NCBI GenBank assembly: GCA_963169535.1 | Contig: CAUJED010000118.1 | Span: 22,834-86,833, forward strand | Length of the DNA stretch: 64,000 bases | Direction of reading: 5' to 3' | Source of the DNA: Bacteroidota bacterium | GTDB lineage: Bacteria; Bacteroidota; Bacteroidia; Flavobacteriales_F; PHOS-HE28 | Shown here: piece after piece, positions 1 to 64,000 of the stretch | How the letters are laid out: every line of letters starts with the position of its first letter | Position numbering within the stretch: position 1 is the stretch's first letter | Notes under the pieces: generated by a model | The model's database searches: none | What the model saw: only the letters and a program-made list of their open reading frames with translations | What the model was told of the DNA's origin: nothing | Program-made: the position numbers and the translations under genes

Positions 1-66
1 ATGTTCAATGGTCGCTATTCCCTCTTCGTCGCGTCGTCGCGTCGTCGCGGTTAACCTGTATTCGCA

Positions 67-1350
67 ATGAGTACACAGCGCATCATCTGCTTCGGCCCGG
101 GCCCCAAGTTCAAGGGCGGCATCGCGCAGTACAACACCGCATTGGCCCGTGCGCTGAAGGACGAAGGCGCACAGGTGACGATCGTGAGCTGGACGCAGCA
201 GTATCCCGCGATCATCCCGCGCGAGTTCGTGGACAAGGCCAGCCGTAGCAGTTTCCTGGAGGGCTACGACATCCCGGTACACTACCACACCAACTGGAAC
301 GATCCGCGCACCTGGTGGAAGACCGCGAAAGCCATCGCCGCACTGAAGCCCGACAAGGTGATCATCCAGTGGTACAACCCCACCCAGGGCATCCCGCTGA
401 ACGCCATCGCCAAGCACCTGCGCAAGCACACGAAGGCCGAGATCCTCTTCGACCTGCACTTCGTCGCCGCCAAGGAGCAGAGCTCGCTGGACGCCCGGCT
501 CACGCGGATGGCCCTACGCCACGGGCATGGCTTCATCGTACATGCCTACAAGACGGCGGAGGAATTGAAGGCACTTTTCGCAGGGGAGGAATTCCACCTC
601 ACGTTGGACGGGTCACGAGCACGAACGGAGCCGGGGCCTTTCCGGCGATCCATCCTCAAACTCTACCATCCGATCTATTCCCTCTTCAAGCCGGACCCCT
701 CGTTCGACAAAGAAGCATGGAAGGCACAGCACGGCCTGCGGAAGCATGTGTTCCTATTCTTCGGCTTCATCCGCAAGTACAAGGGACTGCACTATTGCAT
801 CGAGGCCTTTGCGGAACTCGCCAAGCAGCGCCACGACGTGAGCCTGATGATCGTGGGCGAGCGTTTCTGGCAGACGGTGGACCAGAGCAAATTGAGCACC
901 AAGCTGAAGAACGCGGTCTTCGGTACGGTGAAGAAGCTCTTCTTGAAGAAAGCCGATGACGAGCGGAACTACGATCCCCTGGCCTTGGTGGACACCCTCG
1001 GCCTCCGCGATCGCACCTTGGTGGTGGACCGGTTCATCCCGAACGAGGAGGTACCACCTTACTTCCAGGCTGCGGACACGATCGTGCTCTTCTATGAGAC
1101 GGCCACGCCCAGCGGGGTGGAAAGCCTGAGCTACAACTTCAAGTTACCCGCAGTGGCCACGCGCGTGGGGCATTTCCCCGAGACCATCACCGATGGCTTC
1201 AACGGCTACATGGCCACACCCAAGGACATCGCCGACATGGTGCGGGTGATGAACGCGAGCATCGAACAGCCCATCCCGCGTGAGAACGTGATGGAGGCCA
1301 CGAAGACCATGAGCTGGGCGAATTATGCGAAAGCCGTACTGAACGGCTAA
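67..1350 (+). CDS. Glycosyltransferase, group 1 (GT4-like)
   Basis: 427-aa ORF. The N-terminal Rossmann-like start (ICFGPGPKFKGGIAQY) and C-terminal layout resemble GT-B group-1 transferases. Assignment by resemblance only. Confidence 0.6.
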   Translation: MSTQRIICFGPGPKFKGGIAQYNTALARALKDEGAQVTIVSWTQQYPAIIPREFVDKASRSSFLEGYDIPVHYHTNWNDPRTWWKTAKAIAALKPDKVIIQWYNPTQGIPLNAIAKHLRKHTKAEILFDLHFVAAKEQSSLDARLTRMALRHGHGFIVHAYKTAEELKALFAGEEFHLTLDGSRARTEPGPFRRSILKLYHPIYSLFKPDPSFDKEAWKAQHGLRKHVFLFFGFIRKYKGLHYCIEAFAELAKQRHDVSLMIVGERFWQTVDQSKLSTKLKNAVFGTVKKLFLKKADDERNYDPLALVDTLGLRDRTLVVDRFIPNEEVPPYFQAADTIVLFYETATPSGVESLSYNFKLPAVATRVGHFPETITDGFNGYMATPKDIADMVRVMNASIEQPIPRENVMEATKTMSWANYAKAVLNG

Positions 1351-1354
1351 GCCC

Positions 1355-1873
1355 ATGCACATCCTCCTCTTCATCATCGGTCTGTTGGTGTCCCCGTGTC
1401 TCCACGCACAGGACATTCTGTTCGCGTCCACACCTGAGGATGCCATGAGCCACTATGCCGAGCAGGAGCCGCAGCTCTACGGCCATTGCACGGACAGCCT
1501 GCGGATCGACAGCGTGTACACGGAGGATGCCACCACCGGCGAACTGGTGCTCGGGGTGCAGACCTATCCCTTCGCCCGATACGAATTCTACTTGGACGGC
1601 GCGCTCTACCGCCGGATCGATATTCTCCAGAACATCGACACCCAGGAGGTGGGTTGGCGGCGGGACTTCGGTTCGAGAGATACCATCGGAGTCGTGACAA
1701 CACGAATGATGGACATCCCCAACGGCGCCTATCACGAGTTCTTCCCCAACGGCAACATCCGCGTCAAAGGCACGCTGGATGGCTTCAACGCCGATGGCAC
1801 ACCGAGGAAGACCGGCCAATGGACGGAGTGGGATGAGAAAGGGAACGTGGTACGGCGGGAGACCTATCCTTAG
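1355..1873 (+). CDS. MORN-repeat-variant (YwqK-like) secreted protein
   Basis: Signal-peptide-like N-terminus (MHILLFIIGLLVSPCLHAQ) followed by repeated G/Y-rich MORN-like units (YEFYLDG..., HEFFPNGNIRVKG..., WTEWDEKGNV). The start lies 5 nt after the upstream stop. Confidence 0.5.
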   Translation: MHILLFIIGLLVSPCLHAQDILFASTPEDAMSHYAEQEPQLYGHCTDSLRIDSVYTEDATTGELVLGVQTYPFARYEFYLDGALYRRIDILQNIDTQEVGWRRDFGSRDTIGVVTTRMMDIPNGAYHEFFPNGNIRVKGTLDGFNADGTPRKTGQWTEWDEKGNVVRRETYP

Positions 1874-3243
1874 CGCACCACAACGATCCGTTGCACGGTC
1901 CAGCCGCCGCACCGCACCAGATAGATGCCTTCATTCAGCGGAGCCTGAACATCCACGACCATCGCGTTCGTGCGTGAGGTGGCGAGCAAACGGCCGCCCA
2001 CATCCATCACTTCCACGGTTCCGAGGGGCAACGGTGCTGCGATGTGGAGACGGTCTCCAGCCCACGTGATGGTCGGCTGTTCGGGAACCGTTCCATCAAC
2101 GCCGGTACCGACGAAGTTCAACACACCATCGCAGGTGCTGCTGGCATTGGCGCTGTACGCGGTGAGCTGCAGCTGATACACGCCGCTGTTCGCGTAACGC
2201 TTCCACCCCCACCGTCGGGTGATGGTGTGTCCATCGCCACAAGCGTGCGCGTAGGAGGATGCACCGATCGAGAGGCACCACAGGTAGGCGATGTGCGGCA
2301 TGCCGGAACCGACGGCCTCCGCATGGTATTCGCAACGCACGGCCGTTCCCACGTTGTTCTGCCACTGGCCCGATGCGTTGAACCCGTATCGATGCGTACC
2401 ACTGCTGTTGGACCAATGTACCGTGCCATCCACGATGGTGGGCATGGTGTTCGACACGGAGGAACTGAGTTGTTCGGAACGCCAATCGTTGATGTTCCAG
2501 TCGTATGCCGCCGCACCGAGCGTGCCCGCCGCCGACTTCCACGCCACCACACCCTGTCCGATCGCGGGCACGTTCCCCGCATTGGCGCTCAACTGAGCAC
2601 TGCGCCAGGCATCGAGCGATGGGTCGTAGATGGCCGCGCCCACCGTACCTGCGGCGGACACCCATGCCACGATGCCATCGCGGTTCAAGACCACGTTACC
2701 GCTGTTGGCGCTGAGTTGTGCACTGCGCCACAGGCCGGGCCCAGGATCATACACCGCCGCCCCAACCGTACCCGCATCGGAGACCCAGGAGACCACCCCA
2801 TCGCGGTTCTGGATCTGGTTCCCGCTGTTCGCGCTCACCTGATCCTGCCGCCACTGTTGCCGGGCCGGATCGTACTGCGCCACACCCACGGTCCCCGCCT
2901 CGGACACCCACGCCACCACGCCATCGCTGTTGATGCACGTGTTCCCCGAATTCGTTGACAACAACGACTCGCGGAACATGGCCAGGTCGATATCGTACAC
3001 CACGGCCCGCACGGTGCCCGTGGGCGACACGGTGGCCACCACGCCATCATCGTGTGTCCAACTGGCCACGCTGCTGAAGTTCGTTGTGCGGATCTGGTCC
3101 GTGAGCGGATCGAGCACCGTACAGGTGATCGTGCCTCCGTTCTGGGTGACACTGATCGGCGGGCCCCAGCCCCAGTCGTAGGATTGGGCGTGAATGGGAC
3201 CGACCGTAAGCAGCGATCCCAGGATGGACGAACGGAGCAACAT
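1870..3243 (-). CDS. T9SS C-terminal target (Por secretion) domain protein with internal tandem repeats
   Basis: The C-terminus (GIYLVRCGGWTVQRIVVVR) is typical of a type-IX secretion sorting domain. There are 4-5 tandem ~40-aa repeats of the form DGVVAWVSxAGTVGxAxYDP...WRSxQLSANSGN. The start was chosen at MLLRSSILGSLLTVGPIHAQ (a signal peptide); the tracked ORF extends to 3345. Confidence 0.6.
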   Translation of the reverse strand: MLLRSSILGSLLTVGPIHAQSYDWGWGPPISVTQNGGTITCTVLDPLTDQIRTTNFSSVASWTHDDGVVATVSPTGTVRAVVYDIDLAMFRESLLSTNSGNTCINSDGVVAWVSEAGTVGVAQYDPARQQWRQDQVSANSGNQIQNRDGVVSWVSDAGTVGAAVYDPGPGLWRSAQLSANSGNVVLNRDGIVAWVSAAGTVGAAIYDPSLDAWRSAQLSANAGNVPAIGQGVVAWKSAAGTLGAAAYDWNINDWRSEQLSSSVSNTMPTIVDGTVHWSNSSGTHRYGFNASGQWQNNVGTAVRCEYHAEAVGSGMPHIAYLWCLSIGASSYAHACGDGHTITRRWGWKRYANSGVYQLQLTAYSANASSTCDGVLNFVGTGVDGTVPEQPTITWAGDRLHIAAPLPLGTVEVMDVGGRLLATSRTNAMVVDVQAPLNEGIYLVRCGGWTVQRIVVVR

Positions 3244-3462
3244 GGTGGTGGTAGTTCCATCGAAGCTACGGCTTCCCGGAAATCGACGAAGCACAAATCG
3301 GGTTCGTCGACACATCACCCGTATCCGTCTGGAAACTTGCAGCAATTAACACCCGTAAGAGACCGTCGTGTACCGCATGCGTATAGTTTCACCGCCCCTT
3401 GGCCGTACCGCGAACTGGAACCTCGCACGATGGTACGGCAGGGGAAGAACCTGTAGGATCGA

Positions 3463-4113
3463 ATGATACAGATGCCCATGCTCGTGGCATTGCTCTTTAC
3501 CTGGCTCTGGCCAGGAAACGCGAGCGAAGCCACCGCCCCGACCGTGGAGGCAGCCCCTGCGCCGACCGCGGCCCATGGTGCCAATGCGCTGTTCGAGGCC
3601 TTGTGCCTCGATGGCGAATTGAAGGAGGACGTCTTCGCGGCGTGTTACGAGCGTATGGAACGCAAAGGCATCAGCAGCCGGGTGGTCGCCATCGCGGACA
3701 TGACGCAACCCAGTACCGCGAAGCGGCTGTATGTGATCGACCTGGAACGACAGGTGCTCGTGCTGCGCACGTACGTGGCGCACGGGCAGGGCAGCGGCGA
3801 ACTGATGGCCACGCATTTCAGCAACCGGGAGGGATCGCACCAGACCAGTTTGGGGCTTTACCGGGTGGGGGCGGAGATCGTGAGCCCGAAACACGGTGCA
3901 GCGCTGCTGCTGCATGGCTTGGAGCGTGGCACGAACTGCCAAGCCTTGAAACGGGAGGTGATCATGCACGGTGCCGATTACGTGAGCGAATCGTTCGTCA
4001 AGGAACACGGGCGCCTGGGCCGTAGCTGGGGGTGCCCGGCCGTGAGCCGTGCGGACATGCCCCGCATGCTCGAGTTGTTGGCCGAAGGCGCCCTGCTGTA
4101 CATCCACGGCTGA
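3463..4113 (+). CDS. L,D-transpeptidase catalytic-domain family protein
   Basis: 216 aa with a signal peptide. It has a YkuD-like core (HGQGSG...SLGLYRVG...HG...) with a conserved Cys-containing C-terminal half (GCPAV). Confidence 0.55.
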   Translation: MIQMPMLVALLFTWLWPGNASEATAPTVEAAPAPTAAHGANALFEALCLDGELKEDVFAACYERMERKGISSRVVAIADMTQPSTAKRLYVIDLERQVLVLRTYVAHGQGSGELMATHFSNREGSHQTSLGLYRVGAEIVSPKHGAALLLHGLERGTNCQALKREVIMHGADYVSESFVKEHGRLGRSWGCPAVSRADMPRMLELLAEGALLYIHG

Positions 4114-4157
4114 GCCCGAACTTTGGCGGTCGTTCCCGCGTATGCCGGGGCCTCACC

Positions 4158-5813
4158 ATGCGCCCGCTCTTCATTCTCCTGCTTCTGTTGCTCGCCCTGG
4201 GCTGCACCGCACCCGGATCGCCGAAAAGCCTGGCCGAACAAGGACTGGAGATCGCACAGGTCTTCGAGAGCGCGGAGCCGTACACCGCACGGACCATCGA
4301 CAGCACGGCCATCCTACGGTACTTGGAAGCGCACCCAGGATCCCGCGGCGACAGTGCGGCCATCTTCGCCTTCTACCAGCGACGCGGCTACCACTACGCC
4401 TGGTTCGTGGACGACAGCCTCTCCCATGCCGCACTCGGATTCGCTTCCCTGGTGCACCGTACCGACAAGGATTATCCAGCGGTGAAGGAACTGAGTGAAC
4501 GATTACTGCGCCTGATCGAGCAACCGACCTTGGCGGAACCGGGATGCGACAGTTGCGGACAGGACCTGGAACTGGCCCTCACGGCGGAATTCTTCCATTT
4601 CGCCAACAAGAAATACGGCGGTGCCGTGGGGCGCGACCTGCGCGAGCTGGATTGGTTCATACCCCGCACCAAGAAGAACTACGACCGGCTGATCGACTCC
4701 TTGGCCGCGGGCCACATGGACCTGAGCCTGATCGAGCCCCTGCACCCGCAGTACGCCCTGCTGAAGGAGCGCCTCCGCAAATACGTGGCCATGGACACCC
4801 TGGTGCGTTGGGAGGTGCTATCCTTGGGCGAACGCAAGAAACTCGAACCCGGCGACAGTGCCAGCGTGATCCCCGACATCCGGCAGCGCTTGATGATCCT
4901 GGGCGACCTGGTGAGCGGCATGGACACCATCGTACTCCATTCCATGCGGTACGACAGCACCCTACTGGAGGCGGTGATGCGGTTCCAGGAGCGCCACAAC
5001 CTGCTGGCCGACGGGGTGATCGGCAACAGCGTGATCCGTGCCTTGAACGTGACCCCCGCCCAGCGTGTGCGTACCATGTTGGTGAACATGGAGCGCCTGC
5101 GGTGGGTGCCCGAGTCCTACGCCCCGGACCTCATCCTGGTGAACATCCCGGAGTACAGGATGCATGTGTACGAAGGAGGGAAAGAAGCCTGGAGCATGAA
5201 CGTGGTGGTGGGCAACACGGCCACCCGCACGGTGATCTTCAGCGACACGCTCAGCACCATCGTCTTCAGCCCCACCTGGAACGTGCCCACCAGCATCGTA
5301 AGGGGCGAGATCCTGCCCGCCTTGAAGAAGGACCCCAACTACCTCGCGAAAAAAGGCATGGAGCGGATCGGGGGTACGGACGCCAACCCCGTGATCCGGC
5401 AGAAACCCGGTGCGGGGAACGCCTTGGGCAAGGTGAAATTCCTGTTCCCGAACAGCTACAGCATCTATTTCCACGACACCCCGAGCAAGGGGGCCTTCGC
5501 ACGGGAAAGCCGCGCTTTCAGCCATGGGTGCATCCGGTTGAGCGAACCCAAACGCCTGGCCGAATACCTGCTTCGGAACGACACCACGTGGACCACGGCG
5601 AAGATCGACGCCGCGATGAACAAGAAAAGCGAGACATGGGTGAAGTTGAAGGAGAAACGCCCGGTGACGATCGGGTATTTCACCGCCTGGGTGGGGACCG
5701 ATGGTCGCACGTACTTCTGCGACGATGTGTACGGGCACGATGCCAAGCTGGCGAACGAGCTCTTCTTCGACCCCACCCCCGCACCCGACCCGCTTCCCGT
5801 TATGGCGCTGTAG
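4158..5813 (+). CDS. L,D-transpeptidase family lipoprotein (YcbB-like, with PG-binding region)
   Basis: Lipoprotein signal (MRPLFILLLLLLALGC). The YkuD catalytic motif is present (FHDTPSKGAFARESRAFSHGCIRLSEP), and the domain order matches YcbB/LdtD-type enzymes. The tracked ORF starts at 4032; the internal Met at 4158 is preferred. Confidence 0.7.
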   Translation: MRPLFILLLLLLALGCTAPGSPKSLAEQGLEIAQVFESAEPYTARTIDSTAILRYLEAHPGSRGDSAAIFAFYQRRGYHYAWFVDDSLSHAALGFASLVHRTDKDYPAVKELSERLLRLIEQPTLAEPGCDSCGQDLELALTAEFFHFANKKYGGAVGRDLRELDWFIPRTKKNYDRLIDSLAAGHMDLSLIEPLHPQYALLKERLRKYVAMDTLVRWEVLSLGERKKLEPGDSASVIPDIRQRLMILGDLVSGMDTIVLHSMRYDSTLLEAVMRFQERHNLLADGVIGNSVIRALNVTPAQRVRTMLVNMERLRWVPESYAPDLILVNIPEYRMHVYEGGKEAWSMNVVVGNTATRTVIFSDTLSTIVFSPTWNVPTSIVRGEILPALKKDPNYLAKKGMERIGGTDANPVIRQKPGAGNALGKVKFLFPNSYSIYFHDTPSKGAFARESRAFSHGCIRLSEPKRLAEYLLRNDTTWTTAKIDAAMNKKSETWVKLKEKRPVTIGYFTAWVGTDGRTYFCDDVYGHDAKLANELFFDPTPAPDPLPVMAL

Positions 5814-7221
5814 CAGGAGGAGGCGCGGCGCTGACGAGCACACCGCTCGCACCGAGGTAGGCCGCGAAACTGCGGTTGGTCCAGTGCGTAGCGTCGGTAT
5901 CCAAGGGCAGCACCTTCAAACACCGGGGCAACTCCACCGTGGGCAGGATGACCACCTCCTTGCCGCGCACGGCGGCCTCGGCCACGGCGCGATAGCACTG
6001 CCGCATGTCCGCATCGTAACGTTTCATACGACCGCTCAGGAGGTCGGCCGTCACACGCCCATCACGTCCGGCCCATAGCGCACCGGTACACAGCAACACG
6101 AAGGCCCACCGCATTGCCGAAGCGTCCGCATGGGCCACCCACCGGCCGCGTGGTCGGAAATGGACCTGGTCCCAAACGGCCACGGCCCAGAACCACGAAG
6201 GGATGAAGAAGAACAAGGCCATGCCGATGGTGCGGTACTGACCTAATATGCCCGTTGGCCAATAGGTGACCACCATGCAGATGAACACCACGGCGAACGG
6301 CAGGGCGAGGGCCACCCATTTGTTCGATATCTTCACGAAGGGATCCACCAGCCCCAGCCTGATGCCCTTGCGTAACAGGGCGACGAACACCACGGTGGGC
6401 AGCACGAGCACCAGGACCCATTGCAGGGTGAAACGGCCGGTCTGTGCCACGCTGTATCCGATGGTGCGCACCAGGTCGTGCCGCAGGGGGAACAGCGCCC
6501 CCCGGGTGGCGTTGCCCGGGGCCACCACCACCACCAGCGTGCAGACCAGCGCAAGGAGCAGGAGCCACACCGCGGCCCTGCGCAGCGCCGGAGAGCCACC
6601 CCGCATCCAGTGCCACAAGCCCAGGTGCGCGAGCACCAGCATGGCGGCATGCACCTCGTTGCTCCCCACCACCATGGCCACGAGCAGGGCCTGTTGCGCA
6701 TACCACCAGCCATGCACCACTCCTGGTCGGCGCAGGGCATCGATCCAGCGTATGGCGATGAACACACACAGCACATTGGCCAATTGGTAGGTGACCGCTC
6801 CGGTGTACCAATAGAAGCCCTCGCTGGCATCGGGGATCAGGTGCAGGTAGAGCAGCAGCCAGGCGAGCGCCCCGGTCACGGACCAGTGCAAAGGCAGGCG
6901 CGGCGCGAGCACACGCAGGCATCGTTGGAAGGCCAGGGCGGTGAGCAGGATCAGCACCACGGCAGCCAGGCGATATAGCGGGAGCCCGCAATCCAAGCCG
7001 AGCACCAACGGACCACGCAACACCAGCACATTGGAGAAGTAGCGTCCGTTCCATGAGGTATACTCCTGCACCAAGCGTTCGCCCAAGGGAGTGGTCATGC
7101 CCACCACGGCGTAGCTCAGGTCATCCGCATAGGGGTGAATGAAGAAGGCGAGCGCCAGGTGGCGTGCCAGGGCGATCCAGAGGATGGCCTGGGCCATGCG
7201 GTACGGGAGGCTGGCCTTCAT
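5800..7221 (-). CDS. Polytopic inner-membrane protein, putative GT-C-type lipid-linked sugar transferase (partner of upstream GT2)
   Basis: About 473 aa with at least 10 hydrophobic helices and a C-terminal soluble tail. It lies immediately downstream of a Dpm1/ArnC-like GT2 on the same strand (26-bp gap). Confidence 0.45.
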   Translation of the reverse strand: MKASLPYRMAQAILWIALARHLALAFFIHPYADDLSYAVVGMTTPLGERLVQEYTSWNGRYFSNVLVLRGPLVLGLDCGLPLYRLAAVVLILLTALAFQRCLRVLAPRLPLHWSVTGALAWLLLYLHLIPDASEGFYWYTGAVTYQLANVLCVFIAIRWIDALRRPGVVHGWWYAQQALLVAMVVGSNEVHAAMLVLAHLGLWHWMRGGSPALRRAAVWLLLLALVCTLVVVVAPGNATRGALFPLRHDLVRTIGYSVAQTGRFTLQWVLVLVLPTVVFVALLRKGIRLGLVDPFVKISNKWVALALPFAVVFICMVVTYWPTGILGQYRTIGMALFFFIPSWFWAVAVWDQVHFRPRGRWVAHADASAMRWAFVLLCTGALWAGRDGRVTADLLSGRMKRYDADMRQCYRAVAEAAVRGKEVVILPTVELPRCLKVLPLDTDATHWTNRSFAAYLGASGVLVSAAPPPATAP

Positions 7222-7246
7222 CGGCCCAAAGATGAGCGGAGCACGC

Positions 7247-8203
7247 TCAAAGACCGATGCGCTCGCTGACGCGGTATCGGTTGCGGTCCTCGCCATTGCG
7301 GCTCACGAGGTCGGCCACGAAGCCGGCGGTGAAAAGCTGCACGCCGATCACCATGGCGGTGAGCGCCACGAAGAACAAGCCTGAGCTGGTGACCCGTGGT
7401 GCCGCCACATCCAGCACGAAGCTGTACCAGAGCTTCTCGCCGACCACCCACCCCGCGCACAGGAAGCCCACCACGAACATGATGGTGCCCAGACCGCCGA
7501 AGAAATGCATGGGTTTCTTTCCGAAACGGAAGATGAAGGTGATGGTGAGCAGATCGAGGAAGCCGTTGATGAAGCGGCTCAGGCCGAACTTGGTGTGGCC
7601 GAACCGGCGCGGATGGTGCTTCACCACCTTCTCGCCGATCTTGCGGAACCCCTCCTTCTTGGCGATGAAGGGGATGTAGCGATGCATCTCCCCGAACACC
7701 TCGATGTTCTTCACCACCGCTTTGCGGTAGGCCTTGAGCCCACAGTTGAAATCGTGCAGGTACACACCGCTCACCCGGCGGGTGGTCCAGTTGAAGAGCT
7801 TGGTGGGAATGGTCTTGGTAAGCGGATCGTACCGCTTCTTCTTCCAGCCGCTCACCAGGTCGAAGCCCTCCTCCCGGATCATGCGGTACAGCTCCGGGAT
7901 CTCGTCGGGATCATCCTGCAGATCGGCATCCATGGTGATCACCACCTCGCCCTGCGCGGCGATGAACCCCTCGTTGAGCGCGGGGCTCTTGCCGTAGTTG
8001 CGACCGAAGCGGATGCCCTTCACCCGAGCATCCTCGTGGGCCAGGCGCTGGATCTCCTCCCAGGAGCCGTCGGAACTTCCATCGTCGATCAGGATCACCT
8101 CATAGGCCTTACCCATACCGGAGAGCACCCGGTGCAGCCACGCCACCAAGGGGGGCAGCGATTCGCGCTCGTTCAACAGGGGAACGACGATGGAGATGTC
8201 CAT
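7247..8203 (-). CDS. Glycosyltransferase family 2, polyprenyl-phosphate sugar synthase (ArnC/GtrB/Dpm1-like)
   Basis: GT2 motifs are present (ISIVVPLLNE, EVILIDDGSSDGS, DADLQDDP), followed by two C-terminal TM helices as in ArnC/GtrB. The start is at MDISIVVPLL (ATG at 8201-8203). Confidence 0.75.
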   Translation of the reverse strand: MDISIVVPLLNERESLPPLVAWLHRVLSGMGKAYEVILIDDGSSDGSWEEIQRLAHEDARVKGIRFGRNYGKSPALNEGFIAAQGEVVITMDADLQDDPDEIPELYRMIREEGFDLVSGWKKKRYDPLTKTIPTKLFNWTTRRVSGVYLHDFNCGLKAYRKAVVKNIEVFGEMHRYIPFIAKKEGFRKIGEKVVKHHPRRFGHTKFGLSRFINGFLDLLTITFIFRFGKKPMHFFGGLGTIMFVVGFLCAGWVVGEKLWYSFVLDVAAPRVTSSGLFFVALTAMVIGVQLFTAGFVADLVSRNGEDRNRYRVSERIGL

Positions 8204-8553
8204 GGTGGTGCAAGGATAGTGCATGCGGGAACGCGGCCATGCGGCAGGGCAGGTCGGCCACCTCCTTGGTGGCGGTGGGCACCGGTGCCAAGGGCGCGAC
8301 CCCGAGCCAAGCCCCCCGCAGCGCTGAGCGGATACGTTGCAACGCGCGGTAGGCGACACGTGAAAGTACGGTCGACCCGTTCGGCACAAGCTCCTTCGAC
8401 CTATCTTTGTGCCTGGGGCAAGTCCTGTACGACCAGCTCCCGCCGAATCCCCCAGGGCCGGAAGGCAGCAAGGGTAGGCGGTTGAAGCGGTGCGATATGG
8501 GTCGCTTGCCCCTCTTTTTTTGCCTATACCGAAGGGTATCTACCTTTCCGGCC

Positions 8554-9363
8554 ATGGGCACTTCCACGAAAGTCATCCTGATCACGGGCGCATCCGGCGG
8601 CCTGGGTAAAGCCATCGGACTACGGCTGGCCAAGGCGGGCCACACGGTGTTCGGCACCAGCCGACAGCCGCAGGTAGGTCACGGCCATGGCGGGTTCCCC
8701 CTGTTGCCCATGGACGTTACCGACGATGGATCCGTGCATGCGGCGGTAGCAGAGGTGGTGAGAAGAGCCGGTCGGCTGGACGTGGTGATCAACAACGCCG
8801 GGCTGGGCATACAAGGCCCTGCGGAAGACATCACCCCGGAGTTGGCCAACCGGTTGATGGACACGAACGTGACCGGGGCGCATCGTGTTTGCCGAGCGGC
8901 GCTTCCACCGATGCGTACCCAGGGCGATGGACTCATCATCAACATCACCAGCGTGGCGGGCAACTTCGGACTTCCGTACCGCAGCTTCTACAGCGCCAGC
9001 AAAGCCGCCTTGGAGCGGTACACCGAAGCCTTGAGCACGGAGGTGGCCCGGTTCGGCATCAAGGTGCTCACGGTGCAACCGGGCGAGTTCAACACCAACA
9101 TCGCCAGTGCACGGCTGCGCCCCGAAGTGATCAGCGAGGCCCATCGACCGGGCTACGAGCGAGCCATGGCCATCCTGGGGGGAAGCATGCACTACAGCCG
9201 CGACCCCGATGAACTGGCGGTGGTGGTGGAGCGCATCATCGGTGCGAAACATCCGAAGACCACGTACATCGTAGCACAGGGGCTCCAACGGCTGAGCATC
9301 GTCCTGAAGAAGATACTTCCCGGCCGGATGTTCGAGCGCATGGTGCGTAAACACTACGAGTGA
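8554..9363 (+). CDS. SDR family oxidoreductase
   Basis: TGASGGLGKAIG Rossmann motif, NNAG, and the catalytic YSASK motif. Confidence 0.8.
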   Translation: MGTSTKVILITGASGGLGKAIGLRLAKAGHTVFGTSRQPQVGHGHGGFPLLPMDVTDDGSVHAAVAEVVRRAGRLDVVINNAGLGIQGPAEDITPELANRLMDTNVTGAHRVCRAALPPMRTQGDGLIINITSVAGNFGLPYRSFYSASKAALERYTEALSTEVARFGIKVLTVQPGEFNTNIASARLRPEVISEAHRPGYERAMAILGGSMHYSRDPDELAVVVERIIGAKHPKTTYIVAQGLQRLSIVLKKILPGRMFERMVRKHYE

Positions 9364-10247
9364 TCCCGATGGAAGCCTACGACCCGCACAACTGGCTCAA
9401 GGCCCTCCTGATACACCGGTCGGACACCTTCCGGAAGCTCTGGCCCTACCTGCTGCTCATCGGACTGTTCACCGCCGGGATACGCTACCTGGAAGTGGAG
9501 TACCTGCACCTGAGCGAGACGAGCGACCTGAGCAACCTGCCGGTGATGCACAGCCTGCTGGGTTTCGCGATCAGCATGCTCTTGGTGTTCCGCACCAACA
9601 CCGCATACGACCGGTGGTGGGAGGGCCGAAGGTTGTGGGGCCAACTGGTGAACGTGAGCCGGAACCTGGCGATCAAGGTGGGAGCGATCTTTCCGCCGGA
9701 GCAACAGGCCACCAGGCAGTTCTATGCCCGTTGTATCGGACTTTTCCCGAGTGAATTACAGCGGCACCTCCGTTCGGAACGCACCCGCTTGGCCCTGGAT
9801 GCGGCCCCCCACCCCGAGTTGGTCGGCCTGGACCGGAACAAACACGTGCCCGGGCAAGTGGTCTCTTTGATGCAACAACGGATCCAACGGCTCTATCACG
9901 AGAAGGCGATCACCGGCGACCAGTTGATCACATTGAACACGGAGCTGGTGCAATTCATGGACATCTGCGGAGCCTGCGAACGGATCAAGAACACCCCCAT
10001 CCCCTACTCGTACAGCAGCTTCCTCAAGAAGTTCATCGTGATCTACGCGTTCACCCTGCCATTCGGATTCGCGTTCTCATTGGGCTACCTGGCCATCCCC
10101 GTGGTCATCTTCATCTTCTATGTTCTGGCCAGCTTGGAGCTGATCGCCGAGGAGATCGAGGACCCCTTCGGTACGGACAGCAACGACCTGCCCATGGAAC
10201 GCTTGGCGGCCATGATCCAGCAGAGCGTGGACGACCTGCTGAATTGA
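9360..10247 (+). CDS. Bestrophin-family (UPF0187/YneE-like) anion channel
   Basis: 295 aa with a TM-helix pattern and conserved bestrophin-like segments (RWWEGRRLWGQLVN..., YSYSSFLKKF). 4-bp overlap with the upstream SDR gene. Confidence 0.6.
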   Translation: MIPMEAYDPHNWLKALLIHRSDTFRKLWPYLLLIGLFTAGIRYLEVEYLHLSETSDLSNLPVMHSLLGFAISMLLVFRTNTAYDRWWEGRRLWGQLVNVSRNLAIKVGAIFPPEQQATRQFYARCIGLFPSELQRHLRSERTRLALDAAPHPELVGLDRNKHVPGQVVSLMQQRIQRLYHEKAITGDQLITLNTELVQFMDICGACERIKNTPIPYSYSSFLKKFIVIYAFTLPFGFAFSLGYLAIPVVIFIFYVLASLELIAEEIEDPFGTDSNDLPMERLAAMIQQSVDDLLN

Positions 10248-10560
10248 TACCGATCCGCACGAAGGACCTGTTCGGGATCCCCTCGAACTCGCCCCGGTCT
10301 CAACTTCGCCCATGCTTCGCTACGGATCGTTCACGTAGACACCGCGACGCGATGCTTTGGGGGCTGTACCAGATCGAAAAAAACAGCCTCGGGTTCCTTC
10401 GTTCAAGCGACCCCGGACAAGCTCTCACGATCCACGCGATCCTTCTCCGCATGCCTTCGTCGGGACAGGGATCCCATACGCGCCACTGCCCGCCAATACG
10501 CCGATCGTATCCGAGCGATGAACGCTCCCAGGTCCTCCTGCAAGGGATCCCGAACCGGGG

Positions 10561-11460
10561 CTATGGCTTCGCCGACCGCTCCTTCTTCAGGGCGTACCGT
10601 ACCAGTACCGGGGATCGGCCCTTGCCCTCGCTGCTCAGCCACATGGCGCCATCGGGGGTGAAGGTGATGCCTTCGGCCTTGGGGAGCAACTTGGGATCGA
10701 GGAATACCAGGTCAACCAGGCTGCCGCTGCGATCCACCACGAGCAAGGTGCGATCCACCGCGGAGAGCAGGTAATAGTGCCCATTGGTCGGATCCACGGC
10801 CACCGAACTGTACCGCAGCTTCAAGGCGGACTTCGCCTTGCCCTTGCCCTTCGTATCCTTCGGCACTTCGATGCCCAGTGCCTCGGCCTCCCGTTCCAAT
10901 CGGTCCAGGGAAAGGCGCAAGGCCGCTCGTGGCGCCATCGCCGTGGCATGAGGATCGATGGCATGGATCAAGCGTTCGTCCTTACCCGCTTTAGAGCCCT
11001 TCTGGAGATCCTTGGGAGAGACCAACACCATGCCCGAGCGATCGTCGTAGCCGAGCCCTTCGATGTTCCGGTTGGGGATGGCCAGTCGGAACGTATCGCG
11101 CACCGCCATACCGGAGGCCCGATCGCCGAGGCGGTACACGAGGCCATCGCTGCGCAAGGCGAAGAACTCGTTCCCGACCCTGGTGAGCCCTTCCATATCG
11201 GCCGGTCCGGCGAACGCGACACTATCCAGAATGCGCCCGGTTCGGGTGGAGAGGAAATAGATGCTCGCGGACTCATCGTGCACGCAAGCGATGGTCTCGG
11301 CATCCACATCGGTGAGGGCGGAGATCTCGTTGAGCTGGCTCGGCAGCTCGAACACCTGTGCGGGGTCCCGCATGTCGTACGGAATGGCTTTGCCAGGCGA
11401 GCCCTTCTGGGCCGCAGCACAAGCGGAAACGAGCATGAGGAAGGGCAGCAGTGTGCGCAT
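10561..11460 (-). CDS. SdiA-regulated domain-containing (beta-propeller/phytase-like) secreted protein
   Basis: Signal peptide (MRTLLPFLMLVSACAAAQ). Recognisable segments are ELPSQLNEISALTDVD and ACVHDESASIYFL. The start is at an internal Met of the tracked ORF. Confidence 0.45.
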   Translation of the reverse strand: MRTLLPFLMLVSACAAAQKGSPGKAIPYDMRDPAQVFELPSQLNEISALTDVDAETIACVHDESASIYFLSTRTGRILDSVAFAGPADMEGLTRVGNEFFALRSDGLVYRLGDRASGMAVRDTFRLAIPNRNIEGLGYDDRSGMVLVSPKDLQKGSKAGKDERLIHAIDPHATAMAPRAALRLSLDRLEREAEALGIEVPKDTKGKGKAKSALKLRYSSVAVDPTNGHYYLLSAVDRTLLVVDRSGSLVDLVFLDPKLLPKAEGITFTPDGAMWLSSEGKGRSPVLVRYALKKERSAKP

Positions 11461-11585
11461 GGGACAAAGGAAAGGCCGAATGTCCCGACCAGCCACCACC
11501 GGAAGCACAGCGGGCACCATGGGAGTCCGGCACCGCCACTTGTGGGTACGAGACCCGGTTGCTTTCTTCGTGGCACACCACCTGC

Positions 11586-12908
11586 ATGGCACAAGACACT
11601 TCCCGCCTGGGCGGGATCTTCCCGGGGCGTTCCTGGCTACTGGTCACCGTTGCGGCCTTGGGCTACTTCGTGGACATCTACGACCTGGTGTTGTTCAACG
11701 TGGTGAAACGTGAGAGCCTGGAATTCATCCTTGGCGCGGGCCATCCGGACATCAAGGACCGGGGCATCGACTTGTTCAACATCCAGATGTTGGGCATGTT
11801 GGTGGGAGGGATCCTCTGGGGCATCTGGGGCGACAAGCGGGGGCGGATCACGGTGCTCTTCGGCAGCATCCTGCTCTATTCGGCGGCCAACATCGTCAAT
11901 GCCTTCACCTTCGACCTCACCACCTACGCCATCGTCCGGTTCATCGCGGGGGTGGGCCTGGCCGGCGAGTTGGGGGCGGGCATCACACTGATCACCGAGA
12001 CGCTTCCGCGCGAGAAACGCGGGTACGGCACCATGGTGGTGGTCACCTTCGGGGCGTTGGGGGCGGTGTTCGCGGCGGAGATCGCGGACCACGGTGCATG
12101 GTTCGGGCAGCTGTGGGCCAACCTCACCGGGCGAACCCTGATGAACTGGCAGGTGACCTACTTGGTCGGCGGGCTGATGGGGCTGGTACTGCTGGTGCTG
12201 CGTGTGGGCACCTTCGAAAGCGGCTTGTTCAAGAACGTGCAGCACAGCGCGGTGAAGAAGGGCGACCTGCTGATGCTCTTCAACGACCGTGCGCGTTTCC
12301 TACGCTACCTCAGTTGCATCCTGATCGGTGTACCGGTGTGGTACGTGATCGGGGTATTGGTGAGCCTTTCGCAGGATGTGTTCGTACCTGAGCTGGGCAT
12401 CGACATCAGTTCATTGGACGAGGCCGGCCGCAAGCACATCAACGGACAGGCCATCAAGTATGCGTACATCGGCCTGAGCATCGGGGATCTCCTCAGCGGC
12501 ATCCTGAGCCAGGTCATGCGGAGCCGCAAGCGGGTCATCCTGATCTACCTCGTGGCCAACCTGGCACTCACGCTGGTGTTCTTGTTCGGCATGCGGGGTG
12601 CGCACATCGAGGCGTACAATTGGCTGTGCTTGGCGTTGGGCACGGCCACGGGCTACTGGGTCATCTTCGTCACCGTGGCCAGCGAGCAGTTCGGCACCAA
12701 CATCCGGAGCACGGTGGCCACCACCACGCCCAACTTCGTTCGGGGGGCCGTGCTGCCCATCACCAACGCCTTCAAATTCATCGCCGTGCCCGCAGGCACC
12801 ATCACAGGCGCTTTGGTGGTGGGGCTGGTGTGCATCGGTGCCGCCTTCTGGGCCACCTCGCGGATCCAGGAGACGTTCCACCGCGACATGGACTTCGTGG
12901 AACGATAA
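11586..12908 (+). CDS. MFS transporter
   Basis: About 440 aa, 12 predicted TM helices and an MFS signature loop (GDKRGRITVLF). Confidence 0.7.
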   Translation: MAQDTSRLGGIFPGRSWLLVTVAALGYFVDIYDLVLFNVVKRESLEFILGAGHPDIKDRGIDLFNIQMLGMLVGGILWGIWGDKRGRITVLFGSILLYSAANIVNAFTFDLTTYAIVRFIAGVGLAGELGAGITLITETLPREKRGYGTMVVVTFGALGAVFAAEIADHGAWFGQLWANLTGRTLMNWQVTYLVGGLMGLVLLVLRVGTFESGLFKNVQHSAVKKGDLLMLFNDRARFLRYLSCILIGVPVWYVIGVLVSLSQDVFVPELGIDISSLDEAGRKHINGQAIKYAYIGLSIGDLLSGILSQVMRSRKRVILIYLVANLALTLVFLFGMRGAHIEAYNWLCLALGTATGYWVIFVTVASEQFGTNIRSTVATTTPNFVRGAVLPITNAFKFIAVPAGTITGALVVGLVCIGAAFWATSRIQETFHRDMDFVER

Positions 12909-12917
12909 GCCCAGGAC

Positions 12918-15263
12918 ATGGCCCCCGGCTGGATCATCGCCCCTGCGCTTGTGCCCCGTGGTGATCGTCCCGGCCACGACCATGGGTGGGCCTTGGGCAT
13001 CACGGCCCTGTACGTGATCGCGGCCTTGATCCATGGCCTGCTGAGCCAGGCGCCTTGGGACGACGACTGTATCGTACGGTACTTCCACTGTCGCGAGGCC
13101 TGGCAACGGCCCGAGTACTTCTTCAGCGTCTGGGACCGACCGTTGTTCGTGGCCCTCTTCGCGCCCACCGCGGTGCTGGGCCGTACGGTGATGATGGTGC
13201 AGATGGTGGCCATCGGCGCCTTTTCCGGATGGTCGCTCTACCGCGCCCTGCAGCTCCTGGGTTGGAAAGACGCCTACCGGGTCCTCCCCTTCTTCTACTT
13301 CCAGACCTACTACTTCAGCCTATCGCGGAACTTCGTCACCGAGCCACTGGGGGTCGGTGTGATCTGCCTGGGGTTGCTGGCCTTGGTGCGCGAACGCTAC
13401 GGCCTGTTCGCCCTGCTGGGCGGCCTGCTCCCCTTGGCACGTTTGGAGTTGGCGCTGATCCTGCCCTTGTGGGCCCTGGTGTTGGTGATGCAGCGGCGTT
13501 GGCGGGCCATGGTCTGGTTGGTGCTGCCCACCTTGGTCCTGCTGGTGCTCGGGTACCTCGTGCGCCGTCCCTTCGATCCGTTCTGGCTCCTCACGGACAC
13601 CTTCGGCAATGTCGGTGAGAACCGCTATGGTCATCGCGACCCGTGGCACTACTTCCAACGCAGCGCCTATGTGGTGGGTCCGGTGGTGTTCCTTTTCCTG
13701 GTGATCGGGTTGGTGGAACGGGTGGCCCGTCGGCGCATCGACCTGTTCATCCTGTTGCAAGGGGCGGCCATCCTGTTGGTGTACGTCGTTTTCTCGTGGA
13801 AGCTGGACCTGGGCAACGCCGCGGGTTTCTTGCGGAACCTGATCCCCCTCACCCCGCTCATCGCCGTGGTCGCGTACGAAGGGTGCATGGTGTGGATGAG
13901 CACCCTGGATGATACCGATGGCTCCACGGCCGAGCCCACCACCACCGCTGGGAGCCTGGCGCACCTGCGCCCCCATCTCGCGGGACTTGGGGCCGTGGTG
14001 CTCTTGTGGCACTACTTCGGCACCACGATCGCCGACCACCACCGGATCACCGACACCCCCGACCATGGACCGGCATACGTCGCCCTGGCCGCGACGCTCG
14101 TTGGGCTGGTGTTGTTCATCCGGCGGCAACGGCGGAAGCCGGCACGTTGGGCCAGTGCGGCCGCGGCTACGCTGGTCGCCGCACTGGCCGTGGGCTTCAC
14201 GCTCCACACCGAAAGACCCGATGCCCACCTGAACGACGAACGCCGCGCCATCGCCGAGGTGAGCGACCTGTACCGGACAAGCCCGCTGCGCGCGATGCCC
14301 TTGTTGTGCAACCATCCCTGGTTCTTCTGGACCCTGGACCTGCGCCCCGAACAGGAGCCGCACACCCGACCGCTTACCCTGGCCACCGTGGACCGCGCAC
14401 CGATCCATGCCGTGCTCCTGTGGGAGAACCACTACGGGAACCGGTTGCGTGGCGATGTTCCGTTGGACGCCCTGTACGCACGACGAGACCTGGTCGAGGT
14501 GATGCACGTGATCGGCCGCGACCACCGGACCACCGTGGGGTTGTTCCAGAAAGTGGACCCCACGGCCCAGGACCACGCCGCGTTGATCGCTCGGAACAGG
14601 GCCATCTACCCGGGCAACGTGTATGTTCTACTGGCCGAGCACCTTCATCGCATGCGCCTTGGCGACCACCCTGGAGCCCTGTCCACGGCGCAGGACATGG
14701 TGAAAGCGGACAGCACGTATGCCGAGGCCTGGGTGGCGTTGGGTGGGGCGTACACGGCGATCGGGCGCCATCGTGAGGCCATCGCCGCATACCAACGTGC
14801 GTACGACCTGGCCCCTACGTTGGTGGGCATGCACTACCAAATCGGTCTGGCCCGGTACAAGCTGCACGACTTCACTGGTGCGATCGCGAGCCTGAAGGCG
14901 TACATCGCCCGGGAACGCCGGGTGAAGGAAGCCTACGAGGTGCTGGGGAGCGCCTACTTCGACCTGATGCGCTTCGATGCCTCCGCGGCCATGTTCAGCA
15001 ACGTGATCGAGCTGGCCCCCACGTCGCCCAGCGGATGGCTGAGCCGGGGCAACGCCCACCTGCGCGCCGGCAGGGTGGACATGGCCCTGGACGACTACGA
15101 CCGGGTGCTTCGCCTCGTACCGGACCACCGCACCGCCAAATTCTATAAGGCCATGGCCCTGATCCAGCTCGGGCGGAAAGGGGAAGGATGCACGATCCTG
15201 AACGATATGGCCCAGGCCGACGACCCCGCGATCGCCCAGGCCATCGCCACGTGGTGCCCTTGA
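12918..15263 (+). CDS. Polytopic membrane protein fused to C-terminal TPR repeats (possible GT-C/PMT-like fold)
   Basis: The N-terminal ~450 aa are strongly hydrophobic with multiple TM helices. The C-terminal ~250 aa carry 5-6 TPR-like units (AEAWVALGGAYTAIGRHREAIAAYQRAYDLAP..., YKAMALIQLGRKGEG). Confidence 0.55.
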   Translation: MAPGWIIAPALVPRGDRPGHDHGWALGITALYVIAALIHGLLSQAPWDDDCIVRYFHCREAWQRPEYFFSVWDRPLFVALFAPTAVLGRTVMMVQMVAIGAFSGWSLYRALQLLGWKDAYRVLPFFYFQTYYFSLSRNFVTEPLGVGVICLGLLALVRERYGLFALLGGLLPLARLELALILPLWALVLVMQRRWRAMVWLVLPTLVLLVLGYLVRRPFDPFWLLTDTFGNVGENRYGHRDPWHYFQRSAYVVGPVVFLFLVIGLVERVARRRIDLFILLQGAAILLVYVVFSWKLDLGNAAGFLRNLIPLTPLIAVVAYEGCMVWMSTLDDTDGSTAEPTTTAGSLAHLRPHLAGLGAVVLLWHYFGTTIADHHRITDTPDHGPAYVALAATLVGLVLFIRRQRRKPARWASAAAATLVAALAVGFTLHTERPDAHLNDERRAIAEVSDLYRTSPLRAMPLLCNHPWFFWTLDLRPEQEPHTRPLTLATVDRAPIHAVLLWENHYGNRLRGDVPLDALYARRDLVEVMHVIGRDHRTTVGLFQKVDPTAQDHAALIARNRAIYPGNVYVLLAEHLHRMRLGDHPGALSTAQDMVKADSTYAEAWVALGGAYTAIGRHREAIAAYQRAYDLAPTLVGMHYQIGLARYKLHDFTGAIASLKAYIARERRVKEAYEVLGSAYFDLMRFDASAAMFSNVIELAPTSPSGWLSRGNAHLRAGRVDMALDDYDRVLRLVPDHRTAKFYKAMALIQLGRKGEGCTILNDMAQADDPAIAQAIATWCP

Positions 15264-15355
15264 CCCGAGAGACGGGACATGGCCGAACAAGGTCCAGAAC
15301 CCCGGGATCGCCGGCTACCGATCGAGTACGGAGCATCGGGTTCTAACTTGCCGCC

Positions 15356-17407
15356 ATGCCGGTGACCGAACTACGCACGGTGTTGGAGGAGATCGCAGCC
15401 TATGATGGGCAGGAGGTGGACCTGCTGGCTCGGCTGGTGCGTGCCATCAGGCCCACGAAGGACGAACAGGAGCGCGCGTTGGCGCCAGGGTTCGCCCGCC
15501 TGTTGGCGTTGTTGGAAACGGATGCAGCGCTTCGTGCGGGGCTCTCAGCATACGTGCATCGGTTGATCTCCTGGAAACGCCTGAACCGTGCCCTGGTGGA
15601 CCCCGGGATGGTGAGCGGCGACTTCTGGCACGAACTGCGCGAACGCCTCAACTACAAGCTGCTGCCCTTCCAACCCGATCCCGGCACCATAGATCATGTG
15701 CTGGTGAACGTGTTCTTCAAGGAACGCGATGGCGACTGGGTGCGGGCGTTGGACCAAGGCGAGTGCGTACGCCTGCTCTCGTTGCTGGACGGCCGCAGCC
15801 TGCACGACCTGCCGATGGGTTCCTTCACCATGAAGGAGCTGCTCTTCGCCATCAAGGTGATCGGCCTGCGGATCGCCGGGCGTGCGTTCGACAGCCGGGT
15901 GCTGCGCATGGTGCCCGAGCACGAGAACCTCGCCAACCCCTTCGTGCTGCTGGGCGACGAGCTGGACCGCTACATCGCCGGGCTGAATGATGGAACCGTG
16001 GCGCGCGGCACCGCCGACCCTGTTCGCCTCCGGATCGGTGAGCTGATGGACCAGTGCCACGCCATGATCGGCCAGGCCTACGACAATAGTGCGGTACATG
16101 GCATCGGGTTCCGGGTGAACCAGAACCTGATGGCGTTGCAACGCATGCTGGAGCGGCTGGAGCTGATCCTCGACGCCATCGTGGTGGACCCGCGTGTCGA
16201 TGGTCGTTCGTCGACCGTGGACCTGATCAAGAACATGGTGGCGTTCAACACGGGTCGCACGCACATCAAGGGCTTCATAGACCGAAGCACCCAGGTGGTG
16301 GCACGGGAGATCTCGGCCCACGCGGGGCGCACCGGTGAGCACTACATCACCACCACCGGGCGCGAATACCTGGCCATGTTGCGCTCGGCGTTGGGCGGAG
16401 GGGCCATCGTGGCCTTCGCGTGCATCCTGAAGACGTGGTACGGCACCTTCGACGTGAGTCTCTTCACACGGGCCTTCCTGTACAGCATGAACTATGCGAT
16501 GGCCTTCATCGCGATCTACCTGACCCACTGCACCCTGGCCACCAAGCAGCCCGCCATGACCGCCGCCACCATCGCTGCCACGCTGGACGATGGGCAGAGC
16601 GCACGCGGCGCCGAACGCTACAACGAACTGGCCGCGTTGCTGGCCCGTGTATGGCGTTCGCAGTTCATCGCTTTCGTGGGAAACGTATTCATGGCCTTCC
16701 CCGTGGCGGTGGGTATCGCCTACGGCTGGGATCACTTCTTCGACCCCGACATGCTGGCGAACAAGTACCCCAAGATGATCCATGAGCTGAACCCCTTACG
16801 CTCCCCGGCCATCCTGCACGCGTCCATCGCCGGGGTGTTCCTCTTCATCAGTGGCCTTATCGCCGGGAATGTGAGCAACAAGATCATCCATGGTCGGATA
16901 CCGTACCGGATCGAACATCATCCCGTGTTGAAGCTCACCATTTCGGCTGCGAAACGAGAACGGCTGGCCGCGTACTACCAACGGAACGCTGCAGGCATCA
17001 TCAGCAACTTCTGGTTCGGCTGCTTCCTGGGGTCCATCAGTATCGTGGGCGTTTTCTTCGGTTTGCCCCTGGACATCCGTCACATCACCTTCACTGCGGG
17101 GAACCTGGGCTTGGCCATGGTGGGTGGTGGCTGGCACTTCGATGCCTGGACCATCGCGATATCGGTGCTGGGCATCGGGCTCGTCGGGCTGTTCAACTTC
17201 ATGGTGAGCTTCGGACTATCGCTGACCTTGGCGCTGCGGTCCAGGGGCATCGCCTTCTCGGAACTGATCCCCATCGTACGGGCGGTGTTCACCCATTTCA
17301 AGGCGCGGCCATGGGTGTTCTTCTTCCCGATCGGGGATAATGGCGAGCCGATCCGCGAAGCCGTGGCCGAACCGGTAACGGGCCAAGCGGAGGATCCGGT
17401 GCGTTAG
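15356..17407 (+). CDS. Large membrane protein resembling the misnamed 'site-specific recombinase' (Gcr-like, PF10136-type) family
   Basis: 683 aa with a soluble N-terminal ~330 aa followed by about 8 TM helices. The overall architecture and length recall the Neisseria Gcr-like family. From memory only. Confidence 0.4.
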   Translation: MPVTELRTVLEEIAAYDGQEVDLLARLVRAIRPTKDEQERALAPGFARLLALLETDAALRAGLSAYVHRLISWKRLNRALVDPGMVSGDFWHELRERLNYKLLPFQPDPGTIDHVLVNVFFKERDGDWVRALDQGECVRLLSLLDGRSLHDLPMGSFTMKELLFAIKVIGLRIAGRAFDSRVLRMVPEHENLANPFVLLGDELDRYIAGLNDGTVARGTADPVRLRIGELMDQCHAMIGQAYDNSAVHGIGFRVNQNLMALQRMLERLELILDAIVVDPRVDGRSSTVDLIKNMVAFNTGRTHIKGFIDRSTQVVAREISAHAGRTGEHYITTTGREYLAMLRSALGGGAIVAFACILKTWYGTFDVSLFTRAFLYSMNYAMAFIAIYLTHCTLATKQPAMTAATIAATLDDGQSARGAERYNELAALLARVWRSQFIAFVGNVFMAFPVAVGIAYGWDHFFDPDMLANKYPKMIHELNPLRSPAILHASIAGVFLFISGLIAGNVSNKIIHGRIPYRIEHHPVLKLTISAAKRERLAAYYQRNAAGIISNFWFGCFLGSISIVGVFFGLPLDIRHITFTAGNLGLAMVGGGWHFDAWTIAISVLGIGLVGLFNFMVSFGLSLTLALRSRGIAFSELIPIVRAVFTHFKARPWVFFFPIGDNGEPIREAVAEPVTGQAEDPVR

Positions 17408-17732
17408 GTCGGCAATGCACGCTGAGGTGTTGCGGCGCCCCATTCCCGTCGCGGCTGGAACGGAGCAGGACGGACGACCAGACCGTGGGAGTGCGGTGGT
17501 GAGCGGTGCTTGCGGGATGCTTCGTGAGCGGGCGTAGCGGCAGCTTGCCGAAGGCGAAGCGCAGGCTTGGCGCGAGCGAGGACGCGACCAACGGAAGCGA
17601 CCGGAGCCGCAGCCATGCCCGCTGAACCGAGGCAACTACAGCGAAGCACGCGGCCCGCGCGGTGGCCGGTGCGGGGCAAGGGACACGCCCACCTATTCCG
17701 TAACGCGTTCTCCGCGGTATAGGCGCCCCCCT

Positions 17733-19424
17733 TCAGAACTGGAAATAGATGAAGGGCACCATCCCTGCCGTGACGGTTTGGTACACCACGAAAACCACGG
17801 CCACGCATGCCAGCGCCATGGCCCAGAGCGGCAGTGCGGCGAACTTGGCGCGGTACCATTCCTTCGTGCGGGTGGGTAGCCAGTGCACCACGAAGCCGAG
17901 CAGCATCAGGGCGAACACACTGCGGAAGCCCCAGAGCACGTCGCCCGCCAGATGCCAACTGAAGGCATTGCCGATCCGGGAGAGCATGAGGTTGACCTGC
18001 TCCAAGGACGAGCCCCGGAACCAGAACCGGGTGAAGGTGATGAACGCGAAGGTGATCGCGATGGCCTGGAACCGCGCGAACCAGTGCGTGCTCTTGTTCC
18101 ACGGGCTGATGCGCGCCCAGCCCTTGTAGATCAGCAGGCCGATGCCATTGAGGCCGCCCCAGATCACGAACATCCAGCTGGCGCCGTGCCACAGCCCGCC
18201 GATCAGCATGGTGAGCATGAGGTTGATGTTGGTGGTGATCATGTTACGGAACGGTGGCCAGAAGTAGGCGGTGAGCCACATCGCGGCGCCGATGATCAGG
18301 AACACGAACGGCAGCATAAGGTTGCCGGTGAGCAGCACGAGCACGGCGAGCACCACGCCCGTCATGATCCACGAGAACAAGGAGCCGCCCCGGTTGCCGC
18401 CCATGGGGATGTAGAGGTAGTCGCGGAGCCAGGTGCTGAGGCTGATGTGCCAGCGTTTCCAGAACTCGCCCGTGCTGCGCGCCTTGTAGGGGCTATCGAA
18501 GTTGGCGGGCAGGGTGTAGCCCAGCAGCAGTGCGAGGCCGATGGCGATGTCGGTATAGCCGCTGAAATCGGCGTACACCTGCAAGGAGTAGCCCACGGCG
18601 GCCATGAGGTTCTCGAAGCCCGTGAAGCGCATGGGATCGGCGAACACCCGATCGATGAAGTTCACCGCGATGTAGTCGCCGATCAGCATCTTCTTCAGCA
18701 GGCCGTTGAGGATCCAGAACACGGCCATGCCGAACTGCGTGCGGGTAAGGCTGAACGGCTGCTCCATCTGCGGCAGGAACACCGATGCGCGGATGATCGG
18801 CCCCGCCACCAGTGCGGGGAAGAAGCTGACGTAGAAGGCGAAGTCGAGGATGGTGCGCACGGGCTTCACGTGGCCGCGGAACACATCCACCTGATAGCTG
18901 ATGCAATGGAAGGTGTAGAAGCTGATGCCCACCGGCAGCAGCACCTTGTTCTCGATGAAGTGCGCATCCCACGCGGCGTTGGCGATGCGGGCGAAGTAGT
19001 TCACCGCCTCGAACGAGGTGCCGAAGGTGGCGTTGATCGTATCCACCACGAAGTGCGCGTACTTGAAGTAGCACAGAAGCAACAGGTTCACCGTGATGCT
19101 GAGGGCCAGCAGCAGTTTCTTCCGCAGTTGGTCCGGTGTCGCAGCGCTCGCCCGCGCGATGAAATGGTCCATCACGATGCTGAAGGAGAGCAGCCCCACG
19201 AAGATGCCGCTGGTCTTCCAGTAGAAGAAGAGGCTGGCGAGCGTGAGCCAGCCGATGCGCAGGGGATGGCTCTTGTACACGAGGCCGAGCACGGCAAGCA
19301 CCACTGCGAAGAAGCCCCAGAAGAAGAAGCGGGTGAAGATGAGCGGCGAGGCCGGGTCGTAGTCGAACAGGCCTGCCCAGTCGAAGGTGCCGATGGCGGA
19401 GAGGAGCGAGAGGGCGGTGCTCAT
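17733..19424 (-). CDS. MBOAT family membrane-bound O-acyltransferase (AlgI/PatA/DltB-like)
   Basis: 563 aa, polytopic, with a conserved His-containing MBOAT core ([24 protein letters not shown]). 4-bp overlap with the upstream SGNH gene. Confidence 0.8.
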   Translation of the reverse strand: [563 protein letters not shown]

Positions 19425-20725
19425 CGTTCAGTTGCAGAGGACCTCACGTGCGCTCCATAGGCTTCCATCATCGCGGCGAAGAGCAGATCACCCAGGGCCA
19501 CATAGCCTGTTCGGGTCAGATGCACCAGATCCTTCTTCGCCAAGCCGGCCCGCTCCCAGGCCAGGATGGAATGCATGCCCCCCATGACACCGAAGGTGTC
19601 CCACACGGCACAACCATGCTTGGTGGCCAGGCGCAACATCACCTCGCGCACGGCGGCCCCGTTCTTGTTGGGGTACTTGCGCTTCACGTAACTGTCGGTG
19701 TTGGTGGTGAGCAGGATGGCCGCATGGGGCGCGGCTTCTTTGACCCGTGCGATCAGCTGTTCGTAGTTGCGCTCGTAGCGATCGGCGCTGAAATCGGGGT
19801 CGTGGGCATCGTTGATGCCGATGGAGAAGACCACCAGATCGGGCTTGATCACGGCGAGCTCGCGCACGAACCTTTGACAACGCAGCCAACTGGTGGTGCT
19901 GGCGCCATTGACCCCGTGGGCATGATAGAAGAAGCCCGGGTCGTCGCTTTCGAGGTCGATCCCGTACAGGGTGAACCGTCGCTGGTCCGATGCGGTCTTC
20001 TGGAACCGCAGGTACAAGGTGTCCATGTACCGGTCGTACTGGAACTCGGTGTGGCCCCGGGCAGGGTCGACGTTGGTCTCGATGTGCACCTTGGGGTCGT
20101 GGCTGTAGGCGACCACGGTGTAGGCGCTGTCCATGCCGTGGAAGACCTTCACCCGATTGAACTGGTAGCCGGCGTACACCTCGCCACGGAAGCTCACCTT
20201 CAGGGTAGTGAGCGTGTCGGTGGTGGTCACGGAATAGCCGCTGATCCCGAGCGCTGCGGTATCGGCGCGGGTCACGTTCTTCACGCTCGTCCACCGGCCG
20301 GTGTATTCCGGCAGGTACCAGTAGGGATTGTTGGTCTTGGCCATGTTGTAGGGGAAGATGGATCCCCGCCCCCCCTTCACGCCGGGCACCACGTTCTGCA
20401 ACCGGCTCCTCAGCTCCATGCTCCACATGTCCGCTTGCACGTGCGACCCCCCGAAATGCGCGATGTGCACCTGGCCTTGGCCCTCAAGGAGGAGCTCGTC
20501 CAGTTTGGCGTGGTAACGATCCCAGGCTGCATGCCCACCGGGGAACTGGAGTCCGTTGGATGCGGGATGCACCATGTTCAGCGCAGGAAGCCGCACGGGG
20601 TTCTCCTGAGCACGTGCGGGGGTGAGGATCACGGACATGCCCACCCACACCACCACGCTCCAGGCCGACCGATGTTTCCACCGGCCCAGGATGCTTCGTT
20701 GACCCTCACTGCTGTGCTTGACCAT
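19421..20725 (-). CDS. SGNH/GDSL hydrolase family protein (secreted)
   Basis: Signal peptide and GDSL block I (IAHFGGSHVQ). An SGNH-like C-terminal half contains DxxH (VFSIGINDAHDP). It overlaps the upstream paralogue by 20 nt. Confidence 0.65.
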   Translation of the reverse strand: MVKHSSEGQRSILGRWKHRSAWSVVVWVGMSVILTPARAQENPVRLPALNMVHPASNGLQFPGGHAAWDRYHAKLDELLLEGQGQVHIAHFGGSHVQADMWSMELRSRLQNVVPGVKGGRGSIFPYNMAKTNNPYWYLPEYTGRWTSVKNVTRADTAALGISGYSVTTTDTLTTLKVSFRGEVYAGYQFNRVKVFHGMDSAYTVVAYSHDPKVHIETNVDPARGHTEFQYDRYMDTLYLRFQKTASDQRRFTLYGIDLESDDPGFFYHAHGVNGASTTSWLRCQRFVRELAVIKPDLVVFSIGINDAHDPDFSADRYERNYEQLIARVKEAAPHAAILLTTNTDSYVKRKYPNKNGAAVREVMLRLATKHGCAVWDTFGVMGGMHSILAWERAGLAKKDLVHLTRTGYVALGDLLFAAMMEAYGAHVRSSATER

Positions 20726-22202
20726 GGTATTCCGCGAAATCGTTGATCAATGCGGAGAAGAAGAGTTCGCCCACCTTCTTGGCCCCCTGCGGGTTGAAGT
20801 GGGTGTAGTCCGTGGCGGCCAGCGGCGGTTGGGCCTCCACCCAGCTCACCATGCTGTTGCGCCCGCCCATGGCCTCGTACATGTCCCAGAACACGGCACC
20901 TTGCGCCAGGGTGTTGGTCTTCATGGCATCGCGCACATCCTCCAAGAAAGGCCGGGTGACATACTGCTCGCCCTCCTTCTCGCTCATATCGCTCGGGCCG
21001 ATAACGATCACGGCCACGCCGGGGATCATCCGTTTGAACCGGGCGATCTGTGCACCGAAGAACCGACCGTATTGCGCGGCCTCCTCGGCGCTCTTGAGGT
21101 TGGGGACCACATTGCCGCCGTATTGGAGGATGAGGAGTTCCACATCCAGATCGCTGAACATGGTGCTGAGCAACGCTTGGTCGGCCTTGCGGAACTCGTA
21201 GCCCGCCGCCCCTCGCGCCGCGATATTGTCCACGCACACTCCACTATGGCCTTCCAGGGAGACCCCATACACATCGGGGCTATCGGTCCCTTTGAAGGTG
21301 AGGGTGATCTCGTCCGGGGTGGAGGCGAACCGCCACTCGCGGATCAGCAGCCGGTCCGAGGGCGGCACCACTTCCGTGCTGATAAGCTCCGTACCCTGGC
21401 GCAGTTCAATGGTCAACGGGGTGCGATGCCAGCCGTAGTAGAGCCGCACCTCATCGAACTGTTGGGCCTTGCCATAGGCCCTGCGCAGCGGCCGCAAGGT
21501 CACGGTGGCCTCGTGCACGGTGCTATCCATGGGCACGGTGTCCGGCAAGATGGGGGTGAAGCGCGAGAAGGCGGAAAGCGCTCCGTACCGATCGTGGTGT
21601 TGGGTGGGATCCTTGCGCCCCATTGCGCTGTAGCGGACCCAATTCGCGCTGATCACCCGATCGATACTGAAGCTGGGCACGATGTCGGCCACCGCCACCA
21701 GGCCGGGACCGGTACCTCCGAACTGCGTTTGCAGCTTGTTGCGCAGGTAGGAGGTGATCCGATCACCTTCCAGTTGCGAATCGCCGTAGTGCATGATGCG
21801 CAGCGGGTGGCGGCCCGAGCGTGCCGTCCGCAACTTGGCGAACACGGGCCAGAGCACCTTCTTATCGCCATCGGGGTAGTGCAGCGCGATACGCTCCTCC
21901 AAGGGGCGCAGCTTGGTGGTATCGAAAACGAAAGGCTCCTCCACCAGCGTGGTGTCCACCGCGAGGGGATCCACCACGAGGTCCTCCTCGGGCACGGCGG
22001 CCGCCGAGTCGGTGACCACCGCGAGGATGTCGCTGATATCGACCTTCTCCTCGGGGGTGGGGAACAACAGCTCTCCGGGGTCGGGCATGTGCAACACCAC
22101 GACATCGCCGACCGGCATGCCCGCGCGGGGGAACAGCGCACCGATCAACGCCAGACCCGACAACACGGCCAGGAGGAAGATGAGCACATGCACTGGTCTC
22201 AT
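20706..22202 (-). CDS. SGNH/GDSL hydrolase family protein (secreted), paralogue of 19421-20725
   Basis: Signal peptide (MRPVHVLIFLLAVLSGLALIG), GDSQLEGD block I, and a C-terminal catalytic region. 4-bp overlap with the upstream mltD-like gene. Confidence 0.65.
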   Translation of the reverse strand: MRPVHVLIFLLAVLSGLALIGALFPRAGMPVGDVVVLHMPDPGELLFPTPEEKVDISDILAVVTDSAAAVPEEDLVVDPLAVDTTLVEEPFVFDTTKLRPLEERIALHYPDGDKKVLWPVFAKLRTARSGRHPLRIMHYGDSQLEGDRITSYLRNKLQTQFGGTGPGLVAVADIVPSFSIDRVISANWVRYSAMGRKDPTQHHDRYGALSAFSRFTPILPDTVPMDSTVHEATVTLRPLRRAYGKAQQFDEVRLYYGWHRTPLTIELRQGTELISTEVVPPSDRLLIREWRFASTPDEITLTFKGTDSPDVYGVSLEGHSGVCVDNIAARGAAGYEFRKADQALLSTMFSDLDVELLILQYGGNVVPNLKSAEEAAQYGRFFGAQIARFKRMIPGVAVIVIGPSDMSEKEGEQYVTRPFLEDVRDAMKTNTLAQGAVFWDMYEAMGGRNSMVSWVEAQPPLAATDYTHFNPQGAKKVGELFFSALINDFAEYHGQAQQ

Positions 22203-23671
22203 GGGCGGGGTATCCTCAGTTCCTGACCAGGTTTGATCACCGTGCCGATATCATTCAGCTCCATCAGATGCAGGGCGGTGAGCCCGGGAAACCGACGGGC
22301 GATGCCATACAGGGAGTCACCGTGGCGCACCGTGTAGGAAACGAACCGGGTCACGGGTGGGCCGTTCGCCCCCCCTGGATGATCGTTCATCGGGGCCAGC
22401 GGCAAAGGGGTGTTGGAACCCTCGCCATCGGGCAGCTGAGGTTCCGGTTCGGAGGGCTTCACCAACTCGCGCTTCTTCACTTTGATCACCAAGGTGCGGC
22501 CGGCGTTGATCCGGTCGCTGCGCAGGTTGTTCCACGCCTTCAGCTGTTTCACCGATACGCGGTGCTTCGCGGCGATACTTCCCAGGTTGTCACCACGGCG
22601 CACGGTATACCTTATGCTCTTCTCCACCACCACGCTCACCAACTGCTCCTCTGTGGCAGCCAAGGCCTGGCTTCGGGCCCGCTCCAATGCCGCTTCGGCC
22701 ACCGCCATGGAATCGCGCATGGAAACGTAGCACGCCGTGGTGGTACGGGGTAGGAGGAAGGTCGCCCCTTCCGGGACATGTCCACTGCAATAGACGGGGT
22801 TCAGGGCTTGCAGGCGGGCCACGGGCAGTTGCATCACGTGCGCCACGGCAGCCAGGTCGATGGCCCTGCCGCTCACCAGGGTATCCGCAGCTTCACGGGG
22901 TGCGATGGTGATGGGTTCCAAGCCCAACTCGCCACTGCGGGCGTAGAGGTGGATGAAGGCCATGAGCAGGGGCAGCACCTCTTGTTCCCCATCGGTGAAG
23001 TGGGGATACAGCGTACGGAGATCGGTGGCGCCACCGGTGCGCAACTGGGCCCGGGTGACATTGGCCGGTCCACATGCGAACGCCATGATGGCGAGGCCCC
23101 AGTCCTGATAGCGATCGCGCAGATCCTTGAGGTAGCGCACGGCCGCCTTGGTGCTGAGGACATCATCATGCCGCTCGTCCACCAGGGCGTTCACGGTGAG
23201 GCCATAGCGCAGGGCCACGGGGTAGGTCAGCATCCACAGGCCCCCACGCCCGTTGGCCGAGGCCGCCTGGCTGTTCAGCGCTGACAAGGCCATCGGCAAA
23301 TGCACCAGATCGGTCGGGAGCCCCTGGACGGCCAACTCCTCCGCGAACATGGGGTAGTACACCCGGCTCAACCCGAGGAGCACACGGAACTGTTCCCGCA
23401 ATGGCTCCCCGTAGAGATCGGCATAGAGCACCACATTGCTGTCGGCGAACACCGGCATGGTGGAGACCTCCTTCTTCAGGTCCTCGTAGAGATGCTCGGT
23501 ATCGACCGCGCGCACCACACCCCGCCCCAAGGTGGGCCCCAGCTCGGCCAAGCGCTGTTCCACGGCCCAGGTGCCCATCAGGCTATCGGTACGCCAGGTG
23601 ACCTGCGCCTGCGCGACGACCGACACCATCGCCACCACCGGTCCGAGGCAGATATGTGCGATCCGCGGCAT
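22199..23671 (-). CDS. mltD: Membrane-bound lytic murein transglycosylase D-like (SLT domain plus LysM repeats)
   Basis: An SLT catalytic region (LPTDLVHLPMALSALNSQAASANGRGGLWMLTYPVAL) is followed by three LysM-like repeats (YTVRRGDNLGSIAAKHRVSVKQLKAWN; YTVRHGDSLYGIARRFPGLT...). Confidence 0.75.
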   Translation of the reverse strand: MPRIAHICLGPVVAMVSVVAQAQVTWRTDSLMGTWAVEQRLAELGPTLGRGVVRAVDTEHLYEDLKKEVSTMPVFADSNVVLYADLYGEPLREQFRVLLGLSRVYYPMFAEELAVQGLPTDLVHLPMALSALNSQAASANGRGGLWMLTYPVALRYGLTVNALVDERHDDVLSTKAAVRYLKDLRDRYQDWGLAIMAFACGPANVTRAQLRTGGATDLRTLYPHFTDGEQEVLPLLMAFIHLYARSGELGLEPITIAPREAADTLVSGRAIDLAAVAHVMQLPVARLQALNPVYCSGHVPEGATFLLPRTTTACYVSMRDSMAVAEAALERARSQALAATEEQLVSVVVEKSIRYTVRRGDNLGSIAAKHRVSVKQLKAWNNLRSDRINAGRTLVIKVKKRELVKPSEPEPQLPDGEGSNTPLPLAPMNDHPGGANGPPVTRFVSYTVRHGDSLYGIARRFPGLTALHLMELNDIGTVIKPGQELRIPRP

Positions 23672-23891
23672 GGGTGCGTAAAGCAAGTGGCTGTGTGCGA
23701 AGGAGGTGGCTCGCACAACCGGTAATTGTACACGCGGACTTGTTCAGTTGGCCGAACTTCGCGTCGTGAACATCAACGGACTGCGCCAAGGGCTGTGGGC
23801 TCTCCTGTTCTCCGGCATCACCTGGGTATGCGGTGCCCAGACCCTGCAGCCGCTCCCTGGTCCCCCTTCCACCCCACCATCAACGAACACC

Positions 23892-24527
23892 ATGCTCATC
23901 GAGATCTGGAGCGATGTCGTCTGCCCCTTCTGCTACATCGGTAAACGCGAATTCGAGAACGCCCTTGCCCGCTTCGAGCACCGCGACCAGGTGGAGGTGG
24001 TGTGGAAGAGCTTTGAACTGGACCCCGGCGCGCCGGAACGTTCCGAGCACGACATGTACGGCATGCTCGTGAGCAAATACGGCGGCACGCGCGAGGATGC
24101 GAAGGCCCGCGTGGCCGGTGTGGTGCAACGTGCGAAGAGCGTCGGCCTCGACTACGCGATGGACAAGGCCATCATCGGCAGTTCGTTCCACGCGCACCGC
24201 TTGATCCAGTACGCGAAGACCCAGGGCAAGGGAGCTGAGGCCGAGGAGCGCTTGTTCCGTGCCTACTTCATGGAAGGGGAACACATCGCCGACAAGGCGG
24301 TATTGGCGCAACTGGCCGGCGAGATCGGCTTGGACAAGGCCGAAGCGGAGAAGGTGCTGGCGGCCACCACCTACACCGATGCCGTGCGTGCCGACGAGCG
24401 CGAGGCCCAGCAACTGGGCGTGCGCGGTGTGCCATTCTTCGCGCTGGACCGCAAGTATGGTGTGAGCGGCGCGCAAAGCAGCGAGCACTTCCTACAGGCG
24501 CTGCGGCAAGCGTGGGCCGAGCGCTGA
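23892..24527 (+). CDS. DsbA-family thiol oxidoreductase (FrnE-like)
   Basis: The CPFC active site lies in WSDVVCPFCYIGKREFE. Length of about 211 aa fits the FrnE-type DsbA fold. Confidence 0.7.
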   Translation: MLIEIWSDVVCPFCYIGKREFENALARFEHRDQVEVVWKSFELDPGAPERSEHDMYGMLVSKYGGTREDAKARVAGVVQRAKSVGLDYAMDKAIIGSSFHAHRLIQYAKTQGKGAEAEERLFRAYFMEGEHIADKAVLAQLAGEIGLDKAEAEKVLAATTYTDAVRADEREAQQLGVRGVPFFALDRKYGVSGAQSSEHFLQALRQAWAER

Positions 24528-24531
24528 GGGC

Positions 24532-25284
24532 TCACACGCACCTCCTGGCCCCGCGCACCACGATCGATGAGCCTTCGGCCAGCAGCACCGATGCAGGGGG
24601 CTGTCCGTTCAGTACGCCGAAGCGCTCACCATAAAGCAGTCCGAAGTCCACATCTACCTGGTGGCGAAGCACCGGGCACACCGGCCAGCGCGGATGCTCC
24701 AAGCCGTACTCCAGGGTACGCTGCGGCCCGCGCCGCGTGTAGCCCCAGCAGTGCTCGGTGATGAACTCGGCCTCGCTGCCGGGCGCGGCATCCATCGGCG
24801 TTGCGGCGGCCTCCACCGCGATGTGATGCCAGCGTTGCTTCTTCCAGCGGTAACGCACGGTGAGCGATCCGTTCTCCATGGACCATGCGTGGCCCATGGG
24901 CACCGTGGCGTACGGTTCGCCGTAGATCGTGCGGGCCACGAAGGTGAGCGCCGGCTTGGGTACGAACTCGCGCACGAACACCACGCCTCGCCTCCAGCCG
25001 TCGGGGCCGCGGTGCCGCACGTAGGAACGCAGGTTCACCTCCTCGAACGTGGTATGGAAGGGAATGGGGATGCCCTTCAAGCGGGTATTGGTGAAGAGGA
25101 AGCCAACGAGGCTCACATAACAGGTCCCGGCGAACAGGTCGAGTTCCGTCCCGTGGGGAACGAATGGCCGCAGTAGTTCGGGTACCACGGCATAATTGGC
25201 CATGACGAGCTTGCGCCATTCGGCGGTGAGGAAGATGGGACGCGGAGAACTGCGTTCAGCGGACATCCGATCCGGCATGGCCAT
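24532..25284 (-). CDS. DUF2071 (YqjF-like) family protein
   Basis: The N-terminus (IFLTAEWRKLVMANYAVVPELLRPFVP...) matches YqjF/DUF2071 architecture. Confidence 0.45.
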   Translation of the reverse strand: MAMPDRMSAERSSPRPIFLTAEWRKLVMANYAVVPELLRPFVPHGTELDLFAGTCYVSLVGFLFTNTRLKGIPIPFHTTFEEVNLRSYVRHRGPDGWRRGVVFVREFVPKPALTFVARTIYGEPYATVPMGHAWSMENGSLTVRYRWKKQRWHHIAVEAAATPMDAAPGSEAEFITEHCWGYTRRGPQRTLEYGLEHPRWPVCPVLRHQVDVDFGLLYGERFGVLNGQPPASVLLAEGSSIVVRGARRCV

Positions 25285-25365
25285 CGATACGGCGTTCGTT
25301 CATGGTGGCGATCGGCGATCGTTCGCCGGAGCCGTGGCCGCTATGAACACGCACGGACACCACCA

Positions 25366-26406
25366 TCAACGTGCCGCCATCACCCCGCATAGGTGGAAGA
25401 GGAGCCTTGCCCCCACGTTCGCATCCCACTCATCCTTTCCCGGCGCGACCTCTACCAGATCGAACCCGATGATCGTACGTCCACTGCGCACCAATCGCGA
25501 AAGGAGATAGGTCGCTTCCTCATACTGGAAACCGCCCGGCACCGGTGTTCCCGTGTTCGGGCACAGGGTGGGGTCCAGGCCGTCGATATCGAAGCTGACA
25601 TGCACCTTTTGCGGAAGTGAAGCGATGATGGCATCGCACTGTTCGCGCCAGGTGATGCCCTCGTACTGCTGGCGGCGCACATCGGCGCTGCGCACGATAC
25701 GCACCCGCTCCTTGTTCTTCAGGAAGACGTCGTTCTCCTGCTCGCAGAAGTCGCGGATGCCCACGCTCACCAGTTTCGTGAGCTGCTTGATGGGCAACGC
25801 ATTGTACATGATACTGGCGTGGCTGTACGTGAAACCCTCGTAGGCCACGCGCAGGTCGAGGTGCGCATCGATGTGCAGGATGCCGAACTCCTTATGCCGT
25901 GCGGCCTGGGCGCGGAAGAACCCGAGCGGCGTGCTGTGATCGCCCCCTACAAGGCCCACCAACTTGCCCTGGTCCATCCAGTAGGTCGTGCGTTGCTGCA
26001 CCCAATCGTTCAACACCGCGCACTCCGCGTTGATCCGGTCCAACGCCTTCTTCGCCTTCGCACGCTTCTTGGCATCGCCCCCTTCCATCAGCACTTCCAT
26101 CACCTGCTGCGCTTCCTTCTTCAGTGCCTTGCTCTGCTCCAGCAGTGCCTGGGGGATCTCGTCCATGGCGATGCCGCGCTTCCACAGCTCGGGAAACTCC
26201 GGATGGAAGAGGTCCACTTGGAAGCTGGCATCGAAGATGGCCTGGGGCCCATGCGAAGTGCCTCCTCCGTAGCTGGTGGTCACCTCCCACGGCACGGGCA
26301 CCAGCACGATGTCCGCTTCGGCCGTGGTGAACGGCAGTCCATAAATGTCGGCATTGGGGCTTCCCGGACTGTTGGGGTCGAAGGACTTGATCTTGCTGGC
26401 TTTGCT
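25366..26406 (-). CDS. Arginase/agmatinase/formiminoglutamase family metallohydrolase
   Basis: Mn-binding motifs are present (GGDHS, HIDAHLD, SFDIDGLDP). The tracked ORF extends through REP repeats to 26535; the internal Met (MSKASKIK) is preferred. Confidence 0.65.
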   Translation of the reverse strand, partial: SKASKIKSFDPNSPGSPNADIYGLPFTTAEADIVLVPVPWEVTTSYGGGTSHGPQAIFDASFQVDLFHPEFPELWKRGIAMDEIPQALLEQSKALKKEAQQVMEVLMEGGDAKKRAKAKKALDRINAECAVLNDWVQQRTTYWMDQGKLVGLVGGDHSTPLGFFRAQAARHKEFGILHIDAHLDLRVAYEGFTYSHASIMYNALPIKQLTKLVSVGIRDFCEQENDVFLKNKERVRIVRSADVRRQQYEGITWREQCDAIIASLPQKVHVSFDIDGLDPTLCPNTGTPVPGGFQYEEATYLLSRLVRSGRTIIGFDLVEVAPGKDEWDANVGARLLFHLCGVMAAR

Positions 26407-26454
26407 CATGGTGCGTTGGCTGGAGCGGCGAAGGTAGCCGGTTGGATCGTTGGC

Positions 26455-26580
26455 CCCCGCTCCCGCGGATCTGCGATCCATGGTCTCTTCCTCATCCCCG
26501 CTCCCGCGGATCTGCGATCCGTGGTCTCCAGTCATTCCCCGCTACCGCGGATCTGCGATCCGTGGCCTCCAGTCATTCAT
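26455..26580. repeat. Three tandem ~41-bp REP-like direct repeats, each containing the palindrome GGATCTGCGATCC
   Basis: Copies start at 26455, 26496 and 26537. The consensus is CCCCGCTCCCGCGGATCTGCGATCCGTGGTCTCCAGTCATT. Inverted copies occur at 27174-27249. Confidence 0.8.
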
Positions 26581-27154
26581 CGTCATCTACGTTATCGCCA
26601 TGATCTGTGATCACCTCACCCCGGATCGTCTCCAATTTCAGCATCCCTGGTAGACCTGCTTCATCGCGCGCGCTGGAGTACAGGTAATGATGTGGCTCTT
26701 CCACCAAGCCTTCCTCCACCGGGTTGCGGTGAATGTAACGCAGCTTCTGTTGGATGATATCTGCACGTCGTAACCAGATCGGATGCAGGTCATGCTGCCA
26801 CACTTGGTTGCCACCATCCGCCCGCTTGAACTGATCCCTCAACCATTCGCGACGGCTCTCCTGCGGGTTCTCTTCCACCGCTTTAAGCAGTGCTTTCGAG
26901 GTGAATTTCTTGTGGTCGCTCATGATGTCCTGCAGCCGATATCCTGCTTTCGCACGGGCGATCAAGTGAACGTGGTTGGTCATGATGCACCACGCGAAAA
27001 GTTCAAGACCGTTCTCGCGTTGGCAATGACGCAAACTCTCTACGATGATGTCCTTATAGTCGGGCCGTGTCAATACATCCACCCAGCCGACCGTGGCATA
27101 GGTCAGGTAGTGCAGGTCCGTTTGGTCGTAGATCTTGTAGTTGCGGCTCACCAA
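26573..27154 (-). CDS. REP-associated tyrosine transposase (RAYT, IS200/IS605-like HuH-Y1 family)
   Basis: HuH motif (MTNHVHLIARA) and a catalytic-Tyr motif (YIHRNPV). About 193 aa. It is flanked on both sides by REP-like repeats. Confidence 0.7.
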   Translation of the reverse strand: MVSRNYKIYDQTDLHYLTYATVGWVDVLTRPDYKDIIVESLRHCQRENGLELFAWCIMTNHVHLIARAKAGYRLQDIMSDHKKFTSKALLKAVEENPQESRREWLRDQFKRADGGNQVWQHDLHPIWLRRADIIQQKLRYIHRNPVEEGLVEEPHHYLYSSARDEAGLPGMLKLETIRGEVITDHGDNVDDDE

Positions 27155-27173
27155 GCCGAAGTTAGGGATGGCC

Positions 27174-27249
27174 GATCACAGATCGGCGGGAGCATTCCGG
27201 CACAGGTCAACTTTGAAGGAACCACGGATCGCAGATCCGCGGGAGCGGG
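27174..27249. repeat. Inverted REP-like copies upstream of the RAYT start
   Basis: 27222-27249 (CCACGGATCGCAGATCCGCGGGAGCGGG) is the exact reverse complement of the core of the 26455-26580 repeats. A degenerate copy lies at 27174-27200. Confidence 0.75.
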
Positions 27250-27393
27250 AACGACCCGCGCGTCCTAGCCGCGACCAACGTCGGGCACACGGCTTCGGGC
27301 CAGGCCATGCGGTGACCAATGGTTGCCTCTGCCACCGACCGCGCACCCACCCCGGGCACGCTGGCTAACTTGGCCCACCTTTCGCAACCCCTC

Positions 27394-29604
27394 ATGATGC
27401 AACGCAGCCTTGTCCTCGGTGTGGCGCTGTGCCTCGCCGCTCCCTTCGCAACCGCGCAGAAACAGCTCACCAACCGCGACATCTGGGCCAGCCCACTGTT
27501 CAGCGCGGAATACGTGGGTGGCCTGGCCAGCATGAACGATGGCCTGCACTACACCGTGCTGGACGAGGGTGAAGCCGGGGCCGTGCTGGACCAGTACGCC
27601 TACCGCACCGGGCAGAAAGTGGCCACGCTCGTGGATGGCGCCACCTTGATCCCCGCAGGGCAGCGCGAACCCATCGCCATCGAGGGATACAGCTTCAGTG
27701 GCGACGAGAAGAAACTGCTGTTCGAAACCGGTACCGAACCGATCTACCGGTACAGCTACTACGCCCACCACTATGTGTACGACCGCGCGAGCAAGAAGCT
27801 GGCCCCCCTCTCGGACGTGGGCAAGGCGAAACAACGGCTGGCGACCTTCAGCCCCGACGGCTCCCGGGCAGCCTTCGTGCGCGAGAACGACCTGTACGTG
27901 GTGGAGCTGGCCACGATGAAAGAGACGCGCGTGACCACCGATGGCGCATGGAACAAGGTGCTGAACGGTGCCACGGACTGGGTGTACGAAGAGGAATTCA
28001 CCCTGGTGCAGGGCTATGCCTGGAGCCCCGATGGCGGCAAATTGCTCTTCCTGCGGAGCGATGAGAGCGCGGTGCGGGAATTCGACATGACGTACTACAA
28101 GGACCAGTTGTACCCGAGTGAGTACCGCTTCAAGTACCCGAAGGCCGGCGAAGTGAACAGCACCGAGAGCCTGCACGTGTACGACATCACCTCGGCCACC
28201 ACGGCCACCCTTCCCTTGGGCACCGACGAACAGGACATCTACATCCCGCGGCTGGGCTTCACCCCCAAAGGAGCGGCCTGGTTCATGCGGATGAACCGGT
28301 TGCAGAACGAGAAGGTGATCCTGATGGTGGACCTACCGCCGGCGGGCGCCATGGCCAAGCTCACCGCGAAGGAGATCTTCCGGGAGACCAGCAAGACCTA
28401 CGTGGAAGTGACGGACGACCTGCACTTCCTGGCCGATGGCAGCGGCTTCGTGCTCACCAGCGAACGCAGCGGCTGGAACCACGTGTACCACGTGCCCCTG
28501 AAAGGCGAGCCCAAGGCCCTCACCAGCGGCGCATGGGATGTGGTGAGCGTGGCGGGCATCGACGAGAAAGGGAAACGGGTGCTCTTCACCGCGGCGAAGA
28601 CCGCACCCGAGGACCAGGAGGTGTGGAGCGTGGGTCTTAGCGGCAAAGGCCTGAAACAATTGAGCCCAGCTGGCGGCCACAACGAGGCGGAGTTCAGCAA
28701 GGGCTTCCAGTACTTCATCAACACCCGCAGCACGGCCAACGATGTCCCCGTGGTGACCTTGCACGAAGGGCAGGGCAAGTTGGTGAAGCAGCTGAAGGAC
28801 AACCTCCGGTTGAAACAGACATTGAAGGACTACGGTGTGGTTCGCCGGGAATTCTTCCAGTTCACCACGCCAGCGGGCGTTCAGCTGCGCGGCTGGATGA
28901 TGAAACCATCGGCCTTCGATGCCACGAAGAAGTACCCGGTGCTGATGACGCAGTACAGCGGCCCCAACAGCAACGAAGTGCTGGACAAGTTCGACGGGCG
29001 CGATCTGCTGTGGCATTCGCTGCTGAACCAGAAAGGCTACATCGTGGTCTGCGTGGATCCGCGAGGCACGGGCCACCGCGGCCGCGATTTCCGCCACGTG
29101 ACCTATGGCCAGCTCGGGAAGTACGAGACCGAGGACCAGATCGCCGCGGCGCAGTGGCTGGCGCAGCAGGCCTATGTGGACGGTGGCCGGATCGGCATCT
29201 TCGGCTGGAGCTACGGCGGCTACATGAGCAGCCTGTGCATCACCAAGGGTGCCGACGTGTTCAAGGCGGCCATCGCCGTGGCGCCGGTGAGCAACTGGCG
29301 GTACTACGACACCATCTATACCGAGCGCTACATGGGCCTGCCCAAGGACAATGCCCAGGGCTACGACGACAACAGCCCCATCCACCATGTGGACAAGCTC
29401 AAAGGCAACTACCTGTTGATCCACGGCCTGGCCGACGACAACGTACACTACCAGAACGCCGCCGAAATGACGCTGGCTCTGGTGAAGGCCAACAAGCCGT
29501 TCGACCAGTTCGTGTACCCCGACCGCAACCACGGGATCTACGGCGGCACCACACGCCTGCACCTGTTCGAGCTGATGACGAAATGGCTGGAGGAGAAGCT
29601 CTGA
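27394..29604 (+). CDS. S9-family dipeptidyl-peptidase IV-like serine peptidase
   Basis: Signal peptide. An N-terminal DPP-IV beta-propeller region is followed by an alpha/beta hydrolase with the nucleophile motif GWSYGGYMS and Asp/His downstream. Confidence 0.8.
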   Translation: MMQRSLVLGVALCLAAPFATAQKQLTNRDIWASPLFSAEYVGGLASMNDGLHYTVLDEGEAGAVLDQYAYRTGQKVATLVDGATLIPAGQREPIAIEGYSFSGDEKKLLFETGTEPIYRYSYYAHHYVYDRASKKLAPLSDVGKAKQRLATFSPDGSRAAFVRENDLYVVELATMKETRVTTDGAWNKVLNGATDWVYEEEFTLVQGYAWSPDGGKLLFLRSDESAVREFDMTYYKDQLYPSEYRFKYPKAGEVNSTESLHVYDITSATTATLPLGTDEQDIYIPRLGFTPKGAAWFMRMNRLQNEKVILMVDLPPAGAMAKLTAKEIFRETSKTYVEVTDDLHFLADGSGFVLTSERSGWNHVYHVPLKGEPKALTSGAWDVVSVAGIDEKGKRVLFTAAKTAPEDQEVWSVGLSGKGLKQLSPAGGHNEAEFSKGFQYFINTRSTANDVPVVTLHEGQGKLVKQLKDNLRLKQTLKDYGVVRREFFQFTTPAGVQLRGWMMKPSAFDATKKYPVLMTQYSGPNSNEVLDKFDGRDLLWHSLLNQKGYIVVCVDPRGTGHRGRDFRHVTYGQLGKYETEDQIAAAQWLAQQAYVDGGRIGIFGWSYGGYMSSLCITKGADVFKAAIAVAPVSNWRYYDTIYTERYMGLPKDNAQGYDDNSPIHHVDKLKGNYLLIHGLADDNVHYQNAAEMTLALVKANKPFDQFVYPDRNHGIYGGTTRLHLFELMTKWLEEKL

Positions 29605-29792
29605 TGCCAGTTGTCAGTACAGCGGGCCGGGTCAAGGCCGGGAGCCTTGGGCCGACCGCGACTGACCGCTGACCGTTCCTTCCGCGCATCCGCACCATGC
29701 CCTGGCAACCACCAACTGAGAACAGGCAACCGCTCCCCCCATTGCCAGTTCCCGGCCTTTCCTACCTTGGCGCACCTCAACCCCAACGTTAG

Positions 29793-31271
29793 ATGACGAA
29801 CACCTCGACCACCACGGGTCACCCCAAGGGATTGTACTGGCTTTTCGCCGCGGAGATGTGGGAACGCTTCTGCTACTACGGCATGCGGGCGTTGCTGCTG
29901 CTCTACCTGGTGAAGAGCCTGGCCATGGGCGACAACATGGGATTCGCGGTGTACGGGGCCTATACCGCCCTGGTCTATGTGATGCCGGTGATCGGTGGCC
30001 GGCTCGCCGACCGGATCCTGGGTTCCCGGTTGGCCGTGCTGCTCGGTGGTCTGTTGATGGCCATCGGCGAGTTCATGATCGTGGGTGGCACGGAGATGCT
30101 CCTGTTCTGGGGCATGTCGGTGATCATCGTGGGCAACGGGCTCTTCAAGCCGAACATCAGCACCATGGTGGGCAAGCTCTACCCCGATGGCGACAACCGG
30201 AAGGATAGCGGCTTCACCATCTTCTACATCGGCATCAACCTGGGCGCCCTGCTGGCCACCACGGTATGCGCCGAAGTGGGCAACATCTACGGTGCCCAGT
30301 ACGGGTTCGCGCTGGCCGGGGTGGGCATGCTGCTGGGCGTGCTGATCTTCCACCTGGGTAGCAAACACTATGGGCATGTGAGCCAGCCGCCCTCTCCCGA
30401 GACCCTCTACAAGCCCAAATACGGTCCGCTGAGCCCCTTCAGTGCCGTCATACTGCTGTGCATCGCACTGGTACCGGTGCTCTACTTCCTGTTGCGCAAC
30501 ACCACCATCGCCGGTTACGTGCTCCTGAGCGTGGCCATACTGGTGATCGGCAGTCTGATCGCGCGCGGGTTGAAGGACGGGAAAGTGCAACTGGACAAGA
30601 TGTTCGGCTTCATCATCCTGATGGTCTTCAACGTGGTGTTCTGGGCCTGTTTCGAGCAGGCGGGCAGCAGCCTCACGCTCTTCGCCGACCGTAACGTGGA
30701 TCGGATGATCGGTGGATGGGAGATGGGTGCGGCAACGACCCAGTTCTTCAACCCGGCATACATCCTGATCTTCGGTTCCCTCTTCTCCATCATGTGGGTG
30801 AAGCTCAAGCAAGCGGACCGCGACTTCAGCATCCCGATGAAGTTCGGGATGGGCATCCTCCAACTCGGATTGGGCTACCTGGTGATCCTGCTGGCGGCAC
30901 CGCTGGCCGTGGAGTACCAAGTGCCCTTGTGGACGCTTGCCCTGCTGTACATGCTGCACACCACGGGCGAGTTGTTCCTGTCGCCCATCGGCCTGAGCAT
31001 GGTGACCAAACTGGTACCGAAGGATATGACCGCCACAGCCATGGGAGCTTGGTTCCTGAGCATCGCCGGTGCGAACTACGCCGCAGGTATGCTTGCGAAA
31101 CTGACAGGTGCTGAGCATGGTGCCGGCGAGGCTGAAGTATTGGACAAGGCCGCCAGCCTGGCCACGTACGTGGACGTCTACAGCACCATGGGGTATGTGA
31201 CCGCGGGCATCGGCCTCTTCCTGATGGTGATGAGCCCGTTGATCAACAAGCTCTTCCACGGCGTACGCTAA
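29793..31271 (+). CDS. POT/PTR2 family proton-dependent oligopeptide transporter (paralogue 1)
   Basis: ExxERFxYYG motif (EMWERFCYYG), FYxxINxG (FYIGINLGA), and a 12-14 TM pattern. Confidence 0.8.
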   Translation: MTNTSTTTGHPKGLYWLFAAEMWERFCYYGMRALLLLYLVKSLAMGDNMGFAVYGAYTALVYVMPVIGGRLADRILGSRLAVLLGGLLMAIGEFMIVGGTEMLLFWGMSVIIVGNGLFKPNISTMVGKLYPDGDNRKDSGFTIFYIGINLGALLATTVCAEVGNIYGAQYGFALAGVGMLLGVLIFHLGSKHYGHVSQPPSPETLYKPKYGPLSPFSAVILLCIALVPVLYFLLRNTTIAGYVLLSVAILVIGSLIARGLKDGKVQLDKMFGFIILMVFNVVFWACFEQAGSSLTLFADRNVDRMIGGWEMGAATTQFFNPAYILIFGSLFSIMWVKLKQADRDFSIPMKFGMGILQLGLGYLVILLAAPLAVEYQVPLWTLALLYMLHTTGELFLSPIGLSMVTKLVPKDMTATAMGAWFLSIAGANYAAGMLAKLTGAEHGAGEAEVLDKAASLATYVDVYSTMGYVTAGIGLFLMVMSPLINKLFHGVR

Positions 31272-31286
31272 GCCCTCCTTCCTGTC

Positions 31287-32924
31287 ATGAGCGCAGCCCG
31301 GAAGCACCCCGCCGCCCTGCCCTTCCTGTTCCTCACCGAGATGTGGGAGCGGTTCGGGTATTACCTGATGATCGGCATCTTCCAGCTGTACCTGATGGAC
31401 CCCACGTCCAGCGGTGGATTGGCGATGGAACGCAAGGATGCGGCCGACATCTACGGCACCTTCATCGCGCTGGTGTTCCTCACCCCGTTCATCGGGGGGC
31501 TGCTGGCGGACCGCGTGCTGGGCTATACGAAGGCGATCTTCATCGGTGGCGCGTTGATGGGGCTGGGCTACATCGGGCTGGCCTTGCCGGGCATGACGGC
31601 CTTCTACACCTCGCTCGCACTGATCATCGTGGGCAACGGGTTCTTCAAGCCGAACATCAGCACCCTGCTGGGGAACCTGTACAACGACGACCAGTACCGT
31701 GCACAGAAGGACAGCGGCTACAACATCTTCTACATGGGCATCAACGTAGGGGCGGCCGTATGCAACCTCTTCGCGGCGTACATGCGCAACAAGTACGGCT
31801 GGGGCCACGCCTTCGCAACAGCCGGTGTAGGGATGTTCCTGGGGCTGCTCGTGTTCTACATCGGCCTGAAGCATTATCGCCATGCCGACGTGAAGAAACC
31901 CGTGCAGAAGGAGGACATGCCACTGACCAAGGTGTTCGGCACGGTACTACTCCCGGCCATCATCGTGGGCATGGGCGCATGGGCCATTCCCGGTAACCTG
32001 TTCGGCAGCGACAGCACCGATGCGTTCATCTTCGCCACCATCCCGGTCATCATCTTCTACGTGGGCCTGTACCTCCGTGCCAGCCTGGAGGACAAGAAGC
32101 CGCTCGTTGCGCTGCTCAGCATCTTCGCCGTGAGCATCCTGTTCTGGGCGGTGTTCAAACAGAACGGCACAGCGCTGACCACCTGGGCGCAGTACTACAC
32201 CGACCGTGAGCTGCCCGCGGCCATCGCCCCCACGGCCAACGAGCTGTTCCTGGCCGAGCGCGTGGTGAACGCGAACGACACGGTGCCGGTCTACGACAAC
32301 GAGTTCCGCTTGGTGAAGGAGGATGGGGTGGCACGGACCGAGGTGGGCAAACCCGTCTACTTCAAGAACCTCCAGCCCGAGCGTATGCCGGAGGAAGGCG
32401 GTACACTTTACCTGGGCAACACCGAACTGTTCCAAAGCATCAACCCGTTGTGGGTGATCCTGCTCACGCCGGTGGTGGTGGGCTTCTTCGCCTTTCTGCG
32501 GCGACGGGGTTTGGAGCCGAGCACGGCGAGCAAGATCGGTTGGGGGCTGCTGGTGAGCGCGCTCAGCACCCTGGTGATGGTATGGGCCGTGAGGATCTGC
32601 GACAACGGCGCGATCAAGGCCAGCAGCTGGTGGCTGATCGCCACGTACGGCGTGATCACCATCGGTGAACTGATGCTGAGCCCGATGGGCCTTTCGCTGG
32701 TGAGCAAGGTGAGCCCCAAGCGCCTCACGGCCTTGATGATGGGCGGCTGGTTCCTGAGCACGAGCATCGGCAACAAACTGAGCGGTGTACTGGCCAGCCT
32801 GTGGGACACCTACACCGACAAGGCCGACTTCTTCTGGGTGAACTTCGCCCTATTGATGACGGCCACCCTGATCATGTTCGCCATGCTGCGCTGGCTGAAC
32901 CGCATCATCCCCGAACAGCGCTAA
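31287..32924 (+). CDS. POT/PTR2 family oligopeptide transporter (paralogue 2, with large extracellular insert)
   Basis: EMWERFGYY and FYMGINVGA motifs. It has a ~120-aa hydrophilic insert between the helix bundles. Confidence 0.8.
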   Translation: MSAARKHPAALPFLFLTEMWERFGYYLMIGIFQLYLMDPTSSGGLAMERKDAADIYGTFIALVFLTPFIGGLLADRVLGYTKAIFIGGALMGLGYIGLALPGMTAFYTSLALIIVGNGFFKPNISTLLGNLYNDDQYRAQKDSGYNIFYMGINVGAAVCNLFAAYMRNKYGWGHAFATAGVGMFLGLLVFYIGLKHYRHADVKKPVQKEDMPLTKVFGTVLLPAIIVGMGAWAIPGNLFGSDSTDAFIFATIPVIIFYVGLYLRASLEDKKPLVALLSIFAVSILFWAVFKQNGTALTTWAQYYTDRELPAAIAPTANELFLAERVVNANDTVPVYDNEFRLVKEDGVARTEVGKPVYFKNLQPERMPEEGGTLYLGNTELFQSINPLWVILLTPVVVGFFAFLRRRGLEPSTASKIGWGLLVSALSTLVMVWAVRICDNGAIKASSWWLIATYGVITIGELMLSPMGLSLVSKVSPKRLTALMMGGWFLSTSIGNKLSGVLASLWDTYTDKADFFWVNFALLMTATLIMFAMLRWLNRIIPEQR

Positions 32925-32938
32925 CGCCGCCCCACGCA

Positions 32939-34426
32939 ACCATGGAACGTACCCCCACCCTGCAGGAGATCCGCGACTTCAAAGGAACCTACCCGAAGCA
33001 GCTGCTCCACCTCTTTGGCACCGAGATGTGGGAGCGGTTCTGCTTCTACGGCCTGCGCGGCATGCTGGCGGTGTTCATGGTCACCGAGCTGGGCCTGGCC
33101 GAAAAGGCGGCCAACCTGCAGTACGGGGCCATCCAAGCCTTCGTATACGCCTTCACCTTTCTCGGCGGCGTGTTCGCCGACAAGATCCTCGGCTTCCAGA
33201 AGTCGCTCGTCTGGGGCGCCGCGCTGATGATCATCGGCGGCTTCGTGATCGCTGCCGCCCCCAAGGACTTCTTCTACCTCGGCATCTGCTTCAACATCAT
33301 CGGCACCGGATTCTTCAAGCCGAACATCAGCACCATGGTGGGCCAACTCTACCACGAGGGCGATGCGCGACGCGATGCCGGTTTCGGCCTGTTCTACATG
33401 GGCATCAACATCGGCGCCTTCCTGGGTGGTCTGCTGATGGTGTATGTGGGCAAGGAACACTCCTGGCGCGCCGCCTTCGCCCTGGTGGGTGTGGTGATGA
33501 TCATCAGCCTGATCAACTTCTTCTTCCGTCGCAAGAGCCTGGGACCCATCGGGCTGTCACCGCTTAGCCCGAACATGCCTGCGAACAAGCGCAAGCTGTA
33601 CGAATGGGGCACCTACCTGGGTTCACTGGCCGTGATCCCGTTCATCCTGTTGATGGTGACCAACACCGCGTACACCGACCTGTTCATGTACATCGTGGGG
33701 CCGCTGACGCTGATCTACCTGGCTTGGGAGATGCGCACCTTCAGCCGGGCGGAGAACCTGAAGCTGGGCGCGGCCCTGATCTTCATCTTCTTCAGCGTGT
33801 TCTTCTGGGCCTTCTTCGAGCAGAGTGGGGGCAGCCTGAGCCTCTTCGCCTTGAACAACCTGCGCCCAAGCCTATTCGGCTTCTCGGTGGACACCAACAG
33901 CGTGAACAACGCGGCCAACTCGCTCTTCGTGATCGCCTTCAGTGCGTTGGCAGGCCTGTTCTGGCTGTGGCTGAGCAAGCGCAAAGCCGAACCGAACAGC
34001 GTGGTGAAGTTCGGCCTGGGCTTCGTATTCCTGGCCGGGGGCTTCTACATCTTCAAGAGCACTCTGGGCCTGGCCGATGAGAACGGCATCACCAGCACGG
34101 AGGTGTTCACCTTCGCCTGGTTCGTGATCACCTTCGGCGAACTGTGCCTATCGCCCATCGGCCTGTCGTTGATGACCAAGCTGAGCCCTGTGCGCATCCA
34201 AGGCCTGATGATGGGCATGTGGTTCCTGGCCAGTGCTTACGGGCAGTACGCCGCCGGGCTGCTGGGCGCGGGCATGAGCGCCGAGGACCCCAACGCCAGC
34301 AACTACGATAAGTTGGTGCTGTACACCGAGGGTTACGGCCAACTGGGTCTCTACGCCCTCATCGCCGGTGGAGCCTTGATCCTGCTGTCGCCGCTGGTGC
34401 GAAGAATGATGCAGGAAGTGAAATGA
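32939..34426 (+). CDS. POT/PTR2 family oligopeptide transporter (paralogue 3)
   Basis: EMWERFCFYG and FYMGINIGA motifs. The start is at MERTPTLQEI (internal Met of the tracked ORF). Confidence 0.8.
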   Translation, partial: TMERTPTLQEIRDFKGTYPKQLLHLFGTEMWERFCFYGLRGMLAVFMVTELGLAEKAANLQYGAIQAFVYAFTFLGGVFADKILGFQKSLVWGAALMIIGGFVIAAAPKDFFYLGICFNIIGTGFFKPNISTMVGQLYHEGDARRDAGFGLFYMGINIGAFLGGLLMVYVGKEHSWRAAFALVGVVMIISLINFFFRRKSLGPIGLSPLSPNMPANKRKLYEWGTYLGSLAVIPFILLMVTNTAYTDLFMYIVGPLTLIYLAWEMRTFSRAENLKLGAALIFIFFSVFFWAFFEQSGGSLSLFALNNLRPSLFGFSVDTNSVNNAANSLFVIAFSALAGLFWLWLSKRKAEPNSVVKFGLGFVFLAGGFYIFKSTLGLADENGITSTEVFTFAWFVITFGELCLSPIGLSLMTKLSPVRIQGLMMGMWFLASAYGQYAAGLLGAGMSAEDPNASNYDKLVLYTEGYGQLGLYALIAGGALILLSPLVRRMMQEVK

Positions 34427-34477
34427 CCATTAACCCGGCACGGTCGTTGTAGCTTACGCCCGCATCCTTCCCTACCC

Positions 34478-35047
34478 ATGCGCACCCTCCTGCTCAGCCT
34501 GGCCTTCGCCCCCCTGTACCTGGCCGCACAGACCCCCGCCTCCACCGAAGCGAAAGGCGGCATCCACTGGCTCACCATCGAAGAGGCCCAGGCCCAGGCG
34601 AAGAAAGCGCCCAAGCCGCTGATGATCGATGTGTACACCACCTGGTGCGGCCCCTGTAAGATGTTGGACGCGAAGACCTTCCACGACCCGCGCTTGGCCG
34701 AGTACGTGAACAAGAACTTCTACCCCGTTAAGTTCAACGCCGAGAGCGGCGCACCGGTCACCTTCAAAGGACAGAAGTTGGAGAACCCCGAGTTCAACCC
34801 CAGCCAAGTGGGGGGGCGCAACGGTACGCACCAGCTCACCTACATGATCGCCAATGTGCAAGGGCGCATCGCCTACCCCACCGTGGTGTACCTGGATAGC
34901 GACCTGAACGTGCTGGCACCGGTGCAAGGGTACATGACCCCGGACCAGATGGAGCCCATCCTGCACTTCTTTGGGGGCGGCCATTACAAGGCGAAGGACT
35001 ACCAGACCTTCATGGGCGATTTCAAGCCCAAGTGGGGGGCTCAGTGA
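34478..35047 (+). CDS. Thioredoxin-fold protein (secreted, CxxC)
   Basis: Signal peptide, and a WCGPC active site within TTWCGPCKMLD. Confidence 0.65.
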   Translation: MRTLLLSLAFAPLYLAAQTPASTEAKGGIHWLTIEEAQAQAKKAPKPLMIDVYTTWCGPCKMLDAKTFHDPRLAEYVNKNFYPVKFNAESGAPVTFKGQKLENPEFNPSQVGGRNGTHQLTYMIANVQGRIAYPTVVYLDSDLNVLAPVQGYMTPDQMEPILHFFGGGHYKAKDYQTFMGDFKPKWGAQ

Positions 35048-35272
35048 GTTGGGCCGCAAGACCCGGGATCGCGTGAGTCGTCCTGCCGTGATGGGGCCGC
35101 AGGTCCTTTCCGAACACACGCCACCACGACCTCCCGACCGGTTTTCCACGATCAGGAAGGGCCCGAAGACCGCAGGTTTAGCCACTTCTTTGAACATCAC
35201 CTAAGCGGGGTATGTTCTTTGCTACCTTAGCGGCCGTTCCAAAAGACCCCCCCCTCAAGACCCCGTTGGCAG

Positions 35273-36562
35273 ATGAGCGAGAAGGCGCAGATCATCCTGG
35301 ATGGCAAGACGTACGAGTTTCCTGTGACCGTTGGCAGCGAAGGCGAAAAGGCCATCGACATCAGCAAGCTTCGTGACCAGACGGGTTACATCACCCTGGA
35401 CTTCGGCTACAAGAACACAGGAGCCACCACCAGTGCCATCACCTTCTTGGATGGCGAAGAAGGCATCCTGCGGTACCGGGGGTACCCCATCGAACAATTG
35501 GCCGAGCGTTCGAGCTTCTTGGAGGTGGCCTACCTGCTGCTCTTCAGCGAATTGCCCACGGCGAAGGAGCTGACCGACTTCGAGAACCAGATCCGTTACC
35601 ACAGCCTGGTACACGAGGACATGAAGCACTTCTTCGAGTTCTTCCCGAGCAACGCCCACCCCATGGGTATCCTCTCGGCGATGGTGAACTCGCTGAGCAC
35701 CTTCTATCCGAAGAGCCAGGATCCGCACCGGTCCATGAACGACCAGATGCGTACCGTGATCCGCCTGATCGCCAAGATGCCCACCCTGGCGGCCATCAGC
35801 TACAAGAACAACCTGGGGCACCCGTACATGTACCCGGACAACAAGCTGGGCTACGTGGAGAACTTCCTGCACATGATGTACGGCCTGCCCACCGAGCCCT
35901 ACAAGGCCGATCCGGTGGTGGTGGACGCGCTGAACAAGCTGCTGATCCTGCATGCGGACCATGAGCAGAACTGCAGCGCCAGCACCGTACGCATGGTGGG
36001 TAGCAGCCAGGCCAACCTGTACAGCGCGGTGAGCGCGGGCATCGCGGCCCTCTGGGGCCCCCTGCACGGCGGTGCCAACCAGGAGGTGATCGAGATGCTG
36101 GAGACCATCCGCAACGATGGCGGCGACATCCAGAAGTGGGTGAACAAGGCCAAGGACAAGAACGATCCGTTCCGCCTCTTCGGTTTCGGCCATCGGGTGT
36201 ACAAGAACTTCGATCCCCGGGCCACCATCATCAAGAAGGCGTGCGACGATGTGCTGAAGAAGCTCGGGGTGAACGACCCGGTATTGGACATCGCCCGTCA
36301 GTTGGAGGAGATCGCGTTGAAGGATGACTACTTCATCGAGCGCAAGCTGTACCCCAACGTGGACTTCTACAGCGGCATCATCTACCGCGCCATCGGCATC
36401 CCCACCCGCATGTTCACGGTGATGTTCGCCCTGGGCCGCCTGCCGGGCTGGGTGGCACAATGGAAGGAGATGGTGCAGAACAAGGAGCCCATCGGCCGTC
36501 CGCGCCAGATCTACACCGGCGCCACCAAGCGCGACTATGTGGACCTGAAGGACCGCGGCTGA
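35273..36562 (+). CDS. gltA: Citrate synthase
   Basis: 429 aa with a canonical type II citrate synthase core (GYGHRVYKNFDPRA, catalytic His/Asp context). Confidence 0.9.
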   Translation: MSEKAQIILDGKTYEFPVTVGSEGEKAIDISKLRDQTGYITLDFGYKNTGATTSAITFLDGEEGILRYRGYPIEQLAERSSFLEVAYLLLFSELPTAKELTDFENQIRYHSLVHEDMKHFFEFFPSNAHPMGILSAMVNSLSTFYPKSQDPHRSMNDQMRTVIRLIAKMPTLAAISYKNNLGHPYMYPDNKLGYVENFLHMMYGLPTEPYKADPVVVDALNKLLILHADHEQNCSASTVRMVGSSQANLYSAVSAGIAALWGPLHGGANQEVIEMLETIRNDGGDIQKWVNKAKDKNDPFRLFGFGHRVYKNFDPRATIIKKACDDVLKKLGVNDPVLDIARQLEEIALKDDYFIERKLYPNVDFYSGIIYRAIGIPTRMFTVMFALGRLPGWVAQWKEMVQNKEPIGRPRQIYTGATKRDYVDLKDRG

Positions 36563-36776
36563 GCGATCCGCCGATCAACAGCAAGGGGTGCCGGGGTCAA
36601 ACGACCGAGGCACCCCTTGTGGCTTGATGACGCCCGTGGGCCTCCGATAGGGCCCCACGCCGCTGGAACAAACCCGGCGGCACTGCTCCCGGACCACGGC
36701 CTCACCCCAGATGCTGGTCACGCTCCTCTTCCACGGAAGCGTTTACCTTCGCACGGACGAATCCGAACGCATCATC

Positions 36777-36998
36777 ATGAAAAAGCTCATCGGTCTTGGC
36801 CTGTGGTTGCTGGCCCTGCTCATCCCCTTCCGCTTCGCGATCCTTGACACCGAGGACCTGCTGCAACCGGATGGCTCGATCAACAACATGAAAGGCCTGA
36901 TCAGCTTCCTGGTGATGATCGCGTTGATCTTCACCGGATACGCCCTGGTGGATTCGGCCGACGCGAGGCCCAGCGGATCCGACGCCGCCAAGCACTGA
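36777..36998 (+). CDS. Small hypothetical membrane protein (2 TM)
   Basis: An ORF of about 73 aa (MKKLIGLGLWLLALLIPFRF...) with two hydrophobic helices. No family recognised. Confidence 0.3.
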   Translation: MKKLIGLGLWLLALLIPFRFAILDTEDLLQPDGSINNMKGLISFLVMIALIFTGYALVDSADARPSGSDAAKH

Positions 36999-37022
36999 CC
37001 CCGACCCCAGAACAGGCCGACC

Positions 37023-37841
37023 ATGGCCCACGTCCTGATCGCCACCGACATGAGCGCCAACGCGCTCAACGCCGCCATCTATGGCATCCGGCTCTATGGC
37101 ACGGAAGGCAACCGGTTCACGTTGTTGAACACGTTCCGTTCACCGCCCACGAGCACGGACCTGCCGGTGATGCCCGACCCCACGGCACAGCTCTCCGTGG
37201 AGGGTCTCGAAAGCTTCGCGGGGCAACTGCTGGAACAGCTGCCCGAACCCACGCCGGACCTGGCCACCATCTCGGCCTACGGGGCGTTGAGCCAGGTGCT
37301 CCAGGAGATGTGCGAAGGCCCTGAGCCACCGGACCTGGTGGTGATGGGCACACATGGCACGTCGGGCTTGGAGCGGCTATTGATGGGCAGTACCACCGCC
37401 TCGGTGATCCGCAACGTGGCCCTTCCCGTGCTGGCGGTACCTGCCGCGGCAAGCTATCAGGATCCGGAACGGATCGTCCTGGCCGATGATGGTGGCCCGG
37501 TGGACCGCAGTACCTTGAAAGTGCTGTTGGACATCGCACGTTGGTCGCGCTCCGAAGTGATGATCGTGCACGTGGTACCCGAAGGGCGCGACGCGGAAGA
37601 GACCTTCGGTGGCGAATACGACAAGTTGCTCGGTGCCATACCCCACACCTTCCACAGTGTGAGCGGCGACGATGTGATGGTTGCGTTGAACGACCTGGCG
37701 AACCAGCGCGACACGGACCTGGCCGTGGTGGTGCACCGGCATCGCGGGCGCATCGAGCAGCTCTTCCACCGCAGTGTTTCCACGGAACTGGCGTTGCACA
37801 CGCACACCCCGCTGCTGATCCTTCAGCAAGCCAGCCATTGA
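37023..37841 (+). CDS. Universal stress protein (tandem UspA domains)
   Basis: Two Usp-like halves, each ending in a G-x2-G-x9-G(S/T) ATP-binding-like motif (VMGTHGTSGLERLLMGSTT). Confidence 0.65.
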   Translation: MAHVLIATDMSANALNAAIYGIRLYGTEGNRFTLLNTFRSPPTSTDLPVMPDPTAQLSVEGLESFAGQLLEQLPEPTPDLATISAYGALSQVLQEMCEGPEPPDLVVMGTHGTSGLERLLMGSTTASVIRNVALPVLAVPAAASYQDPERIVLADDGGPVDRSTLKVLLDIARWSRSEVMIVHVVPEGRDAEETFGGEYDKLLGAIPHTFHSVSGDDVMVALNDLANQRDTDLAVVVHRHRGRIEQLFHRSVSTELALHTHTPLLILQQASH

Positions 37842-37849
37842 GCGCGCTG

Positions 37850-38944
37850 ATGCGTGGAGGATTACCGCTCTTCAGCTTCAAGGGGATCAAGGTGTTCCTG
37901 CACTGGACCTTCGCCCTGTTGCCGGCCTATATCGCCATCATGGGGGTGTCCGATGGCGGTTCCTGGCACGACATCCTCACCGAGATCGGCTACGTGCTCA
38001 TCGTGTTCGCTTGCGTGGTGCTGCACGAATTCGGCCATGCCCTCACCGCCCAGCGATTCGGGGTGCGCACACGCGACATCACCATACTTCCGATCGGCGG
38101 TGTGGCCAGCCTGGAGCGCATGCCCGAGGATCCGAAACAGGAGTTCTGGATCACCGTGGCGGGCCCGATGGTCAACCTGGTTATCGCCGGCATCGCCTTC
38201 ATCGCCCTGGCCACCTCCGGCGTGGACTTGCTCACCACCGATCTGCTCAACGACCTGGAAGGCTGGACCGGCCTGCTCACCTTCCTCCTGGCGGCCAACC
38301 TCAGCCTGTTCCTCTTCAACCTCATCCCCGCCTTCCCCATGGACGGTGGGCGCATCCTCCGTTCTGCTCTGGGGATGTGGCTGCCACGCGAGAAAGCCAC
38401 GCGCATCGCCACCTCGATCGGTCGCGTACTGGCCCTATGCTTCGTGGTCTACGGTCTGTACAGTGGCGCCTTCACTCTGGCGATCATCGGCGTGTTCATC
38501 TTCATGGCGGCCGGCAGCGAAGCACGCATGGTGCAGCAGAAAGCCAATGTGTTGGCCTTGCGCGTGGGCCAATGTGTTCGAAGGGATCTCATCCGGATGG
38601 CTCCCTCGGCCACCGTACAGGATGCATGGAACGCCATGACCTTGGTTGACCACCACGTGGTGGTAGTAGTGGACCAAGGGCTGTACCGCGGTCTGGTACT
38701 GAAAGAGGACCTGCGCGCGGCCCTGGCACAAGGATCGGCCACGGCACCCATCGCACATCTGACACAGCATGTGCCGAGCGTGGAACCGGAGCAACCGGCC
38801 ATGGTCGCTTATCAACGCATGGTCCACGAAGGCCATGGGGCCATGGTCTCGACCGATCAGATCCACGGGCTCGGTGTGGTGCTACGCCTGGACCTGGAGA
38901 AAGCCCTGGGGGCGATCGGCCCGACGGCTCCGGCACCACGGTGA
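37850..38944 (+). CDS. Site-2 protease family (M50) zinc metalloprotease with C-terminal CBS pair
   Basis: HExxH (VVLHEFGHAL), multiple TM helices, and a C-terminal CBS-like region. The start is at MRGGLPLF (ATG at 37850), 9 nt after the USP stop. Confidence 0.7.
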   Translation: MRGGLPLFSFKGIKVFLHWTFALLPAYIAIMGVSDGGSWHDILTEIGYVLIVFACVVLHEFGHALTAQRFGVRTRDITILPIGGVASLERMPEDPKQEFWITVAGPMVNLVIAGIAFIALATSGVDLLTTDLLNDLEGWTGLLTFLLAANLSLFLFNLIPAFPMDGGRILRSALGMWLPREKATRIATSIGRVLALCFVVYGLYSGAFTLAIIGVFIFMAAGSEARMVQQKANVLALRVGQCVRRDLIRMAPSATVQDAWNAMTLVDHHVVVVVDQGLYRGLVLKEDLRAALAQGSATAPIAHLTQHVPSVEPEQPAMVAYQRMVHEGHGAMVSTDQIHGLGVVLRLDLEKALGAIGPTAPAPR

Positions 38945-38971
38945 ACACGGGTGGCCCGCGGTGTTCCGGTC

Positions 38972-39874
38972 CTACTCCACCGGCTTCTTCTTCGGGTCGT
39001 ACAGGGTGAACACACGGGAGATGTTGAATCCGAAATGGATATCACCATCGCCCCATCTTCCGGTGGTCTCCGTGATATAGGCTCGCTCGAACATGCCGGT
39101 GCTGTTGGTGAAATGCAGCTGGAAGACGTGTCCGCCGGTCTCGATATCGAAACCCACCGAGAGTGAATTGGTGAACAGCGGCACATCGTCGCGCATCACG
39201 TGGAAGTACTCCCCATTGATGGCGAGTCGTTTGGACAACTTGGCCCGTGCTCCGACACCAACATGGAACAGGTCGTTCGGATCGTCCGCTGCCTCCACCA
39301 GGTTACGGTGTACCACCCCGGGTGTGACCTGCATGGAGAACCCGTCGCTGAACTTCCGCCCCACCACCATCTGCCAGGAATAGGTAAGCCGGTGCGTGAA
39401 GTGGTCTTCGCGCCCCGGGCCGTACCACGGCACCTCGGTGGCCCGCGCCGTGGTGAGTGACGAGGCCGCCACGACCGCCAGGGTGATGGGCATGCCACAC
39501 CCCTCATCGCACTGCCTCAGCACCTTGAACTTGGCGAACCCGTCCACGGTCTTCTGGTATCCGCTGCGTCCCACGCCCACCATCAACCGATCGGTGATGC
39601 CCATGTCCACGCCAAGGCGCACATCGGCATTGTCCAGACCGAAGAACTCGTTCACCCCACCGCTCAGGAAACCGAACCGGTGGTTGATGCGCATGTCCAA
39701 CACCCCGGCCGCCGTGTTCTCCAGGCTATGTCCGTTGATGACACGCGACGTCTTGAAGCTCGCATTGGTGTGAACCACGCTGGTTTCCGTGGCACCCAGC
39801 AACTCCAGCAGATCCTCTTGGGCACAAGCCGGAGCGGCAAACAGGACGGAGGTGAACAGCAGGCATCGGTTCAT
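38972..39874 (-). CDS. Putative outer-membrane beta-barrel protein
   Basis: Signal peptide (MNRCLLFTSVLFAAPACAQ). Alternating amphipathic beta-strand pattern, and a C-terminal aromatic-rich region. Confidence 0.4.
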   Translation of the reverse strand: MNRCLLFTSVLFAAPACAQEDLLELLGATETSVVHTNASFKTSRVINGHSLENTAAGVLDMRINHRFGFLSGGVNEFFGLDNADVRLGVDMGITDRLMVGVGRSGYQKTVDGFAKFKVLRQCDEGCGMPITLAVVAASSLTTARATEVPWYGPGREDHFTHRLTYSWQMVVGRKFSDGFSMQVTPGVVHRNLVEAADDPNDLFHVGVGARAKLSKRLAINGEYFHVMRDDVPLFTNSLSVGFDIETGGHVFQLHFTNSTGMFERAYITETTGRWGDGDIHFGFNISRVFTLYDPKKKPVE

Positions 39875-39912
39875 GCGCAAGGAAAAGAAAGGCGAGGATC
39901 CACGCACGTGTC

Positions 39913-40467
39913 TCAAAGCTTGGTGTAGGTGAGGTCCACGGTCACCTTCATCTGTTCCGCGATGTTCTTCCGCACGACCCCGGGGATCTCGATGCCATGA
40001 TCCTCCGGCTTCACATGGAAGACACTATGGGCCTTGATGGTGCCATCCGCCTCCACGGTCATGGTGCCTTGGGTCTGGATGGGCTTGGTGACGCCATGGA
40101 TGGTAAGGTCGCCGGAGACCGCGACCGTGTAAGCCCCGGGCTTCTTCAGGTCGGCAAGAGCGACACCCTCCACTTTGCCCTTGAAACCAGCCTTGGGGAA
40201 CGTTCCGCTCTCCATGTAATTCTCGTTGAAGTGCTCCTGCATGAGGGCCTTCTCGAACTCGAAGGCGCGGACCAAGGCTTCGAACTGGATGGCTCCGGTG
40301 GTCGCGTCGAACACACTGGTAACCTTCCGGTTGTCCGCTTCGATATTCTCCACTGGAGTTCCGGAGAAGAAGTGGATATGGCCGTTGCGTGTGGCGAATC
40401 GTTCCTGTGCCGACAATAAGGAGGGCAGCAGTGCCGCTGCGATGGCGAGGGATCTCAAGTTCTTCAT
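39913..40467 (-). CDS. YceI family periplasmic (polyisoprenoid-binding) protein
   Basis: Signal peptide, and YceI core motifs (HFFSGTPVENIEADNRKV..., GDLTIHGVTKPI). Confidence 0.7.
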   Translation of the reverse strand: MKNLRSLAIAAALLPSLLSAQERFATRNGHIHFFSGTPVENIEADNRKVTSVFDATTGAIQFEALVRAFEFEKALMQEHFNENYMESGTFPKAGFKGKVEGVALADLKKPGAYTVAVSGDLTIHGVTKPIQTQGTMTVEADGTIKAHSVFHVKPEDHGIEIPGVVRKNIAEQMKVTVDLTYTKL

Positions 40468-40503
40468 GGTCGTTATCAGTGTTCAGGTTCAGGTTCAGAT
40501 CGA

Positions 40504-40926
40504 TCACGCCGCGATGCAACGCATCAACACCACATCCAGTAGGAAACCGGTGCAAACGCCCCGCACGCTCACCTCATCGCCTTCGTGCCAGTGCGCTGGC
40601 AGGTCGCTATCAGGGAACTCGCAAAGGACACCGGCCAGTGCATCACCGGTCTCGAGCACCACGTTGGTGATACCACTTCCCATCGGTGCGATGCTGCGAA
40701 TGGTGCCACGTACCTCCACCACCTGTTCGGTGGCTCCCACATAGCGGCGGGTGGCAGCTGCCTCATCCGCTTGGAAATCCGCGAGCAGCTGGGCTGCCGT
40801 CACCGTCACCACCACGGGCCGTGTTCCGGTGGCGGCGACACCACGATCGTACTCACGATAAGCTACCATGGCTGCCACCACGAGGAGTGCGGCCACTAAG
40901 GTCCAAAGAAGCTTTCTGCGGTTCAT
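40504..40926 (-). CDS. Membrane-anchored OB-fold (tRNA_anti-like/BOF-type) hypothetical protein
   Basis: About 141 aa with an N-terminal TM anchor followed by a small beta-rich domain. The family assignment is tentative. Confidence 0.35.
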   Translation of the reverse strand: MNRRKLLWTLVAALLVVAAMVAYREYDRGVAATGTRPVVVTVTAAQLLADFQADEAAATRRYVGATEQVVEVRGTIRSIAPMGSGITNVVLETGDALAGVLCEFPDSDLPAHWHEGDEVSVRGVCTGFLLDVVLMRCIAA

Positions 40927-40933
40927 GGTCCGT

Positions 40934-41287
40934 TCAGTTCGGAGCCCCGGCATCGACCCAGGCTTGGAGTTTTTGGATCTCGCATGCGGACAGTGCGCCG
41001 CCCTGCGGCATGCTGCGCGAAACCAGCACCAACTGCTGGAAAGAGCCATTGTCCACGGTGGCCTTCACCGCCGCGTACGTGCGCAGATCCCCAGGCCCCT
41101 GCCCGCCGGGAAGGTGGCAGTTCGCGCAGCGTGTGGCGATGATGGGCTCGATGGTGGAGGCCCAATAGCCCGGGGTCGTGGCACTACCGGGGTCGCAAGC
41201 ACCCGGATACAGGAGCTCCTCCTTGTCGTAGTAGCAACCACCCAGGCACAGAGCGAGGAGGTAGGCGGGGATCATCGAACGGCACAT
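40934..41287 (-). CDS. Small lipoprotein with a single CXXCH motif (PSCyt1-like domain)
   Basis: Lipobox (LLALCLGGC). CANCH heme-binding motif at codons 54-58. C-terminal segment ...LSACEIQKLQAWVDAGAPN. Confidence 0.5.
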   Translation of the reverse strand: MCRSMIPAYLLALCLGGCYYDKEELLYPGACDPGSATTPGYWASTIEPIIATRCANCHLPGGQGPGDLRTYAAVKATVDNGSFQQLVLVSRSMPQGGALSACEIQKLQAWVDAGAPN

Positions 41288-41290
41288 GGC

Positions 41291-42001
41291 TCAATTGTTG
41301 GGCGCACCATCTTCGATCCAGATCAGGAACTGGCGGATCCGGCAGTCGGGCAAGGGGGTGGTGTACGGAGGCATGGCAGCGACACCCGGCAGGTGCTGTA
41401 TGGCGGCGGCCAAACGCCCATCCATGGCCACGCTGTTCAACACATCCCAGCTGCCCAGGTGGAGACCACCCTGCGGTGAGCCACCGCCATGGCAACCACC
41501 ACAGCGTTGGGCCACCAGGGGGGCGATGGTAGCGGTGTAGGTGACATTCACCGTGTCGCAGGCGGCATCCGCACAGGAATTGTTCCGCGCTCCCTGCACC
41601 AACCAGCGTCGGATCAGGTCCTTCTGTTCCGTGGTGAGCGCGCTCTGCGGTGGCGGTGGCATCCGATCGTCCGGATCGGGATCGTTGATCACCTCCCATA
41701 GATCACTGTCAAGGGGATCGGCCACACGGATGATGTCACTGTTCATCAACGTGGCATAGCTCGTGATCTCAATGCCGCGGTTATCATCGGTGGCCGTGTT
41801 GTGGCAGCCCGGCACGGCACAGTTGGAGACCAGCAGCGGCAGCACCTGTTGATCGAAGAACACCGAGTCGGGATCACAGGTGCCCCCGCTCCCACCTTGA
41901 CCATTGCCACCATCCGGCTCATCCGGCATCAGCAGCGGTTCGTGCACACAGCCTCCCAATACCACCACCGCCACGAGGGCCACCCACACGGACGTGCGCA
42001 T
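41291..42001 (-). CDS. Lipoprotein with two tandem PSCyt1-like (planctomycete cytochrome c-type) domains
   Basis: Lipobox (VVVLGGC). Two repeats each end in ...DPxxRMPP...W(L/I)xxGAxNN. The second repeat carries a canonical CGGCH. The first carries a CAVPGCH (CX4CH) variant. Confidence 0.5.
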   Translation of the reverse strand: MRTSVWVALVAVVVLGGCVHEPLLMPDEPDGGNGQGGSGGTCDPDSVFFDQQVLPLLVSNCAVPGCHNTATDDNRGIEITSYATLMNSDIIRVADPLDSDLWEVINDPDPDDRMPPPPQSALTTEQKDLIRRWLVQGARNNSCADAACDTVNVTYTATIAPLVAQRCGGCHGGGSPQGGLHLGSWDVLNSVAMDGRLAAAIQHLPGVAAMPPYTTPLPDCRIRQFLIWIEDGAPNN

Positions 42002-42203
42002 GATGCTGGTCGGTCGGCGATATGAGGTGGATGGTCGCATGCGATGCTCCTTGATGATCCGCAGGACAAAACTATCCCCGGCTGGTAACGGAGACCGGTC
42101 GAAACCGACGAGTCGGGAAAATGGGCCGATGGACCGGGAAGGGAACAGCACTTGAGCCGAACGAGGTGGTGTAGCGATGTATCGCGTCCTGGACCTGGCC
42201 CGG

Positions 42204-42959
42204 CTACTCCCCAGCCAGCCACCGCTTGAACGCGGCCGACCGTTCACTGCTCACGATGGCATCCTCATCGTACGGCGGATCCAGCAACACTTTCACCCTG
42301 CTCTTGCTATAAGCCAGCAGCTCCTTGATGCTGTCCACCTGCACGATCAACTGCCGGTTCAAGCGGATGAAGCGAGCGGAGTCCAGTTGTTTCTCCAAGC
42401 GATCCAGGCTTTCTTCCAGCGGCAGGTCGCGGCCTTCGCGGGTGCGCAGGAAGGTGTTCTTCTGCAACGAATGGATGTAGGCGATCCGCGCTGGTTCCAC
42501 CAGTTTGAAGTGATCGCCGTAGCGGATCAGGAAGCGTTTCACCGGCACATGAACAGGAGCACCGGAGTGGGCCGTACGTTCCAGCACCGCATGATCGCGA
42601 ACCACACCACCCTTCTGTGCACGTTGTAACGCTTCGGCCAGCTCGGCCTTCTTCAGCGGTTTCAGCAGGTAGTCGATGGCGTTCACCCGGAAGGCCTGTA
42701 AGGCGTACGTGTCGAACGCGGTGGCGAACACCACGGGGAAATCCACCTCCACCTGCCGGAAGATGTCGAAGCCATCGCCATCGGCCAACTGCACATCGAA
42801 GAAGGCGAGATCCGGTGCGGGGTTGGTCTTGATCCATGCAACGGCATCGCGCACCGTAGGCAGGTCGGCCACCACGCGCACGGAGGGATCGATCTCCAAC
42901 AGCAACTTCCGCATGCGGGCCACCGCTGCGGCCTCGTCCTCAATGAGCAGGATATCCAT
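42204..42959 (-). CDS. LytTR-family two-component response regulator
   Basis: Receiver domain (MDILLIEDE...D...) followed by a C-terminal LytTR DNA-binding domain. 20-nt overlap with the kinase gene. Confidence 0.8.
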   Translation of the reverse strand: MDILLIEDEAAAVARMRKLLLEIDPSVRVVADLPTVRDAVAWIKTNPAPDLAFFDVQLADGDGFDIFRQVEVDFPVVFATAFDTYALQAFRVNAIDYLLKPLKKAELAEALQRAQKGGVVRDHAVLERTAHSGAPVHVPVKRFLIRYGDHFKLVEPARIAYIHSLQKNTFLRTREGRDLPLEESLDRLEKQLDSARFIRLNRQLIVQVDSIKELLAYSKSRVKVLLDPPYDEDAIVSSERSAAFKRWLAGE

Positions 42960-45753
42960 CGTGTTCGATCAGGGGGATCCGTACTACGAACCATCCATCC
43001 ACACGTTCAACCACCACAGCCTGTGAGTTGATGGCCGTATACTGCTTGCGGATGCTTTCAAGGCCGAAGCCTGTGGAGCGCACGGCGGTGACGCGCGGAC
43101 GGATCGGATTACGCACCACCACCTCCTCATCTTCCACGGTAACGTGTATCGCGAGCGGCTCGTGCATGGTCGCTGCGTTATGCTTCAGAGCGTTCTCCAC
43201 GAGCATCTGGAGCGTCAACGGTACGATAGCGCGGCCATCCGCACCGTGCTCCATGTGGACGAACAGGGCGATGGCCTTACCGAAACGGCGCTGTTCAAGG
43301 TTGAAATAGCTGTGCAACAGCTCCAATTCCTCTTGCAACGGGATCAACTCCTTGTCGCGCACCAGCACGATGTTGCGGAAGAAGGTGCTCAGGTCCTCCA
43401 CGTGCTCCACCGCACTACCCGGTTCGGTCTCGATCAGGGCCACCAGGGTATTGAAGCTGTTGAAAAGGAAATGGGGATCCACCTGGCTACGCAACGCCTC
43501 GAGTTGGAAGCGCACCTTCTCCTGGGCCGACCGTTCGCGATCGCGCAGGCGACGTTCGCGGGTGCGCACCACCGCCACCAACAAGCCGGTGGCCACCAGC
43601 GCCAACACACCGATGACCCAGGGTTGGCGCCACCATGGCGGGGCGATATGGATGATGATGGTACGCCATTCGGTATCGGCCGTGGGTTCGCCGATGAAGG
43701 CCCGGATCCGGATCCGATGCGTGCCCGGCGCGAGTCCGGCGAACGCGAGCTCCCGGTCGCGTGTGCGCAACACCTCGCCCTCGTCACCAGCAGCGTATTC
43801 GAACCGCAGTGCACCGGGATCCGGATAGTAAAGGCCGGTGAGCTGGATGGTGACACTGTTGCGATCATGCGTGGTGTGCACCACATCCGTGGGTGGCACA
43901 TTCTCACCCCCTACCAGAACGCCAGTGATCACCACGGGGATACGCGCGTCGAAATGGTCGTCGTTCAAACGCATACGTACCAGTCCTTCATTGCATGCGA
44001 ACCAGATCGTTCCGTCGGGTGTGCGGGCCACGGTGTTGAGCTCCGCGCTGATACCCTGTGTGCCCAGGCGCGCAGTAAGGTCGACCCACGCGCCGGAGCG
44101 CGGATCCAAGGCCATAGTGGCCCGCTCGCCCAGCACCAGAAGCCGCCCGCGGGTGGAGGCCAGGGCATACACATCACCCGCGAAGAGCGGCAATTCCGCG
44201 CCGAAGCAGGCCACCGCGCCCGGGGACAGCCTGCATACCCCCGCACCAGGCCCCATGGCCCAGGGTCGTGCCTGATCATCCGTTACCAGGGAATAGAAGG
44301 TCCGTGCCTCAGTGGGCAGGGGTGTGGCCGTGTCCGATGCAAAGGCCAGTACACCATGGCCATCGGTCGCCACCAGCGCGTGTCCCTGGCCAGTAGGCAA
44401 CACGTCGAAGGTGAATCCTATGGTGCCTTCCACCGGCTTGAACCCACTTCCGTTCCACAACGAAGCGCCATCGAGGGTGGCGAACCACACCGAGTCGCCA
44501 TCGGCCCGGGCGGCCAGCACATTGAGGTTGTGCGGACCATCGACACCGCTAAAATGCCGTACGGTACCATTCGGTGCCATGGCCACCACCCCACTGCCGA
44601 AGGTGGCGGCCCAGATGGTGCCATTGCGGGTGGCCGCCAAGGAGACCACCGGCGTACGGGGATCGAGGTCCACAGGTACACGTTGGAAAGGAGTGTTGCC
44701 GTTGAAGACCAGCGGATGGTGATGGATGCCCGACGGAGTGGCCACCCAGATCCGGTCCTTGGTGGTGCAGAGCGCGGAAACCTTCCGAAGGTCTAGGCCT
44801 GCGAACGAAGGGAGATACAAGATCGCCGGATCGGCACGATGGATCCGGTCGGTGCCATCGCACCACCACATGGCCCCTTGTCGATCACGCCAGAAAGCCA
44901 TGATGGCCCCTGTGGGCGATGGTTGATGATGGATGCCCGCATCAGGGTCAAGTTCCACTACGACCACTCCACTGGTGTCCGTGCCGACCCAGAGCCGGTG
45001 CTCTTCCACCGCCACCCGTGTCACAGGCCCGTATGGCCAAGCGCCGTTCAGCAGTGGCACCACTTCTGCCGTGCCGGGCTTCCAGCGGAACACGCCACGC
45101 GCATCGGTGCCTCCCACCACCGAACCGTCGGGCAGCACCGCCAGCGCCATCACCAGGTTATCCGGGGCACCGGACCGCTCATCGAGCACGTGCTCCACTC
45201 CCTTATCCGATACCACGGCCAAGCCCTGGTCGGTGGCCACCACCACGCGCCGATCATCCAGCGCCGCGATATCATTCACATGCACATCGGGTAGGCCGGC
45301 TGTGAAGGGGGATCGTTCCACCACCCCTGCCCGAAGGCGGAAGACGCCGGCACCATACGTTCCCAACCACAAGGCGCCATCCGCCGTGCGCGTCATGGAA
45401 CGCACCGGAGCCGCCACCAGCTCTGGTACCGCAGGCAGCGTATCGCACACGCCGGCCGCACACCGCACCAAGGCACCTGTGGCAAAAGCGATGTAGACCT
45501 CGCCTCCATGCGCGAACATCGCATTCACCTGACCGGTCTCCGTCCGGAACATGGGTTCCACCCGCTCCCCATCGGTACGCAACACACCCAGGTCGGACCC
45601 GGCCCATAGCAGGCCTAGGCTGTCCTGGACCAGATGGCTGATGCGCGGTTGGCGCTGGCCCGCATCCACCTCCAGCGTACGGTGGAAGGGGAATTGGGCC
45701 TGGATCTCCAGCGACAGGAGCAACAGGAGCAATGATCCACTCCAGCGCGTCAT
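42940..45753 (-). CDS. Sensor histidine kinase: periplasmic two-component-regulator beta-propeller plus Y_Y_Y, TM, LytS-type His_kinase/HATPase
   Basis: 937 aa. Signal peptide and long propeller repeats (GxLW, G...W patterns). A TM helix is followed by the C-terminal LytS-type kinase core (HFLFNSFNTLVALIE..., NALKHN). Confidence 0.75.
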   Translation of the reverse strand: MTRWSGSLLLLLLSLEIQAQFPFHRTLEVDAGQRQPRISHLVQDSLGLLWAGSDLGVLRTDGERVEPMFRTETGQVNAMFAHGGEVYIAFATGALVRCAAGVCDTLPAVPELVAAPVRSMTRTADGALWLGTYGAGVFRLRAGVVERSPFTAGLPDVHVNDIAALDDRRVVVATDQGLAVVSDKGVEHVLDERSGAPDNLVMALAVLPDGSVVGGTDARGVFRWKPGTAEVVPLLNGAWPYGPVTRVAVEEHRLWVGTDTSGVVVVELDPDAGIHHQPSPTGAIMAFWRDRQGAMWWCDGTDRIHRADPAILYLPSFAGLDLRKVSALCTTKDRIWVATPSGIHHHPLVFNGNTPFQRVPVDLDPRTPVVSLAATRNGTIWAATFGSGVVAMAPNGTVRHFSGVDGPHNLNVLAARADGDSVWFATLDGASLWNGSGFKPVEGTIGFTFDVLPTGQGHALVATDGHGVLAFASDTATPLPTEARTFYSLVTDDQARPWAMGPGAGVCRLSPGAVACFGAELPLFAGDVYALASTRGRLLVLGERATMALDPRSGAWVDLTARLGTQGISAELNTVARTPDGTIWFACNEGLVRMRLNDDHFDARIPVVITGVLVGGENVPPTDVVHTTHDRNSVTIQLTGLYYPDPGALRFEYAAGDEGEVLRTRDRELAFAGLAPGTHRIRIRAFIGEPTADTEWRTIIIHIAPPWWRQPWVIGVLALVATGLLVAVVRTRERRLRDRERSAQEKVRFQLEALRSQVDPHFLFNSFNTLVALIETEPGSAVEHVEDLSTFFRNIVLVRDKELIPLQEELELLHSYFNLEQRRFGKAIALFVHMEHGADGRAIVPLTLQMLVENALKHNAATMHEPLAIHVTVEDEEVVVRNPIRPRVTAVRSTGFGLESIRKQYTAINSQAVVVERVDGWFVVRIPLIEHDGYPAH

Positions 45754-46319
45754 CGTGCTGCGGCGGGTGCTTTGAACAGGGCATCCACCTTCACCCGCAC
45801 CACCGGAGCCACCTTCTGCTGCACCACCCTTGGGATCCGGATACCATGCTCATCCACCGCCACATCGAAATCGCTCGACACGCGGATGCCATCCCTGGCC
45901 ACCACCACCTCGCAGGGGATGATACGCTCCTTCTTCACCCCATGGATCACAAGGTCGCCCTTGGCCCGTACGCCATATCGCCCGGGGGTGGTGAGATCCA
46001 CGGACTCGATCAGGCGCCCTGCGAAGGTGGCGTTCGCGTGCGTCCGGGAATCCATATAGTTCTCGTTGAAGTGCTCACGTTGCAACGGAGAATTGAACCC
46101 TTCGAACTCCGCCATGGGGATCTGCACGGCGAATGCCCGCGAGCCCAGGTCCAGCACACCCGCCGCGCCTTCATTGGTCGCTTCGATGTGCTCCAACGGG
46201 GCCTCGCTCACGAAAGTGATCAACGACCGGCTCAACTTCCAGCGCATCGTATCCTGGGCCATGAGGGTGGCCTGGGCGAACAAGAGCCAAAGAAGAGTAG
46301 TGGTGCGCATACTTCTCAA
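45750..46319 (-). CDS. YceI family periplasmic protein (second paralogue)
   Basis: Signal peptide (MRTTTLLWLLFAQATLMAQ) and a YceI-like core (GDLVIHGVKKERI). Confidence 0.65.
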   Translation of the reverse strand: MRSMRTTTLLWLLFAQATLMAQDTMRWKLSRSLITFVSEAPLEHIEATNEGAAGVLDLGSRAFAVQIPMAEFEGFNSPLQREHFNENYMDSRTHANATFAGRLIESVDLTTPGRYGVRAKGDLVIHGVKKERIIPCEVVVARDGIRVSSDFDVAVDEHGIRIPRVVQQKVAPVVRVKVDALFKAPAAAR

Positions 46320-46428
46320 AAGCGGATCACCGGTTCAAACAGGGGCCGCGCGGTCCCAGGACCAGTGGCCCATGAACAACGCGGCCTGACGACAAAGAAG
46401 CCCGACCTTGACAAGGTACGGGCTTCGC

Positions 46429-46518
46429 TGGCGGAGAGGGAGGGATTCGAACCCCCGGTGCCCTTGCGAGCACTTCTGTTTTCGAGACAGACCCGTTCGA
46501 CCACTCCGGCACCTCTCC
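46429..46518 (-). tRNA. tRNA-Ser (anticodon CGA), type II with long variable arm, CCA encoded
   Basis: The reverse complement folds with acceptor GGAGAGG/CCTCTCC, anticodon stem TCTGT/ACAGA and loop CTCGAAA. It has an 18-nt variable arm, a GGTTCGAATCC T-loop, discriminator G and CCA. Confidence 0.85.
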
Positions 46519-46613
46519 TGGATCCCCCGCCCCGGAGTGCGGCAGAGGGGCGGCAAAGATAGACGGCGCAACGAACCGACGAGGTACCGAACTTGGTCCC
46601 CAAAGCCGAACCC

Positions 46614-47105
46614 ATGTCCACCGAAGCCCAAGTACTCGCCCATACCATGGAAAAGACCCGTGAATACACGCGGATGTACCTTGATAAGTTGGTCGACCAG
46701 GACCCGCACCGGCGCTTCGTTTGCGAGGGCAAGGAACTGAACACGGTATACTGGCTCGTGGCCCACATCGCATCCACACAGAATGGTCTGCTGTTGATGG
46801 CCACGGATGGCCCGTTCGAGAAATTCTCCTGGGCCAAACACTTCGGGCGCAGCAGTGCCGGGCTGCCGCCGGAGCAATGTCCGCCCTTCGCCGAGGTGCT
46901 CGGTACGTTCCATCGGATCCACGACAAGGCCATCGCGCACATCGCCAGCTTATCCGGATCCGCACTTACAGGGCCGAACCGCACGGGCATCGCGATCATC
47001 GGCACCACGGTCCGTGATGTCATCGTACACGCCATTCGCCACGAAGGCCTCCATACCGGCCACCTGAGCTGGCTGTGCAAACTCTACGGGATCAAGACCA
47101 TGTGA
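46614..47105 (+). CDS. DinB/YfiT-like (DinB_2) family protein
   Basis: About 163 aa with a four-helix-bundle metalloprotein-like pattern (three His: WLVAHIA..., HAIRHEGLHTGHL). Confidence 0.5.
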   Translation: MSTEAQVLAHTMEKTREYTRMYLDKLVDQDPHRRFVCEGKELNTVYWLVAHIASTQNGLLLMATDGPFEKFSWAKHFGRSSAGLPPEQCPPFAEVLGTFHRIHDKAIAHIASLSGSALTGPNRTGIAIIGTTVRDVIVHAIRHEGLHTGHLSWLCKLYGIKTM

Positions 47106-47328
47106 CCCGAGGCTGAAGCGATCGCCTTTGCACTTCCTTGGTACGGGAAGGTTCCAGCATGGAAACCTCGGATCATACCATTGGGACATTCACGGACCGG
47201 ATCGATACCAAGGGTATCATCCGTGTCATAAGTGGTTCTCCGATCCCGTGAAACGCGCCTTCAGCCGAATGAAAAAGACCCGGCAGCCCTGCCCGATACC
47301 CTGAACAGACGGGGCTACCGGCCTACTT

Positions 47329-48672
47329 TTGCCAGCCAATATCCGGCCCATGGCATACCGCGCACCGATAGATCGTATTCGCCAACCGTTCGATGCCGTG
47401 CTCGGGGCGCAAACCTCGGGAGGGGTACTGCTGTTCATCGCCACGGTGGTGGCCATGGTATGGGCCAACTCTCCCTGGGCCGAGAGCTATCATCACCTGT
47501 GGGCGCAGCACATCGTGGTGGGCAATGAAACGTGGCGGCTTGACCTGAGCCTTCACCACTGGATCAACGACGGCTTGATGGCGATGTTCTTCTTCGTGGT
47601 CGGGTTGGAGTTGAAACGCGAAATGGTGGCGGGTGAGCTATCCCGGCCACGCGATGCCATGTTGCCCCTGGCAGCGGCGCTGGGGGGGATGATCGTGCCG
47701 GCATTGATCTACCTGGCGCAGAACCCCAGCGGTCCGGCCCACGCCGGGTGGGGGATCCCCATGGCCACGGACATCGCCTTCGCCCTGGGTCTGATGGCAC
47801 TATTGGGGAACCGGGTACCCGTGGCGCTCAAGATCTTCTTAACGACCCTAGCGGTGGCCGACGACCTGGGTGCCGTGTTGGTGATCGCCCTGTTCTACAC
47901 CTCGGACATCTCGGTGCTCAACCTGGCCCTGGGTGCGGGGATCCTGGGGGTGATGTGGGTAGGGAACCGTTATGGCGTACGCAGCCCATGGTTCTATGCC
48001 TTCTTCGGGATCGGCGGTGTTTGGACCGCATTCCTCATGAGCGGGGTGCACGCCACCATCGCCGGAGTGCTGGCCGCCTTCGTGATCCCCGCCAAGCCCA
48101 AGGTGAGCGAAATGGTCTTCGTCCGCACCATGCGGCGTCTCCTGTACCGTTACGAACGGCACGACCCGGGCAGCAAGGGATTGCGCACAGCGGACCAACT
48201 GCACGAACTGGACCGGATGAGCCGACTTGGTGAGTACGCCAGCACGCCGCTTCAGCAGCTCGAGCATACCCTTCACCCCTTGGTGACCTTCGTAGTCCTA
48301 CCCTTGTTCGCGCTGGCCAACGCGGGTGTTGCGCTTCCCGCCGACCTGGCCGGCGCACTGGGCACCCCGGTGGCCATGGGGGTAGGGCTCGGTCTGTTGC
48401 TGGGCAAACCCATCGGTGTCATGCTGGCTTCATACCTGATGGTACGTTTCGCAGGTGCGCGGCTGGGCACCGGGGTGACCTGGAGACACATGATCGGCGC
48501 GGGCATCCTCGCGGGTATCGGATTCACCATGTCGTTATTCGTGAACGAGCTCGCGTTCGCCGACGAAGTACTTCGGCAAGAGGCGAAACTGGGCGTGCTC
48601 TGTGCCTCACTACTGGCGGGCATCCTGGGCTACGTTTGGCTGGTGCGCACACCGAAGAAGGAGGCCGCCTGA
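47329..48672 (+). CDS. nhaA: Na+/H+ antiporter NhaA
   Basis: Conserved NhaA segments are present (WINDGLMAMFFF, LAVADDLGAV, the two crossing helices). Confidence 0.85.
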   Translation: MPANIRPMAYRAPIDRIRQPFDAVLGAQTSGGVLLFIATVVAMVWANSPWAESYHHLWAQHIVVGNETWRLDLSLHHWINDGLMAMFFFVVGLELKREMVAGELSRPRDAMLPLAAALGGMIVPALIYLAQNPSGPAHAGWGIPMATDIAFALGLMALLGNRVPVALKIFLTTLAVADDLGAVLVIALFYTSDISVLNLALGAGILGVMWVGNRYGVRSPWFYAFFGIGGVWTAFLMSGVHATIAGVLAAFVIPAKPKVSEMVFVRTMRRLLYRYERHDPGSKGLRTADQLHELDRMSRLGEYASTPLQQLEHTLHPLVTFVVLPLFALANAGVALPADLAGALGTPVAMGVGLGLLLGKPIGVMLASYLMVRFAGARLGTGVTWRHMIGAGILAGIGFTMSLFVNELAFADEVLRQEAKLGVLCASLLAGILGYVWLVRTPKKEAA

Positions 48673-48697
48673 GCACTTTCCCTCCTCCATACAGCCG

Positions 48698-49729
48698 ATG
48701 AACGACCGTGCATCACAGCACTTACGGTCCATCCGCTTACAAGCGATGGTACTCTGCGTAGGCGTGGTGCTCATGGTCGTGAAATTCATCGCATGGCGAT
48801 ACACCGGAAGCAACACGATCCTGAGCGACGCCCTCGAAAGCATCGTTAACGTGGTGGCGGGAGGGATCACGCTTTACAGCCTGATGCTCACCGCGAAACC
48901 GCGTGACGAAAGCCATCCATACGGCCACGGCAAGGTGGAGTTCTTGAGCGCTGGAGCCGAAGGTGGCTTGGTCGTGTTGGCAGGCGGCTTCATCATCTGG
49001 AGCGCCGTGAGTTCACTGCTCCATCCTATACCGTTACAGGAGCTGGACATCGGCATGCTGCTCACCGGTGCCACAGGCGGCATCAACCTGGCCATGGGAC
49101 TGGTTCTACGAGCCCGTGGGCGCCGGGTACGATCCATCGCCATGGAGGCGGGCGGCGAACACCTGTTGAGTGATGCATGGAGCACAGCAGCGATGCTCGG
49201 TGGGCTGCTGCTGATCAAGGTCACCGGCAACTTCTGGCTCGACCCCGTCCTGGCGATCGCGTTCGCCATTCACCTCCTCCTCACCGGTCTTCGCATCTTG
49301 CGTCGGTCCATCGCCGGCATCATGGACGAAGCCGACCTTGATCTTGCCGCACGGCTCATCGCCGTACTTGATGACCACCGTCGGCCGCAATGGGTGGATG
49401 TGCACAACTTCCGCATGATCAAGTATGGCTCCGTGCTCCATATCGACTGCCATGTGACACTACCATGGTACTACGACCTGGAACAAGCGCATAGCGAGAT
49501 CAGCGAGATCGGATCCCTGATGGATCGGCAAGGCGAACAGGAGGTCGAGCTCTTCATCCATGTGGACCCGTGCATCCCCACCAGTTGCACGATCTGCTCC
49601 CTGGCCAATTGCCCAAAGCGTGATGCCGAACGAACGCACCACGTACCCTGGCGGCTGGAAACCGTGCTGCGCAACGCCAAGCACAACGCAGCGAATGCCT
49701 CAATGGCTGGAACGATACACGGCGCGTGA
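48698..49729 (+). CDS. Cation diffusion facilitator (CDF) family metal efflux transporter
   Basis: Six TM helices with the CDF signature (SDALESIVNVVAG...HGKVEFLSAG), plus a C-terminal cytoplasmic domain. The start is at MNDRAS, an internal Met of the tracked ORF. Confidence 0.75.
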   Translation: MNDRASQHLRSIRLQAMVLCVGVVLMVVKFIAWRYTGSNTILSDALESIVNVVAGGITLYSLMLTAKPRDESHPYGHGKVEFLSAGAEGGLVVLAGGFIIWSAVSSLLHPIPLQELDIGMLLTGATGGINLAMGLVLRARGRRVRSIAMEAGGEHLLSDAWSTAAMLGGLLLIKVTGNFWLDPVLAIAFAIHLLLTGLRILRRSIAGIMDEADLDLAARLIAVLDDHRRPQWVDVHNFRMIKYGSVLHIDCHVTLPWYYDLEQAHSEISEIGSLMDRQGEQEVELFIHVDPCIPTSCTICSLANCPKRDAERTHHVPWRLETVLRNAKHNAANASMAGTIHGA

Positions 49730-49775
49730 CCACACCCTGCCCCGGGAACAACAAAGCCCCTTGCGGGGCTTTGGG

Positions 49776-49850
49776 GGTGGTAGACCGGGCTTGAACCGGC
49801 GACCTCCGGAACCACAATCCGGCGCTCTAACCAACTGAGCTACAACCACC
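49776..49850 (-). tRNA. tRNA-His (anticodon GTG) with encoded G-1, CCA not encoded
   Basis: The reverse complement reads G-GTGGTTG-TA-GCTCAGTTGGTTAGAGC-G-CCGGA-TTGTGGT-TCCGG-AGGTC-GCCGGTTCAAGCCCGGT-CTACCAC-C. It has a canonical D- and T-arm, and G-1 opposite C73 as in tRNA-His. There is one T:T mismatch in the acceptor stem (6:67). Confidence 0.75.
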
Positions 49851-49942
49851 GTATCCCACCACCAAGGCAGCGGGGCCGCAAATATAGCGTGTTACCGGGA
49901 TCCCGCGCACAATAGCCTGCTCGGAGCGTACTTTCGGCACCT

Positions 49943-51130
49943 ATGCGCAGCAGCCCGAGTGCAGCACTGGCGGCCCACCCGCACATCCTGGTCATTCCGA
50001 AATGGTGGCCCAATGTCCGGGACCCGCAGCTGGGAGATTTCATCCGTAAGCAGGTCCAGGCCCTGGCGGGGTGCACCAAAGTGACCGTGTTATTGGTGGA
50101 GGCCGACCCGGAAGCCCCCGCACACCTCGAACACGTGGAGGCCGATGGGTTGCAGGTGATACGGAGCCGTTACCACGCGAGCCGTAGCCCATTGACCCCG
50201 TGGCGCAAGGTGGCCAACCTGATCGGGTACTGGCGTGCGGCGATGGCGGGTTGGCGCATGGTGCTCTCCCGTCGAGGCCTGCCCACTCTGGTCCATGTGC
50301 ATATCCTGGTGCGCCCGGCATTGATCGCACGGTGGATCAAGGACCGGTACGGCATCCCATACATCCTCAGCGAACAGAGCAGCCAATACCTGGACGGCAC
50401 GTACCAGCGGCGTGGCCCCTTGTTCCATTGGGTGAATCGCAAGCTTTTCGCGGATGCTGCGGGGACCACCGCGGTATCGGCATGGCTGGGGGATCGATTG
50501 GTGGAGCTCGGGCTATGCACCAGCTATGACGTGGTCCCCAACGTGATACCCGGTATGGAGCGTCCACTCCCGCCCCAAGGCGCTCCAGGGCAGTTCATGG
50601 TGGTGGCCGACCTGGTGGACCGAACGAAGAACGTGAGCGGGGTGATCCGGGCGTTGGCCCAAGTGGTTGCCAACGGCGTCGATGCTCGGCTCACCATCAT
50701 CGGCGATGGGCCCGACCGCGCCATGCTGACCGGACTCGCGCAGGAACTGGACCTGGTCGATCGGATCACCTTCCTGGGGCGGTTGCCGAACACGGGTGTG
50801 ATCGACCACATGGCGCATACCTGGGCGGTGGTCATCAACAGTCGGGTGGAGACCTTCAGCGTGGTCACGGGCGAAGCCTTGGCCCAAGGGAAACCGGTGA
50901 TCGCCACGCGATGCGGGGGGCCACAGGGTTTCGTGACCGAAGAGAACGGCATCCTGATCCCGGTAGGAGACACCGACGCCTTGGCCACGGCCATGTACAC
51001 CTTGATGGAACAAGCCACGAAGTACGACCCCGAGCGGATCCGTGCGAGCGTGAATGCTCGATCCAGTCCAGAGGCCGTTGGCCAAGCCTTCTTACGGATC
51101 CATCGGCGTAGTTTGGACACCGGGAAATGA
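49943..51130 (+). CDS. Glycosyltransferase, group 1 (GT4)
   Basis: GT-B fold. The C-terminal domain has an EX7E-like motif (ETFSVVTGEALAQGKPVIATRCGGPQGFVTEENG). Confidence 0.7.
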   Translation: MRSSPSAALAAHPHILVIPKWWPNVRDPQLGDFIRKQVQALAGCTKVTVLLVEADPEAPAHLEHVEADGLQVIRSRYHASRSPLTPWRKVANLIGYWRAAMAGWRMVLSRRGLPTLVHVHILVRPALIARWIKDRYGIPYILSEQSSQYLDGTYQRRGPLFHWVNRKLFADAAGTTAVSAWLGDRLVELGLCTSYDVVPNVIPGMERPLPPQGAPGQFMVVADLVDRTKNVSGVIRALAQVVANGVDARLTIIGDGPDRAMLTGLAQELDLVDRITFLGRLPNTGVIDHMAHTWAVVINSRVETFSVVTGEALAQGKPVIATRCGGPQGFVTEENGILIPVGDTDALATAMYTLMEQATKYDPERIRASVNARSSPEAVGQAFLRIHRRSLDTGK

Positions 51131-52737
51131 ACCACAACAACGAGATCCGTATCGGCATCCTCTGCAGTGGGATGACCATGCCCGCATGGCACGCCCGGTG
51201 CATCCGGCACCTCCTTGCACAGCCTGACATCCAAGTGATGGTGTTGGGCGTACCCATCCATGGAGTTCCCTCTCACGAGGGTAGCACCCATGGTTCTCTC
51301 CGATCACGGATCCTGGCGCTGCTCTGCCCGGATGCGGAGGCACAAGAGGACCTTTCCGAACTCCTGAACACCCTACCGGTGGTAGCGATCCGTGGCGAAA
51401 GCCCCGACGCGAACGAACTGCGGAACCTGGAAGGCCATGGTGCGAACGTGCTGCTCTCCTTTCTCCCCGGCCGGATCCCCCCCCCCGGAACGCCATCACC
51501 TGTGATCTGGCAATTCGACCTCCATGGTTCGGGACTCGCCGGCGATGGGTTTCCCGAACACACGGGATGGATGCTGGAGGACGACACGGCATGCCTGCGA
51601 TCGTGGGGTTCGGACGGCACCGCGGTGAGCACCACCTACCGCACCAGCCTGCACAATGGCCGTCTTGATGTGCAAGGCATGCTACAGGCCAGCGCCTGGC
51701 TGCCGATCCAGATGCATCGTGCACGGCTCGGCCAATGGAAGGCTCCCGTGGAGGAGACCGCCGATCCAACACGCAGAAAAGAAGGGCTCTTCGACCTGTT
51801 CCGGCAATGGCTGCGCCTCGAACTTCGTCCGAACCGGGAAGTACCCGGCCGTACGGCCCGCATCGGCGAATGGAATTTGGGCATCTACCCGCATCCGATC
51901 AGCACCTTGCTCTCCGATACGCACAACACCAATGTACGTTGGCTCTCAAGTCCTTCTCCGGGAAGCCAGCGTACCGAGCCGTTCGGCTACCGGACCCCCG
52001 ACGGTCAGTTGAGCGTGCTCTATCGCAAAAGTGGCGAGCTCAATAGCAACGACAGCATAGCGCGGGTGCGCCCCCGCAACGATGGCATCCTGAAACGCTC
52101 GCGCAACATGCTCTCCACCGTGCATGCGCTAGGCTATCCGTACACCGTGGAACGGCCCGATGGCGTATATGTGGTGGTGAGCTATCCGCATCAGGACCGG
52201 ATCGAACTGTTCCGCGTGGCGGAGAACAATGAAAGTCTGGATCACGTGGGGACCTTGCTGGAACGGGCTCTGATGAACCCCACCTGTGTGGAACACGCCG
52301 GTGGTTGGTGGCTCTTCGGCACGGATATGGAAGAGCCGGACACGGTACTTCGCGCATACCACGCCCCTCAACTGCATGGTCCGTACCAGCCGCACGCACT
52401 GAACCCGGTCCGGGTCGCCGGATCGGGTTGCCGTTCTGCCGGCACCTTTTTCATCCATGACGGATATCTCTGGCGGCCTTCCGTGGACAACACGGACCCG
52501 AGAGGACCGGAGGTGATCTTCAACCGGATCAACGTGCTCGATACCGAACGCTTCCATGAGGAACCCATGCACACCTTCGCTGGCTTTCCGGGCACCAACT
52601 ATCCCAACGGCATCCGCACGGTCTGCGCCTTGGGCAACATCACCCTGATCGACGGTCTCCGACCCACCCAGGTAGGCCGGGAAGTGGATATCGAAGAGCG
52701 CCGTACGGTGCGCAAAGCCAAGGCCTATACGGAATGA
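51127..52737 (+). CDS. Hypothetical protein, formyltransferase-like N-terminal domain plus uncharacterised C-terminal domain
   Basis: The N-terminal ~130 aa (IRIGILCSG...LLAQPDIQVMVLGVP...VVAIRGESPDANELRNLEGHGANVLLSF) resemble a Formyl_trans_N/Rossmann fold. The remaining ~400 aa match no family I recognise. 4-bp overlaps with both neighbours. Confidence 0.45.
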   Translation: MNHNNEIRIGILCSGMTMPAWHARCIRHLLAQPDIQVMVLGVPIHGVPSHEGSTHGSLRSRILALLCPDAEAQEDLSELLNTLPVVAIRGESPDANELRNLEGHGANVLLSFLPGRIPPPGTPSPVIWQFDLHGSGLAGDGFPEHTGWMLEDDTACLRSWGSDGTAVSTTYRTSLHNGRLDVQGMLQASAWLPIQMHRARLGQWKAPVEETADPTRRKEGLFDLFRQWLRLELRPNREVPGRTARIGEWNLGIYPHPISTLLSDTHNTNVRWLSSPSPGSQRTEPFGYRTPDGQLSVLYRKSGELNSNDSIARVRPRNDGILKRSRNMLSTVHALGYPYTVERPDGVYVVVSYPHQDRIELFRVAENNESLDHVGTLLERALMNPTCVEHAGGWWLFGTDMEEPDTVLRAYHAPQLHGPYQPHALNPVRVAGSGCRSAGTFFIHDGYLWRPSVDNTDPRGPEVIFNRINVLDTERFHEEPMHTFAGFPGTNYPNGIRTVCALGNITLIDGLRPTQVGREVDIEERRTVRKAKAYTE

Positions 52738-54020
52738 TCCGCCCGGTGATCGGCACGATCGGCGCCCGCGTGCTCATCACGGGGACCAACCTGCTCATGG
52801 TGGCGTTGGCCGGCCGTGCCCTGGGCGCCGAAGGCCTGGGGGGCATCAGCCTGATCATCCTCGGCGTGACCCTCGTACTGATCCTGGCACACGTGGTGGG
52901 CGGAGGCGGTTTGGTGTACCTGGTACCCCGGTTCGGTGTGGGGCCGCTCCTGCTGCCCGCGTATGCGTGGGCCCTCGTCACGGCCTTGGTGGCCTTGTCC
53001 GTGGTGGGCAGGATCCCCATCGCCCCGGAAGGCTTCGCGTTCCACGTGGTGGGCCTGGCCTTCCTCCAAGCGCTCAACAGCATCCACCTGAACATCCTCG
53101 TGGCCCAGGAACGCATCGGGCTCCAGAACACGTTGCTGGTATCGCAGAGCCTGGTGCAGCTTACGGCGTTCGCCATCCTCCTGGAACAGGATGGCCCTTC
53201 TTTGATGGACCATGTACATGCCTCCTACCTGGCCTATGGCCTGGTGGTGGTGTTCTCGTTCTGGTACGTGGCGCGGACCACCTCAGGGGGCCTTGCCCAC
53301 CAACCCGGCAAACACCTACGTGCCTTGATGGTGCAGGGCGGTATCGGGCAGTTGGCGAACCTGTTCCAGCTGTTCAACTACCGCGCCGCGTACTACCTGA
53401 TCGAGGCCTTCCGTGGCACCGCGGCACTCGGCGTGTACAGCGTGGCCACCCAGTTGGCCGAGGGCACCTGGCTGGTACCCAAGAGCATCGGCGGGGTGTT
53501 GTACAGCAGGATCAGCAACCTCGAGGCGCAACGGCGCCAACTCCAGCTCACGGCGATCCTCTTCAAGGTGGCGGTGGTCTTCGGCCTGTGTTGCAGTGTT
53601 GTACTGATCGCCCTGCCCGACGCCTGGTACGGACTGCTGTTCGGGAAGGAGGTTCGCGGCCTTGGCCCTTTGCTCCTGTTGCTGGCCCCTGGGTTGGTGG
53701 CCATGTCGGGATCACAGGTCCTGAGCCACTACCTCAGCGGCACGGGGCGTATCCGACATAACATGATCGGCAGCGGGCTGGGCTTAGTGGTGACCCTGGT
53801 GGTGGGATGGCCGGCCATCTCCAGCCATGGCTTGGCAGGGAGCGCGTTCACCGCCTCGTTAGCGTATGGCACCAGCATGGTGTACCAAACGGTGGTCTTC
53901 CTGCGGATCACCGGATCGCCGTTGAGCCTGCTGCTGCCACAGGCGGATGACCTGCGCAGGGTGCGTTGGCTCGGCCACTTGTACCGTGCGAAGCGCAGGA
54001 ATGGCGGCTCCTATCTTTGA
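52734..54020 (+). CDS. Polysaccharide biosynthesis protein / Wzx-like oligosaccharide flippase (MOP superfamily)
   Basis: 428 aa, about 12 TM helices, with a typical flippase hydrophobicity pattern. Confidence 0.6.
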   Translation: MIRPVIGTIGARVLITGTNLLMVALAGRALGAEGLGGISLIILGVTLVLILAHVVGGGGLVYLVPRFGVGPLLLPAYAWALVTALVALSVVGRIPIAPEGFAFHVVGLAFLQALNSIHLNILVAQERIGLQNTLLVSQSLVQLTAFAILLEQDGPSLMDHVHASYLAYGLVVVFSFWYVARTTSGGLAHQPGKHLRALMVQGGIGQLANLFQLFNYRAAYYLIEAFRGTAALGVYSVATQLAEGTWLVPKSIGGVLYSRISNLEAQRRQLQLTAILFKVAVVFGLCCSVVLIALPDAWYGLLFGKEVRGLGPLLLLLAPGLVAMSGSQVLSHYLSGTGRIRHNMIGSGLGLVVTLVVGWPAISSHGLAGSAFTASLAYGTSMVYQTVVFLRITGSPLSLLLPQADDLRRVRWLGHLYRAKRRNGGSYL

Positions 54021-54079
54021 CCGCTGCGGGGAGAAGGCCCACGCCCCTTGCCCATGAACCCAAGCCGCCCAAGCGCCCG

Positions 54080-55009
54080 ATGAAGGTCTCGGTGATCATT
54101 CCCTGCTACAACGTCGGTGCGTTCATCGGGGAATGCCTGGACAGCATCCTAGCACAGGACCATGCCGACCTGGAAGTGCTCTGCGTGGACGATGGCAGCC
54201 AGGACGACACCGTTGAGCGCATCGCCGCCATAGCCCGAACGGCACCGCGCGGACACATCATCCGGACCATCCGCCAGGAGAACCGTGGTGCCACGGCCGC
54301 ACGCAACCATGGCCTTCGCGAAAGCTCCGGAACGTACATCCAGTTCATGGATGCCGACGACCTCCTGATGCCGCGCAAGATCGGCCACCAGGTGCGGTTG
54401 GCTCAGAAGAACGACCTGCCGGACCTGATCGTGGGCAGTTTCCGGATCATCGAAGCCGACGGCAGAGTGCAGCAGGAGCGTTACTACACGCGGCACGGCG
54501 ACCTGTGGATACACCTGATGCGCACGGACCTGGGCAACACCATCAGCAACCTGTGGAAACGCGACGTGGTGGAGCAGGTACACGGCTGGGACGAGACCAT
54601 GCGCAGCAGCCAGGAGTACGACCTGATGTTCCGTGTACTGAAGACCACAAAGCGGGTCCTCTTCGATACGGAGCTATACAGCATCGTACGGAAAAGGGCT
54701 TCGGGATCCATCACCCAGACGAACCTGGGCGGCAACTGGATCCGATACGTGAACCTGCGTACGCGGATCATCGAACACCTGCGCGACCAGCGGAGCCCGG
54801 AACAGCTCAAGGCCTTCCATCAGTTCCTGTTCGATTCGATCCGCGTGTTGTATGAACACGACCCCCAAGCCGCGCTGACCTTCCACCGCGAACAGCTACC
54901 GAAGGACTTCCATCCGACGGTATCGCCCACCACGGGCCGGAACTACCTGGCCCTGTATCGGATCCTGGGGTTCCGGAACACACAGCGGTTGTGGTCGCTC
55001 TTCCACTAA
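54080..55009 (+). CDS. Glycosyltransferase family 2
   Basis: VSVIIPCYNVGAFIGECLDSILAQ, CVDDGSQDDT and a DAD motif (FMDADDLL). The start is at MKVSVIIP. Confidence 0.8.
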   Translation: MKVSVIIPCYNVGAFIGECLDSILAQDHADLEVLCVDDGSQDDTVERIAAIARTAPRGHIIRTIRQENRGATAARNHGLRESSGTYIQFMDADDLLMPRKIGHQVRLAQKNDLPDLIVGSFRIIEADGRVQQERYYTRHGDLWIHLMRTDLGNTISNLWKRDVVEQVHGWDETMRSSQEYDLMFRVLKTTKRVLFDTELYSIVRKRASGSITQTNLGGNWIRYVNLRTRIIEHLRDQRSPEQLKAFHQFLFDSIRVLYEHDPQAALTFHREQLPKDFHPTVSPTTGRNYLALYRILGFRNTQRLWSLFH

Positions 55010-55013
55010 CGGC

Positions 55014-55733
55014 TCAGGCGAGGTCCAACAGGTCCTTCACCCCGGGCGGGCGGGTCACGGTGAACCCCTCGGCATAGGTAGCACCGATCAGGCGCCCCAT
55101 CTGGCGCGCACGTGCCTCCAGGAAAGGCAAGAAATCGGGGGTTGAGATCGGGCTCACCGGTTCGGTACTTCCAGGGTCGTGGAACTGGGATCGGAAACAG
55201 CGCAACGCCCGTTCCTTCTCCGGCCAATACGGCGTCACATCCACGATCAGGTCCGGCTGGATCCAGCGGTCCTGCACGCTGTGCAGCACCGTGGTGGGGC
55301 GCCAGGCCGGTTGCTCCCGGCCATCATCTTGGGTGGCGATCCGGCGCAAACCGCTGAGGAAACAGGCCTCGGCCACCAACGCCGCACCTCGGCCATGGTC
55401 GGGATGGCGATCCTCGATGGCGTTGGTGAGCACCAGCTGCGGACGATGTCGGCGGATCGCGACGACCACCTTCAACAGGCTATCCTCGTCGGCACGGAAG
55501 AAGCCATCGCGCAACCCCAACTGGTACCGGAAAGCGGCATCCAACACCCGCATGGCCGCATCGGCTTCCTGCTTGCGGATCTCCGGTGTGCCCCGAGTGC
55601 CCAACTCCCCAGCGGTGAGTTCCACCAGACCCACCGTATGCCCCAGGGCACGGTGGTGCAATACGGTGCCCGCCATGGCGATCTCCACATCGTCGGGGTG
55701 TGCGGTGATGCACAGGATGTCCACTTGGTTCAT
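55014..55733 (-). CDS. bshB1: PIG-L/LmbE family N-acetylglucosaminyl deacetylase, BshB1-like (bacillithiol biosynthesis)
   Basis: ILCITAHPDDVE, GELGTRG, NAIEDRHPDHGR and ACFLSGLR match the BshB1 consensus as remembered from Bacillus. Confidence 0.6.
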   Translation of the reverse strand: MNQVDILCITAHPDDVEIAMAGTVLHHRALGHTVGLVELTAGELGTRGTPEIRKQEADAAMRVLDAAFRYQLGLRDGFFRADEDSLLKVVVAIRRHRPQLVLTNAIEDRHPDHGRGAALVAEACFLSGLRRIATQDDGREQPAWRPTTVLHSVQDRWIQPDLIVDVTPYWPEKERALRCFRSQFHDPGSTEPVSPISTPDFLPFLEARARQMGRLIGATYAEGFTVTRPPGVKDLLDLA

Positions 55734-56329
55734 TTCCCTTCGATCCAATTGATCACACGTTCATCCAACGGGCTCACGGCCGACCCCATCGACATGTCCA
55801 GCACACCGTCCGGACCGATCAGGTACTTGTGGAAGTTCCACATCACCTCGGTGTCCATCACCCCGTTCGCTTCCTTGTTGGCCAACCAATGGTACACGGC
55901 ATGTTGGCCATCGCCCTTGATGCGCACTTTGGCCATCAGCGGGAACGTGACGCCATAGTTCTTCTGGCAGAAGGTGGCGATCTCCTGCTCGCTCCCAGGC
56001 TCCTGTCCACCGAAATCATCGCTGGGGAATCCGAGGATCACCAGGCCCTTCTCCTTGTACCGTTCGTACAACTCCTGGAGTTGGGCGTATTGCGGGGTGT
56101 ACCCGCATTCGCTGGCGGTGTTCACCACTATGATGCGTTTGCCACGGAACTGGTCCAAGCCCATGATCCGGCCATGGATGTCGGTAGCAGAGAGGTCGTA
56201 GAGGGACATGGGCGGAAGGGGTCTGGTGCTTTGGCCGTTCACCGGAAAGGAGACCGGCCCCACCTGCACGCGGTTGAAGCACCCCGCAACGACGAGTGCC
56301 AGGCCGATGAGGATGATCCGGATCCGCAT
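55730..56329 (-). CDS. Glutathione peroxidase-family thiol peroxidase (lipoprotein)
   Basis: Lipobox (LALVVAGC). GPx motifs are present (VVNTASECGYT, LGFPSDDFGGQEPG, WNFHKYLI). 4-bp overlap with bshB1. Confidence 0.8.
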   Translation of the reverse strand: MRIRIILIGLALVVAGCFNRVQVGPVSFPVNGQSTRPLPPMSLYDLSATDIHGRIMGLDQFRGKRIIVVNTASECGYTPQYAQLQELYERYKEKGLVILGFPSDDFGGQEPGSEQEIATFCQKNYGVTFPLMAKVRIKGDGQHAVYHWLANKEANGVMDTEVMWNFHKYLIGPDGVLDMSMGSAVSPLDERVINWIEGK

Positions 56330-56475
56330 GATGATGAGGTGGGCACGAAGTTCCGGAATGTTCCGCGCATGTCGACCGGGCACGGTCAAGGTGTGCGGCC
56401 CCTTCCCCGCCCCGTCCGGAACACCGGTGGTCCACCGGTCGCAACCCCAGGAGCATGCCCGCCGTATACGTGCAC

Positions 56476-57309
56476 ATGCGCGCACTCTGGATCCCGGCAT
56501 TCCTCACCCTCTGCTCCACTTCCATGGTCATGGCACAACACGATGCCGTGGTCATTTCGGACATCGCCCAGTTGGTCCGCAAGCCGGATCTGGCCCAGGA
56601 CCCCACCATCCGTTCAGGCATGCAGGCCGCCGGTGTGGCCGAAGAGCGGGTCCAACACGTGCTGGCACAAGGCAAAGCCGACAAACTGCCCACCGGCCTG
56701 CGCACCGACAGTGCACTTGCCGCCAATGTGGCTGCCGTGCGCAACTACACCGCACACCGGATCTGCTCCTATGCCGATGAGCAAGGACCGAAGGTGGTGG
56801 TGTACGTGCCTGCCGCCGAGAACTACCACATGCCCGAAGAACTCCGAAGTCGTGAAGACATCTACCTGGTACTCCCGGAGCCGGCGGTATCCACCGCACT
56901 GATGGACGCGCAACGCCCCAAGCCAAGCAAGGGGCCCAGCTGGCGCCGGATGCGCGAGGCACGGATCAACACCCCGGATGCGGTGTACGCCACATACGAC
57001 CTCGGTTCGGACAGTGTGGCCTTGGCCAAGCTCGCCGAGAACGGCATGAGCCCGGCCGAGATCGATGCCGTGGTGTTCCGCAGCCACGAACGCAACTGGC
57101 CAGAGGGCATCGACGCATTCGAGCACCGCTACCCGAAACTCGACGCGTTCAAGAGATACAAAGCCTTCCAAGCGGCCACCTGGGAGGACAAGGTGTTATT
57201 GGTGATCCCCGTGGAACCCAACAAACGCCAACCGGTGGGGATGCGCCCCTACTTGGACATCTATATGGTGTATGCGAAAAGCGCGGTGGCCGTGAGCAAG
57301 AAGCGATAA
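56476..57309 (+). CDS. Hypothetical secreted protein
   Basis: Signal peptide (MRALWIPAFLTLCSTSMVMAQ). No recognised family. Coding is supported by length and codon usage only. Confidence 0.35.
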   Translation: MRALWIPAFLTLCSTSMVMAQHDAVVISDIAQLVRKPDLAQDPTIRSGMQAAGVAEERVQHVLAQGKADKLPTGLRTDSALAANVAAVRNYTAHRICSYADEQGPKVVVYVPAAENYHMPEELRSREDIYLVLPEPAVSTALMDAQRPKPSKGPSWRRMREARINTPDAVYATYDLGSDSVALAKLAENGMSPAEIDAVVFRSHERNWPEGIDAFEHRYPKLDAFKRYKAFQAATWEDKVLLVIPVEPNKRQPVGMRPYLDIYMVYAKSAVAVSKKR

Positions 57310-57410
57310 CCAGGCCCGCCCGGGGATCCACCGAAGCGCACCAAGCCTTCGGTCCGGTCCTGGGCTGAACATGGCGCGCAATGGTTCCGGCGTAGTACCT
57401 TCCCGCCTGC

Positions 57411-58688
57411 ATGAACCCGGCGCACATCACCCAGGTCCTGTCCGAAGCCGTACGCGACGGCGTGATCGACCAGGACCAGGCCGACCGGCTCCACGCACGC
57501 CTAACGGGACATCCGGAACGCGGTGGCAACCGCCTGCTCTTGGTCTTCGCCATCCTCGGCAGCCTCTTGGTCGGGCTGGGCATCATCCTCATCATCGCAC
57601 ACAACTGGGACGACCTCTCGCGCGGGGTCCGTACGGCCATCGCCTTCGTGCCGGTGCTGTTGGGGCAGGGCTTGGCGCTTTACGGCATGCTGAAGAAACC
57701 GGGCATCGCCGCATGGCGCGAAGGTCCCGCCCTGTTGCTCGCCTGCGGGCTGATGGCGTGCATCGCCCTGATCGCGCAGATCCACCAGATCGGCGGCAGC
57801 CTCGATGGTTATCTCCTCACCTGCTCTCTGCTGATCCTGCCCCTGCTCTACCTGCCGGGTTCATGCACCGCGGCCATGGGCTACCTCGCCATGATCACGT
57901 GGTATGCTTGGATCGTCCGGTTCGAGGGCTTCGGCAGCTCTTTGCGGCCATGGTACTTCATCCCCCTGCTGACGGCGGCCGTTCCGTTCTACCTCGGCCA
58001 AGCGAGGCACCACGGACAGAGCATGGCGTTCTGGTGGCTCAGCCTGCTCATGGCCTTGGCCGTTGGCATCGGCAGCCAGCTCTTCTACACGGACTGGGAA
58101 CTCCCGCATGCATTGGGCCTGATGGCACTGGCCGGTGCGTTCACCCTGGTCCCTTGGCTGCACCATGGCCGTACGCTCCGTACCTGGCCATGGGTACTGT
58201 TAGGCGGCAGCACCATGCTCATCACCCTGTTCGTGTTCAGTTTCCGTCCGGTGTGGGAAGACACCTATGCCGAGGGCCACGAGGACTGGCCCATCATCGC
58301 GGGCCAAATGGCGGTGGGTGTCCTGGCCTACGTTTGGTCGTTACGGGTGCGGAAGCCGTTCGCGCAGTGGCCCTACCCCGAAGGCTGGTGGCTCTTCGCG
58401 CTGTGCTACCTCCTCGGGCTCCGATCCCCGGCGTTGGCAGCGGTGGTGGTCAATCTCGCGCTCCTGGTCCTGGGCATCATCACGGTGAAGCACGGCATCG
58501 AACAGATTTCGTTGCGGCGCATGAACCTGGGCCTCCTCATCCTATGCACCACCATCATGATGCGGTTCTTCGATGGCGACTTGAGCTTCGTGGTGCGCGG
58601 GCTGGTGTTCATCGTTATGGGCTTCGGTTTCCTGTTCCTGAACCTGCGCATGGTGCGGCAGCGTAACCAACAACGCCATGTCCCGTAG
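57411..58688 (+). CDS. DUF2157-like polytopic membrane protein
   Basis: A soluble N-terminal ~40 aa (…VIDQDQADRLHARL) is followed by about 10 TM helices. The alternative frame 57371-58666 is Arg/Pro-rich and rejected. Confidence 0.5.
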   Translation: MNPAHITQVLSEAVRDGVIDQDQADRLHARLTGHPERGGNRLLLVFAILGSLLVGLGIILIIAHNWDDLSRGVRTAIAFVPVLLGQGLALYGMLKKPGIAAWREGPALLLACGLMACIALIAQIHQIGGSLDGYLLTCSLLILPLLYLPGSCTAAMGYLAMITWYAWIVRFEGFGSSLRPWYFIPLLTAAVPFYLGQARHHGQSMAFWWLSLLMALAVGIGSQLFYTDWELPHALGLMALAGAFTLVPWLHHGRTLRTWPWVLLGGSTMLITLFVFSFRPVWEDTYAEGHEDWPIIAGQMAVGVLAYVWSLRVRKPFAQWPYPEGWWLFALCYLLGLRSPALAAVVVNLALLVLGIITVKHGIEQISLRRMNLGLLILCTTIMMRFFDGDLSFVVRGLVFIVMGFGFLFLNLRMVRQRNQQRHVP

Positions 58689-59334
58689 ATCGTTGCTCTT
58701 CGTGCTCGTGGCGGTGGCACAGCTATCGGTGCCCGCGTGGATGATCCTCGGCCATGAGCACGTACGCCGTGCTGGTGAAGTGTTCAAGTTCCGTACCGCA
58801 CCCGTGGATCCACGCGATCCGTTCCGGGGCGAATACGTGCGGCTGGACTTCGAGGCGGAGAACGGCCGTTGGCCACTTCCGCCCATCAAGACCGGAACAG
58901 GCAGCCACCGGCACCACGCATACGCCTTGCTAGGAACGGACAGCGCGGGGTTCGCGAACATCGTGCAGCTCGTGCAGGAGCAGCCGTCCGAAGGAGCCTT
59001 CGTGCCTGTTGAGTACATGTATTGGGAGAACGATACGATCTTCAATGTCAGCCTGCCGTTCGATCGCTACTACCTGGAGGAGGGCGACGGACCAAGGACC
59101 GAGCATTTACTGATGCCCCAATGGAACCCGGACACGGCCACTATGGCGCTGCCCGCTTACGCCGTGGTGCGCGTGCTTGAAGGGCGAACGGTGATCACCG
59201 ATCTCGTGGTCGGGGACAAGTCGATACACGAATGGTTGAAGGAGGCACCACGCGGCACACCGCTATCGGAGCCGTTCCAGGAGCCCGCCATGGAGCCCGA
59301 TCCAACGGCTACTTCGGCACCAGCCGGATCGTGA
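58678..59334 (+). CDS. GDYXXLXY-domain protein
   Basis: N-terminal TM, then PVDPRDPFRGEYVRLDF matching the G-(D/E)-Y-x-x-L-x-(Y/F) signature. 11-nt overlap with the upstream gene. Confidence 0.5.
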   Translation: MSRRSLLFVLVAVAQLSVPAWMILGHEHVRRAGEVFKFRTAPVDPRDPFRGEYVRLDFEAENGRWPLPPIKTGTGSHRHHAYALLGTDSAGFANIVQLVQEQPSEGAFVPVEYMYWENDTIFNVSLPFDRYYLEEGDGPRTEHLLMPQWNPDTATMALPAYAVVRVLEGRTVITDLVVGDKSIHEWLKEAPRGTPLSEPFQEPAMEPDPTATSAPAGS

Positions 59335-59641
59335 ACTCACGGGCGCTCTCACCTGGTGTTACGGACAGCCGTTCGTTATAGGGCTCAAAGCCGTTCTCGG
59401 AAACGCGTAGTTCCAGTTCACCGGTGGTACGTACGAAGAAAGCATATCGCCCTTCGTTATTGGTCTGGTTCACCGCCTGGCGGTGTCCATCGGCATCATA
59501 CCACTCCACCAACGCCTCCAGGACGGGCAGATCCGTTACCGCATGGACCACGGCCCCGTACACCTGCACCCGCAACGTATCCTGGGCGCGCAGGGCACTC
59601 AACGGGACCAGGAGGAAGAGGAACGGCAGTGATCGTATCAT
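59309..59641 (-). CDS. Small secreted carboxypeptidase-regulatory-like (beta-sandwich) domain protein
   Basis: 110 aa with a signal peptide (MIRSLPFLFLLVPLSALRAQ) and a single Ig-like beta-sandwich pattern (GRYAFFVRTTGELELRV). Confidence 0.4.
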   Translation of the reverse strand: MIRSLPFLFLLVPLSALRAQDTLRVQVYGAVVHAVTDLPVLEALVEWYDADGHRQAVNQTNNEGRYAFFVRTTGELELRVSENGFEPYNERLSVTPGESAREFTIRLVPK

Positions 59642-60474
59642 CGGTCGTTCAATAGGTGTCCGTCCACGCCAGCCACGACAAAGTCCGGTCCTTGTCGCTC
59701 CTTCTCCACCGTGGCCAGCGACGCGCCGATGGCCGCCATCACCGGAGTGAACATGATGCCGAACAACGGCACCATCATGCCCAACTGGAACAGGCTGCCG
59801 TTGGCCATCACCAGGCCGAGCCGATCGTTCACGGCCCTTGCGCTCTCCGCGACCCGCAAACGCCGCCGTTCGAACACGTAATCGAACATACTGAAGCCAT
59901 AGAAGTACGACGACACGATGAAGAGCAGGATGAACGACACCGGTGCCAGCAACGGCACGAAGAGCGTGAGGAACCAAATGCCCACCGAGATGCCCAATTC
60001 CATGATCCCGTTGCGCGCGGCGATCAGCGCACCACGCAACGCATCCTTCAACAACTGGCCCCAGCTGAAGGGATAGGTGCGGCCGGTGAGCACCTCCTCG
60101 GTGCGTTCGCTCGCATAGGCCAGCAGCGGCGAGAGCAGGATCAGCACGATGTACTTGTTCGCCACCCAGAGCAGGTAGGCGATGCCCGCATGGAGGATCA
60201 CCCACAGCACGATCTCCCACGCTCCGTTCAGGAAATTCTTCACATTGGACCACCAGCCCGCATCGGTCTCGGAAACGGGGATGTCCAGATACCCTGCGGC
60301 CCATGCCGTGATCCAGTCCACCTGGCCGCTCAGTAACTTGAAGAGGCCGAAGGTCAGCAGCATCCACAGCAGCGCGGGCACCAGGAACATCCAGCCCATG
60401 CGGTTGCCCAGCGCGAAGCCGAACGCACGGAAGAATGCGGTGGTGCCGATGCCAAGATCGCGGAGGAAGGGCAT
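59638..60474 (-). CDS. EI24/CysZ-like domain membrane protein
   Basis: 278 aa, 4-6 TM helices, with an arrangement characteristic of the EI24 family. Confidence 0.5.
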   Translation of the reverse strand: MPFLRDLGIGTTAFFRAFGFALGNRMGWMFLVPALLWMLLTFGLFKLLSGQVDWITAWAAGYLDIPVSETDAGWWSNVKNFLNGAWEIVLWVILHAGIAYLLWVANKYIVLILLSPLLAYASERTEEVLTGRTYPFSWGQLLKDALRGALIAARNGIMELGISVGIWFLTLFVPLLAPVSFILLFIVSSYFYGFSMFDYVFERRRLRVAESARAVNDRLGLVMANGSLFQLGMMVPLFGIMFTPVMAAIGASLATVEKERQGPDFVVAGVDGHLLNDR

Positions 60475-60600
60475 GGTGCGAAGGAGTACGGCCTTGGGCC
60501 GTGATGCAAAGATGCAGCATGCGGAATGCAGAAGGCCTTAGGCGGGATCCAGAAGGTACTGAGACGGCATGAAAGAACCGGTCGATCCAATGGTGAAAAG

Positions 60601-60649
60601 GTGAAAGGGTGAAAAACGTGAGAAGGTGAAATGCCTCGCACCCTTTCAC
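60601..60649. promoter_or_regulatory. Perfect 11-bp inverted repeat (GTGAAAGGGTG / CACCCTTTCAC) within a GTGAAA-repeat tract upstream of purB
   Basis: Read directly from the sequence. The stem arms are at 60601-60611 and 60639-60649. Five GTGAAA-like units lie at 60592-60630. Confidence 0.4.
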
Positions 60650-60781
60650 GCTATCACCCCGGTGGTCCAGATCGCTGAGCTCGACCGGATCTTCATCACC
60701 GGCTCAGTAGCTTGATGAAAGCCGATGGCCGCACGCTTCATTCCCCCCCGCTACCTTTGCCTTTCTTCCCCAAAAGCACGC

Positions 60782-62140
60782 ATGGAACTGGATACCCTCA
60801 CCGCCATCTCTCCGATCGATGGCCGCTACCGCGAGCGAACACGTGGGCTGGCGCACTGGTTCAGCGAACAAGCCCTGATGCGCTACCGCCTGCGGGTGGA
60901 ACTGGAGTACTTCACCTTCCTGTGCGAAGTGCCCCTGCCCGAACTTGCCGGTACGCCGTTGCAGAAGCTGGACGCCGTGCGCAGCCGCGTGGAGCAGTTG
61001 GGGACCACCGATGCCCAGCGCATCAAGGCGATCGAGCAGGTCACCAACCACGATGTGAAGGCCATCGAGTACTTCCTGAAGGAACGGCTGGAAGAGGCCG
61101 GACTCGGTGAACAGCGCGAGTTCGTCCACTTCGCGCTCACCAGTCAGGACATCAACAACACGGCGCTACCGCTGCTGATCAAGGACTTCGTGTTCGAGGC
61201 GTACCTGCCTGCGATCACCGGTCTGCGCGACCGCCTGCACGGCCTCGCGCTGGATTGGGCGCGCATACCCATGCTGGCGCGCACACACGGACAGCCCGCG
61301 TCGCCCACCGCGCTCGGCAAGGAGATCCAAGTGTTCGTGGAGCGGCTGGACGGTCAGCTGAAACTGCTGCGCGAGGTGCCCTTCACCGGCAAGTTCGGCG
61401 GGGCCACGGGCAACTTCAACGCGCACCACGCGGCCTACCCGGAACTGGACTGGGTGCGGCTGGCCGACCGCTTCCTGCTAGAAAAACTGGGCCTACAGCG
61501 CCAGCGCTTCACCACGCAGATCGAGCATTACGACGGCCTTGCCGCGCTGTTCGATGCCATGCGCCGCATCAACACCATCCTCGTTGACCTGTGCCGCGAC
61601 ATGTGGCAGTACATCAGCATGGACTACTTCCGCCAGCGCATCAAGGCGGGCGAGGTGGGCAGCAGCGCCATGCCGCACAAGGTGAACCCGATCGATTTCG
61701 AGAACGCCGAAGGCAACCTCGGCCTCGCCAGCGCCCTGTTCGGCTTCCTCAGTGAGAAACTGCCCATCAGTCGCCTGCAACGCGACCTCACCGACAGCAC
61801 CGTGACGCGCAACATCGGCGTGCCCATGGCGCACACCATGATCGCGGTCGATGCCATCGAGAAGGGCCTCGGCAAGCTGCTGCTGAACGAAGCGGCCCTC
61901 GAACGCGACCTCGATGCACAATGGCCCGTGGTGGCCGAAGGCATCCAGACCATCCTGCGCCGCGCCGGTGTGGAGCAGCCCTACGAAAAGCTGAAGGACC
62001 TCACGCGCGGCAAGGAGCGCATCACGCAACAGGACATCACCGCGTTCATCGACACGCTGGACGTGAGCAACGACGTGCGCAGGCAGCTGAAGGCGCTGTC
62101 GCCACGGAATTACACGGGGGTGGACCTGTTGGGGCGGTAG
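60782..62140 (+). CDS. purB: Adenylosuccinate lyase
   Basis: The N-terminus (ISPIDGRYRERT) and the fumarate-lyase signature (GSSAMPHKVNP) are present. Length about 452 aa. Confidence 0.9.
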   Translation: MELDTLTAISPIDGRYRERTRGLAHWFSEQALMRYRLRVELEYFTFLCEVPLPELAGTPLQKLDAVRSRVEQLGTTDAQRIKAIEQVTNHDVKAIEYFLKERLEEAGLGEQREFVHFALTSQDINNTALPLLIKDFVFEAYLPAITGLRDRLHGLALDWARIPMLARTHGQPASPTALGKEIQVFVERLDGQLKLLREVPFTGKFGGATGNFNAHHAAYPELDWVRLADRFLLEKLGLQRQRFTTQIEHYDGLAALFDAMRRINTILVDLCRDMWQYISMDYFRQRIKAGEVGSSAMPHKVNPIDFENAEGNLGLASALFGFLSEKLPISRLQRDLTDSTVTRNIGVPMAHTMIAVDAIEKGLGKLLLNEAALERDLDAQWPVVAEGIQTILRRAGVEQPYEKLKDLTRGKERITQQDITAFIDTLDVSNDVRRQLKALSPRNYTGVDLLGR

Positions 62141-62395
62141 AATACCGACCATGGGGACCGGCTCGGCACCTACCCATACGCTCAAGCGCGTGTACAGCGC
62201 GCTCGCAGCGCATTTCCTGGGTGGAGGCCAGATCGGCTGGTGGTGCAATACCCATTCCCACACCACCACTGCGAACGCCCTCTACGACCGGGAAGCGAAC
62301 ATGCTCAACTTCAACCACGGATACAACCGGATCATCACGGGTGAATACGGCACCATCCGTGTCCGTCCGTGCTCATCCGTGGTTCGATCCATTCG

Positions 62396-62415
62396 GATCC
62401 GCCGAAAGGCGGATC
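62396..62415 (+). terminator. GC-rich hairpin GATCCGCC-GAAA-GGCGGATC (8-bp stem, GNRA tetraloop); terminator or regulatory stem
   Basis: Exact inverted repeat read from the sequence. The downstream tract is only weakly T-rich (TCTAAAT). It lies 20 nt upstream of the sanA-like start. Confidence 0.3.
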
Positions 62416-62434
62416 TCTAAATGAAGGTGGTGTG

Positions 62435-63127
62435 ATGCGCGCAAGCAGTGGTTGGAAGCGCCTGTTACCGGGCCGATGTTCGGCATGGGTGGCCGGATCC
62501 ATCGCGCTGCTCTCCATCACCGCCCTTTGGTGGTGCGATGCTCGCATCCGAAACGCCACGGCATCCGTGGTGTTCGATCAACTGGATGGTGTGCCGCACA
62601 ACCGCGTGGGGGTGGTGTTGGGCACATCGGAAAAGGGCCGTGGCGGTGGCCCCAACGCCTACTTCACCCACCGTATCAAAGCTGCGGCCGAGCTGTACCA
62701 CGCGGGCAAGGTGGATCACCTGTTGCTCAGCGGTGACAATGGCCGCAAGGACTACAACGAGCCCGTGGACATGCGGCGCGCATTGATCGTAGCAGGCGTT
62801 GACAGCACGGCCATCACGTTGGACTATGCCGGTTTCCGCACGTTCGATTCGATGGTGCGGGCACGCGCGGTGTTCGGTCAGGAGCGGTTCACGGTGATCA
62901 GCCAGCGTTTCCACAACGAACGGGCGATCTACATCGCGCAGCGGGCCGGACTTGCGGTGGTGGGCTACAACGCGGCCGATGTCACCGGGCGTTCGGGGTG
63001 GCGCACCCAGCTACGCGAAAAGGCCGCGCGCGTAAAGGTGTTCGTGGACCTGCTGCTTGGTGTGGAGCCGCGCTTCCTCGGCGAGCCGGTGGAGATCGGG
63101 ACGCAGGCGCCACCGGAGCCGCAATAG
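62435..63127 (+). CDS. SanA/YdcF (DUF218) family protein
   Basis: N-terminal TM, then a DUF218 core (VLGTSEKGRGGGPNAYFTHRIKAAAELYHAGKVDHLLLSGDNG). Confidence 0.65.
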   Translation: MRASSGWKRLLPGRCSAWVAGSIALLSITALWWCDARIRNATASVVFDQLDGVPHNRVGVVLGTSEKGRGGGPNAYFTHRIKAAAELYHAGKVDHLLLSGDNGRKDYNEPVDMRRALIVAGVDSTAITLDYAGFRTFDSMVRARAVFGQERFTVISQRFHNERAIYIAQRAGLAVVGYNAADVTGRSGWRTQLREKAARVKVFVDLLLGVEPRFLGEPVEIGTQAPPEPQ

Positions 63128-63175
63128 CTGGGCCGCATGCGCATAACGCGAGCGCACTGGTCGGGCGGCCCACGA

Positions 63176-64000
63176 TCAGATCCCGAATTCCACCTGGAAC
63201 ATCGCCGTCCAGTTGTTGCCGGGCGCATCAAGGCCCATCCGGCCGGTGAGCCAGCGGTAGCCCAGATAACCCTGCAGCTTGATCCGGTGGCCGTTCAGGT
63301 ACTTGCCGCCACCGAGCAGCACCTCCTCCGTCCTTTTCGACACACGTTCGGTATTCGCTGCGGGATCCACGAACGAATAGCGGGACACCACCTCGTAGCG
63401 ACTGCGGAAGAACTTGCTTAGTTGCATGTTCAGGCCCTGACCGGTCTGCACGAAACGCACCGCACCTTCGGCATTGGTGGTGATCGGGTCGGGGCAACGG
63501 CGATCGAAGAACTCACCGCTCAAGGCCCATCCCTGGTACTTGAGCACGGCGTCGGCGATGTAGGTGTTGAACCCGCGGTTCGCATACAGCTCGTGACCGA
63601 GTTGGCCACCGGTGCGCAAGGCACGGTCGTTGCGGTGCGCCACAAGGCCGATGGCGAGCTTCGGCGTGGGTTCCATCTCCAAGTCGCCTTCGGAATAATC
63701 GCCCTTGTTGGTGAAAGTACCCAGCGGCAACCACTCCAAACGCCCGGTATAGGCCAAGCCGGAGTTACTGGGGACCGCACTACGACCATCGCCCGTGGTG
63801 ATGCTGCCTTTCAGCAGAATCTGTTGAACACCATTCATGGGCAAGGTCCAGTAGGCGAACAAGCCGAAGTCGCGGTCCAACGTGAAGGTTCCGTTGGCGA
63901 TGGAGCGATCGGGGAACTGCAGATTGCCGCTGGACGTGACGCGCTGGCGGTTGCCCGGCACCTTGGACTGGCCCATGCCCAGGTAGAAACGCTTGTTCAG
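63176..64000 (-). CDS. Phosphate-selective porin O/P-like outer-membrane porin (partial; N-terminus beyond window end)
   Basis: Beta-barrel pattern with a C-terminal aromatic residue (…MFQVEFGI). The ORF runs off the 3' edge of the window. Confidence 0.5.
   Translation of the reverse strand: MNKRFYLGMGQSKVPGNRQRVTSSGNLQFPDRSIANGTFTLDRDFGLFAYWTLPMNGVQQILLKGSITTGDGRSAVPSNSGLAYTGRLEWLPLGTFTNKGDYSEGDLEMEPTPKLAIGLVAHRNDRALRTGGQLGHELYANRGFNTYIADAVLKYQGWALSGEFFDRRCPDPITTNAEGAVRFVQTGQGLNMQLSKFFRSRYEVVSRYSFVDPAANTERVSKRTEEVLLGGGKYLNGHRIKLQGYLGYRWLTGRMGLDAPGNNWTAMFQVEFGI

Follow-up and report, generated by a model that had tools for sequence, protein, structure and literature searches.

Four overlapping minus-strand genes from an uncultured Flavobacteriales MAG very probably (about 85%) constitute a module of peptidoglycan O-acetyl metabolism, with peptidoglycan as the presumed substrate. 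The operon, known here from sequence alone, lies in a window of 64,000 nucleotides (the whole stretch of DNA that was analysed) and encodes an MBOAT acyltransferase, two SGNH proteins of 498 and 434 aa with the Ape1 fold, and an MltD-like protein in which Leu replaces the catalytic Glu. A fuller model, in which the 498-aa protein acts as O-acetyltransferase, the 434-aa protein acts as esterase and the MltD-like protein is non-catalytic, appears to us on balance probable.

The open reading frames and all three overlaps, described in the original prediction, were verified at base level:

22199-23671, minus strand: MltD-like gene, read from the ATG at 23671 (490 aa); at its longest the ORF starts at the GTG at 23716 and encodes 505 aa (22199-23716)
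20706-22202, minus strand: gene of the 498-aa Ape1-fold SGNH protein, in the 'Ape1b' position; predicted to be membrane-anchored, proposed O-acetyltransferase partner of the MBOAT protein
19421-20725, minus strand: gene of the 434-aa Ape1-fold SGNH protein, in the 'Ape1c' position; predicted to be secreted, proposed O-acetyl-peptidoglycan esterase
17733-19424, minus strand: MBOAT acyltransferase gene in the PatA role, 563 aa (Pfam MBOAT, PF03062, 3.6e-22)
22199-22202, minus strand: ATGA overlap that joins the MltD-like stop codon to the 498-aa start codon
20706-20725, minus strand: 20-nt overlap, the 434-aa gene starting within the end of the 498-aa gene (ATG GTC AAG ... over ... CAG CAG TGA)
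19421-19424, minus strand: ATGA overlap that joins the 434-aa stop codon to the MBOAT start codon

The ATG at 23671 is most likely the true start of the MltD-like gene because its 490-aa product is identical to record TXI78006.1 and the GTG-start product has no entry in the protein collection searched. The domain calls proposed earlier (MBOAT, two SGNH, SLT plus LysM) hold in Pfam, that of the 498-aa protein through profile and fold comparison. The operon would be the Bacteroidota version of the peptidoglycan O-acetylation (OAP) cluster, expressed as one translationally coupled transcript.

The four-gene arrangement is not a product of chance: 35 of 61 loci that could be evaluated in full, across many Bacteroidota lineages, have the same order, LT-498-434-MBOAT, and one further locus of this order is split by an IS element. 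At 51/74 loci the gene immediately upstream, in the same orientation, encodes an SLT plus LysM protein, and the cluster is carried by Bacteroides or Bacteroidaceae MAG loci (L012, L014, L019 and L026). No alginate genes adjoin the operon, and its flanking genes are unrelated.

The Ape1-fold SGNH pair and its MBOAT neighbour

Comparison with PatB, Ape1, AlgX and AlgJ by profile and by structure places both SGNH proteins with Ape1, not with unrelated lipases or carbohydrate esterases, and supports the predicted peptidoglycan O-acetylation module. Pfam detects Lipase_GDSL_2 in the 434-aa protein (1.3e-19) and, under its cut-off, in the 498-aa protein (6e-6), whose SGNH identity is backed by profile and fold. 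The profile of the 434-aa protein matches Ape1 of N. meningitidis at 4.1e-29 and that of C. jejuni at 3.9e-21; that of the 498-aa protein matches N. meningitidis Ape1 at 3.6e-19. These two Ape1 proteins are the best and nearly the sole PDB relatives of both by sequence. The AF2 models (pLDDT 87.6 for the 434-aa and 84.6 for the 498-aa protein) match Ape1 structures with Foldseek E values of 1.4e-23 (TMt up to 0.84) and 8.9e-21 (TMt 0.78-0.80), respectively. The alignments of the pair to 4k3u, 8gld and 8gkd span 377-401 columns (TMt 0.75-0.84), and after Ape1 the next-best matches fall off by 13 to 17 orders of magnitude. The match is full-length in both and includes the beta-sandwich inserted between block I and block II; both models have beta-rich inserts, which in the 434-aa protein comprise ~150 aa between S94 and G274. 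Aligned to each other, the two proteins are paralogs over their full length (hhalign probability 99.1, 354 columns).

The SGNH catalytic set is complete in both proteins and aligns to S80, G236, N268, D366 and H369 of N. meningitidis Ape1. Conservation was assessed in 81 orthologs of the 498-aa and 67 of the 434-aa protein at 35-76% identity:

21774-21785, minus strand: block I motif G-D-S-Q, containing the nucleophile Ser142 of the 498-aa protein, invariant in 81 orthologs
21210-21212 (G331), 21111-21113 (N364) and D465/H468 (H468 at 20799-20801), minus strand: other catalytic residues of the 498-aa protein, invariant in 81 orthologs
20441-20452, minus strand: block I motif G-G-S-H, containing the nucleophile Ser94 of the 434-aa protein, invariant in 67 orthologs
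19904-19906 (G274), 19811-19813 (N305) and D399/H402 (H402 at 19520-19522), minus strand: other catalytic residues of the 434-aa protein, invariant in 67 orthologs

Signature motifs of Ape1 are also retained in the 434-aa protein: GxSH, G(I/V)NGA and G(T/I)N(D/E)A. Neither profile finds a PatB chain at E<=10, and none appears in the Foldseek top 50; AlgX, AlgJ and DltD match neither protein by Pfam, PDB profile or fold. The original prediction had implied a PatA, PatB and Ape composition; the pair instead comprises two paralogs of Ape1 fold, neither of which is PatB-like, and both retain the canonical Gly of block II. Replacement of this Gly by Ser or Asn, together with a hydrophobic wall, is said to mark SGNH transferases (PMC12148441). 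Both features are absent from the two proteins, which speaks against a transferase role: the Gly is invariant in both SGNH families, and in the 498-aa protein, with its invariant Gly331, a polar Thr precedes the catalytic His.

The MBOAT protein has the following conserved elements:

18447-18449 (His326) and 18186-18188 (His413), minus strand: conserved His residues, both invariant in 55 orthologs
17736-17753, minus strand: C-terminal hexapeptide F-I-Y-F-Q-F, consistent with the acyl-Tyr shuttle motif FxYxxF

F-I-Y-F-x-F is present in 50/52 related loci, and the function of FxYxxF has been demonstrated for PatA (PMC12148441). The MBOAT protein would load acetyl from cytoplasmic acetyl-CoA onto the Tyr of its periplasmic FIYFQF tail, as in PatA. 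Since AlgI, WssH and PatA1 share the FxYxxF tail, it gives no pointer to the substrate. Public annotations name the MBOAT protein AlgI or DltB, which would fit acetylation of another envelope glycan (exopolysaccharide, capsule or O-glycan) in place of peptidoglycan. This seems improbable to us given the specific match to an Ape1-type fold with its inserted module and the nature of the linked genes, which encode LysM/SLT proteins and, in locus L125, a GH73 glucosaminidase. No glycosyltransferase or export genes flank the cluster, the flanks differ between genomes, and Bacteroides with this cluster type have O-acetylated peptidoglycan (27-69% in Bacteroides and Porphyromonas; PMC1199599).

Proposed division of labour between the SGNH proteins

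The two SGNH proteins differ at the N-terminus. The 434-aa protein has a cleavable signal peptide that varies among orthologs. The 498-aa protein begins with a TM helix:

22134-22196, minus strand: N-terminal TM helix of the 498-aa protein (residues 3-23; an AF2 helix with pLDDT ~88), after which comes a conserved FPxxG(I/V)

P3, F9, L17, G21, P25 and G28 of this N-terminus are invariant and conserved phylum-wide, and residues 68-92 form a linker that is disordered in the AF2 model. A TM helix plus a disordered linker is also the layout of PatB, and within the pair it is found in the 498-aa protein only; the likeness is one of topology, not homology. The PatB TM helix packs on PatA; in the 498-aa protein, too, there is a TM helix, and it carries invariant residues. 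In a second cluster type, a soluble 434-like protein is again paired with an SGNH-like protein that is TM-anchored.

In a scan seeded with the MBOAT gene, the 498 type was present at 26/27 evaluable loci (18 with the 434 type, eight without it), and at none of the 27 did the 434 type occur without the 498 type. A genome scan added two loci, L023 and L046, with 498 and MBOAT genes and no 434 gene. Because it is the constant neighbour of the MBOAT gene and no PatB-type transferase is present, the anchored 498-aa protein is likely the transferase and the soluble 434-aa protein the esterase. Held at the inner membrane by its conserved N-terminal helix and flexible linker, the 498-aa protein would accept the acetyl group on Ser142 and hand it to the C6-OH of MurNAc in peptidoglycan, filling PatB's job despite its Ape1 fold and canonical oxyanion-hole Gly. 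The 434-aa protein, soluble in the periplasm and closest to Ape1, would strip O-acetyl groups.

The roles might instead be swapped, with the 434-aa protein as transferase beside the MBOAT protein and the 498-aa protein as esterase working with the LT-like protein, as Ape1 does with LtgA. Adjacency agrees with such an exchange, with an ATGA overlap joining the LT to the 498-aa gene and another joining the 434-aa to the MBOAT gene. So does the distribution of weak matches to DUF459, the PatB family, which occur in 45/46 members of the 434-aa family (17.3 bits in the 434-aa protein itself, against a cut-off of 27.2) versus 0/46 of the 498-aa family, whose member here has no score; these matches, however, sit beneath far stronger GDSL_2 matches. 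The 498 type also occurs away from a nearby MBOAT gene, alone at five loci and with an LT gene only at four, which fits an MBOAT-independent role such as that of an esterase. Furthermore, the Ape1a/Ape1b proteins pair with Ape2 (PatB) or with Ape1c (PMC1199599), which by analogy would make Ape1c the PatB equivalent. The 2005 Ape1c is described as lacking the inserted ~100-aa segment after motif I, which the 434-aa protein has, so the two are equivalent by position only. We nevertheless judge the exchange unlikely: an MBOAT protein needs a transferase partner, and the 498 type accompanies it without the 434 type at eight MBOAT-seeded and two genome loci, never the reverse, while the 434-aa protein is soluble and secreted, has a variable signal peptide and is closer to proven esterases. 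As an observation that speaks against the 498-aa protein as transferase, its gene is the one that overlaps the LT gene, and the LT partner in Neisseria is the esterase.

The original prediction also raised an AlgI/AlgJ/AlgX analogy. In such a relay acetyl would pass from the MBOAT protein via the 498-aa and then the 434-aa protein to the polymer, with no dedicated esterase. The topology is the same as that of anchored AlgJ plus soluble AlgX with its carbohydrate-binding module, and both SGNH proteins retain all catalytic residues. A relay has very little to recommend it to us, however, as neither protein resembles AlgX or AlgJ, the 434 gene is missing from about a third of clusters, the nearest relatives of its product are proven esterases, and PatB alone suffices for peptidoglycan in Neisseria (PMC12148441).

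If the assignment of the 498-aa protein as transferase and the 434-aa protein as esterase is true, an Ape1 paralog with a canonical active site was recruited as an acetyltransferase fed from the MBOAT Tyr tail, and the rule of 'Gly to Ser/Asn plus hydrophobic wall' for SGNH transferases is not general.

The MltD-like protein and its missing Glu

The architecture of the MltD-like protein is that of a LysM lytic transglycosylase (SLT 1.4e-12 and two LysM 1.4e-28 in Pfam; NCBIfam MltD 9.3e-38, under the NCBIfam cut-off), preceded by a signal peptide that ends AQA|Q. It shares 29% identity with E. coli K-12 MltD over 391 columns (BLASTP).

23033-23317, minus strand: SLT (transglycosylase) domain, residues 134-228 in GTG numbering
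23285-23287, minus strand: codon of Leu144 (Leu129 from the ATG), aligned with E. coli MltD Glu125 and with the Glu of V-I-E-S in PDB 8rhe
23069-23083, minus strand: A-F-A-C-G, where family 1 lytic transglycosylases have the substrate-binding motif A-Y-N-x-G; the motif is degenerate here
22481-22609, minus strand: LysM repeat 1
22208-22339, minus strand: LysM repeat 2

The label 'LysM lytic transglycosylase' given in the original prediction describes the SLT plus two LysM architecture, but not the active site, where Leu occupies the position of the catalytic Glu. AFACG aligns with AYNSG of E. coli MltD, and GLWQ is replaced by GLWM. Because Leu replaces the catalytic Glu and AYNxG is degenerate, the cleavage step of the proposed acetylate, de-acetylate and cleave unit is unsupported.

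Loss of the Glu extends to 33/57 cluster-linked homologs and to 37 of the 150 nearest cluster representatives, the top 11 included. The other 24 of the 57 linked homologs, in many Bacteroidales clusters, retain E-S and AYNCG, from which the ancestral cluster probably had an active LT. Together with the retained overall MltD architecture, this could favour the full model of the original prediction, with lytic transglycosylase activity sustained here by another acidic residue. Such activity is very doubtful. No acidic residue is conserved specifically among the Glu-less linked homologs, their SLT domain is the less conserved (0.51 vs 0.82), indicating relaxed constraint, and either E125A or E125K is reported to abolish the activity of MltD (bioRxiv 10.1101/2023.05.04.539382). 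We conclude from the aligned residues that the MltD-like protein most probably lacks lytic transglycosylase activity; binding or regulation without catalysis is the likelier role. It would bind peptidoglycan via its SLT groove and two LysM repeats and probably would position or stimulate both SGNH enzymes, as LtgA does with Ape1 in Neisseria, where LtgA binds Ape1 and boosts its esterase activity on pNP-acetate, which is no LT substrate (PMC7083599).

Should this hold, the MltD homolog is a pseudo-lytic-transglycosylase that targets or regulates a transferase/esterase pair, comparable to LytM factors. More tentatively, and with somewhat less than even confidence, we suggest that Bacteroidota O-acetylate peptidoglycan without PatB, via a tethered Ape1 paralog, and that the MltD homolog is a dead binding subunit in many lineages.

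Comparison with known systems

The alginate system AlgI-AlgJ-AlgF-AlgX shares with the operon an MBOAT protein plus one anchored and one soluble SGNH-like protein; it differs in that AlgX/AlgJ homology, AlgF and alginate genes are all missing here. The PatA-PatB-Ape1 system of Neisseria and Campylobacter likewise has an MBOAT protein whose His is catalytic and whose acetyl-Tyr tail is FxYxxF, together with two SGNH proteins, one soluble and the other anchored in the membrane; its esterase, too, has the Ape1 fold, into which a carbohydrate-binding module is inserted between blocks I and II. In contrast to that system, the operon has no PatB (DUF459) homolog, its anchored protein being a paralog of Ape1 that keeps the canonical Gly in block II, its gene order is reversed, and it includes the MltD-like gene.

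With E. coli MltD the MltD-like protein shares an SLT domain followed by two LysM repeats, but E125 is Leu, AYNSG is AFACG, and the protein carries a signal peptide for signal peptidase I instead of a lipoprotein signal. The LytM factors EnvC, NlpD and DipM, which regulate cell-wall enzymes, combine a degenerate hydrolase with LysM or other peptidoglycan-binding modules. They offer an analogy only, with a LytM fold in place of SLT, and an interaction of the MltD-like protein with partners is hypothetical. The LtgA-Ape1 pair of N. meningitidis likewise couples an LT-fold protein functionally to an Ape1-type enzyme, and the stimulation of Ape1 by LtgA is independent of glycan cleavage (PMC7083599). 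LtgA, however, is active, of the Slt70 type and encoded elsewhere, whereas the partner here is MltD-type, co-operonic and without the catalytic Glu.

The cluster type itself was already described in Bacteroidetes in 2005, when Weadge, Pfeffer and Clarke reported ape1b-ape1c-pat in B. thetaiotaomicron, B. fragilis and P. gingivalis (PMC1199599). Judged by gene order and description, these Bacteroides and Porphyromonas clusters resemble the operon in their order (two Ape1-family SGNH genes, then MBOAT), phylum and Ape1 motifs. That account was bioinformatic only and took both SGNH proteins as esterases (PMC1199599); a cation-efflux gene lies upstream and a linked LT gene was not reported, whereas here the MltD-like gene is upstream. 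What distinguishes the present operon is the Ape1-type transferase candidate and the Glu-less MltD-like protein.

Operon structure and distribution

Four overlapping minus-strand ORFs are present in the window, which comes from an uncultured Flavobacteriales bacterium, exactly as the original prediction had claimed, and all three junctions between them are seen in the sequence:

22199-23716, minus strand: LT-like ORF, 505 aa from a GTG start
20706-22202, minus strand: ORF of the 498-aa SGNH protein
19421-20725, minus strand: ORF of the 434-aa SGNH protein
17733-19424, minus strand: MBOAT ORF, 563 aa
22202-22199, minus strand: ATGA junction between the LT-like and 498-aa ORFs
20725-20706, minus strand: 20-nt overlap between the 498-aa and 434-aa ORFs
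19424-19421, minus strand: ATGA junction between the 434-aa and MBOAT ORFs

Pfam places an SLT domain and two LysM repeats in the LT-like protein and an MBOAT domain in the 563-aa protein. Lipase_GDSL_2 matches the 434-aa protein at 1.3e-19 and the 498-aa protein at 6e-6, which is under the cut-off. The nearest NCBIfam model of the LT-like protein is MltD, with a score under its cut-off. The ATG at 23671 is its most likely start codon, since the 490-aa product of this start has a public record, TXI78006.1, and the GTG-start product has none. The public names of the operon proteins are 'hypothetical protein', 'lysophospholipase L1-like esterase', 'MBOAT family protein', 'AlgI' or 'DltB', and 'LysM peptidoglycan-binding domain-containing protein'.

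With the 498-aa family as seed, a search limited to one genome per species returned at least 598 related loci. The best 80 of these are all labelled Bacteroidota except two probable binning errors, and they span Flavobacteriales, Bacteroidales, Marinilabiliales, Chitinophagaceae, Saprospiraceae and Cyclobacteriaceae. Among them is a cultured organism, Maribellus luteus XSD2, whose locus (L063) carries all four genes with a Glu-less LT. Within the best 80, 51 of the 74 loci that could be evaluated have an LT-like gene immediately upstream of the 498-type gene and in the same orientation; a 434-type gene follows immediately in 59 of 70, and an MBOAT gene comes after that in 55 of 66. The full four-gene order is found in 35 of 61 loci and, interrupted by a transposase, in one more (L001).

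In L001, the window's closest genome relative among the matches listed, an IS256-family (Mutator-type) transposase (L001:8843-10144; PF00872, 3.6e-100) sits between the 498-type and 434-type genes. Locus L047 carries a DNA methylase (PF01555) and an unassigned 378-aa ORF between the LT and 498-type genes (L047:4810-6962), which looks like a restriction-modification insertion. A Bacteroidota-type cluster is also present in two MAGs labelled Gammaproteobacteria (L027, Luminiphilus sp.; L056, Thiohalospira sp.); binning contamination is probably the cause, with horizontal transfer possible.

The flanks of the operon are unrelated to it: genes for a TPR membrane protein, a PF10136 protein, a divergent DsbA-like protein, a DUF2071 protein, an arginase-family protein, an IS200-like protein and DPP IV. 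The DsbA-like thioredoxin-fold gene (23706-24527, plus strand; likely real start near 23893) is retained in the closest relatives only (L001, L002, L004). PF10136 ('site-specific recombinase') covers the 683-aa product of 15356-17407 (plus strand) end to end (3.4e-174). The protein looks multi-pass membrane, so the family name may mislead; a homolog also lies near the cluster in L004. The 193-aa product of 26573-27154 (minus strand) belongs to the IS200-like Y1 transposase family (PF01797, 7.9e-9) and may be of the REP-associated tyrosine transposase type. Elsewhere in the window are a Bacteroidales small SRP RNA (8409-8515, plus strand; Rfam RF04183, 102 bits), which fits a Bacteroidota origin, tRNA-Ser(CGA) (46429-46518, minus strand) and tRNA-His(GTG) (49772-49850, minus strand). 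Rfam gave no RNA element inside or adjoining the operon. A promoter scan with a sigma-70 model, whose coverage does not extend to Bacteroidota promoters, gave no match, and terminator-like matches were at about chance level (6 versus 3.1 expected), all within coding sequence.

Two Ape1-type SGNH proteins and their putative roles

The original prediction had proposed comparing the SGNH proteins with PatB, Ape1, AlgX and AlgJ; by sequence, profile and fold both fall with Ape1, their best match, and not with lipases or esterases unrelated to PatB and Ape. In a single-sequence search of all PDB chains, the best matches of both were N. meningitidis Ape1 (4k3u and related entries; 1.7e-17 and 4.1e-12), and C. 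jejuni Ape1 (8gld, 8gkd) was also among the best. Family profiles matched the N. meningitidis and C. jejuni enzymes at 4.1e-29 and 3.9e-21 for the 434-aa family and at 3.6e-19 and 1.6e-7 for the 498-aa family; PatB in the PDB was matched by neither profile, even at E<=10. Confident AlphaFold2 models (pLDDT 87.6 for the 434-aa and 84.6 for the 498-aa protein) both contain a beta-rich module between block I and block II, the Ape1 hallmark. Foldseek ranks Ape1 structures first in the PDB (1.4e-23 for 434 aa, 8.9e-21 for 498 aa; 377-401 columns, TM-score on target 0.75-0.84). The next matches for both are CE2-type carbohydrate esterases, at only 1e-5 to 1e-8, and the top 50 contains no PatB, AlgX, AlgJ or DltD.

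The two proteins are full-length paralogs (hhalign probability 99.1, 354 columns, 24% identity). The N. meningitidis Ape1 residues S80, G236, N268, D366 and H369 align with S142, G331, N364, D465 and H468 of the 498-aa protein and with S94, G274, N305, D399 and H402 of the 434-aa protein. From this alignment and the invariance of these residues in 81 (498) and 67 (434) orthologs of 35-76% identity, both are predicted to be active enzymes of the Ape1 type.

H326 and H413, the conserved His residues of the MBOAT protein, are invariant in 55 orthologs. Its C-terminus, F-I-Y-F-Q-F (F-I-Y-F-x-F in 50 of 52 related loci), fits the FxYxxF acyl-shuttle motif. In PatA, the Tyr of this motif is auto-acetylated from acetyl-CoA and then serves as donor to PatB (PMC12148441). 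AlgI, WssH and PatA1 have the motif in common; it therefore marks a mechanism class, MBOAT-to-SGNH acyl hand-over, and not a substrate. The MBOAT ORF of one related locus (L023:8491-10680) encodes 729 aa, about 170 more than usual, and its extra C-terminal part has no Pfam match.

An MBOAT of this class requires an SGNH transferase, and the operon has no PatB. Published marks of SGNH transferases are a change of the block II Gly to Ser or Asn and a hydrophobic wall (PMC12148441). This PatB pattern is seen in neither paralog, so we judged roles by topology and gene co-occurrence. They favor the 498-aa protein as putative transferase and the 434-aa protein as putative esterase, with a probability of about 0.6. 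Like the other functional assignments here, these derive from sequence, predicted structure and gene context.

At the N-terminus of the 498-aa protein is a hydrophobic helix of 21 residues (AlphaFold2 helix 3-23) that lacks a signal-peptidase site; P3, F9, L17, G21, P25 and G28 in this region are invariant. A phylum-wide conserved FPxxG(I/V) motif follows the helix, and then a disordered linker (68-92). In PatB, which has a matching layout of TM helix, linker and SGNH domain, the TM helix packs on two PatA helices, the first and the last. DltD and AlgJ, direct MBOAT partners in their own systems, are likewise membrane-anchored. The N-terminus of the 434-aa protein is poorly conserved, as is typical of a cleaved signal peptide, and has Gln after the cleavage site, the Bacteroidetes 'Q-rule'. 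Around every block, moreover, the 434-aa protein retains Ape1 signatures, namely G-x-S-H, G-(I/V)-N-G-A and G-(T/I)-N-(D/E)-A; the corresponding sites of the 498 family read G-D-S-Q, A-R-G-A-A-G-Y-E and G-G-N-V.

Since the context statistics of the first scan are biased by its 498 seed, we scanned metagenome contigs with an MBOAT consensus and classed neighbors by family HMMs. Among 27 evaluable loci (six more were too short to judge), 18 carry 498, 434 and MBOAT, eight carry 498 and MBOAT without 434, one carries neither SGNH gene, and none carries 434 and MBOAT without 498. The genome scan adds two 498-plus-MBOAT loci (L023, L046). L081, L082 and L094 are likewise of the 498-plus-MBOAT type. 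An acetylation system can dispense with its esterase but not with its transferase; therefore the constant partner, 498, is the better transferase candidate. An AlgJ-to-AlgX-like relay of acetyl groups through both SGNH proteins appears highly improbable.

The opposite assignment, 434 as transferase and 498 as esterase, would accommodate the 498 genes that lack a nearby MBOAT (9 of 61 loci) and the coupling of the 498 gene, of the two, to the LT-like gene. It could also draw on weak matches to DUF459, the PatB family, in the 434 family only; these lie beneath stronger GDSL_2 matches and were judged clan cross-hits. We regard reversed roles as unlikely and favor 498 as the transferase.

In another cluster type, the MBOAT gene occurs with genes for a compact, TM-anchored SGNH-like protein and for a soluble 434-like one, again placing a soluble Ape1-like protein in the accessory role. 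The compact proteins (259-304 aa, N-terminal TM helix) are encoded in three loci:

L122, 356-1270: small SGNH-like protein
L124, 3210-3989: small SGNH-like protein
L125, 5121-5972: small SGNH-like protein

These genes adjoin the MBOAT and soluble 434-like SGNH genes on low-GC, Bacteroidota-like contigs. The proteins have the motifs LLIGDSE, GLNE and DGRHP, no beta-sandwich insert and no Pfam match, and their profile matched neither the 498 family nor the PDB significantly. They may be another, putative, transferase partner for this MBOAT class.

An MltD-like protein lacking the catalytic glutamate

The LT-like protein is 29% identical to E. coli K-12 MltD over 391 columns spanning the SLT domain and both LysM repeats. 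The essential Glu125 of MltD aligns with Leu144 (Leu129 from the ATG start) and AYNSG with AFACG. The closest solved relative, 8rhe, agrees: V-I-E-S-A-Y-N-P there corresponds to M-A-L-S-A-L-N-S. MltD variants E125A and E125K are reported to be catalytically inactive (bioRxiv 10.1101/2023.05.04.539382).

Among 57 LT homologs from related loci, 24 keep E-S, GxWQ and AYNCG; these make up a single clade that evolves slowly and is mostly Bacteroidales, with a mean SLT-domain conservation of 0.82. The L012 ortholog is an example that contains the Glu. In the other 33 the Glu position is L, I, V, C, M, K or S, AYNxG is degenerate, and SLT conservation is 0.51. No compensating acidic residue is conserved across the Glu-less proteins (position 246 is D/E in only 61%). 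In an exhaustive search with the SLT domain only, covering 1.84 billion cluster representatives, Glu is missing in 37 of the nearest 150, including all 11 closest, and its loss accompanies loss of the AYNxG Asn. The Glu-less proteins retain signal peptide, fold and LysM repeats. Recurrence across the related loci and the nearest representatives rules out sequence error or a pseudogene as the cause and argues that the group is a real, long-lived subfamily.

Given the replacement of Glu125 and AYNSG and the lack of a shared compensating residue, the cleavage step envisaged for this operon does not fit the window. The LT-like protein is probably not a lytic transglycosylase; on the most economical reading it is a putative peptidoglycan binder that no longer cuts. 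N. meningitidis LtgA offers a precedent for a non-cleaving role of an LT-fold protein: it complexes with Ape1 and stimulates that enzyme's hydrolysis of pNP-acetate, a compound that is no substrate for LtgA itself (PMC7083599). An acetylate, de-acetylate and cleave unit may fit the Bacteroidales version of the cluster. A literature search, mostly without subscription journals, found nothing on a Glu-less MltD.

In two Vicingaceae MAGs (L040, ~3316-7668; L048, ~5448-9800), mnmE comes immediately after a pair of genes, one for an MltD-like protein with Cys in place of the Glu and one of the 498 type; neither an MBOAT nor a 434-type gene lies within reach of the locus. Either this pair works without an MBOAT, or its partner genes lie elsewhere in the genome.

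Substrate and relation to known O-acetylation systems

Several lines favor peptidoglycan as the putative substrate. Besides the Ape1 fold, the clusters are linked to peptidoglycan-related genes, namely the SLT/LysM gene and, in L125, a GH73 glucosaminidase gene. Cluster surroundings hold no polysaccharide synthesis or export genes, and flanks differ between genomes. Bacteroides carrying this cluster type have O-acetylated peptidoglycan, measured at 27% and 69% in two species (PMC1199599). Action on another glycan, as in an AlgI/AlgJ/AlgX-like system, is quite improbable. The original prediction of a peptidoglycan O-acetylation module is borne out in kind, but not as to cleavage in the window. 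The L125 protein (L125:4668-5120; 150 aa, PF01832, 2.9e-20), whose gene lies immediately upstream of the alternative cluster, brings a second type of peptidoglycan hydrolase into association with this MBOAT family.

Resistance to lysozyme and the activity of autolysins are both governed by peptidoglycan O-acetylation, and drug-target studies of PatA, PatB and Ape1 are under way. Among the Bacteroidota are major commensals of the gut, pathogens of the mouth and bacteria abundant in the environment; heavy O-acetylation of peptidoglycan can occur in the phylum, and the literature searched identifies no enzyme for the transfer. Should the transferase prove to be the anchored Ape1 paralog, the sequence rules now used to distinguish transferases from esterases among SGNH proteins would be incomplete, and annotations in hundreds of genomes ('lysophospholipase L1-like esterase', 'AlgI', 'hypothetical protein') could be corrected. 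The Glu-less MltD family, if true, would add lytic transglycosylases to the hydrolase families that have yielded non-catalytic regulators.

The gene order, two Ape1-family genes and then an MBOAT, is that of the ape1b-ape1c-pat cluster of B. thetaiotaomicron, B. fragilis and P. gingivalis (Weadge, Pfeffer and Clarke, 2005; PMC1199599); this kind of system is therefore already known and not categorically new. Ape1c is defined by a missing segment after motif I (PMC1199599). The 434-aa protein has that segment, so we equate the two by position only. In a literature search mostly without subscription journals, we found no later work on the Bacteroidota version of the cluster and no characterized Bacteroidota PatB or Ape beyond the 2005 survey. 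Compared with characterized PatA-PatB-Ape1 systems, the operon differs in two respects: the position of PatB is taken by a membrane-tethered Ape1-fold paralog with a canonical SGNH site, and the operon includes a Glu-less MltD homolog.

Follow-up and report, generated by a model that had tools for sequence, protein, structure and literature searches.

The 64-kb stretch of Bacteroidota DNA analysed here (the window) very probably carries a 'REPtron' of the Bacteroidota type, that is, an intact HUH/Y1 transposase gene of TnpA_Y1 subclass 2.6 (RAYT Group 5) bracketed by inverted cognate REPs of about 35 nt. A first-pass annotation had proposed a REP-associated tyrosine transposase (RAYT) flanked by its own REP-like repeats, and this proposal is borne out by a RAYT-specific HMM, a fold like that of 4ER8, the hairpins, and inverted bracketing in all homologous loci examined. 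The annotation had also held a RAYT to be noteworthy in Bacteroidota, which it is not: a subclass that is mostly from Bacteroidetes and has 'atypical' REPs without GTAG was published in 2017-2018, as RAYT Group 5 (Bertels et al., 2017, PMC5581495) and as the TnpA_Y1 subclass 2.6 REPtrons (Quentin et al., 2018, PMC6006769). Bacteroidota RAYTs are already known, and the locus is a further example of a described kind of element.

The transposase gene (TnpA_REP) occupies 26573..27151 on the minus strand, with its stop codon at 26573-26575. The ORF spans 26573..27154, which reads as 193 aa from a TTG. The start was fixed instead at GTG 27151 by alignment with homologues and related units, and by an exact-product look-up in which the 192-aa GTG-start product has an exact database record and the 193-aa TTG-start product has none. 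The HVH and YIHRNPV motifs first noted in the protein stand, but its length is 192 aa and not 193. The HuH motif is N59-H60-V61-H62, the W motif W118-Q119 and the tail motif Y158-S-S-A (Y158-S159-S160-A161); the putative catalytic tyrosine is Y139, in Y139-IHRNP, 79 aa from H60. The HuH, W, Y-x-H-x-NP and YSSA columns are invariant in the alignment of 24 homologues, the distant members of which have YIHQNP or YLHNNP where the window protein has YIHRNP. At the C-terminus is an acidic extension of 17-20 aa, which is confined to a high-GC sub-lineage and reads through an inner REP-like palindrome (see below). The protein matches Pfam Y1_Tnp with 36 bits and passes the curated NCBIfam model for REP-associated tyrosine transposases (NF047646; 97.0 bits, cutoff 80), whereas it fails the IS200 model (NF033573; 27.4 bits, cutoff 55). 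An ordinary IS200 TnpA, the identity that the first-pass annotation had named as speaking against a RAYT, does not agree with these scores. The fold was compared because sequence-only PDB searches were weak (E 0.001-0.01). The best PDB match of the AlphaFold model (pLDDT 87) is 4ER8, E. coli TnpA_REP with a REP hairpin (Foldseek, E 3.2e-8, TM 0.63/0.72), and the IS200/IS605 TnpAs fit less well (TM about 0.45). No tnpB adjoins the gene, and the 64-kb window holds no second RAYT-like ORF.

The REPs at the locus share the consensus (CCCC)GCTC-CCGCGGATC-TGC-GATCCGTGG. Its 5' foot, (CCCC)GCTC(C), is rich in C and does not conform to the canonical 5' GT[AG]G guide; the stem, CCGCGGATC/GATCCGTGG, has 9 bp with one G.T pair, and the loop has 3 nt. 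As first described, three tandem direct repeats of 41 nt lie at the 3' end of the gene (26454-26494, 26495-26535 and 26536-26576; 78, 100 and 95% identity; 3.0 copies by TRF), all on the plus strand, and the last overlaps the TGA stop. This last repeat, unit C (26536..26576; 29-nt core 26538-26566, foot GCTAC), is the ancestral 3' REP, orthologous to the sole 3' REP of two related units (L121 and L064). Unit B (26495..26535; core 26497-26525) is a tandem duplicate of unit C and holds 12 nt copied from the RAYT 3' end (CTCCAGTCATTC), so at least one tandem unit arose by local tandem duplication. Since unit B is absent from related units, the duplication is lineage-specific; it is identical in six independent contigs of the same species. 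The outermost repeat, unit A (26454..26494; core 26456-26484), is distinguished by a G>A change (GATCCATGG) and by its tail (GTCTCTTCCTCA), like solo REPs elsewhere. The arrangement had been called REP/BIME-RAYT. The REP-RAYT part of that description holds, but not the BIME part: the three 3' units form a direct tandem with a 41-nt period, and REP orientation does not alternate in it.

Upstream of the gene, two inverted copies of the repeat had been annotated. One of them is the 5' REP (minus strand, 27215..27254), whose core at 27221-27249, located 70-98 nt ahead of the GTG, is an exact inverted copy; the DNA common to related units extends to the CCCGCT foot at the outer edge of this REP and ends there. 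The other, at 27168..27196 on the minus strand, is diverged and matches 20/29 consensus positions. It is a distinct inner left hairpin, GCTCC-CGCCGATC-TGT-GATCGGCC (foot GCTCC, stem GCCGATC/GATCGGC, loop TGT), with CGATCTGTGATCG in place of GGATCTGCGATCC. Located between the start codon and the 5' REP, it is kept in every related unit as well as in the deletion derivatives. As ssDNA it is predicted to fold at -6.8 to -7.2 kcal/mol (z about -3.2). Its core, GATCTGTGATC, is mirrored by an inner right palindrome, ATGATCTGTGATCAC (plus strand, 26600..26614), which lies inside the 3' coding region, encodes ..VITDH.. and is kept in the unit alignment. Folding prediction gives no stable hairpin for this palindrome, which is not the minimum-energy fold, so its standing as an element is tentative. 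For the REP itself, the hairpin prediction suggested in the first-pass annotation gave -7.6 kcal/mol (z -3.05) on the foot strand and -5.9 kcal/mol (z -0.7) on the complementary strand; by this model the REP hairpin forms well on one strand only.

Could the repeats be unrelated to the gene, as chance palindromes or a local tandem repeat beside an IS200-family pseudogene? The remaining ~63 kb of the window holds no REP copies, as this explanation would have it. But when up to 3 mismatches are allowed, the window has four matches to the 19-mer GCGGATCTGCGATCCGTGG, all at the RAYT locus, against 0.04 expected from shuffles, and 0/100 shuffles reach four. The same repeat also brackets every homologous gene in independent contigs. 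These two results refute the explanation, to which we give next to no credence; the ORF, moreover, is intact and its model is of high confidence. The tandem units were also considered as a CRISPR-like array, a terminator or a chance occurrence, and each of these was rejected: spacers and T-runs are absent, and every homologue is bracketed by the same repeat. No other short repeat families were found in the 64 kb, and a 14-mer common to 27198-27211 and 61583-61596 was dismissed as a chance match within a coding region.

The neighbours are those first reported: on one flank an arginase-family (agmatinase-family) gene on the minus strand at 25366-26412, and on the other DPP-IV, after which come PTR2 transporters. 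The open frames of both neighbours had been said to read through the repeats, which is correct on the arginase side and incorrect on the DPP-IV side, where the ORF starts at 27319, past the REP. The G>A variant of unit A creates a minus-strand ATG that public gene calls have taken as the arginase start, falsely; the agmatinase-family protein is thereby lengthened by 23 REP-encoded residues, which is a matter for annotation. A candidate -7 promoter box of the RAYT gene, TAACTTCG (minus strand, 27157..27164), lies 5 nt upstream of the GTG and is kept as TA(A/C/T)CTTCG in the unit alignment; a similar motif, TACCTTCG, precedes the arginase-family ATG in the window and in two related loci (L194 and L196). 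The Bacteroidetes -7 consensus is TAnnTTTG, of which TAACTTCG is possibly a variant, to judge from the likeness of the letters.

In the source species the locus appears stable. The exact 192-aa protein is indexed in 44 blocks of the sequence collection, its DPP-IV/arginase context recurs in 11/11 reported places (six shown and five 'similar'; 23 contigs read), and the REP array does not vary among the six contigs checked. Contigs of the runs SRR30566755, ERR10643334 and SRR32936303 are among those with the identical locus. The unit is missing from the corresponding site in the three relatives that are nearest by agmatinase sequence. They do not offer a clean 'empty site', a reading that was rejected: the upstream neighbour differs in each of them, which is the mark of a synteny breakpoint and not of a site in its state before insertion.

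Such stability could mean that the locus is a relic, with a transposase kept or co-opted for another role and immobile REPs that serve only as structural or regulatory hairpins, for example to insulate or terminate transcription between the RAYT and agmatinase genes. The invariance of locus and array across independent samples agrees with this, as do a REP array that abuts the core promoter region of the agmatinase-family gene, a very low REP density, and the description of RAYTs as housekeeping-like, single-copy genes (Bertels et al., PMC5581495). The catalytic HuH and Tyr residues, however, are intact and invariant throughout the family, and the hairpins lack the T-run typical of intrinsic terminators. 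In addition, REPs with fewer than two mismatches lie in many flanks across species-level MAGs, with deletion derivatives at several sites, which speaks for movement in the evolutionarily recent past. We consider a relic distinctly improbable.

Dispersal of the REPs was followed in related Flavobacteriales MAGs and metagenome contigs, in a census limited to DNA fetched because it contains the REP motif. In a scan of the genome collection with a 17-mer, about 100 of the 120 stretches among the matches listed were chance hits in other GC-rich phyla. Related MAGs and metagenomes hold at least 121 REP copies in at least 77 loci, some as pairs that flank a RAYT, some as doublets of 83-305 bp with internal deletions, and some as singletons. 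Among the matches listed, singletons outnumber doublets, RAYT similarity is absent at 46/77 loci, 68/121 copies are more than 300 nt from any RAYT-like DNA, and 113/121 lie outside predicted high-GC3 ORFs, which make up 54% of the bases. The search for further copies that had been suggested therefore has a divided outcome: none in the other ~63 kb of the window, but extragenic copies away from RAYT in related genomes. Nor is there a copy in about 100 kb of related DNA that had been fetched on grounds other than a REP match, which together with the window indicates a low-copy family. The REP is at most a low-copy family, with dispersal known from related genomes and the source genome read over 64 kb only. 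The relatives have features of REPINs, in that inverted doublets of 83-305 nt occur, one family of them in several flanks; singletons predominate, and copy number is apparently low.

Comparison of related loci delimits the unit. All those examined are bracketed by the same REPs in inverted orientation, and similarity between them ends exactly at the outer REP feet. In different lineages the unit sits in unrelated flanks (the window, L121/L064, L047 and L125). Flavobacteriales MAGs with the unit include HK-STAS-BACT-58, UBA7690, AC3.41 and OdNE MAXAC.100. An internally deleted derivative of 212 nt has the same deletion junction in different flanks in two loci, L177 and L187; L187 has a second copy, interrupted by the contig end, and an element of ~210 nt, 81% similar to the derivative, is found in yet another flank in L012. 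Truncated unit fragments also adjoin REPs in relatives. Two RAYT unit copies are in tandem in L064, and one locus is known in both a tandem two-copy and a one-copy form.

These observations raise the question of whether the whole REP-RAYT-REP is an autonomous IS200-type mobile element, still moving or spreading horizontally, with the doublets as MITEs and the singletons as solo ends, and not a domesticated, vertically inherited RAYT. The sharp boundaries and unrelated flanks, the tandem and single forms of one locus, the truncated fragments, and the lack of the unit at its site in the agmatinase relatives all fit such an element. The RAYT gene also has a GC3 of 0.67 against 0.80-0.87 in genes nearby, and in one lineage, that of the protein P0011, differences number 1-3 in about 720 nt of the unit, against 21-66 in about 1178 nt of the adjacent carB. 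Against it, there is one RAYT unit in 64 kb of the source genome, the exact protein is known from a single context, the protein fails the IS200 HMM, the Y motif is of the RAYT type, and tnpB is not adjacent. The family is rare on plasmids (8/72,556) and absent from phage records, and no single genome was seen to have two identical full units in different flanks. The P0011 protein, furthermore, keeps carB downstream in all five contigs with DNA. Identity of this protein in several gene contexts had been taken as a sign of transposition, an argument that was withdrawn when pairwise BLAST revealed that the five contigs share the downstream carB and differ only upstream. On balance, we regard an autonomous element as unlikely, though it deserves some weight.

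A more speculative possibility, doubtful in our judgement but not negligible, is that the high-GC Flavobacteriales lineage holds an intermediate between an autonomous IS200-like element and a domesticated RAYT/REPIN. A unit of ~0.7 kb would relocate or pass between strains, preferentially beside existing REPs, shed MITE-like doublets with internal deletions as well as solo REPs, and accrete REPs at its ends. Such accretion would account for the tandem arrays and for the nesting of inner and outer hairpins. If true, this would contradict a strictly vertical inheritance of RAYT-REPIN systems.

For the REPtron that we favor, a mode of action may be proposed by analogy with E. coli TnpA_REP and the TnpAs of IS608 and ISDra2. 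TnpA would bind the REP hairpin in single-stranded DNA, for example at the replication fork, and would read the 5' foot as a guide. Tyr139 would cleave nearby through a 5'-phosphotyrosine link, the strands would then be rejoined, and REP singlets or doublets could in this manner be excised and reinserted in trans. The RAYT-less inverted doublets, apparently formed by internal deletion of the unit, and the many extragenic singletons of related genomes are the products to be expected of such a process. In the source species, the RAYT gene sits at one apparently fixed site, directly upstream of the core promoter of the agmatinase-family gene and at a synteny breakpoint, and its 3' REP has been amplified locally to three tandem units.

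The locus is a cleanly delimited example of a little-studied Bacteroidota RAYT subclass, the published descriptions of which contain no biochemistry and report no transposition activity for any subclass-2.6 enzyme (PMC6006769, PMC5581495). It offers a REP with unambiguous foot, stem and loop and with strand asymmetry, and a natural series with the full unit at one end, singletons at the other and internally deleted doublets in between, which is material for testing how non-GTAG REPs are recognized and moved. If the conservation of the unit above its flanks reflects horizontal exchange, the picture of RAYT-REPIN as a 'vertically inherited replicator' would be qualified.

Among known systems, the IS200/IS605 TnpAs (IS200, IS608, ISDra2; subclass 1.1) share the superfamily and core fold with the window protein (TM about 0.45), and they too recognize subterminal hairpins on ssDNA. 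In IS200, two 5' hairpins precede the start codon, which parallels the window locus. However, their tyrosine motif is Y[IV]ENQ and not YIHRNP, and their hairpins are on one strand, unlike the inverted ones here; the window element, in turn, is without tnpB and is not seen as multi-copy identical elements. The REPIN-RAYT systems of Pseudomonas (RAYT Group 3; Bertels and Rainey, 2011, PMC3116915) are alike in having inverted REP doublets that resemble non-autonomous derivatives of the RAYT flanks, extragenic placement, and a RAYT locus fixed within the lineage. In the window family, by contrast, singletons dominate, copy number is low, and the doublets are longer (83-305 nt) and visibly keep pieces of the RAYT unit. 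Another difference is that in one related lineage the adjacent carB is much less conserved than the unit itself, a contrast not predicted by strict vertical inheritance.

E. coli TnpA_REP (YafM; 4ER8; subclass 2.2, RAYT Group 2) has the HUH/Y1 fold in common and is the best structural match. Both proteins have a Y-x-x-x-NP motif, inverted REP hairpins with an unpaired 5' guide bracket both genes, the window gene is apparently single copy as is that of E. coli, and cleavage and rejoining of ssDNA is presumably common to the two. Yet they are only 18% identical; the guide is GTAG in E. coli and GCTC(C) in the window, the HuH motif DHLH in E. coli and NHVH in the window, and the window protein has an extra segment between the HuH and Y motifs. 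The E. coli array alternates as a BIME whereas the window array is a direct tandem, and REP copy number in the window family is apparently lower by at least an order of magnitude.

The closest likeness is to subclass 2.6, and on its motifs and REP architecture, both read from sequence, the window protein fits this published subclass, the equivalent of RAYT Group 5. The motifs of the subclass are NH[LIV]H, WQ and YIH[QN]NP (Table 1, PMC6006769); its HuH-Y spacing is enlarged, with a median of 82 aa, and its proteins are extended at the C-terminus, where an SS motif is conserved (PMC6006769). Examples are Flavobacterium indicum CCG52342.1, Aequorivita sublithincola AFL81591.1, Owenweeksia hongkongensis AEV33511.1 and Bacteroides xylanisolvens CBK69331.1 (PMC6006769). 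Shared with them are the Bacteroidota host, a length of about 180-190 aa, NH[LIV]H, WQ, YIHxNP and the SS motif, and the long HuH-Y spacing (79 aa here). The window protein has Arg at the [QN] position, and its YIHRNP is nearer the 2.6 motif than those of 2.4 (YIxNNP) or 2.2 (YIHYNP). In both cases the REPs on either side of the gene lack GT[AG]G, and more copies are known away from it, for the window family in related genomes; that guide defines the canonical REPs of subclasses 2.2, 2.4, 2.5, 2.7 and 2.8, not 2.6 (PMC6006769). Group 5 is not among the groups clearly associated with REPINs, and its flanking 16-mers are only about as frequent as those flanking ISs (PMC5581495). Features particular to the window lineage or locus are the acidic C-terminal extension of 17-20 aa, the three-unit direct tandem 3' array, the nested inner hairpin pair, and the inner stem GATC/GATC, which is confined to the lineage. 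The plan of foot, stem and loop nonetheless matches the F. indicum (GCTC|CCGCGCGAA|TCCT|TTCGCGTGG), Aequorivita, Owenweeksia and B. xylanisolvens (GTTC|CAGCGGATT|TAT|AATCCGCTG) entries (Table S1, PMC6006769). The shared plan is a GCTx(x) foot, a stem of 8-9 bp from (C)CGCG to CGTG(G) with a G.T pair, and a loop of 3-4 nt, and the Owenweeksia REPs begin with CCCCGCT, as do those of the window.

The transposase gene reported by the first-pass annotation is present, as an open reading frame at 26573..27154 (minus strand) with the motifs HVH and YIHRNPV. Its product had been given as 193 aa, but alignment of related units and homologues puts the start at a GTG at 27151, for 192 aa, and an exact-product look-up found only the 192-aa form on record in public assemblies, which together show this GTG to be the true start. 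The protein matches Pfam Y1_Tnp, scores 97 bits against the NCBIfam model NF047646, 'REP-associated tyrosine transposase' (RAYT; cutoff 80), and fails the IS200 model (27 bits, cutoff 55). Its 759 homologues are mostly from MAGs or metagenomes of Flavobacteriales and other Bacteroidota, and several were named RayT at source. Across 24 aligned homologues, the HuH histidines, W118, Y139-x-H-x-N-P-V and Y158-S-S-A do not vary. The best fold match of the AlphaFold model (pLDDT 87) is E. coli TnpA_REP with a bound REP hairpin (4ER8; E 3e-8, TM 0.63/0.72 over 179 columns), with IS200/IS605 transposases ranking behind at TM ~0.45. As judged from the predicted structure, the encoded HUH/Y1 enzyme is intact and has the TnpA_REP fold. 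The intact catalytic residues weaken the reading of the locus as a relic transposase accompanied by regulatory hairpins, as do the near-identical REPs found in many different flanks.

Three head-to-tail 41-nt REP units occupy 26454-26576, the last overlapping the TGA stop (26573-26575), just as had been described. Two inverted upstream copies had been claimed as well; one is exact (27221-27249), whereas the other is a diverged, REP-like inner hairpin (27168-27196; foot GCTCC, stem GCCGATC/GATCGGC, loop TGT). The 19-mer REP core has four matches in the 64-kb window at up to 3 mismatches, all beside the RAYT, against 0.04 expected from dinucleotide-preserving shuffles of the window; a chance association of repeats and gene is excluded. 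Relaxing the search to 9 mismatches over 29 positions adds no copy in the window, which also lacks any other short repeat family. Over many copies the consensus is (C)CCCC-GCT-[C/A]-CCGCGGATC-TGC-GATCCGTGG-T, with no conservation past ~35 nt. Hairpin prediction bears out the repeats: as ssDNA, the strand that begins with the foot (the unpaired 5' end of the REP) folds at -7.6 kcal/mol (z -3.05) into a 3-nt loop on a stem of 9 bp, one of them a G.T pair. Its complement forms a poorer fold (-5.9, z -0.7), so the REP has a preferred strand. Both the 5' and the 3' REPs have their feet facing away from the RAYT. The observation is confirmed, and its interpretation as a RAYT with its own REP-like repeats is supported by the RAYT model score, the 4ER8 fold and the bracketing hairpins. 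Of the proposed REP/BIME arrangement the REP part stands; the term BIME does not apply because the array is a direct tandem.

The three 3' REP units (A to C, outermost to gene-proximal) differ from one another. Related units have a single 3' REP, to which unit C is orthologous; unit B is a copy of C that also took in 12 nt from the 3' end of the RAYT, and so arose by local tandem duplication. The tail of unit A differs and resembles that of solo REPs at other loci. The inner hairpin, between the 5' REP and the start codon, differs from the outer REP by a compensatory G-C to C-G flip and is kept in every related unit and in deletion derivatives. Its mirror-image palindrome lies inside the RAYT 3' coding region (26600-26614), where folding gives no support for a stable hairpin.

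The exact RAYT protein is indexed in 44 blocks of the sequence collection. All 11 places reported for it (6 shown and 5 similar) have the DPP-IV / RAYT / arginase context, and 6/6 same-species contigs checked carry the same 821-nt REP-RAYT-REP segment without a difference. A 17-mer scan of species-representative genomes returned at least 120 stretches; among the matches listed, about 20 lie in 'Flavobacteriales bacterium' MAGs and have the extended consensus. The remaining matches listed, in other GC-rich phyla and without extended similarity, were rejected as chance. A stricter 25-nt pattern retrieved 58 contigs from JGI metagenomes. REP copies beyond the RAYT, absent from the window, do occur in relatives. 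A census at up to 4 mismatches in 77 loci (374 kb) selected for containing the motif gave 121 copies, 53 of them within 300 nt of RAYT-like DNA and 68 farther away, and 46 of the 77 loci have no RAYT similarity at all. Nearly all copies (113/121) are outside high-GC3 ORFs, which make up 54% of the bases. All 15 full-length RAYTs in the census are bracketed by inverted REPs. The family is low-copy, since ~165 kb chosen without a REP match (the rest of the window, L121, L124, L125 and L194-L197) contained no dispersed REP. In relatives, a divergent second RAYT-like ORF (NHAH, YIHANPV; ~25% identity; L064 6203-6970, L176 12-494) lies 1.5-3 kb from the REP-RAYT-REP unit; the window has no counterpart.

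Internal deletion has reduced some units to inverted doublets of 83-305 nt, which still carry the REPs, the inner hairpin and the opening codons of the RAYT. A 212-nt doublet with one deletion junction occurs in different flanks at L177 and L187, the latter with a further copy truncated where the contig ends; a ~210-nt element at L012, 81% similar, has yet another flank. The outer REP feet are the exact limit of similarity between RAYT loci. Such sharp boundaries, and the excess conservation of the unit, would suit an autonomous IS-like element. Against that reading, each lineage has the unit at a single fixed locus, the protein fails the IS200 model, and no identical full units were seen in different flanks.

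The neighbours are as first described, an arginase/agmatinase-family gene (25366-26412, minus) on one side and DPP-IV followed by PTR2 transporters on the other. The DPP-IV frame, said to read through the repeats, stops short of them. The three relatives with the most similar agmatinase (93, 90 and 84% aa identity; L194-L197 loci) keep the downstream DSBA / SLT / GDSL / MBOAT synteny, and 3/3 have neither RAYT nor REP beside agmatinase. Upstream they differ (PspC, a Na/H exchanger, an unknown 423-aa ORF), and nucleotide homology with the closest stops at 26436, 18 nt from the REP array; the unit thus sits at a synteny breakpoint, directly upstream of the agmatinase core promoter. In public gene calls the agmatinase begins at an ATG that a G>A variant in REP unit A created (26412-26481, minus); the resulting product (P0121) has 371 aa, 23 of them encoded by REP sequence. 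Over 100 homologues measure 345-350 aa, and the true start is therefore ATG 26412. A motif TACCTTCG lies ~22 nt before that ATG (about 26434-26441, minus), as also in L194 and L196, and the similar TAACTTCG lies 5 nt before the RAYT GTG (27157-27164, minus). Their form TA(A/C)CTTCG, conserved in relatives, may, speculatively, be a lineage version of the Bacteroidetes -7 promoter box; on that equally speculative reading of TAACTTCG, the inner hairpin becomes a candidate operator.

The main curiosity of the locus is the discrepancy in conservation between unit and flank. Related RAYTs with 79-93% aa identity are at other loci. In the lineage of one of them (P0011; L125/L126/L127/L129), the unit differs between contigs at 1-3 of ~720 nt (99.6-99.9% identical) and the adjacent carB at 21-66 of ~1178 nt (94.2-98.2%), and gene content upstream of the unit is hypervariable. 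Between L143 and L064 the unit is again more conserved than the flank (94.5% vs 77.7%). One related locus has coexisting two-copy tandem and one-copy forms, and third-position G+C is 0.67 in the RAYT against 0.80-0.87 in four neighbouring genes. These features hint at horizontal exchange or homogenisation, though the unit-over-flank conservation may also reflect metagenome assembly effects or recombination. The RAYT family is rare on plasmids (8/72,556 records) and absent from the phage records searched. The 26-28 kb bin has the second-lowest G+C of the window profile (0.608). On one metagenome contig a bAvd gene (accessory protein of diversity-generating retroelements; L128 2594-2857) lies ~300 nt upstream of the RAYT unit.

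Elsewhere in the window, a Bacteroidales-type small SRP RNA at 8409-8515 (+) (Rfam RF04183, 102 bits) confirms Bacteroidota origin despite 62% G+C. Three paralogous PTR2/POT transporter genes follow DPP-IV (~29700-34200), sharing 14-44-mers at 30121-33343, and form with it a peptide-uptake locus; the same-species contig L133 also has three. A 123-nt tandem repeat at 2633-2931 (2.4 copies, 74% match), within long overlapping ORFs at 1870-3345 (minus) and 2044-2958 (plus), is probably a repeated protein domain. A short one at 60592-60631 reads as GGTGAAAA x 4.9 or a 17-nt unit x 2.4. The window also carries tRNA-Ser(cga) at 46429-46518 (-) and tRNA-His(gtg) at 49772-49850 (-).

The E. coli TnpA_REP and IS608/ISDra2 enzymes bind hairpins on ssDNA, use the foot as a guide, cleave through a 5'-phosphotyrosine intermediate and rejoin strands. 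Here, the RAYT is bracketed by its cognate hairpins, whose unpaired 5' foot is conserved and which fold preferentially on one strand; relatives have them also as extragenic singletons and RAYT-less doublets, one doublet family occupying several different flanks. By analogy with those enzymes, the RAYT protein would bind the REP hairpin on single-stranded DNA with the foot as its guide, Tyr139 would cleave via a 5'-phosphotyrosine intermediate, and rejoining could move REP singlets or doublets in trans.

The view that a RAYT in Bacteroidota is noteworthy is out of date, as a subclass dominated by Bacteroidetes has been published (Quentin et al., 2018; PMC6006769). This subclass, TnpA_Y1 2.6, equals RAYT Group 5 (Bertels et al., 2017; PMC5581495) and has a mean length of ~179 aa, the motifs NH[LIV]H, WQ, YIH[QN]NP and a C-terminal SS, and an enlarged HuH-Y spacing (median 82 aa) (PMC6006769). 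The window protein has NHVH, WQ, YIHRNP, YSSA and a 79-aa spacing. Its REP (foot GCTC, 5' stem CCGCGGATC, loop TGC, 3' stem GATCCGTGG) follows the plan of published 2.6 REPs, namely those of Flavobacterium indicum (GCTC, CCGCGCGAA, TCCT, TTCGCGTGG), Aequorivita sublithincola (GCTAG, CGCGAGCG, TCC, CGCTCGTG) and Bacteroides xylanisolvens (GTTC, CAGCGGATT, TAT, AATCCGCTG) (PMC6006769, Table S1); Owenweeksia REPs begin CCCCGCTAG (PMC6006769). With F. indicum it has the foot and outer stem in common, including the G.T pair, and the inner-stem differences are fully compensated. The 16-mers flanking Group 5 genes number ~31 per replicon, a frequency near that of IS flanks and far below Groups 2 and 3 (PMC5581495), with which the low REP density in the window and its relatives agrees. 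The match in motifs, spacing and REP plan argues from sequence that the locus belongs to an already published kind, the subclass 2.6-type RAYT.

Follow-up and report, generated by a model that had tools for sequence, protein, structure and literature searches.

A YceI–histidine kinase–LytTR module adjoining a separately promoted five-gene core: a widely conserved, undescribed gene system of Bacteroidota

The window analysed here, a 64-kb stretch of DNA from a Bacteroidota bacterium, carries on its minus strand eight open reading frames at positions 38972-46319, all in the orientation given for them in an earlier note on this DNA. Listed in the direction of transcription, the features of the locus are:

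46429..46518, minus strand: tRNA-Ser(CGA), the upstream edge of the cluster (ARAGORN; Rfam tRNA, 58.2 bits)
45750..46310, minus strand: YceI-1, a periplasmic YceI-family lipocalin with a signal peptide (Pfam YceI, 39.5 bits)
42940..45753, minus strand: sensor histidine kinase, 937 aa (Pfam His_kinase, 75 bits; Reg_prop, 60 bits)
42204..42959, minus strand: response regulator, 251 aa, receiver plus LytTR (Pfam Response_reg, 58.3 bits; LytTR, 56.2 bits)
42105..42140, minus strand: putative regulator site, two 15-nt direct repeats in 21-bp phase (matrix score 34.4 bits)
42067..42074, minus strand: Bacteroidota-type -7 box TAGTTTTG, a match to TAnnTTTG
41291..42040, minus strand: di-haem c-type cytochrome lipoprotein, 249 aa (lipobox LGGC)
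40934..41287, minus strand: mono-haem c-type cytochrome lipoprotein, 117 aa (Cytochrome_CBB3, 25.0 bits, below cut-off)
40504..40926, minus strand: membrane-anchored OB-fold protein, 140 aa (Pfam tRNA_anti-like, 53.9 bits)
39913..40467, minus strand: YceI-2, a periplasmic YceI-family lipocalin (Pfam YceI, 55.6 bits)
38972..39874, minus strand: DUF5777 outer-membrane protein, 300 aa (Pfam DUF5777, 296 bits)

The domain assignments of the earlier note (YceI twice, Reg_prop/His_kinase, receiver plus LytTR, c-type cytochrome lipoproteins, tRNA_anti-like OB fold and DUF5777) all hold, and the tRNA-Ser that it placed at the cluster edge is found by both ARAGORN and Rfam. Its picture of one eight-gene cluster has to be replaced by that of two units: a sensory module (YceI-1, kinase and LytTR regulator) and a separately promoted core (di-haem lipoprotein, mono-haem lipoprotein, membrane-anchored OB protein, YceI-2 and a 12-stranded outer-membrane barrel). 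Between the regulator and di-haem genes lies a gap of 163 nt with a promoter inside it, and therefore the locus is made of two units, not of a single evident transcript of all eight genes. Junctions were read off the sequence. The YceI-1 and kinase genes overlap by 4 nt (ATGA, 45750-45753) and the kinase and regulator genes by 20 nt (42940-42959), both as previously described; in the core, the successive spacings are 3 nt (di-haem/mono-haem), 7 nt (mono-haem/OB), 36 nt (OB/YceI-2) and 38 nt (YceI-2/barrel). The probable starts of four genes are shorter than the maximal ORFs (ATG at 39874 for the barrel, 40926 for OB, 42040 for the di-haem protein and 46310 for YceI-1); public gene calls on the same contig match three of these four, the OB protein being shorter there (130 aa vs 140). 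Each core product has an export signal that can be read from its sequence (signal peptide, lipobox or signal anchor); all five are predicted to be extracytoplasmic, with the OB protein anchored in the inner membrane.

The larger of the two lipoproteins has two haem domains, one with a CX4CH motif (CAVPGCH, invariant in the family) and MPPPP, the other with CGGCH and MP. In the smaller one, the lipobox (LGGC) is followed by an acidic stretch (YYDKEE) and a single CANCH motif with SMP downstream. It shares 31% identity with domain 2 of the larger protein, and its family invariants are C18, Y19, D21, C31, C54..C57H58 and M93P94. The invariance of C..CH followed by M-P in all three domains, as in c-type cytochromes, argues for the predicted haem sites being real. 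Comparison with cytochrome models, named in the earlier note as a check on the two CXXCH proteins, gave matches: Pfam Cytochrome_CBB3 hits both (25.0 bits for the smaller and 25.6 for the larger, slightly under the cut-off of 27). PSCyt1, assigned in that note to both lipoproteins, passes its cut-off in the larger only (32.3 bits vs 22), and the CXXCH assignment stands except for the first motif of the larger protein. Small stand-alone PSCyt1-type lipoproteins had also been considered unusual. A relative of the di-haem protein is present in at least 551 species-level genomes, mostly of Bacteroidota; such small cytochrome lipoproteins are thus common in this phylum and no anomaly. The nearest solved relatives of the di-haem protein are FoxE (PDB 5mab) and PccH (PDB 4rlr), with 22-25% identity over 79-96 residues. 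The structure models are of moderate confidence (pLDDT 77 and 67) and contain no haem; Foldseek against the PDB returned no significant match.

The remaining core genes encode an OB protein, a lipocalin and a barrel. In the OB protein, a transmembrane helix at the N-terminus precedes the extracytoplasmic tRNA_anti-like domain, and the profile of the protein matches PDB 3f1z, annotated as a 'putative nucleic acid-binding lipoprotein' (E-value 5e-4). Its gene is kept in the core operon of other genomes, and the slot of YceI-2 between the OB and barrel genes is likewise conserved across loci. In the DUF5777 protein, a signal peptide and a conserved stretch of ~35 aa near the N-terminus precede a predicted 12-stranded β-barrel that resembles small specific channels.

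YceI-1, which opens the sensory module (186 aa in public records for the same contig), is 37% identical to YceI-2 and lies ahead of the kinase gene in 31 of the 31 loci where the contig permits viewing. The kinase starts with a signal/anchor, followed by a periplasmic β-propeller region of ~680 aa, one transmembrane segment and a His_kinase core of the LytS/YehU type with N and G boxes. Its sequence matches in the PDB are sensor domains of Bacteroides hybrid two-component systems (3v9f, 3va6, 3ott, 4a2l) and a kinase (6swj); Y_Y_Y, expected in it by the earlier note, had no Pfam match at E<=0.1. The regulator resembles BtsR and LytR in NCBIfam at sub-threshold scores only. The pair thus shares its His_kinase (PF06580) core and receiver-LytTR regulator with systems such as BtsS/BtsR, YpdA/YpdB and LytSR, but differs from LytS systems in that the sensor is a periplasmic double propeller of the Bacteroides hybrid two-component type instead of a multi-pass 5TM-Lyt domain, the kinase gene is preceded by a co-transcribed lipocalin gene and the promoter belongs to the -33/-7 type of Bacteroidota. 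Some kinases sense via a periplasmic binding protein, as in LuxP-LuxQ, TorT-TorS and ChvE-VirA, and here too the gene for a secreted ligand-binding protein is always found beside that of the sensor kinase. We infer from this gene linkage alone that YceI-1 interacts with the kinase; to our knowledge, no YceI lipocalin is known as the binding-protein partner of a kinase.

Conservation of gene order, the other check named in the earlier note, is borne out in many genomes. Among the 42 loci with enough flanking sequence, 22 have all eight genes and two nearly all, ten have the core alone and eight are reduced, retaining only the barrel and c-type cytochromes. The occurrence of the core alone in 10/42 loci indicates that it is independent of this regulator. 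The core operon is found in Flavobacteriales, Chitinophagales, Saprospiraceae, Cytophagales, Bacteroidales and one Ignavibacteriaceae genome, and the sensory module still adjoins it in four permuted loci (L038, L067, L078 and L063) and a divergent one (L075). The order recurs in several bacterial orders, far beyond what chance would produce. The searchable literature yielded no account of the system, in agreement with the earlier view of an undescribed module. We conclude that this is a real, widely conserved and hitherto undescribed gene system of Bacteroidota.

The proposed LytTR link is strengthened by a pair of direct repeats upstream of the core, with a distal unit TTCCCGGTCCATCGG (42126-42140) and a proximal unit TTCCCGACTCGTCGG (42105-42119). 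This is the sole pair scoring >=20 bits on either strand of the 64 kb, with none at control offsets, and in a leave-one-out test it scores 33.1 bits vs 16.7 for the runner-up. An offset of 21 gives at least 9/11 matches in 19 of 26 regulator-to-core intergenic regions, while each of the other offsets from 12 to 35 does so in 0-4 of them. At the same threshold of >=20 bits, 30 of 35 loci with a linked kinase gene have the pair, the other five lacking a site, against 0 of 20 loci without the kinase (Fisher p = 1e-10, a value that overstates independence because kinase-linked loci served to train the matrix and the loci are related by descent); permuted loci left out of matrix building carry it as well. 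Known LytTR sites consist of two 9-11-nt repeats with 11-13 nt between them (PMC4847170), and the pair in the window has the layout typical of such sites; like those of AgrA and ComE, the predicted site lies immediately before a promoter and has two direct repeats phased by ~21 bp (PMC4847170). The -7 box starts 30 nt past the proximal repeat and ends 26 nt ahead of the di-haem ATG, the distance from start to start being 34 nt. TAnnTTTG has just nine matches in the window, this box included, and three of the others lie immediately upstream of the SRP RNA and two tRNAs. Across loci, TT[TC][GA] begins 34-35 nt past the proximal unit in 45 of 53 repeat pairs. The repeat pair with fixed promoter geometry is thus confined to loci with the kinase/regulator module; the predicted wiring of the regulator to the core is well supported computationally, and the kinase and regulator appear to turn on the five cell-envelope genes.

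Taken together, these data suggest, with a probability of about 0.6, a two-module envelope system, mainly of Bacteroidota, in which a YceI/kinase/LytTR sensor drives a core operon acting as an electron relay, probably for redox handling of a lipophilic, YceI-bound ligand. The kinase would respond to a signal in the periplasm, most likely a lipophilic molecule that YceI-1 presents to it; judging from the domain architecture, it would then phosphorylate the regulator. Two regulator molecules would then bind the repeats at 42105-42140, a site defined from the sequence and cross-genome comparison, and activate the adjacent promoter. By analogy with known systems, the induced proteins might form a short relay between periplasm and outer membrane, in which the cytochromes swap electrons with an isoprenoid quinone or oxidised lipid bound to YceI-2 or, alternatively, with a small redox-active solute let in through the barrel. 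Precedents for YceI acting together with cytochromes are Cbp2D/E (PMC8981238) and LcoA-BcnA. The latter (YceJ-YceI in E. coli) is a cytochrome b561 and YceI lipocalin pair that detoxifies lipid peroxyl radicals in the envelope, is stress-induced in Burkholderia and has been proposed to work through re-reduction of a lipocalin-bound isoprenoid quinone by the cytochrome (PMC9113575). LcoA-BcnA and the system described here both genetically couple a secreted YceI-family lipocalin to an extracytoplasmic haem protein, but the one in the window has no cytochrome b561, a role presumably taken over by the c-type lipoproteins, with three FoxE/PccH-like haem domains on two proteins. It also adds an OB-fold anchor and an outer-membrane barrel, has two YceI paralogues, one of them kinase-linked, and resides in Bacteroidota. 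The quinones of this phylum are menaquinones, not ubiquinone. The cluster encodes no cytochrome b561, no quinone-handling enzyme and no terminal enzyme.

The core could alternatively serve in Fe(II) oxidation, metal redox chemistry or electron uptake, with Fe(II) or another soluble reductant entering through the DUF5777 channel, the cytochromes oxidising it and passing electrons to the respiratory chain, and the kinase sensing metal or redox state. We regard this as possible but unlikely. As in FoxE, the di-haem protein is built of two homologous domains, and as in MtrAB and Cyc2, an outer-membrane barrel is encoded together with c-type cytochromes. The di-haem protein differs from FoxE and PccH in being a lipoprotein whose first domain has an invariant CX4CH, and the cytochromes of the locus bind one or two predicted haems each, unlike deca-haem conduit proteins. 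Against an iron or metal role, the FoxE likeness is remote (25% identity over 96 residues), and neither FoxY nor FoxZ, the partners of FoxE, is present. Moreover, the barrel, with 12 strands and ~250 residues against roughly 26 strands in MtrB, is too small to hold a cytochrome inside, there is no Cyc2-type fusion to the barrel, and the two YceI lipocalins with their tight kinase link are left without a role. Rather doubtful is the view that the core handles a hydrophobic compound with no redox purpose, the barrel and YceI-2 carrying it across the envelope and the CXXCH proteins being structural or metal-binding instead of haem proteins. Structural neighbours of the barrel, which is much more conserved than the cytochromes, include channels for hydrophobic substrates of the COG4313 and FadL/TodX types, and isoprenoids and other amphiphiles are ligands of YceI proteins (PMC9113575); against this, the invariant haem motifs and cytochrome-model matches favour haem, and the most constant partners of the barrel across loci are the cytochrome genes.

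Improbable, too, is a supply of electrons to extracellular oxidative enzymes under a propeller kinase that senses glycan in the manner of Bacteroides hybrid two-component sensors. The model for it is Cbp2D/Cbp2E of Cellvibrio japonicus and Saccharophagus degradans, which combine YceI-like quinone-binding and c-type cytochrome domains and are thought to conduct electrons beyond the cytoplasm (PMC8981238). The window system pairs the same kinds of extracytoplasmic domains, but a carbohydrate-binding module, glycoside hydrolase, SusC/D pair or monooxygenase lies beside the cluster in 0 of 86 parsed loci, structural likeness to X183 is negligible, and YceI-1 as kinase partner suggests a lipophilic ligand rather than a glycan. 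Finally, the eight genes might be neighbours by chance, or the target of the sensory module might lie elsewhere, which we consider hardly credible. Many genomes do have the core without the sensory module, and in close relatives lacking it the same tRNA adjoins the core operon in the opposite orientation, so that the module may have been gained or lost beside a tRNA gene. Comparative data already contradict a chance association: linkage of the two modules survives rearrangements in several orders, the repeat pair follows the kinase module (30/35 vs 0/20 loci), and it always precedes the first core gene, even where this is the OB gene (L038, L067 and L078).

The stretch 38972-46319 holds eight ORFs, all on the minus strand and each with a Pfam match, which, judging from sequence and gene-neighbourhood comparisons, form an envelope operon of five genes (the core) and, linked to it, a sensory module of its own. 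The genes and the tRNA gene closing the cluster are as follows.

38972-39874, minus strand: DUF5777 barrel, core operon; Pfam DUF5777 (PF19089), 296 bits, over the cut-off
39913-40467, minus strand: YceI-2, core operon; Pfam YceI (PF04264), 55.6 bits, cut-off 23.7
40504-40926, minus strand: OB protein, core operon; Pfam tRNA_anti-like (PF12869), 53.9 bits, cut-off 23.5
40934-41287, minus strand: 117-aa mono-haem cytochrome lipoprotein, core operon; Cytochrome_CBB3, 25.0 bits, under the cut-off of 27
41291-42040, minus strand: di-haem lipoprotein, core operon; PSCyt1 (PF07635), 32.3 bits, cut-off 22; second cytochrome-like domain
42204-42959, minus strand: regulator, sensory module; Pfam Response_reg, 58.3 bits, and LytTR, 56.2 bits
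42940-45753, minus strand: kinase of 937 aa, sensory module; Pfam Reg_prop repeats and His_kinase (PF06580), 75 bits
45750-46310, minus strand: YceI-1, sensory module; Pfam YceI (PF04264), 39.5 bits, cut-off 23.7
46429-46518: tRNA-Ser(CGA), closing the cluster

An earlier note had described eight same-strand genes of these domain families ending at tRNA-Ser, and both the ORFs with their Pfam matches and the position of the tRNA gene bear this out. The junctions quoted there are also correct: kinase and regulator overlap by 20 nt, YceI-1 and kinase by 4 nt, and the cytochrome genes lie 3 nt apart. The shorter gene starts used here match the public gene calls for three of four genes on GenBank contig SSGN01000018.1 (a Flavobacteriales metagenome-assembled genome with the same sequence), where the OB protein is shorter still (130 aa vs 140 here). 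Since the products carry a signal peptide, lipobox or signal anchor, the system is placed in the cell envelope, except for the regulator and the cytoplasmic part of the kinase. NCBIfam gave sub-threshold matches only (the cytochromes to the LIC11213 lipoprotein, the regulator to BtsR and LytR), and an Rfam search found no RNA family within the cluster.

The kinase and regulator are of the LytS/LytTR type. The former has the PF06580 core and an ATPase with recognizable N and G boxes (PHFLFN, LVENALKHN, GFGLESI) and matches the kinase 6swj in the PDB, and the latter combines a receiver with a LytTR domain. However, whereas LytS, BtsS and YpdA have a multi-pass 5TM-Lyt membrane sensor, the kinase of the window has a periplasmic Reg_prop propeller region and a single transmembrane segment. 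Its sensor region resembles the periplasmic domains of Bacteroides hybrid two-component proteins (PDB 3v9f, 3va6, 3ott and 4a2l); the Y_Y_Y model, listed for checking in the earlier note, gave no match in the kinase at E<=0.1. In the Bacteroides hybrid systems the sensor consists of a periplasmic double propeller plus Y_Y_Y, and the receiver and AraC-type DNA-binding domain are fused to the kinase, whereas here the kinase ends after the ATPase and the LytTR regulator is a separate protein.

The core genes recur together. In gene neighbourhoods of very different Bacteroidota we found the same five genes (di-haem lipoprotein, small cytochrome, OB protein, YceI and DUF5777), in several cases without a kinase or regulator nearby, and a relative of the di-haem protein is encoded in at least 551 species-representative genomes. 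Using profile models built on the window proteins, we parsed 80 loci from the species-representative scan, 42 of which had enough flanking sequence for the gene set to be classified. All eight genes were present in the order of the window in 22 of the 42, a near-complete set was present in two and the core alone in ten, and the remaining eight had reduced sets (only the di-haem gene, or the cytochromes, in some cases together with the barrel). Thus, the gene order recurs in other genomes, a point which the earlier note had put up for checking, but its single eight-gene cluster resolves into two modules, one of which also occurs by itself. The modules may be rearranged relative to each other and still stay adjacent: in some Chitinophagales loci the core begins with the OB gene, and the sensory module follows the barrel in L038 and L067 but precedes the core in L063 and L078, and in one Saprospiraceae genome (L075) the two modules are divergent. 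YceI-1 lies ahead of the kinase in all 31 loci where the contig permits a view. A cultured carrier, Pontibacter populi HYL7-15 (L054), encodes the kinase, the regulator and the five core genes on a contig that begins within the kinase gene. YceI-1 and YceI-2 are 37% identical, and the YceI paralogues fall into two groups which agree with gene position in every parsed locus.

In close relatives without the sensory module, tRNA-Ser(CGA) is found directly beside the di-haem gene in inverted orientation (L022:9692-9781 and L003:7709-7797; 46429-46518 in the window). Because these relatives keep the tRNA gene beside the core, the three sensory genes behave as a unit that is gained or lost, which suggests rearrangement at tRNA-Ser(CGA) as the putative route. 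Directly after the tRNA gene and before YceI-1, the minus strand has a GC-rich hairpin (GAAGCCCG...CGGGCTTC) followed by TTTGT (46397-46426), probably a terminator separating tRNA-Ser from the sensory module. A consensus terminator scan did not list this hairpin; its matches were weak and near chance (7 vs 4.3 expected), and one of them was actually the promoter region.

The link between the modules extends to a putative regulator-binding site. We compared the 163-nt gap between the regulator and di-haem genes of the window with the equivalent region of 25 other loci. In self-comparison, an offset of 21 bp gave at least 9 of 11 matches in 19 of the 26 regions, whereas each of the other offsets from 12 to 35 bp did so in 0-4 regions. 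Seeded iterative refinement yielded a 15-nt matrix with the consensus TTCCCGGTTCATCGG in high-GC genomes and TTCCTGTTCAG in low-GC genomes. The pair of direct repeats at 42105-42140 scores 34.4 bits and is the sole pair of at least 20 bits in the 64 kb on both strands; control offsets gave no pair of this score in the window. When the window was left out of training, the pair still scored 33.1 bits vs 16.7 for the next best among 127,930 positions. Typical sites of LytTR regulators consist of two 9-11-nt repeats with 11-13-nt spacers (PMC4847170), a layout to which the putative site of the window, with its 21-bp phase, conforms.

Across 2.6 Mb of loci, counting both strands, there are 52 repeat pairs, nearly all of which immediately precede either the leading gene of the core or a small additional gene. 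This includes the permuted loci, in which the pair lies upstream of the OB gene where that gene leads the core. Of 35 kinase-linked loci, 30 have a pair upstream of the core, as against none of the 20 loci demonstrably without the kinase (Fisher p = 1e-10; since the matrix was derived from kinase-linked loci and the loci are related to one another, this value overstates independence). By inspection, the kinase-free core operons have no evident shared alternative motif upstream. The window lacks a repeat pair upstream of YceI-1, where the best score is -5.3 bits, and few other loci have one at this position; therefore, the sensory module is probably not autoregulated through this element.

The repeats also keep a constant distance to the promoter. 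TT[TC][GA] begins 34-35 nt past the proximal repeat unit in 45 of 53 pairs, which places the Bacteroidota -7 box (TAnnTTTG) 30-31 nt downstream of that unit. The box of the window, TAGTTTTG at 42067-42074, is one of only nine TAnnTTTG matches in the 64 kb, three others of which lie directly upstream of the SRP RNA and two tRNAs. A sigma-70 scan of the region gave no sites, which is uninformative because Bacteroidota use a different consensus; the search for TAnnTTTG was used instead. Taken together, the comparisons indicate a conserved putative site of the LytTR type in fixed register with the operon promoter, present only where the sensory module is. The small SRP RNA, of the Bacteroidales type, lies at 8409-8515, and since an exact box stands ahead of this gene (8402-8515 with the SRP RNA) and of either tRNA gene (46554-46561 and 49879-49886), TAnnTTTG is a useful promoter marker in this genome.

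In many relatives, a ninth gene is inserted between the regulator and di-haem genes (L007:6379-6666, L008:9640-9819, L012:9507-9794, L026:9589-9819 and about 19 further loci). Its product of about 60-95 aa is without a signal peptide, has the motif LLGRI..LN..PRYHN.LDAI and has no Pfam match, and the gene usually has its own copy of the repeat pair. No homologue of it was found anywhere in the 64-kb window.

As to the core proteins, the di-haem protein scores over the PSCyt1 cut-off and has both the haem motif and the distal Met. Invariant in the family alignment are the lipobox Cys and the K-H-E-P after it, the haem motifs of domain 1 (CX4CH) and domain 2 (CXXCH), each with an M-P further on, and the paired cysteines flanking each domain. 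The CX4CH motif reads CAVPGCH in the window (41802-41822). The 117-aa protein is 31% identical to domain 2 of the di-haem protein and has invariant C..CH and M-P, with the haem motif of its orthologues varying among CX2CH, CX4CH and CX5CH in one alignment column. It has no PSCyt1 match in Pfam, and its Cytochrome_CBB3 score is below the cut-off; of the two small lipoproteins previously called PSCyt1-like, only the di-haem protein passes the PSCyt1 cut-off. The profile of the di-haem family retrieved FoxE (E 2e-4), cytochrome c6 (E 8e-4) and, weakly, PccH from the PDB, and longer relatives match Pfam PccH. Based on these similarities, the two lipoproteins very probably comprise three c-type haem domains of a FoxE/PccH-like kind. 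For cytochrome c maturation, Bacteroidota use a type II system. From the lipidated Cys onward, C-Y-Y-D-x-E-E is invariant in the small cytochrome, an acidic stretch resembling the surface-export signal of Bacteroidota lipoproteins, so that one or both cytochromes may face the cell surface.

The DUF5777 protein scores over its family cut-off and is predicted to fold into a 12-stranded beta-barrel following a conserved, poorly modelled N-terminal segment (pLDDT 67). Although its sequence has no meaningful match in the PDB, the predicted model is structurally closest to outer-membrane barrels that likewise have 12 strands and for the most part are small specific channels (KdgM, NanC, FapF, a COG4313 channel and Tsx). 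Its 120 best homologues are 64-87% identical to it, whereas the listed relatives of the di-haem protein are mostly about 40% to 70% identical. This conservation, together with the invariant His65, His189, His249, His254 and QCDxGC pair (38972-39874), is not usual in a pore that is merely passive; the barrel may bind a cofactor or have a catalytic function. The OB protein has an N-terminal membrane anchor and conserved cysteines. Its profile retrieved only the uncharacterised entry 3f1z from the PDB, and the single sequence had no match there. Nucleic-acid binding is unlikely for such an extracytoplasmic, membrane-anchored protein.

These observations can be accommodated in a scheme where YceI-1 would present a lipophilic ligand to the propeller sensor, the phosphorylated regulator would bind the repeats and activate the operon, and the induced proteins would form a short electron relay involving a lipophilic redox molecule bound by YceI-2 or a solute admitted by the barrel. 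A lipophilic ligand is favoured as the central molecule mainly because the sensing module and the effector module each include a YceI paralogue; proteins of the YceI family bind isoprenoids or other lipophilic ligands within a barrel of 8 strands. Two precedents are known for YceI acting with haem proteins outside the cytoplasm, namely, LcoA-BcnA, a cytochrome b561-lipocalin pair which limits membrane lipid peroxidation (PMC9113575), and Cbp2D/E, in which a YceI-like domain that binds quinone is joined to c-type cytochrome domains (PMC8981238). Unlike in LcoA-BcnA, where the b561 gene adjoins the YceI gene, no cytochrome b561 gene is found among the eight genes of the window or in their flanks. 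A more far-reaching reading, to which we assign a probability of about 0.3, is that of a previously unrecognised, Bacteroidota-wide inducible trans-envelope redox conduit composed of FoxE/PccH-type lipoprotein cytochromes, a YceI lipocalin that carries a quinone and a 12-stranded outer-membrane barrel dedicated to the system. Through it, electrons would pass between the respiratory chain and either the outer membrane or the exterior (e.g. in extracellular redox chemistry of Fe(II) or other species, or to quench outer-membrane lipid radicals), and it would be induced by the first known kinase sensing its ligand via a YceI lipocalin. The chemistry of the system is a guess.

Alternatively, the core may have an iron or extracellular-electron role, as suggested by the similarity of its cytochromes to FoxE and PccH, by reduced loci retaining only cytochromes and barrel, and by the presence in one relative of an accessory Reeler/CXXCH protein whose tail is of the type IX secretion kind; such a role, however, would leave the lipocalins without a function. 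The operon of the iron oxidase FoxE also encodes FoxY, a PQQ protein, and the transporter FoxZ; their genes are absent from the window cluster and from the 86 parsed loci. MtrAB porin-cytochrome conduits place about 10 haems inside a barrel of at least 20 strands, whereas the proteins considered here have one or two haem motifs each and the barrel is predicted to be 12-stranded. A role in glycan or monooxygenase chemistry finds no support in the neighbouring genes. Chance adjacency of the two modules is excluded by the comparative data.

Each domain belongs to a known family, and there is nothing out of the ordinary in an operon controlled by a two-component system; the system is kin both to YceI-cytochrome envelope systems and to LytTR two-component systems. 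In agreement with the earlier suggestion of an undescribed system, we found no description in the searchable literature of the combination of c-type lipoprotein cytochromes, YceI, OB anchor and DUF5777, nor of the lipocalin-kinase pairing or the cis element; a YceI protein mentioned in a paper on iron limitation in Riemerella is unrelated. The system is widespread in environmentally abundant Bacteroidota, joins three families of unknown function and comes with a concrete, testable regulatory model. If the model is true, three families which now have neither in Bacteroidota would gain a function and a regulator: DUF5777, with over 8000 homologues among the scored candidates, the tRNA_anti-like proteins of extracytoplasmic location and the small PSCyt1-like cytochrome lipoproteins. 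It would also show how a lipocalin is coupled to haem proteins in the envelope of bacteria without the cytochrome b561-YceI pair of Proteobacteria, extend the known routes of input to histidine kinases by a lipocalin-assisted sensor and define a LytTR promoter architecture (repeat, 6 nt, repeat, 30 nt, -7 box) in a phylum with poorly mapped promoters and regulators. Activated sludge, freshwater and soil are rich in carriers of the system, and a role in envelope redox or iron handling would therefore bear on the biogeochemistry of these habitats.

Some clusters in other genomes contain extra type IX secretion cargo genes (L034, L015 and L020). In L034 (11480-12328) a Reeler-domain protein with an N-terminal CXXCH and a type IX secretion tail is encoded between the OB and YceI-2 genes, and in L015 (8443-9612) and L020 (8338-9534) a BNR/Ycf48-like propeller protein is encoded between the regulator and di-haem genes. 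The cluster of the window is flanked by genes for a universal stress protein, an M50 peptidase with CBS domains, a DinB/MST-family protein, an NhaA antiporter and a cation-efflux protein (37023-38944 and 46593-48672); of these, the genes for the stress protein and the M50 peptidase are neighbours of the core in L003 and L004 as well, two loci without the sensory module.
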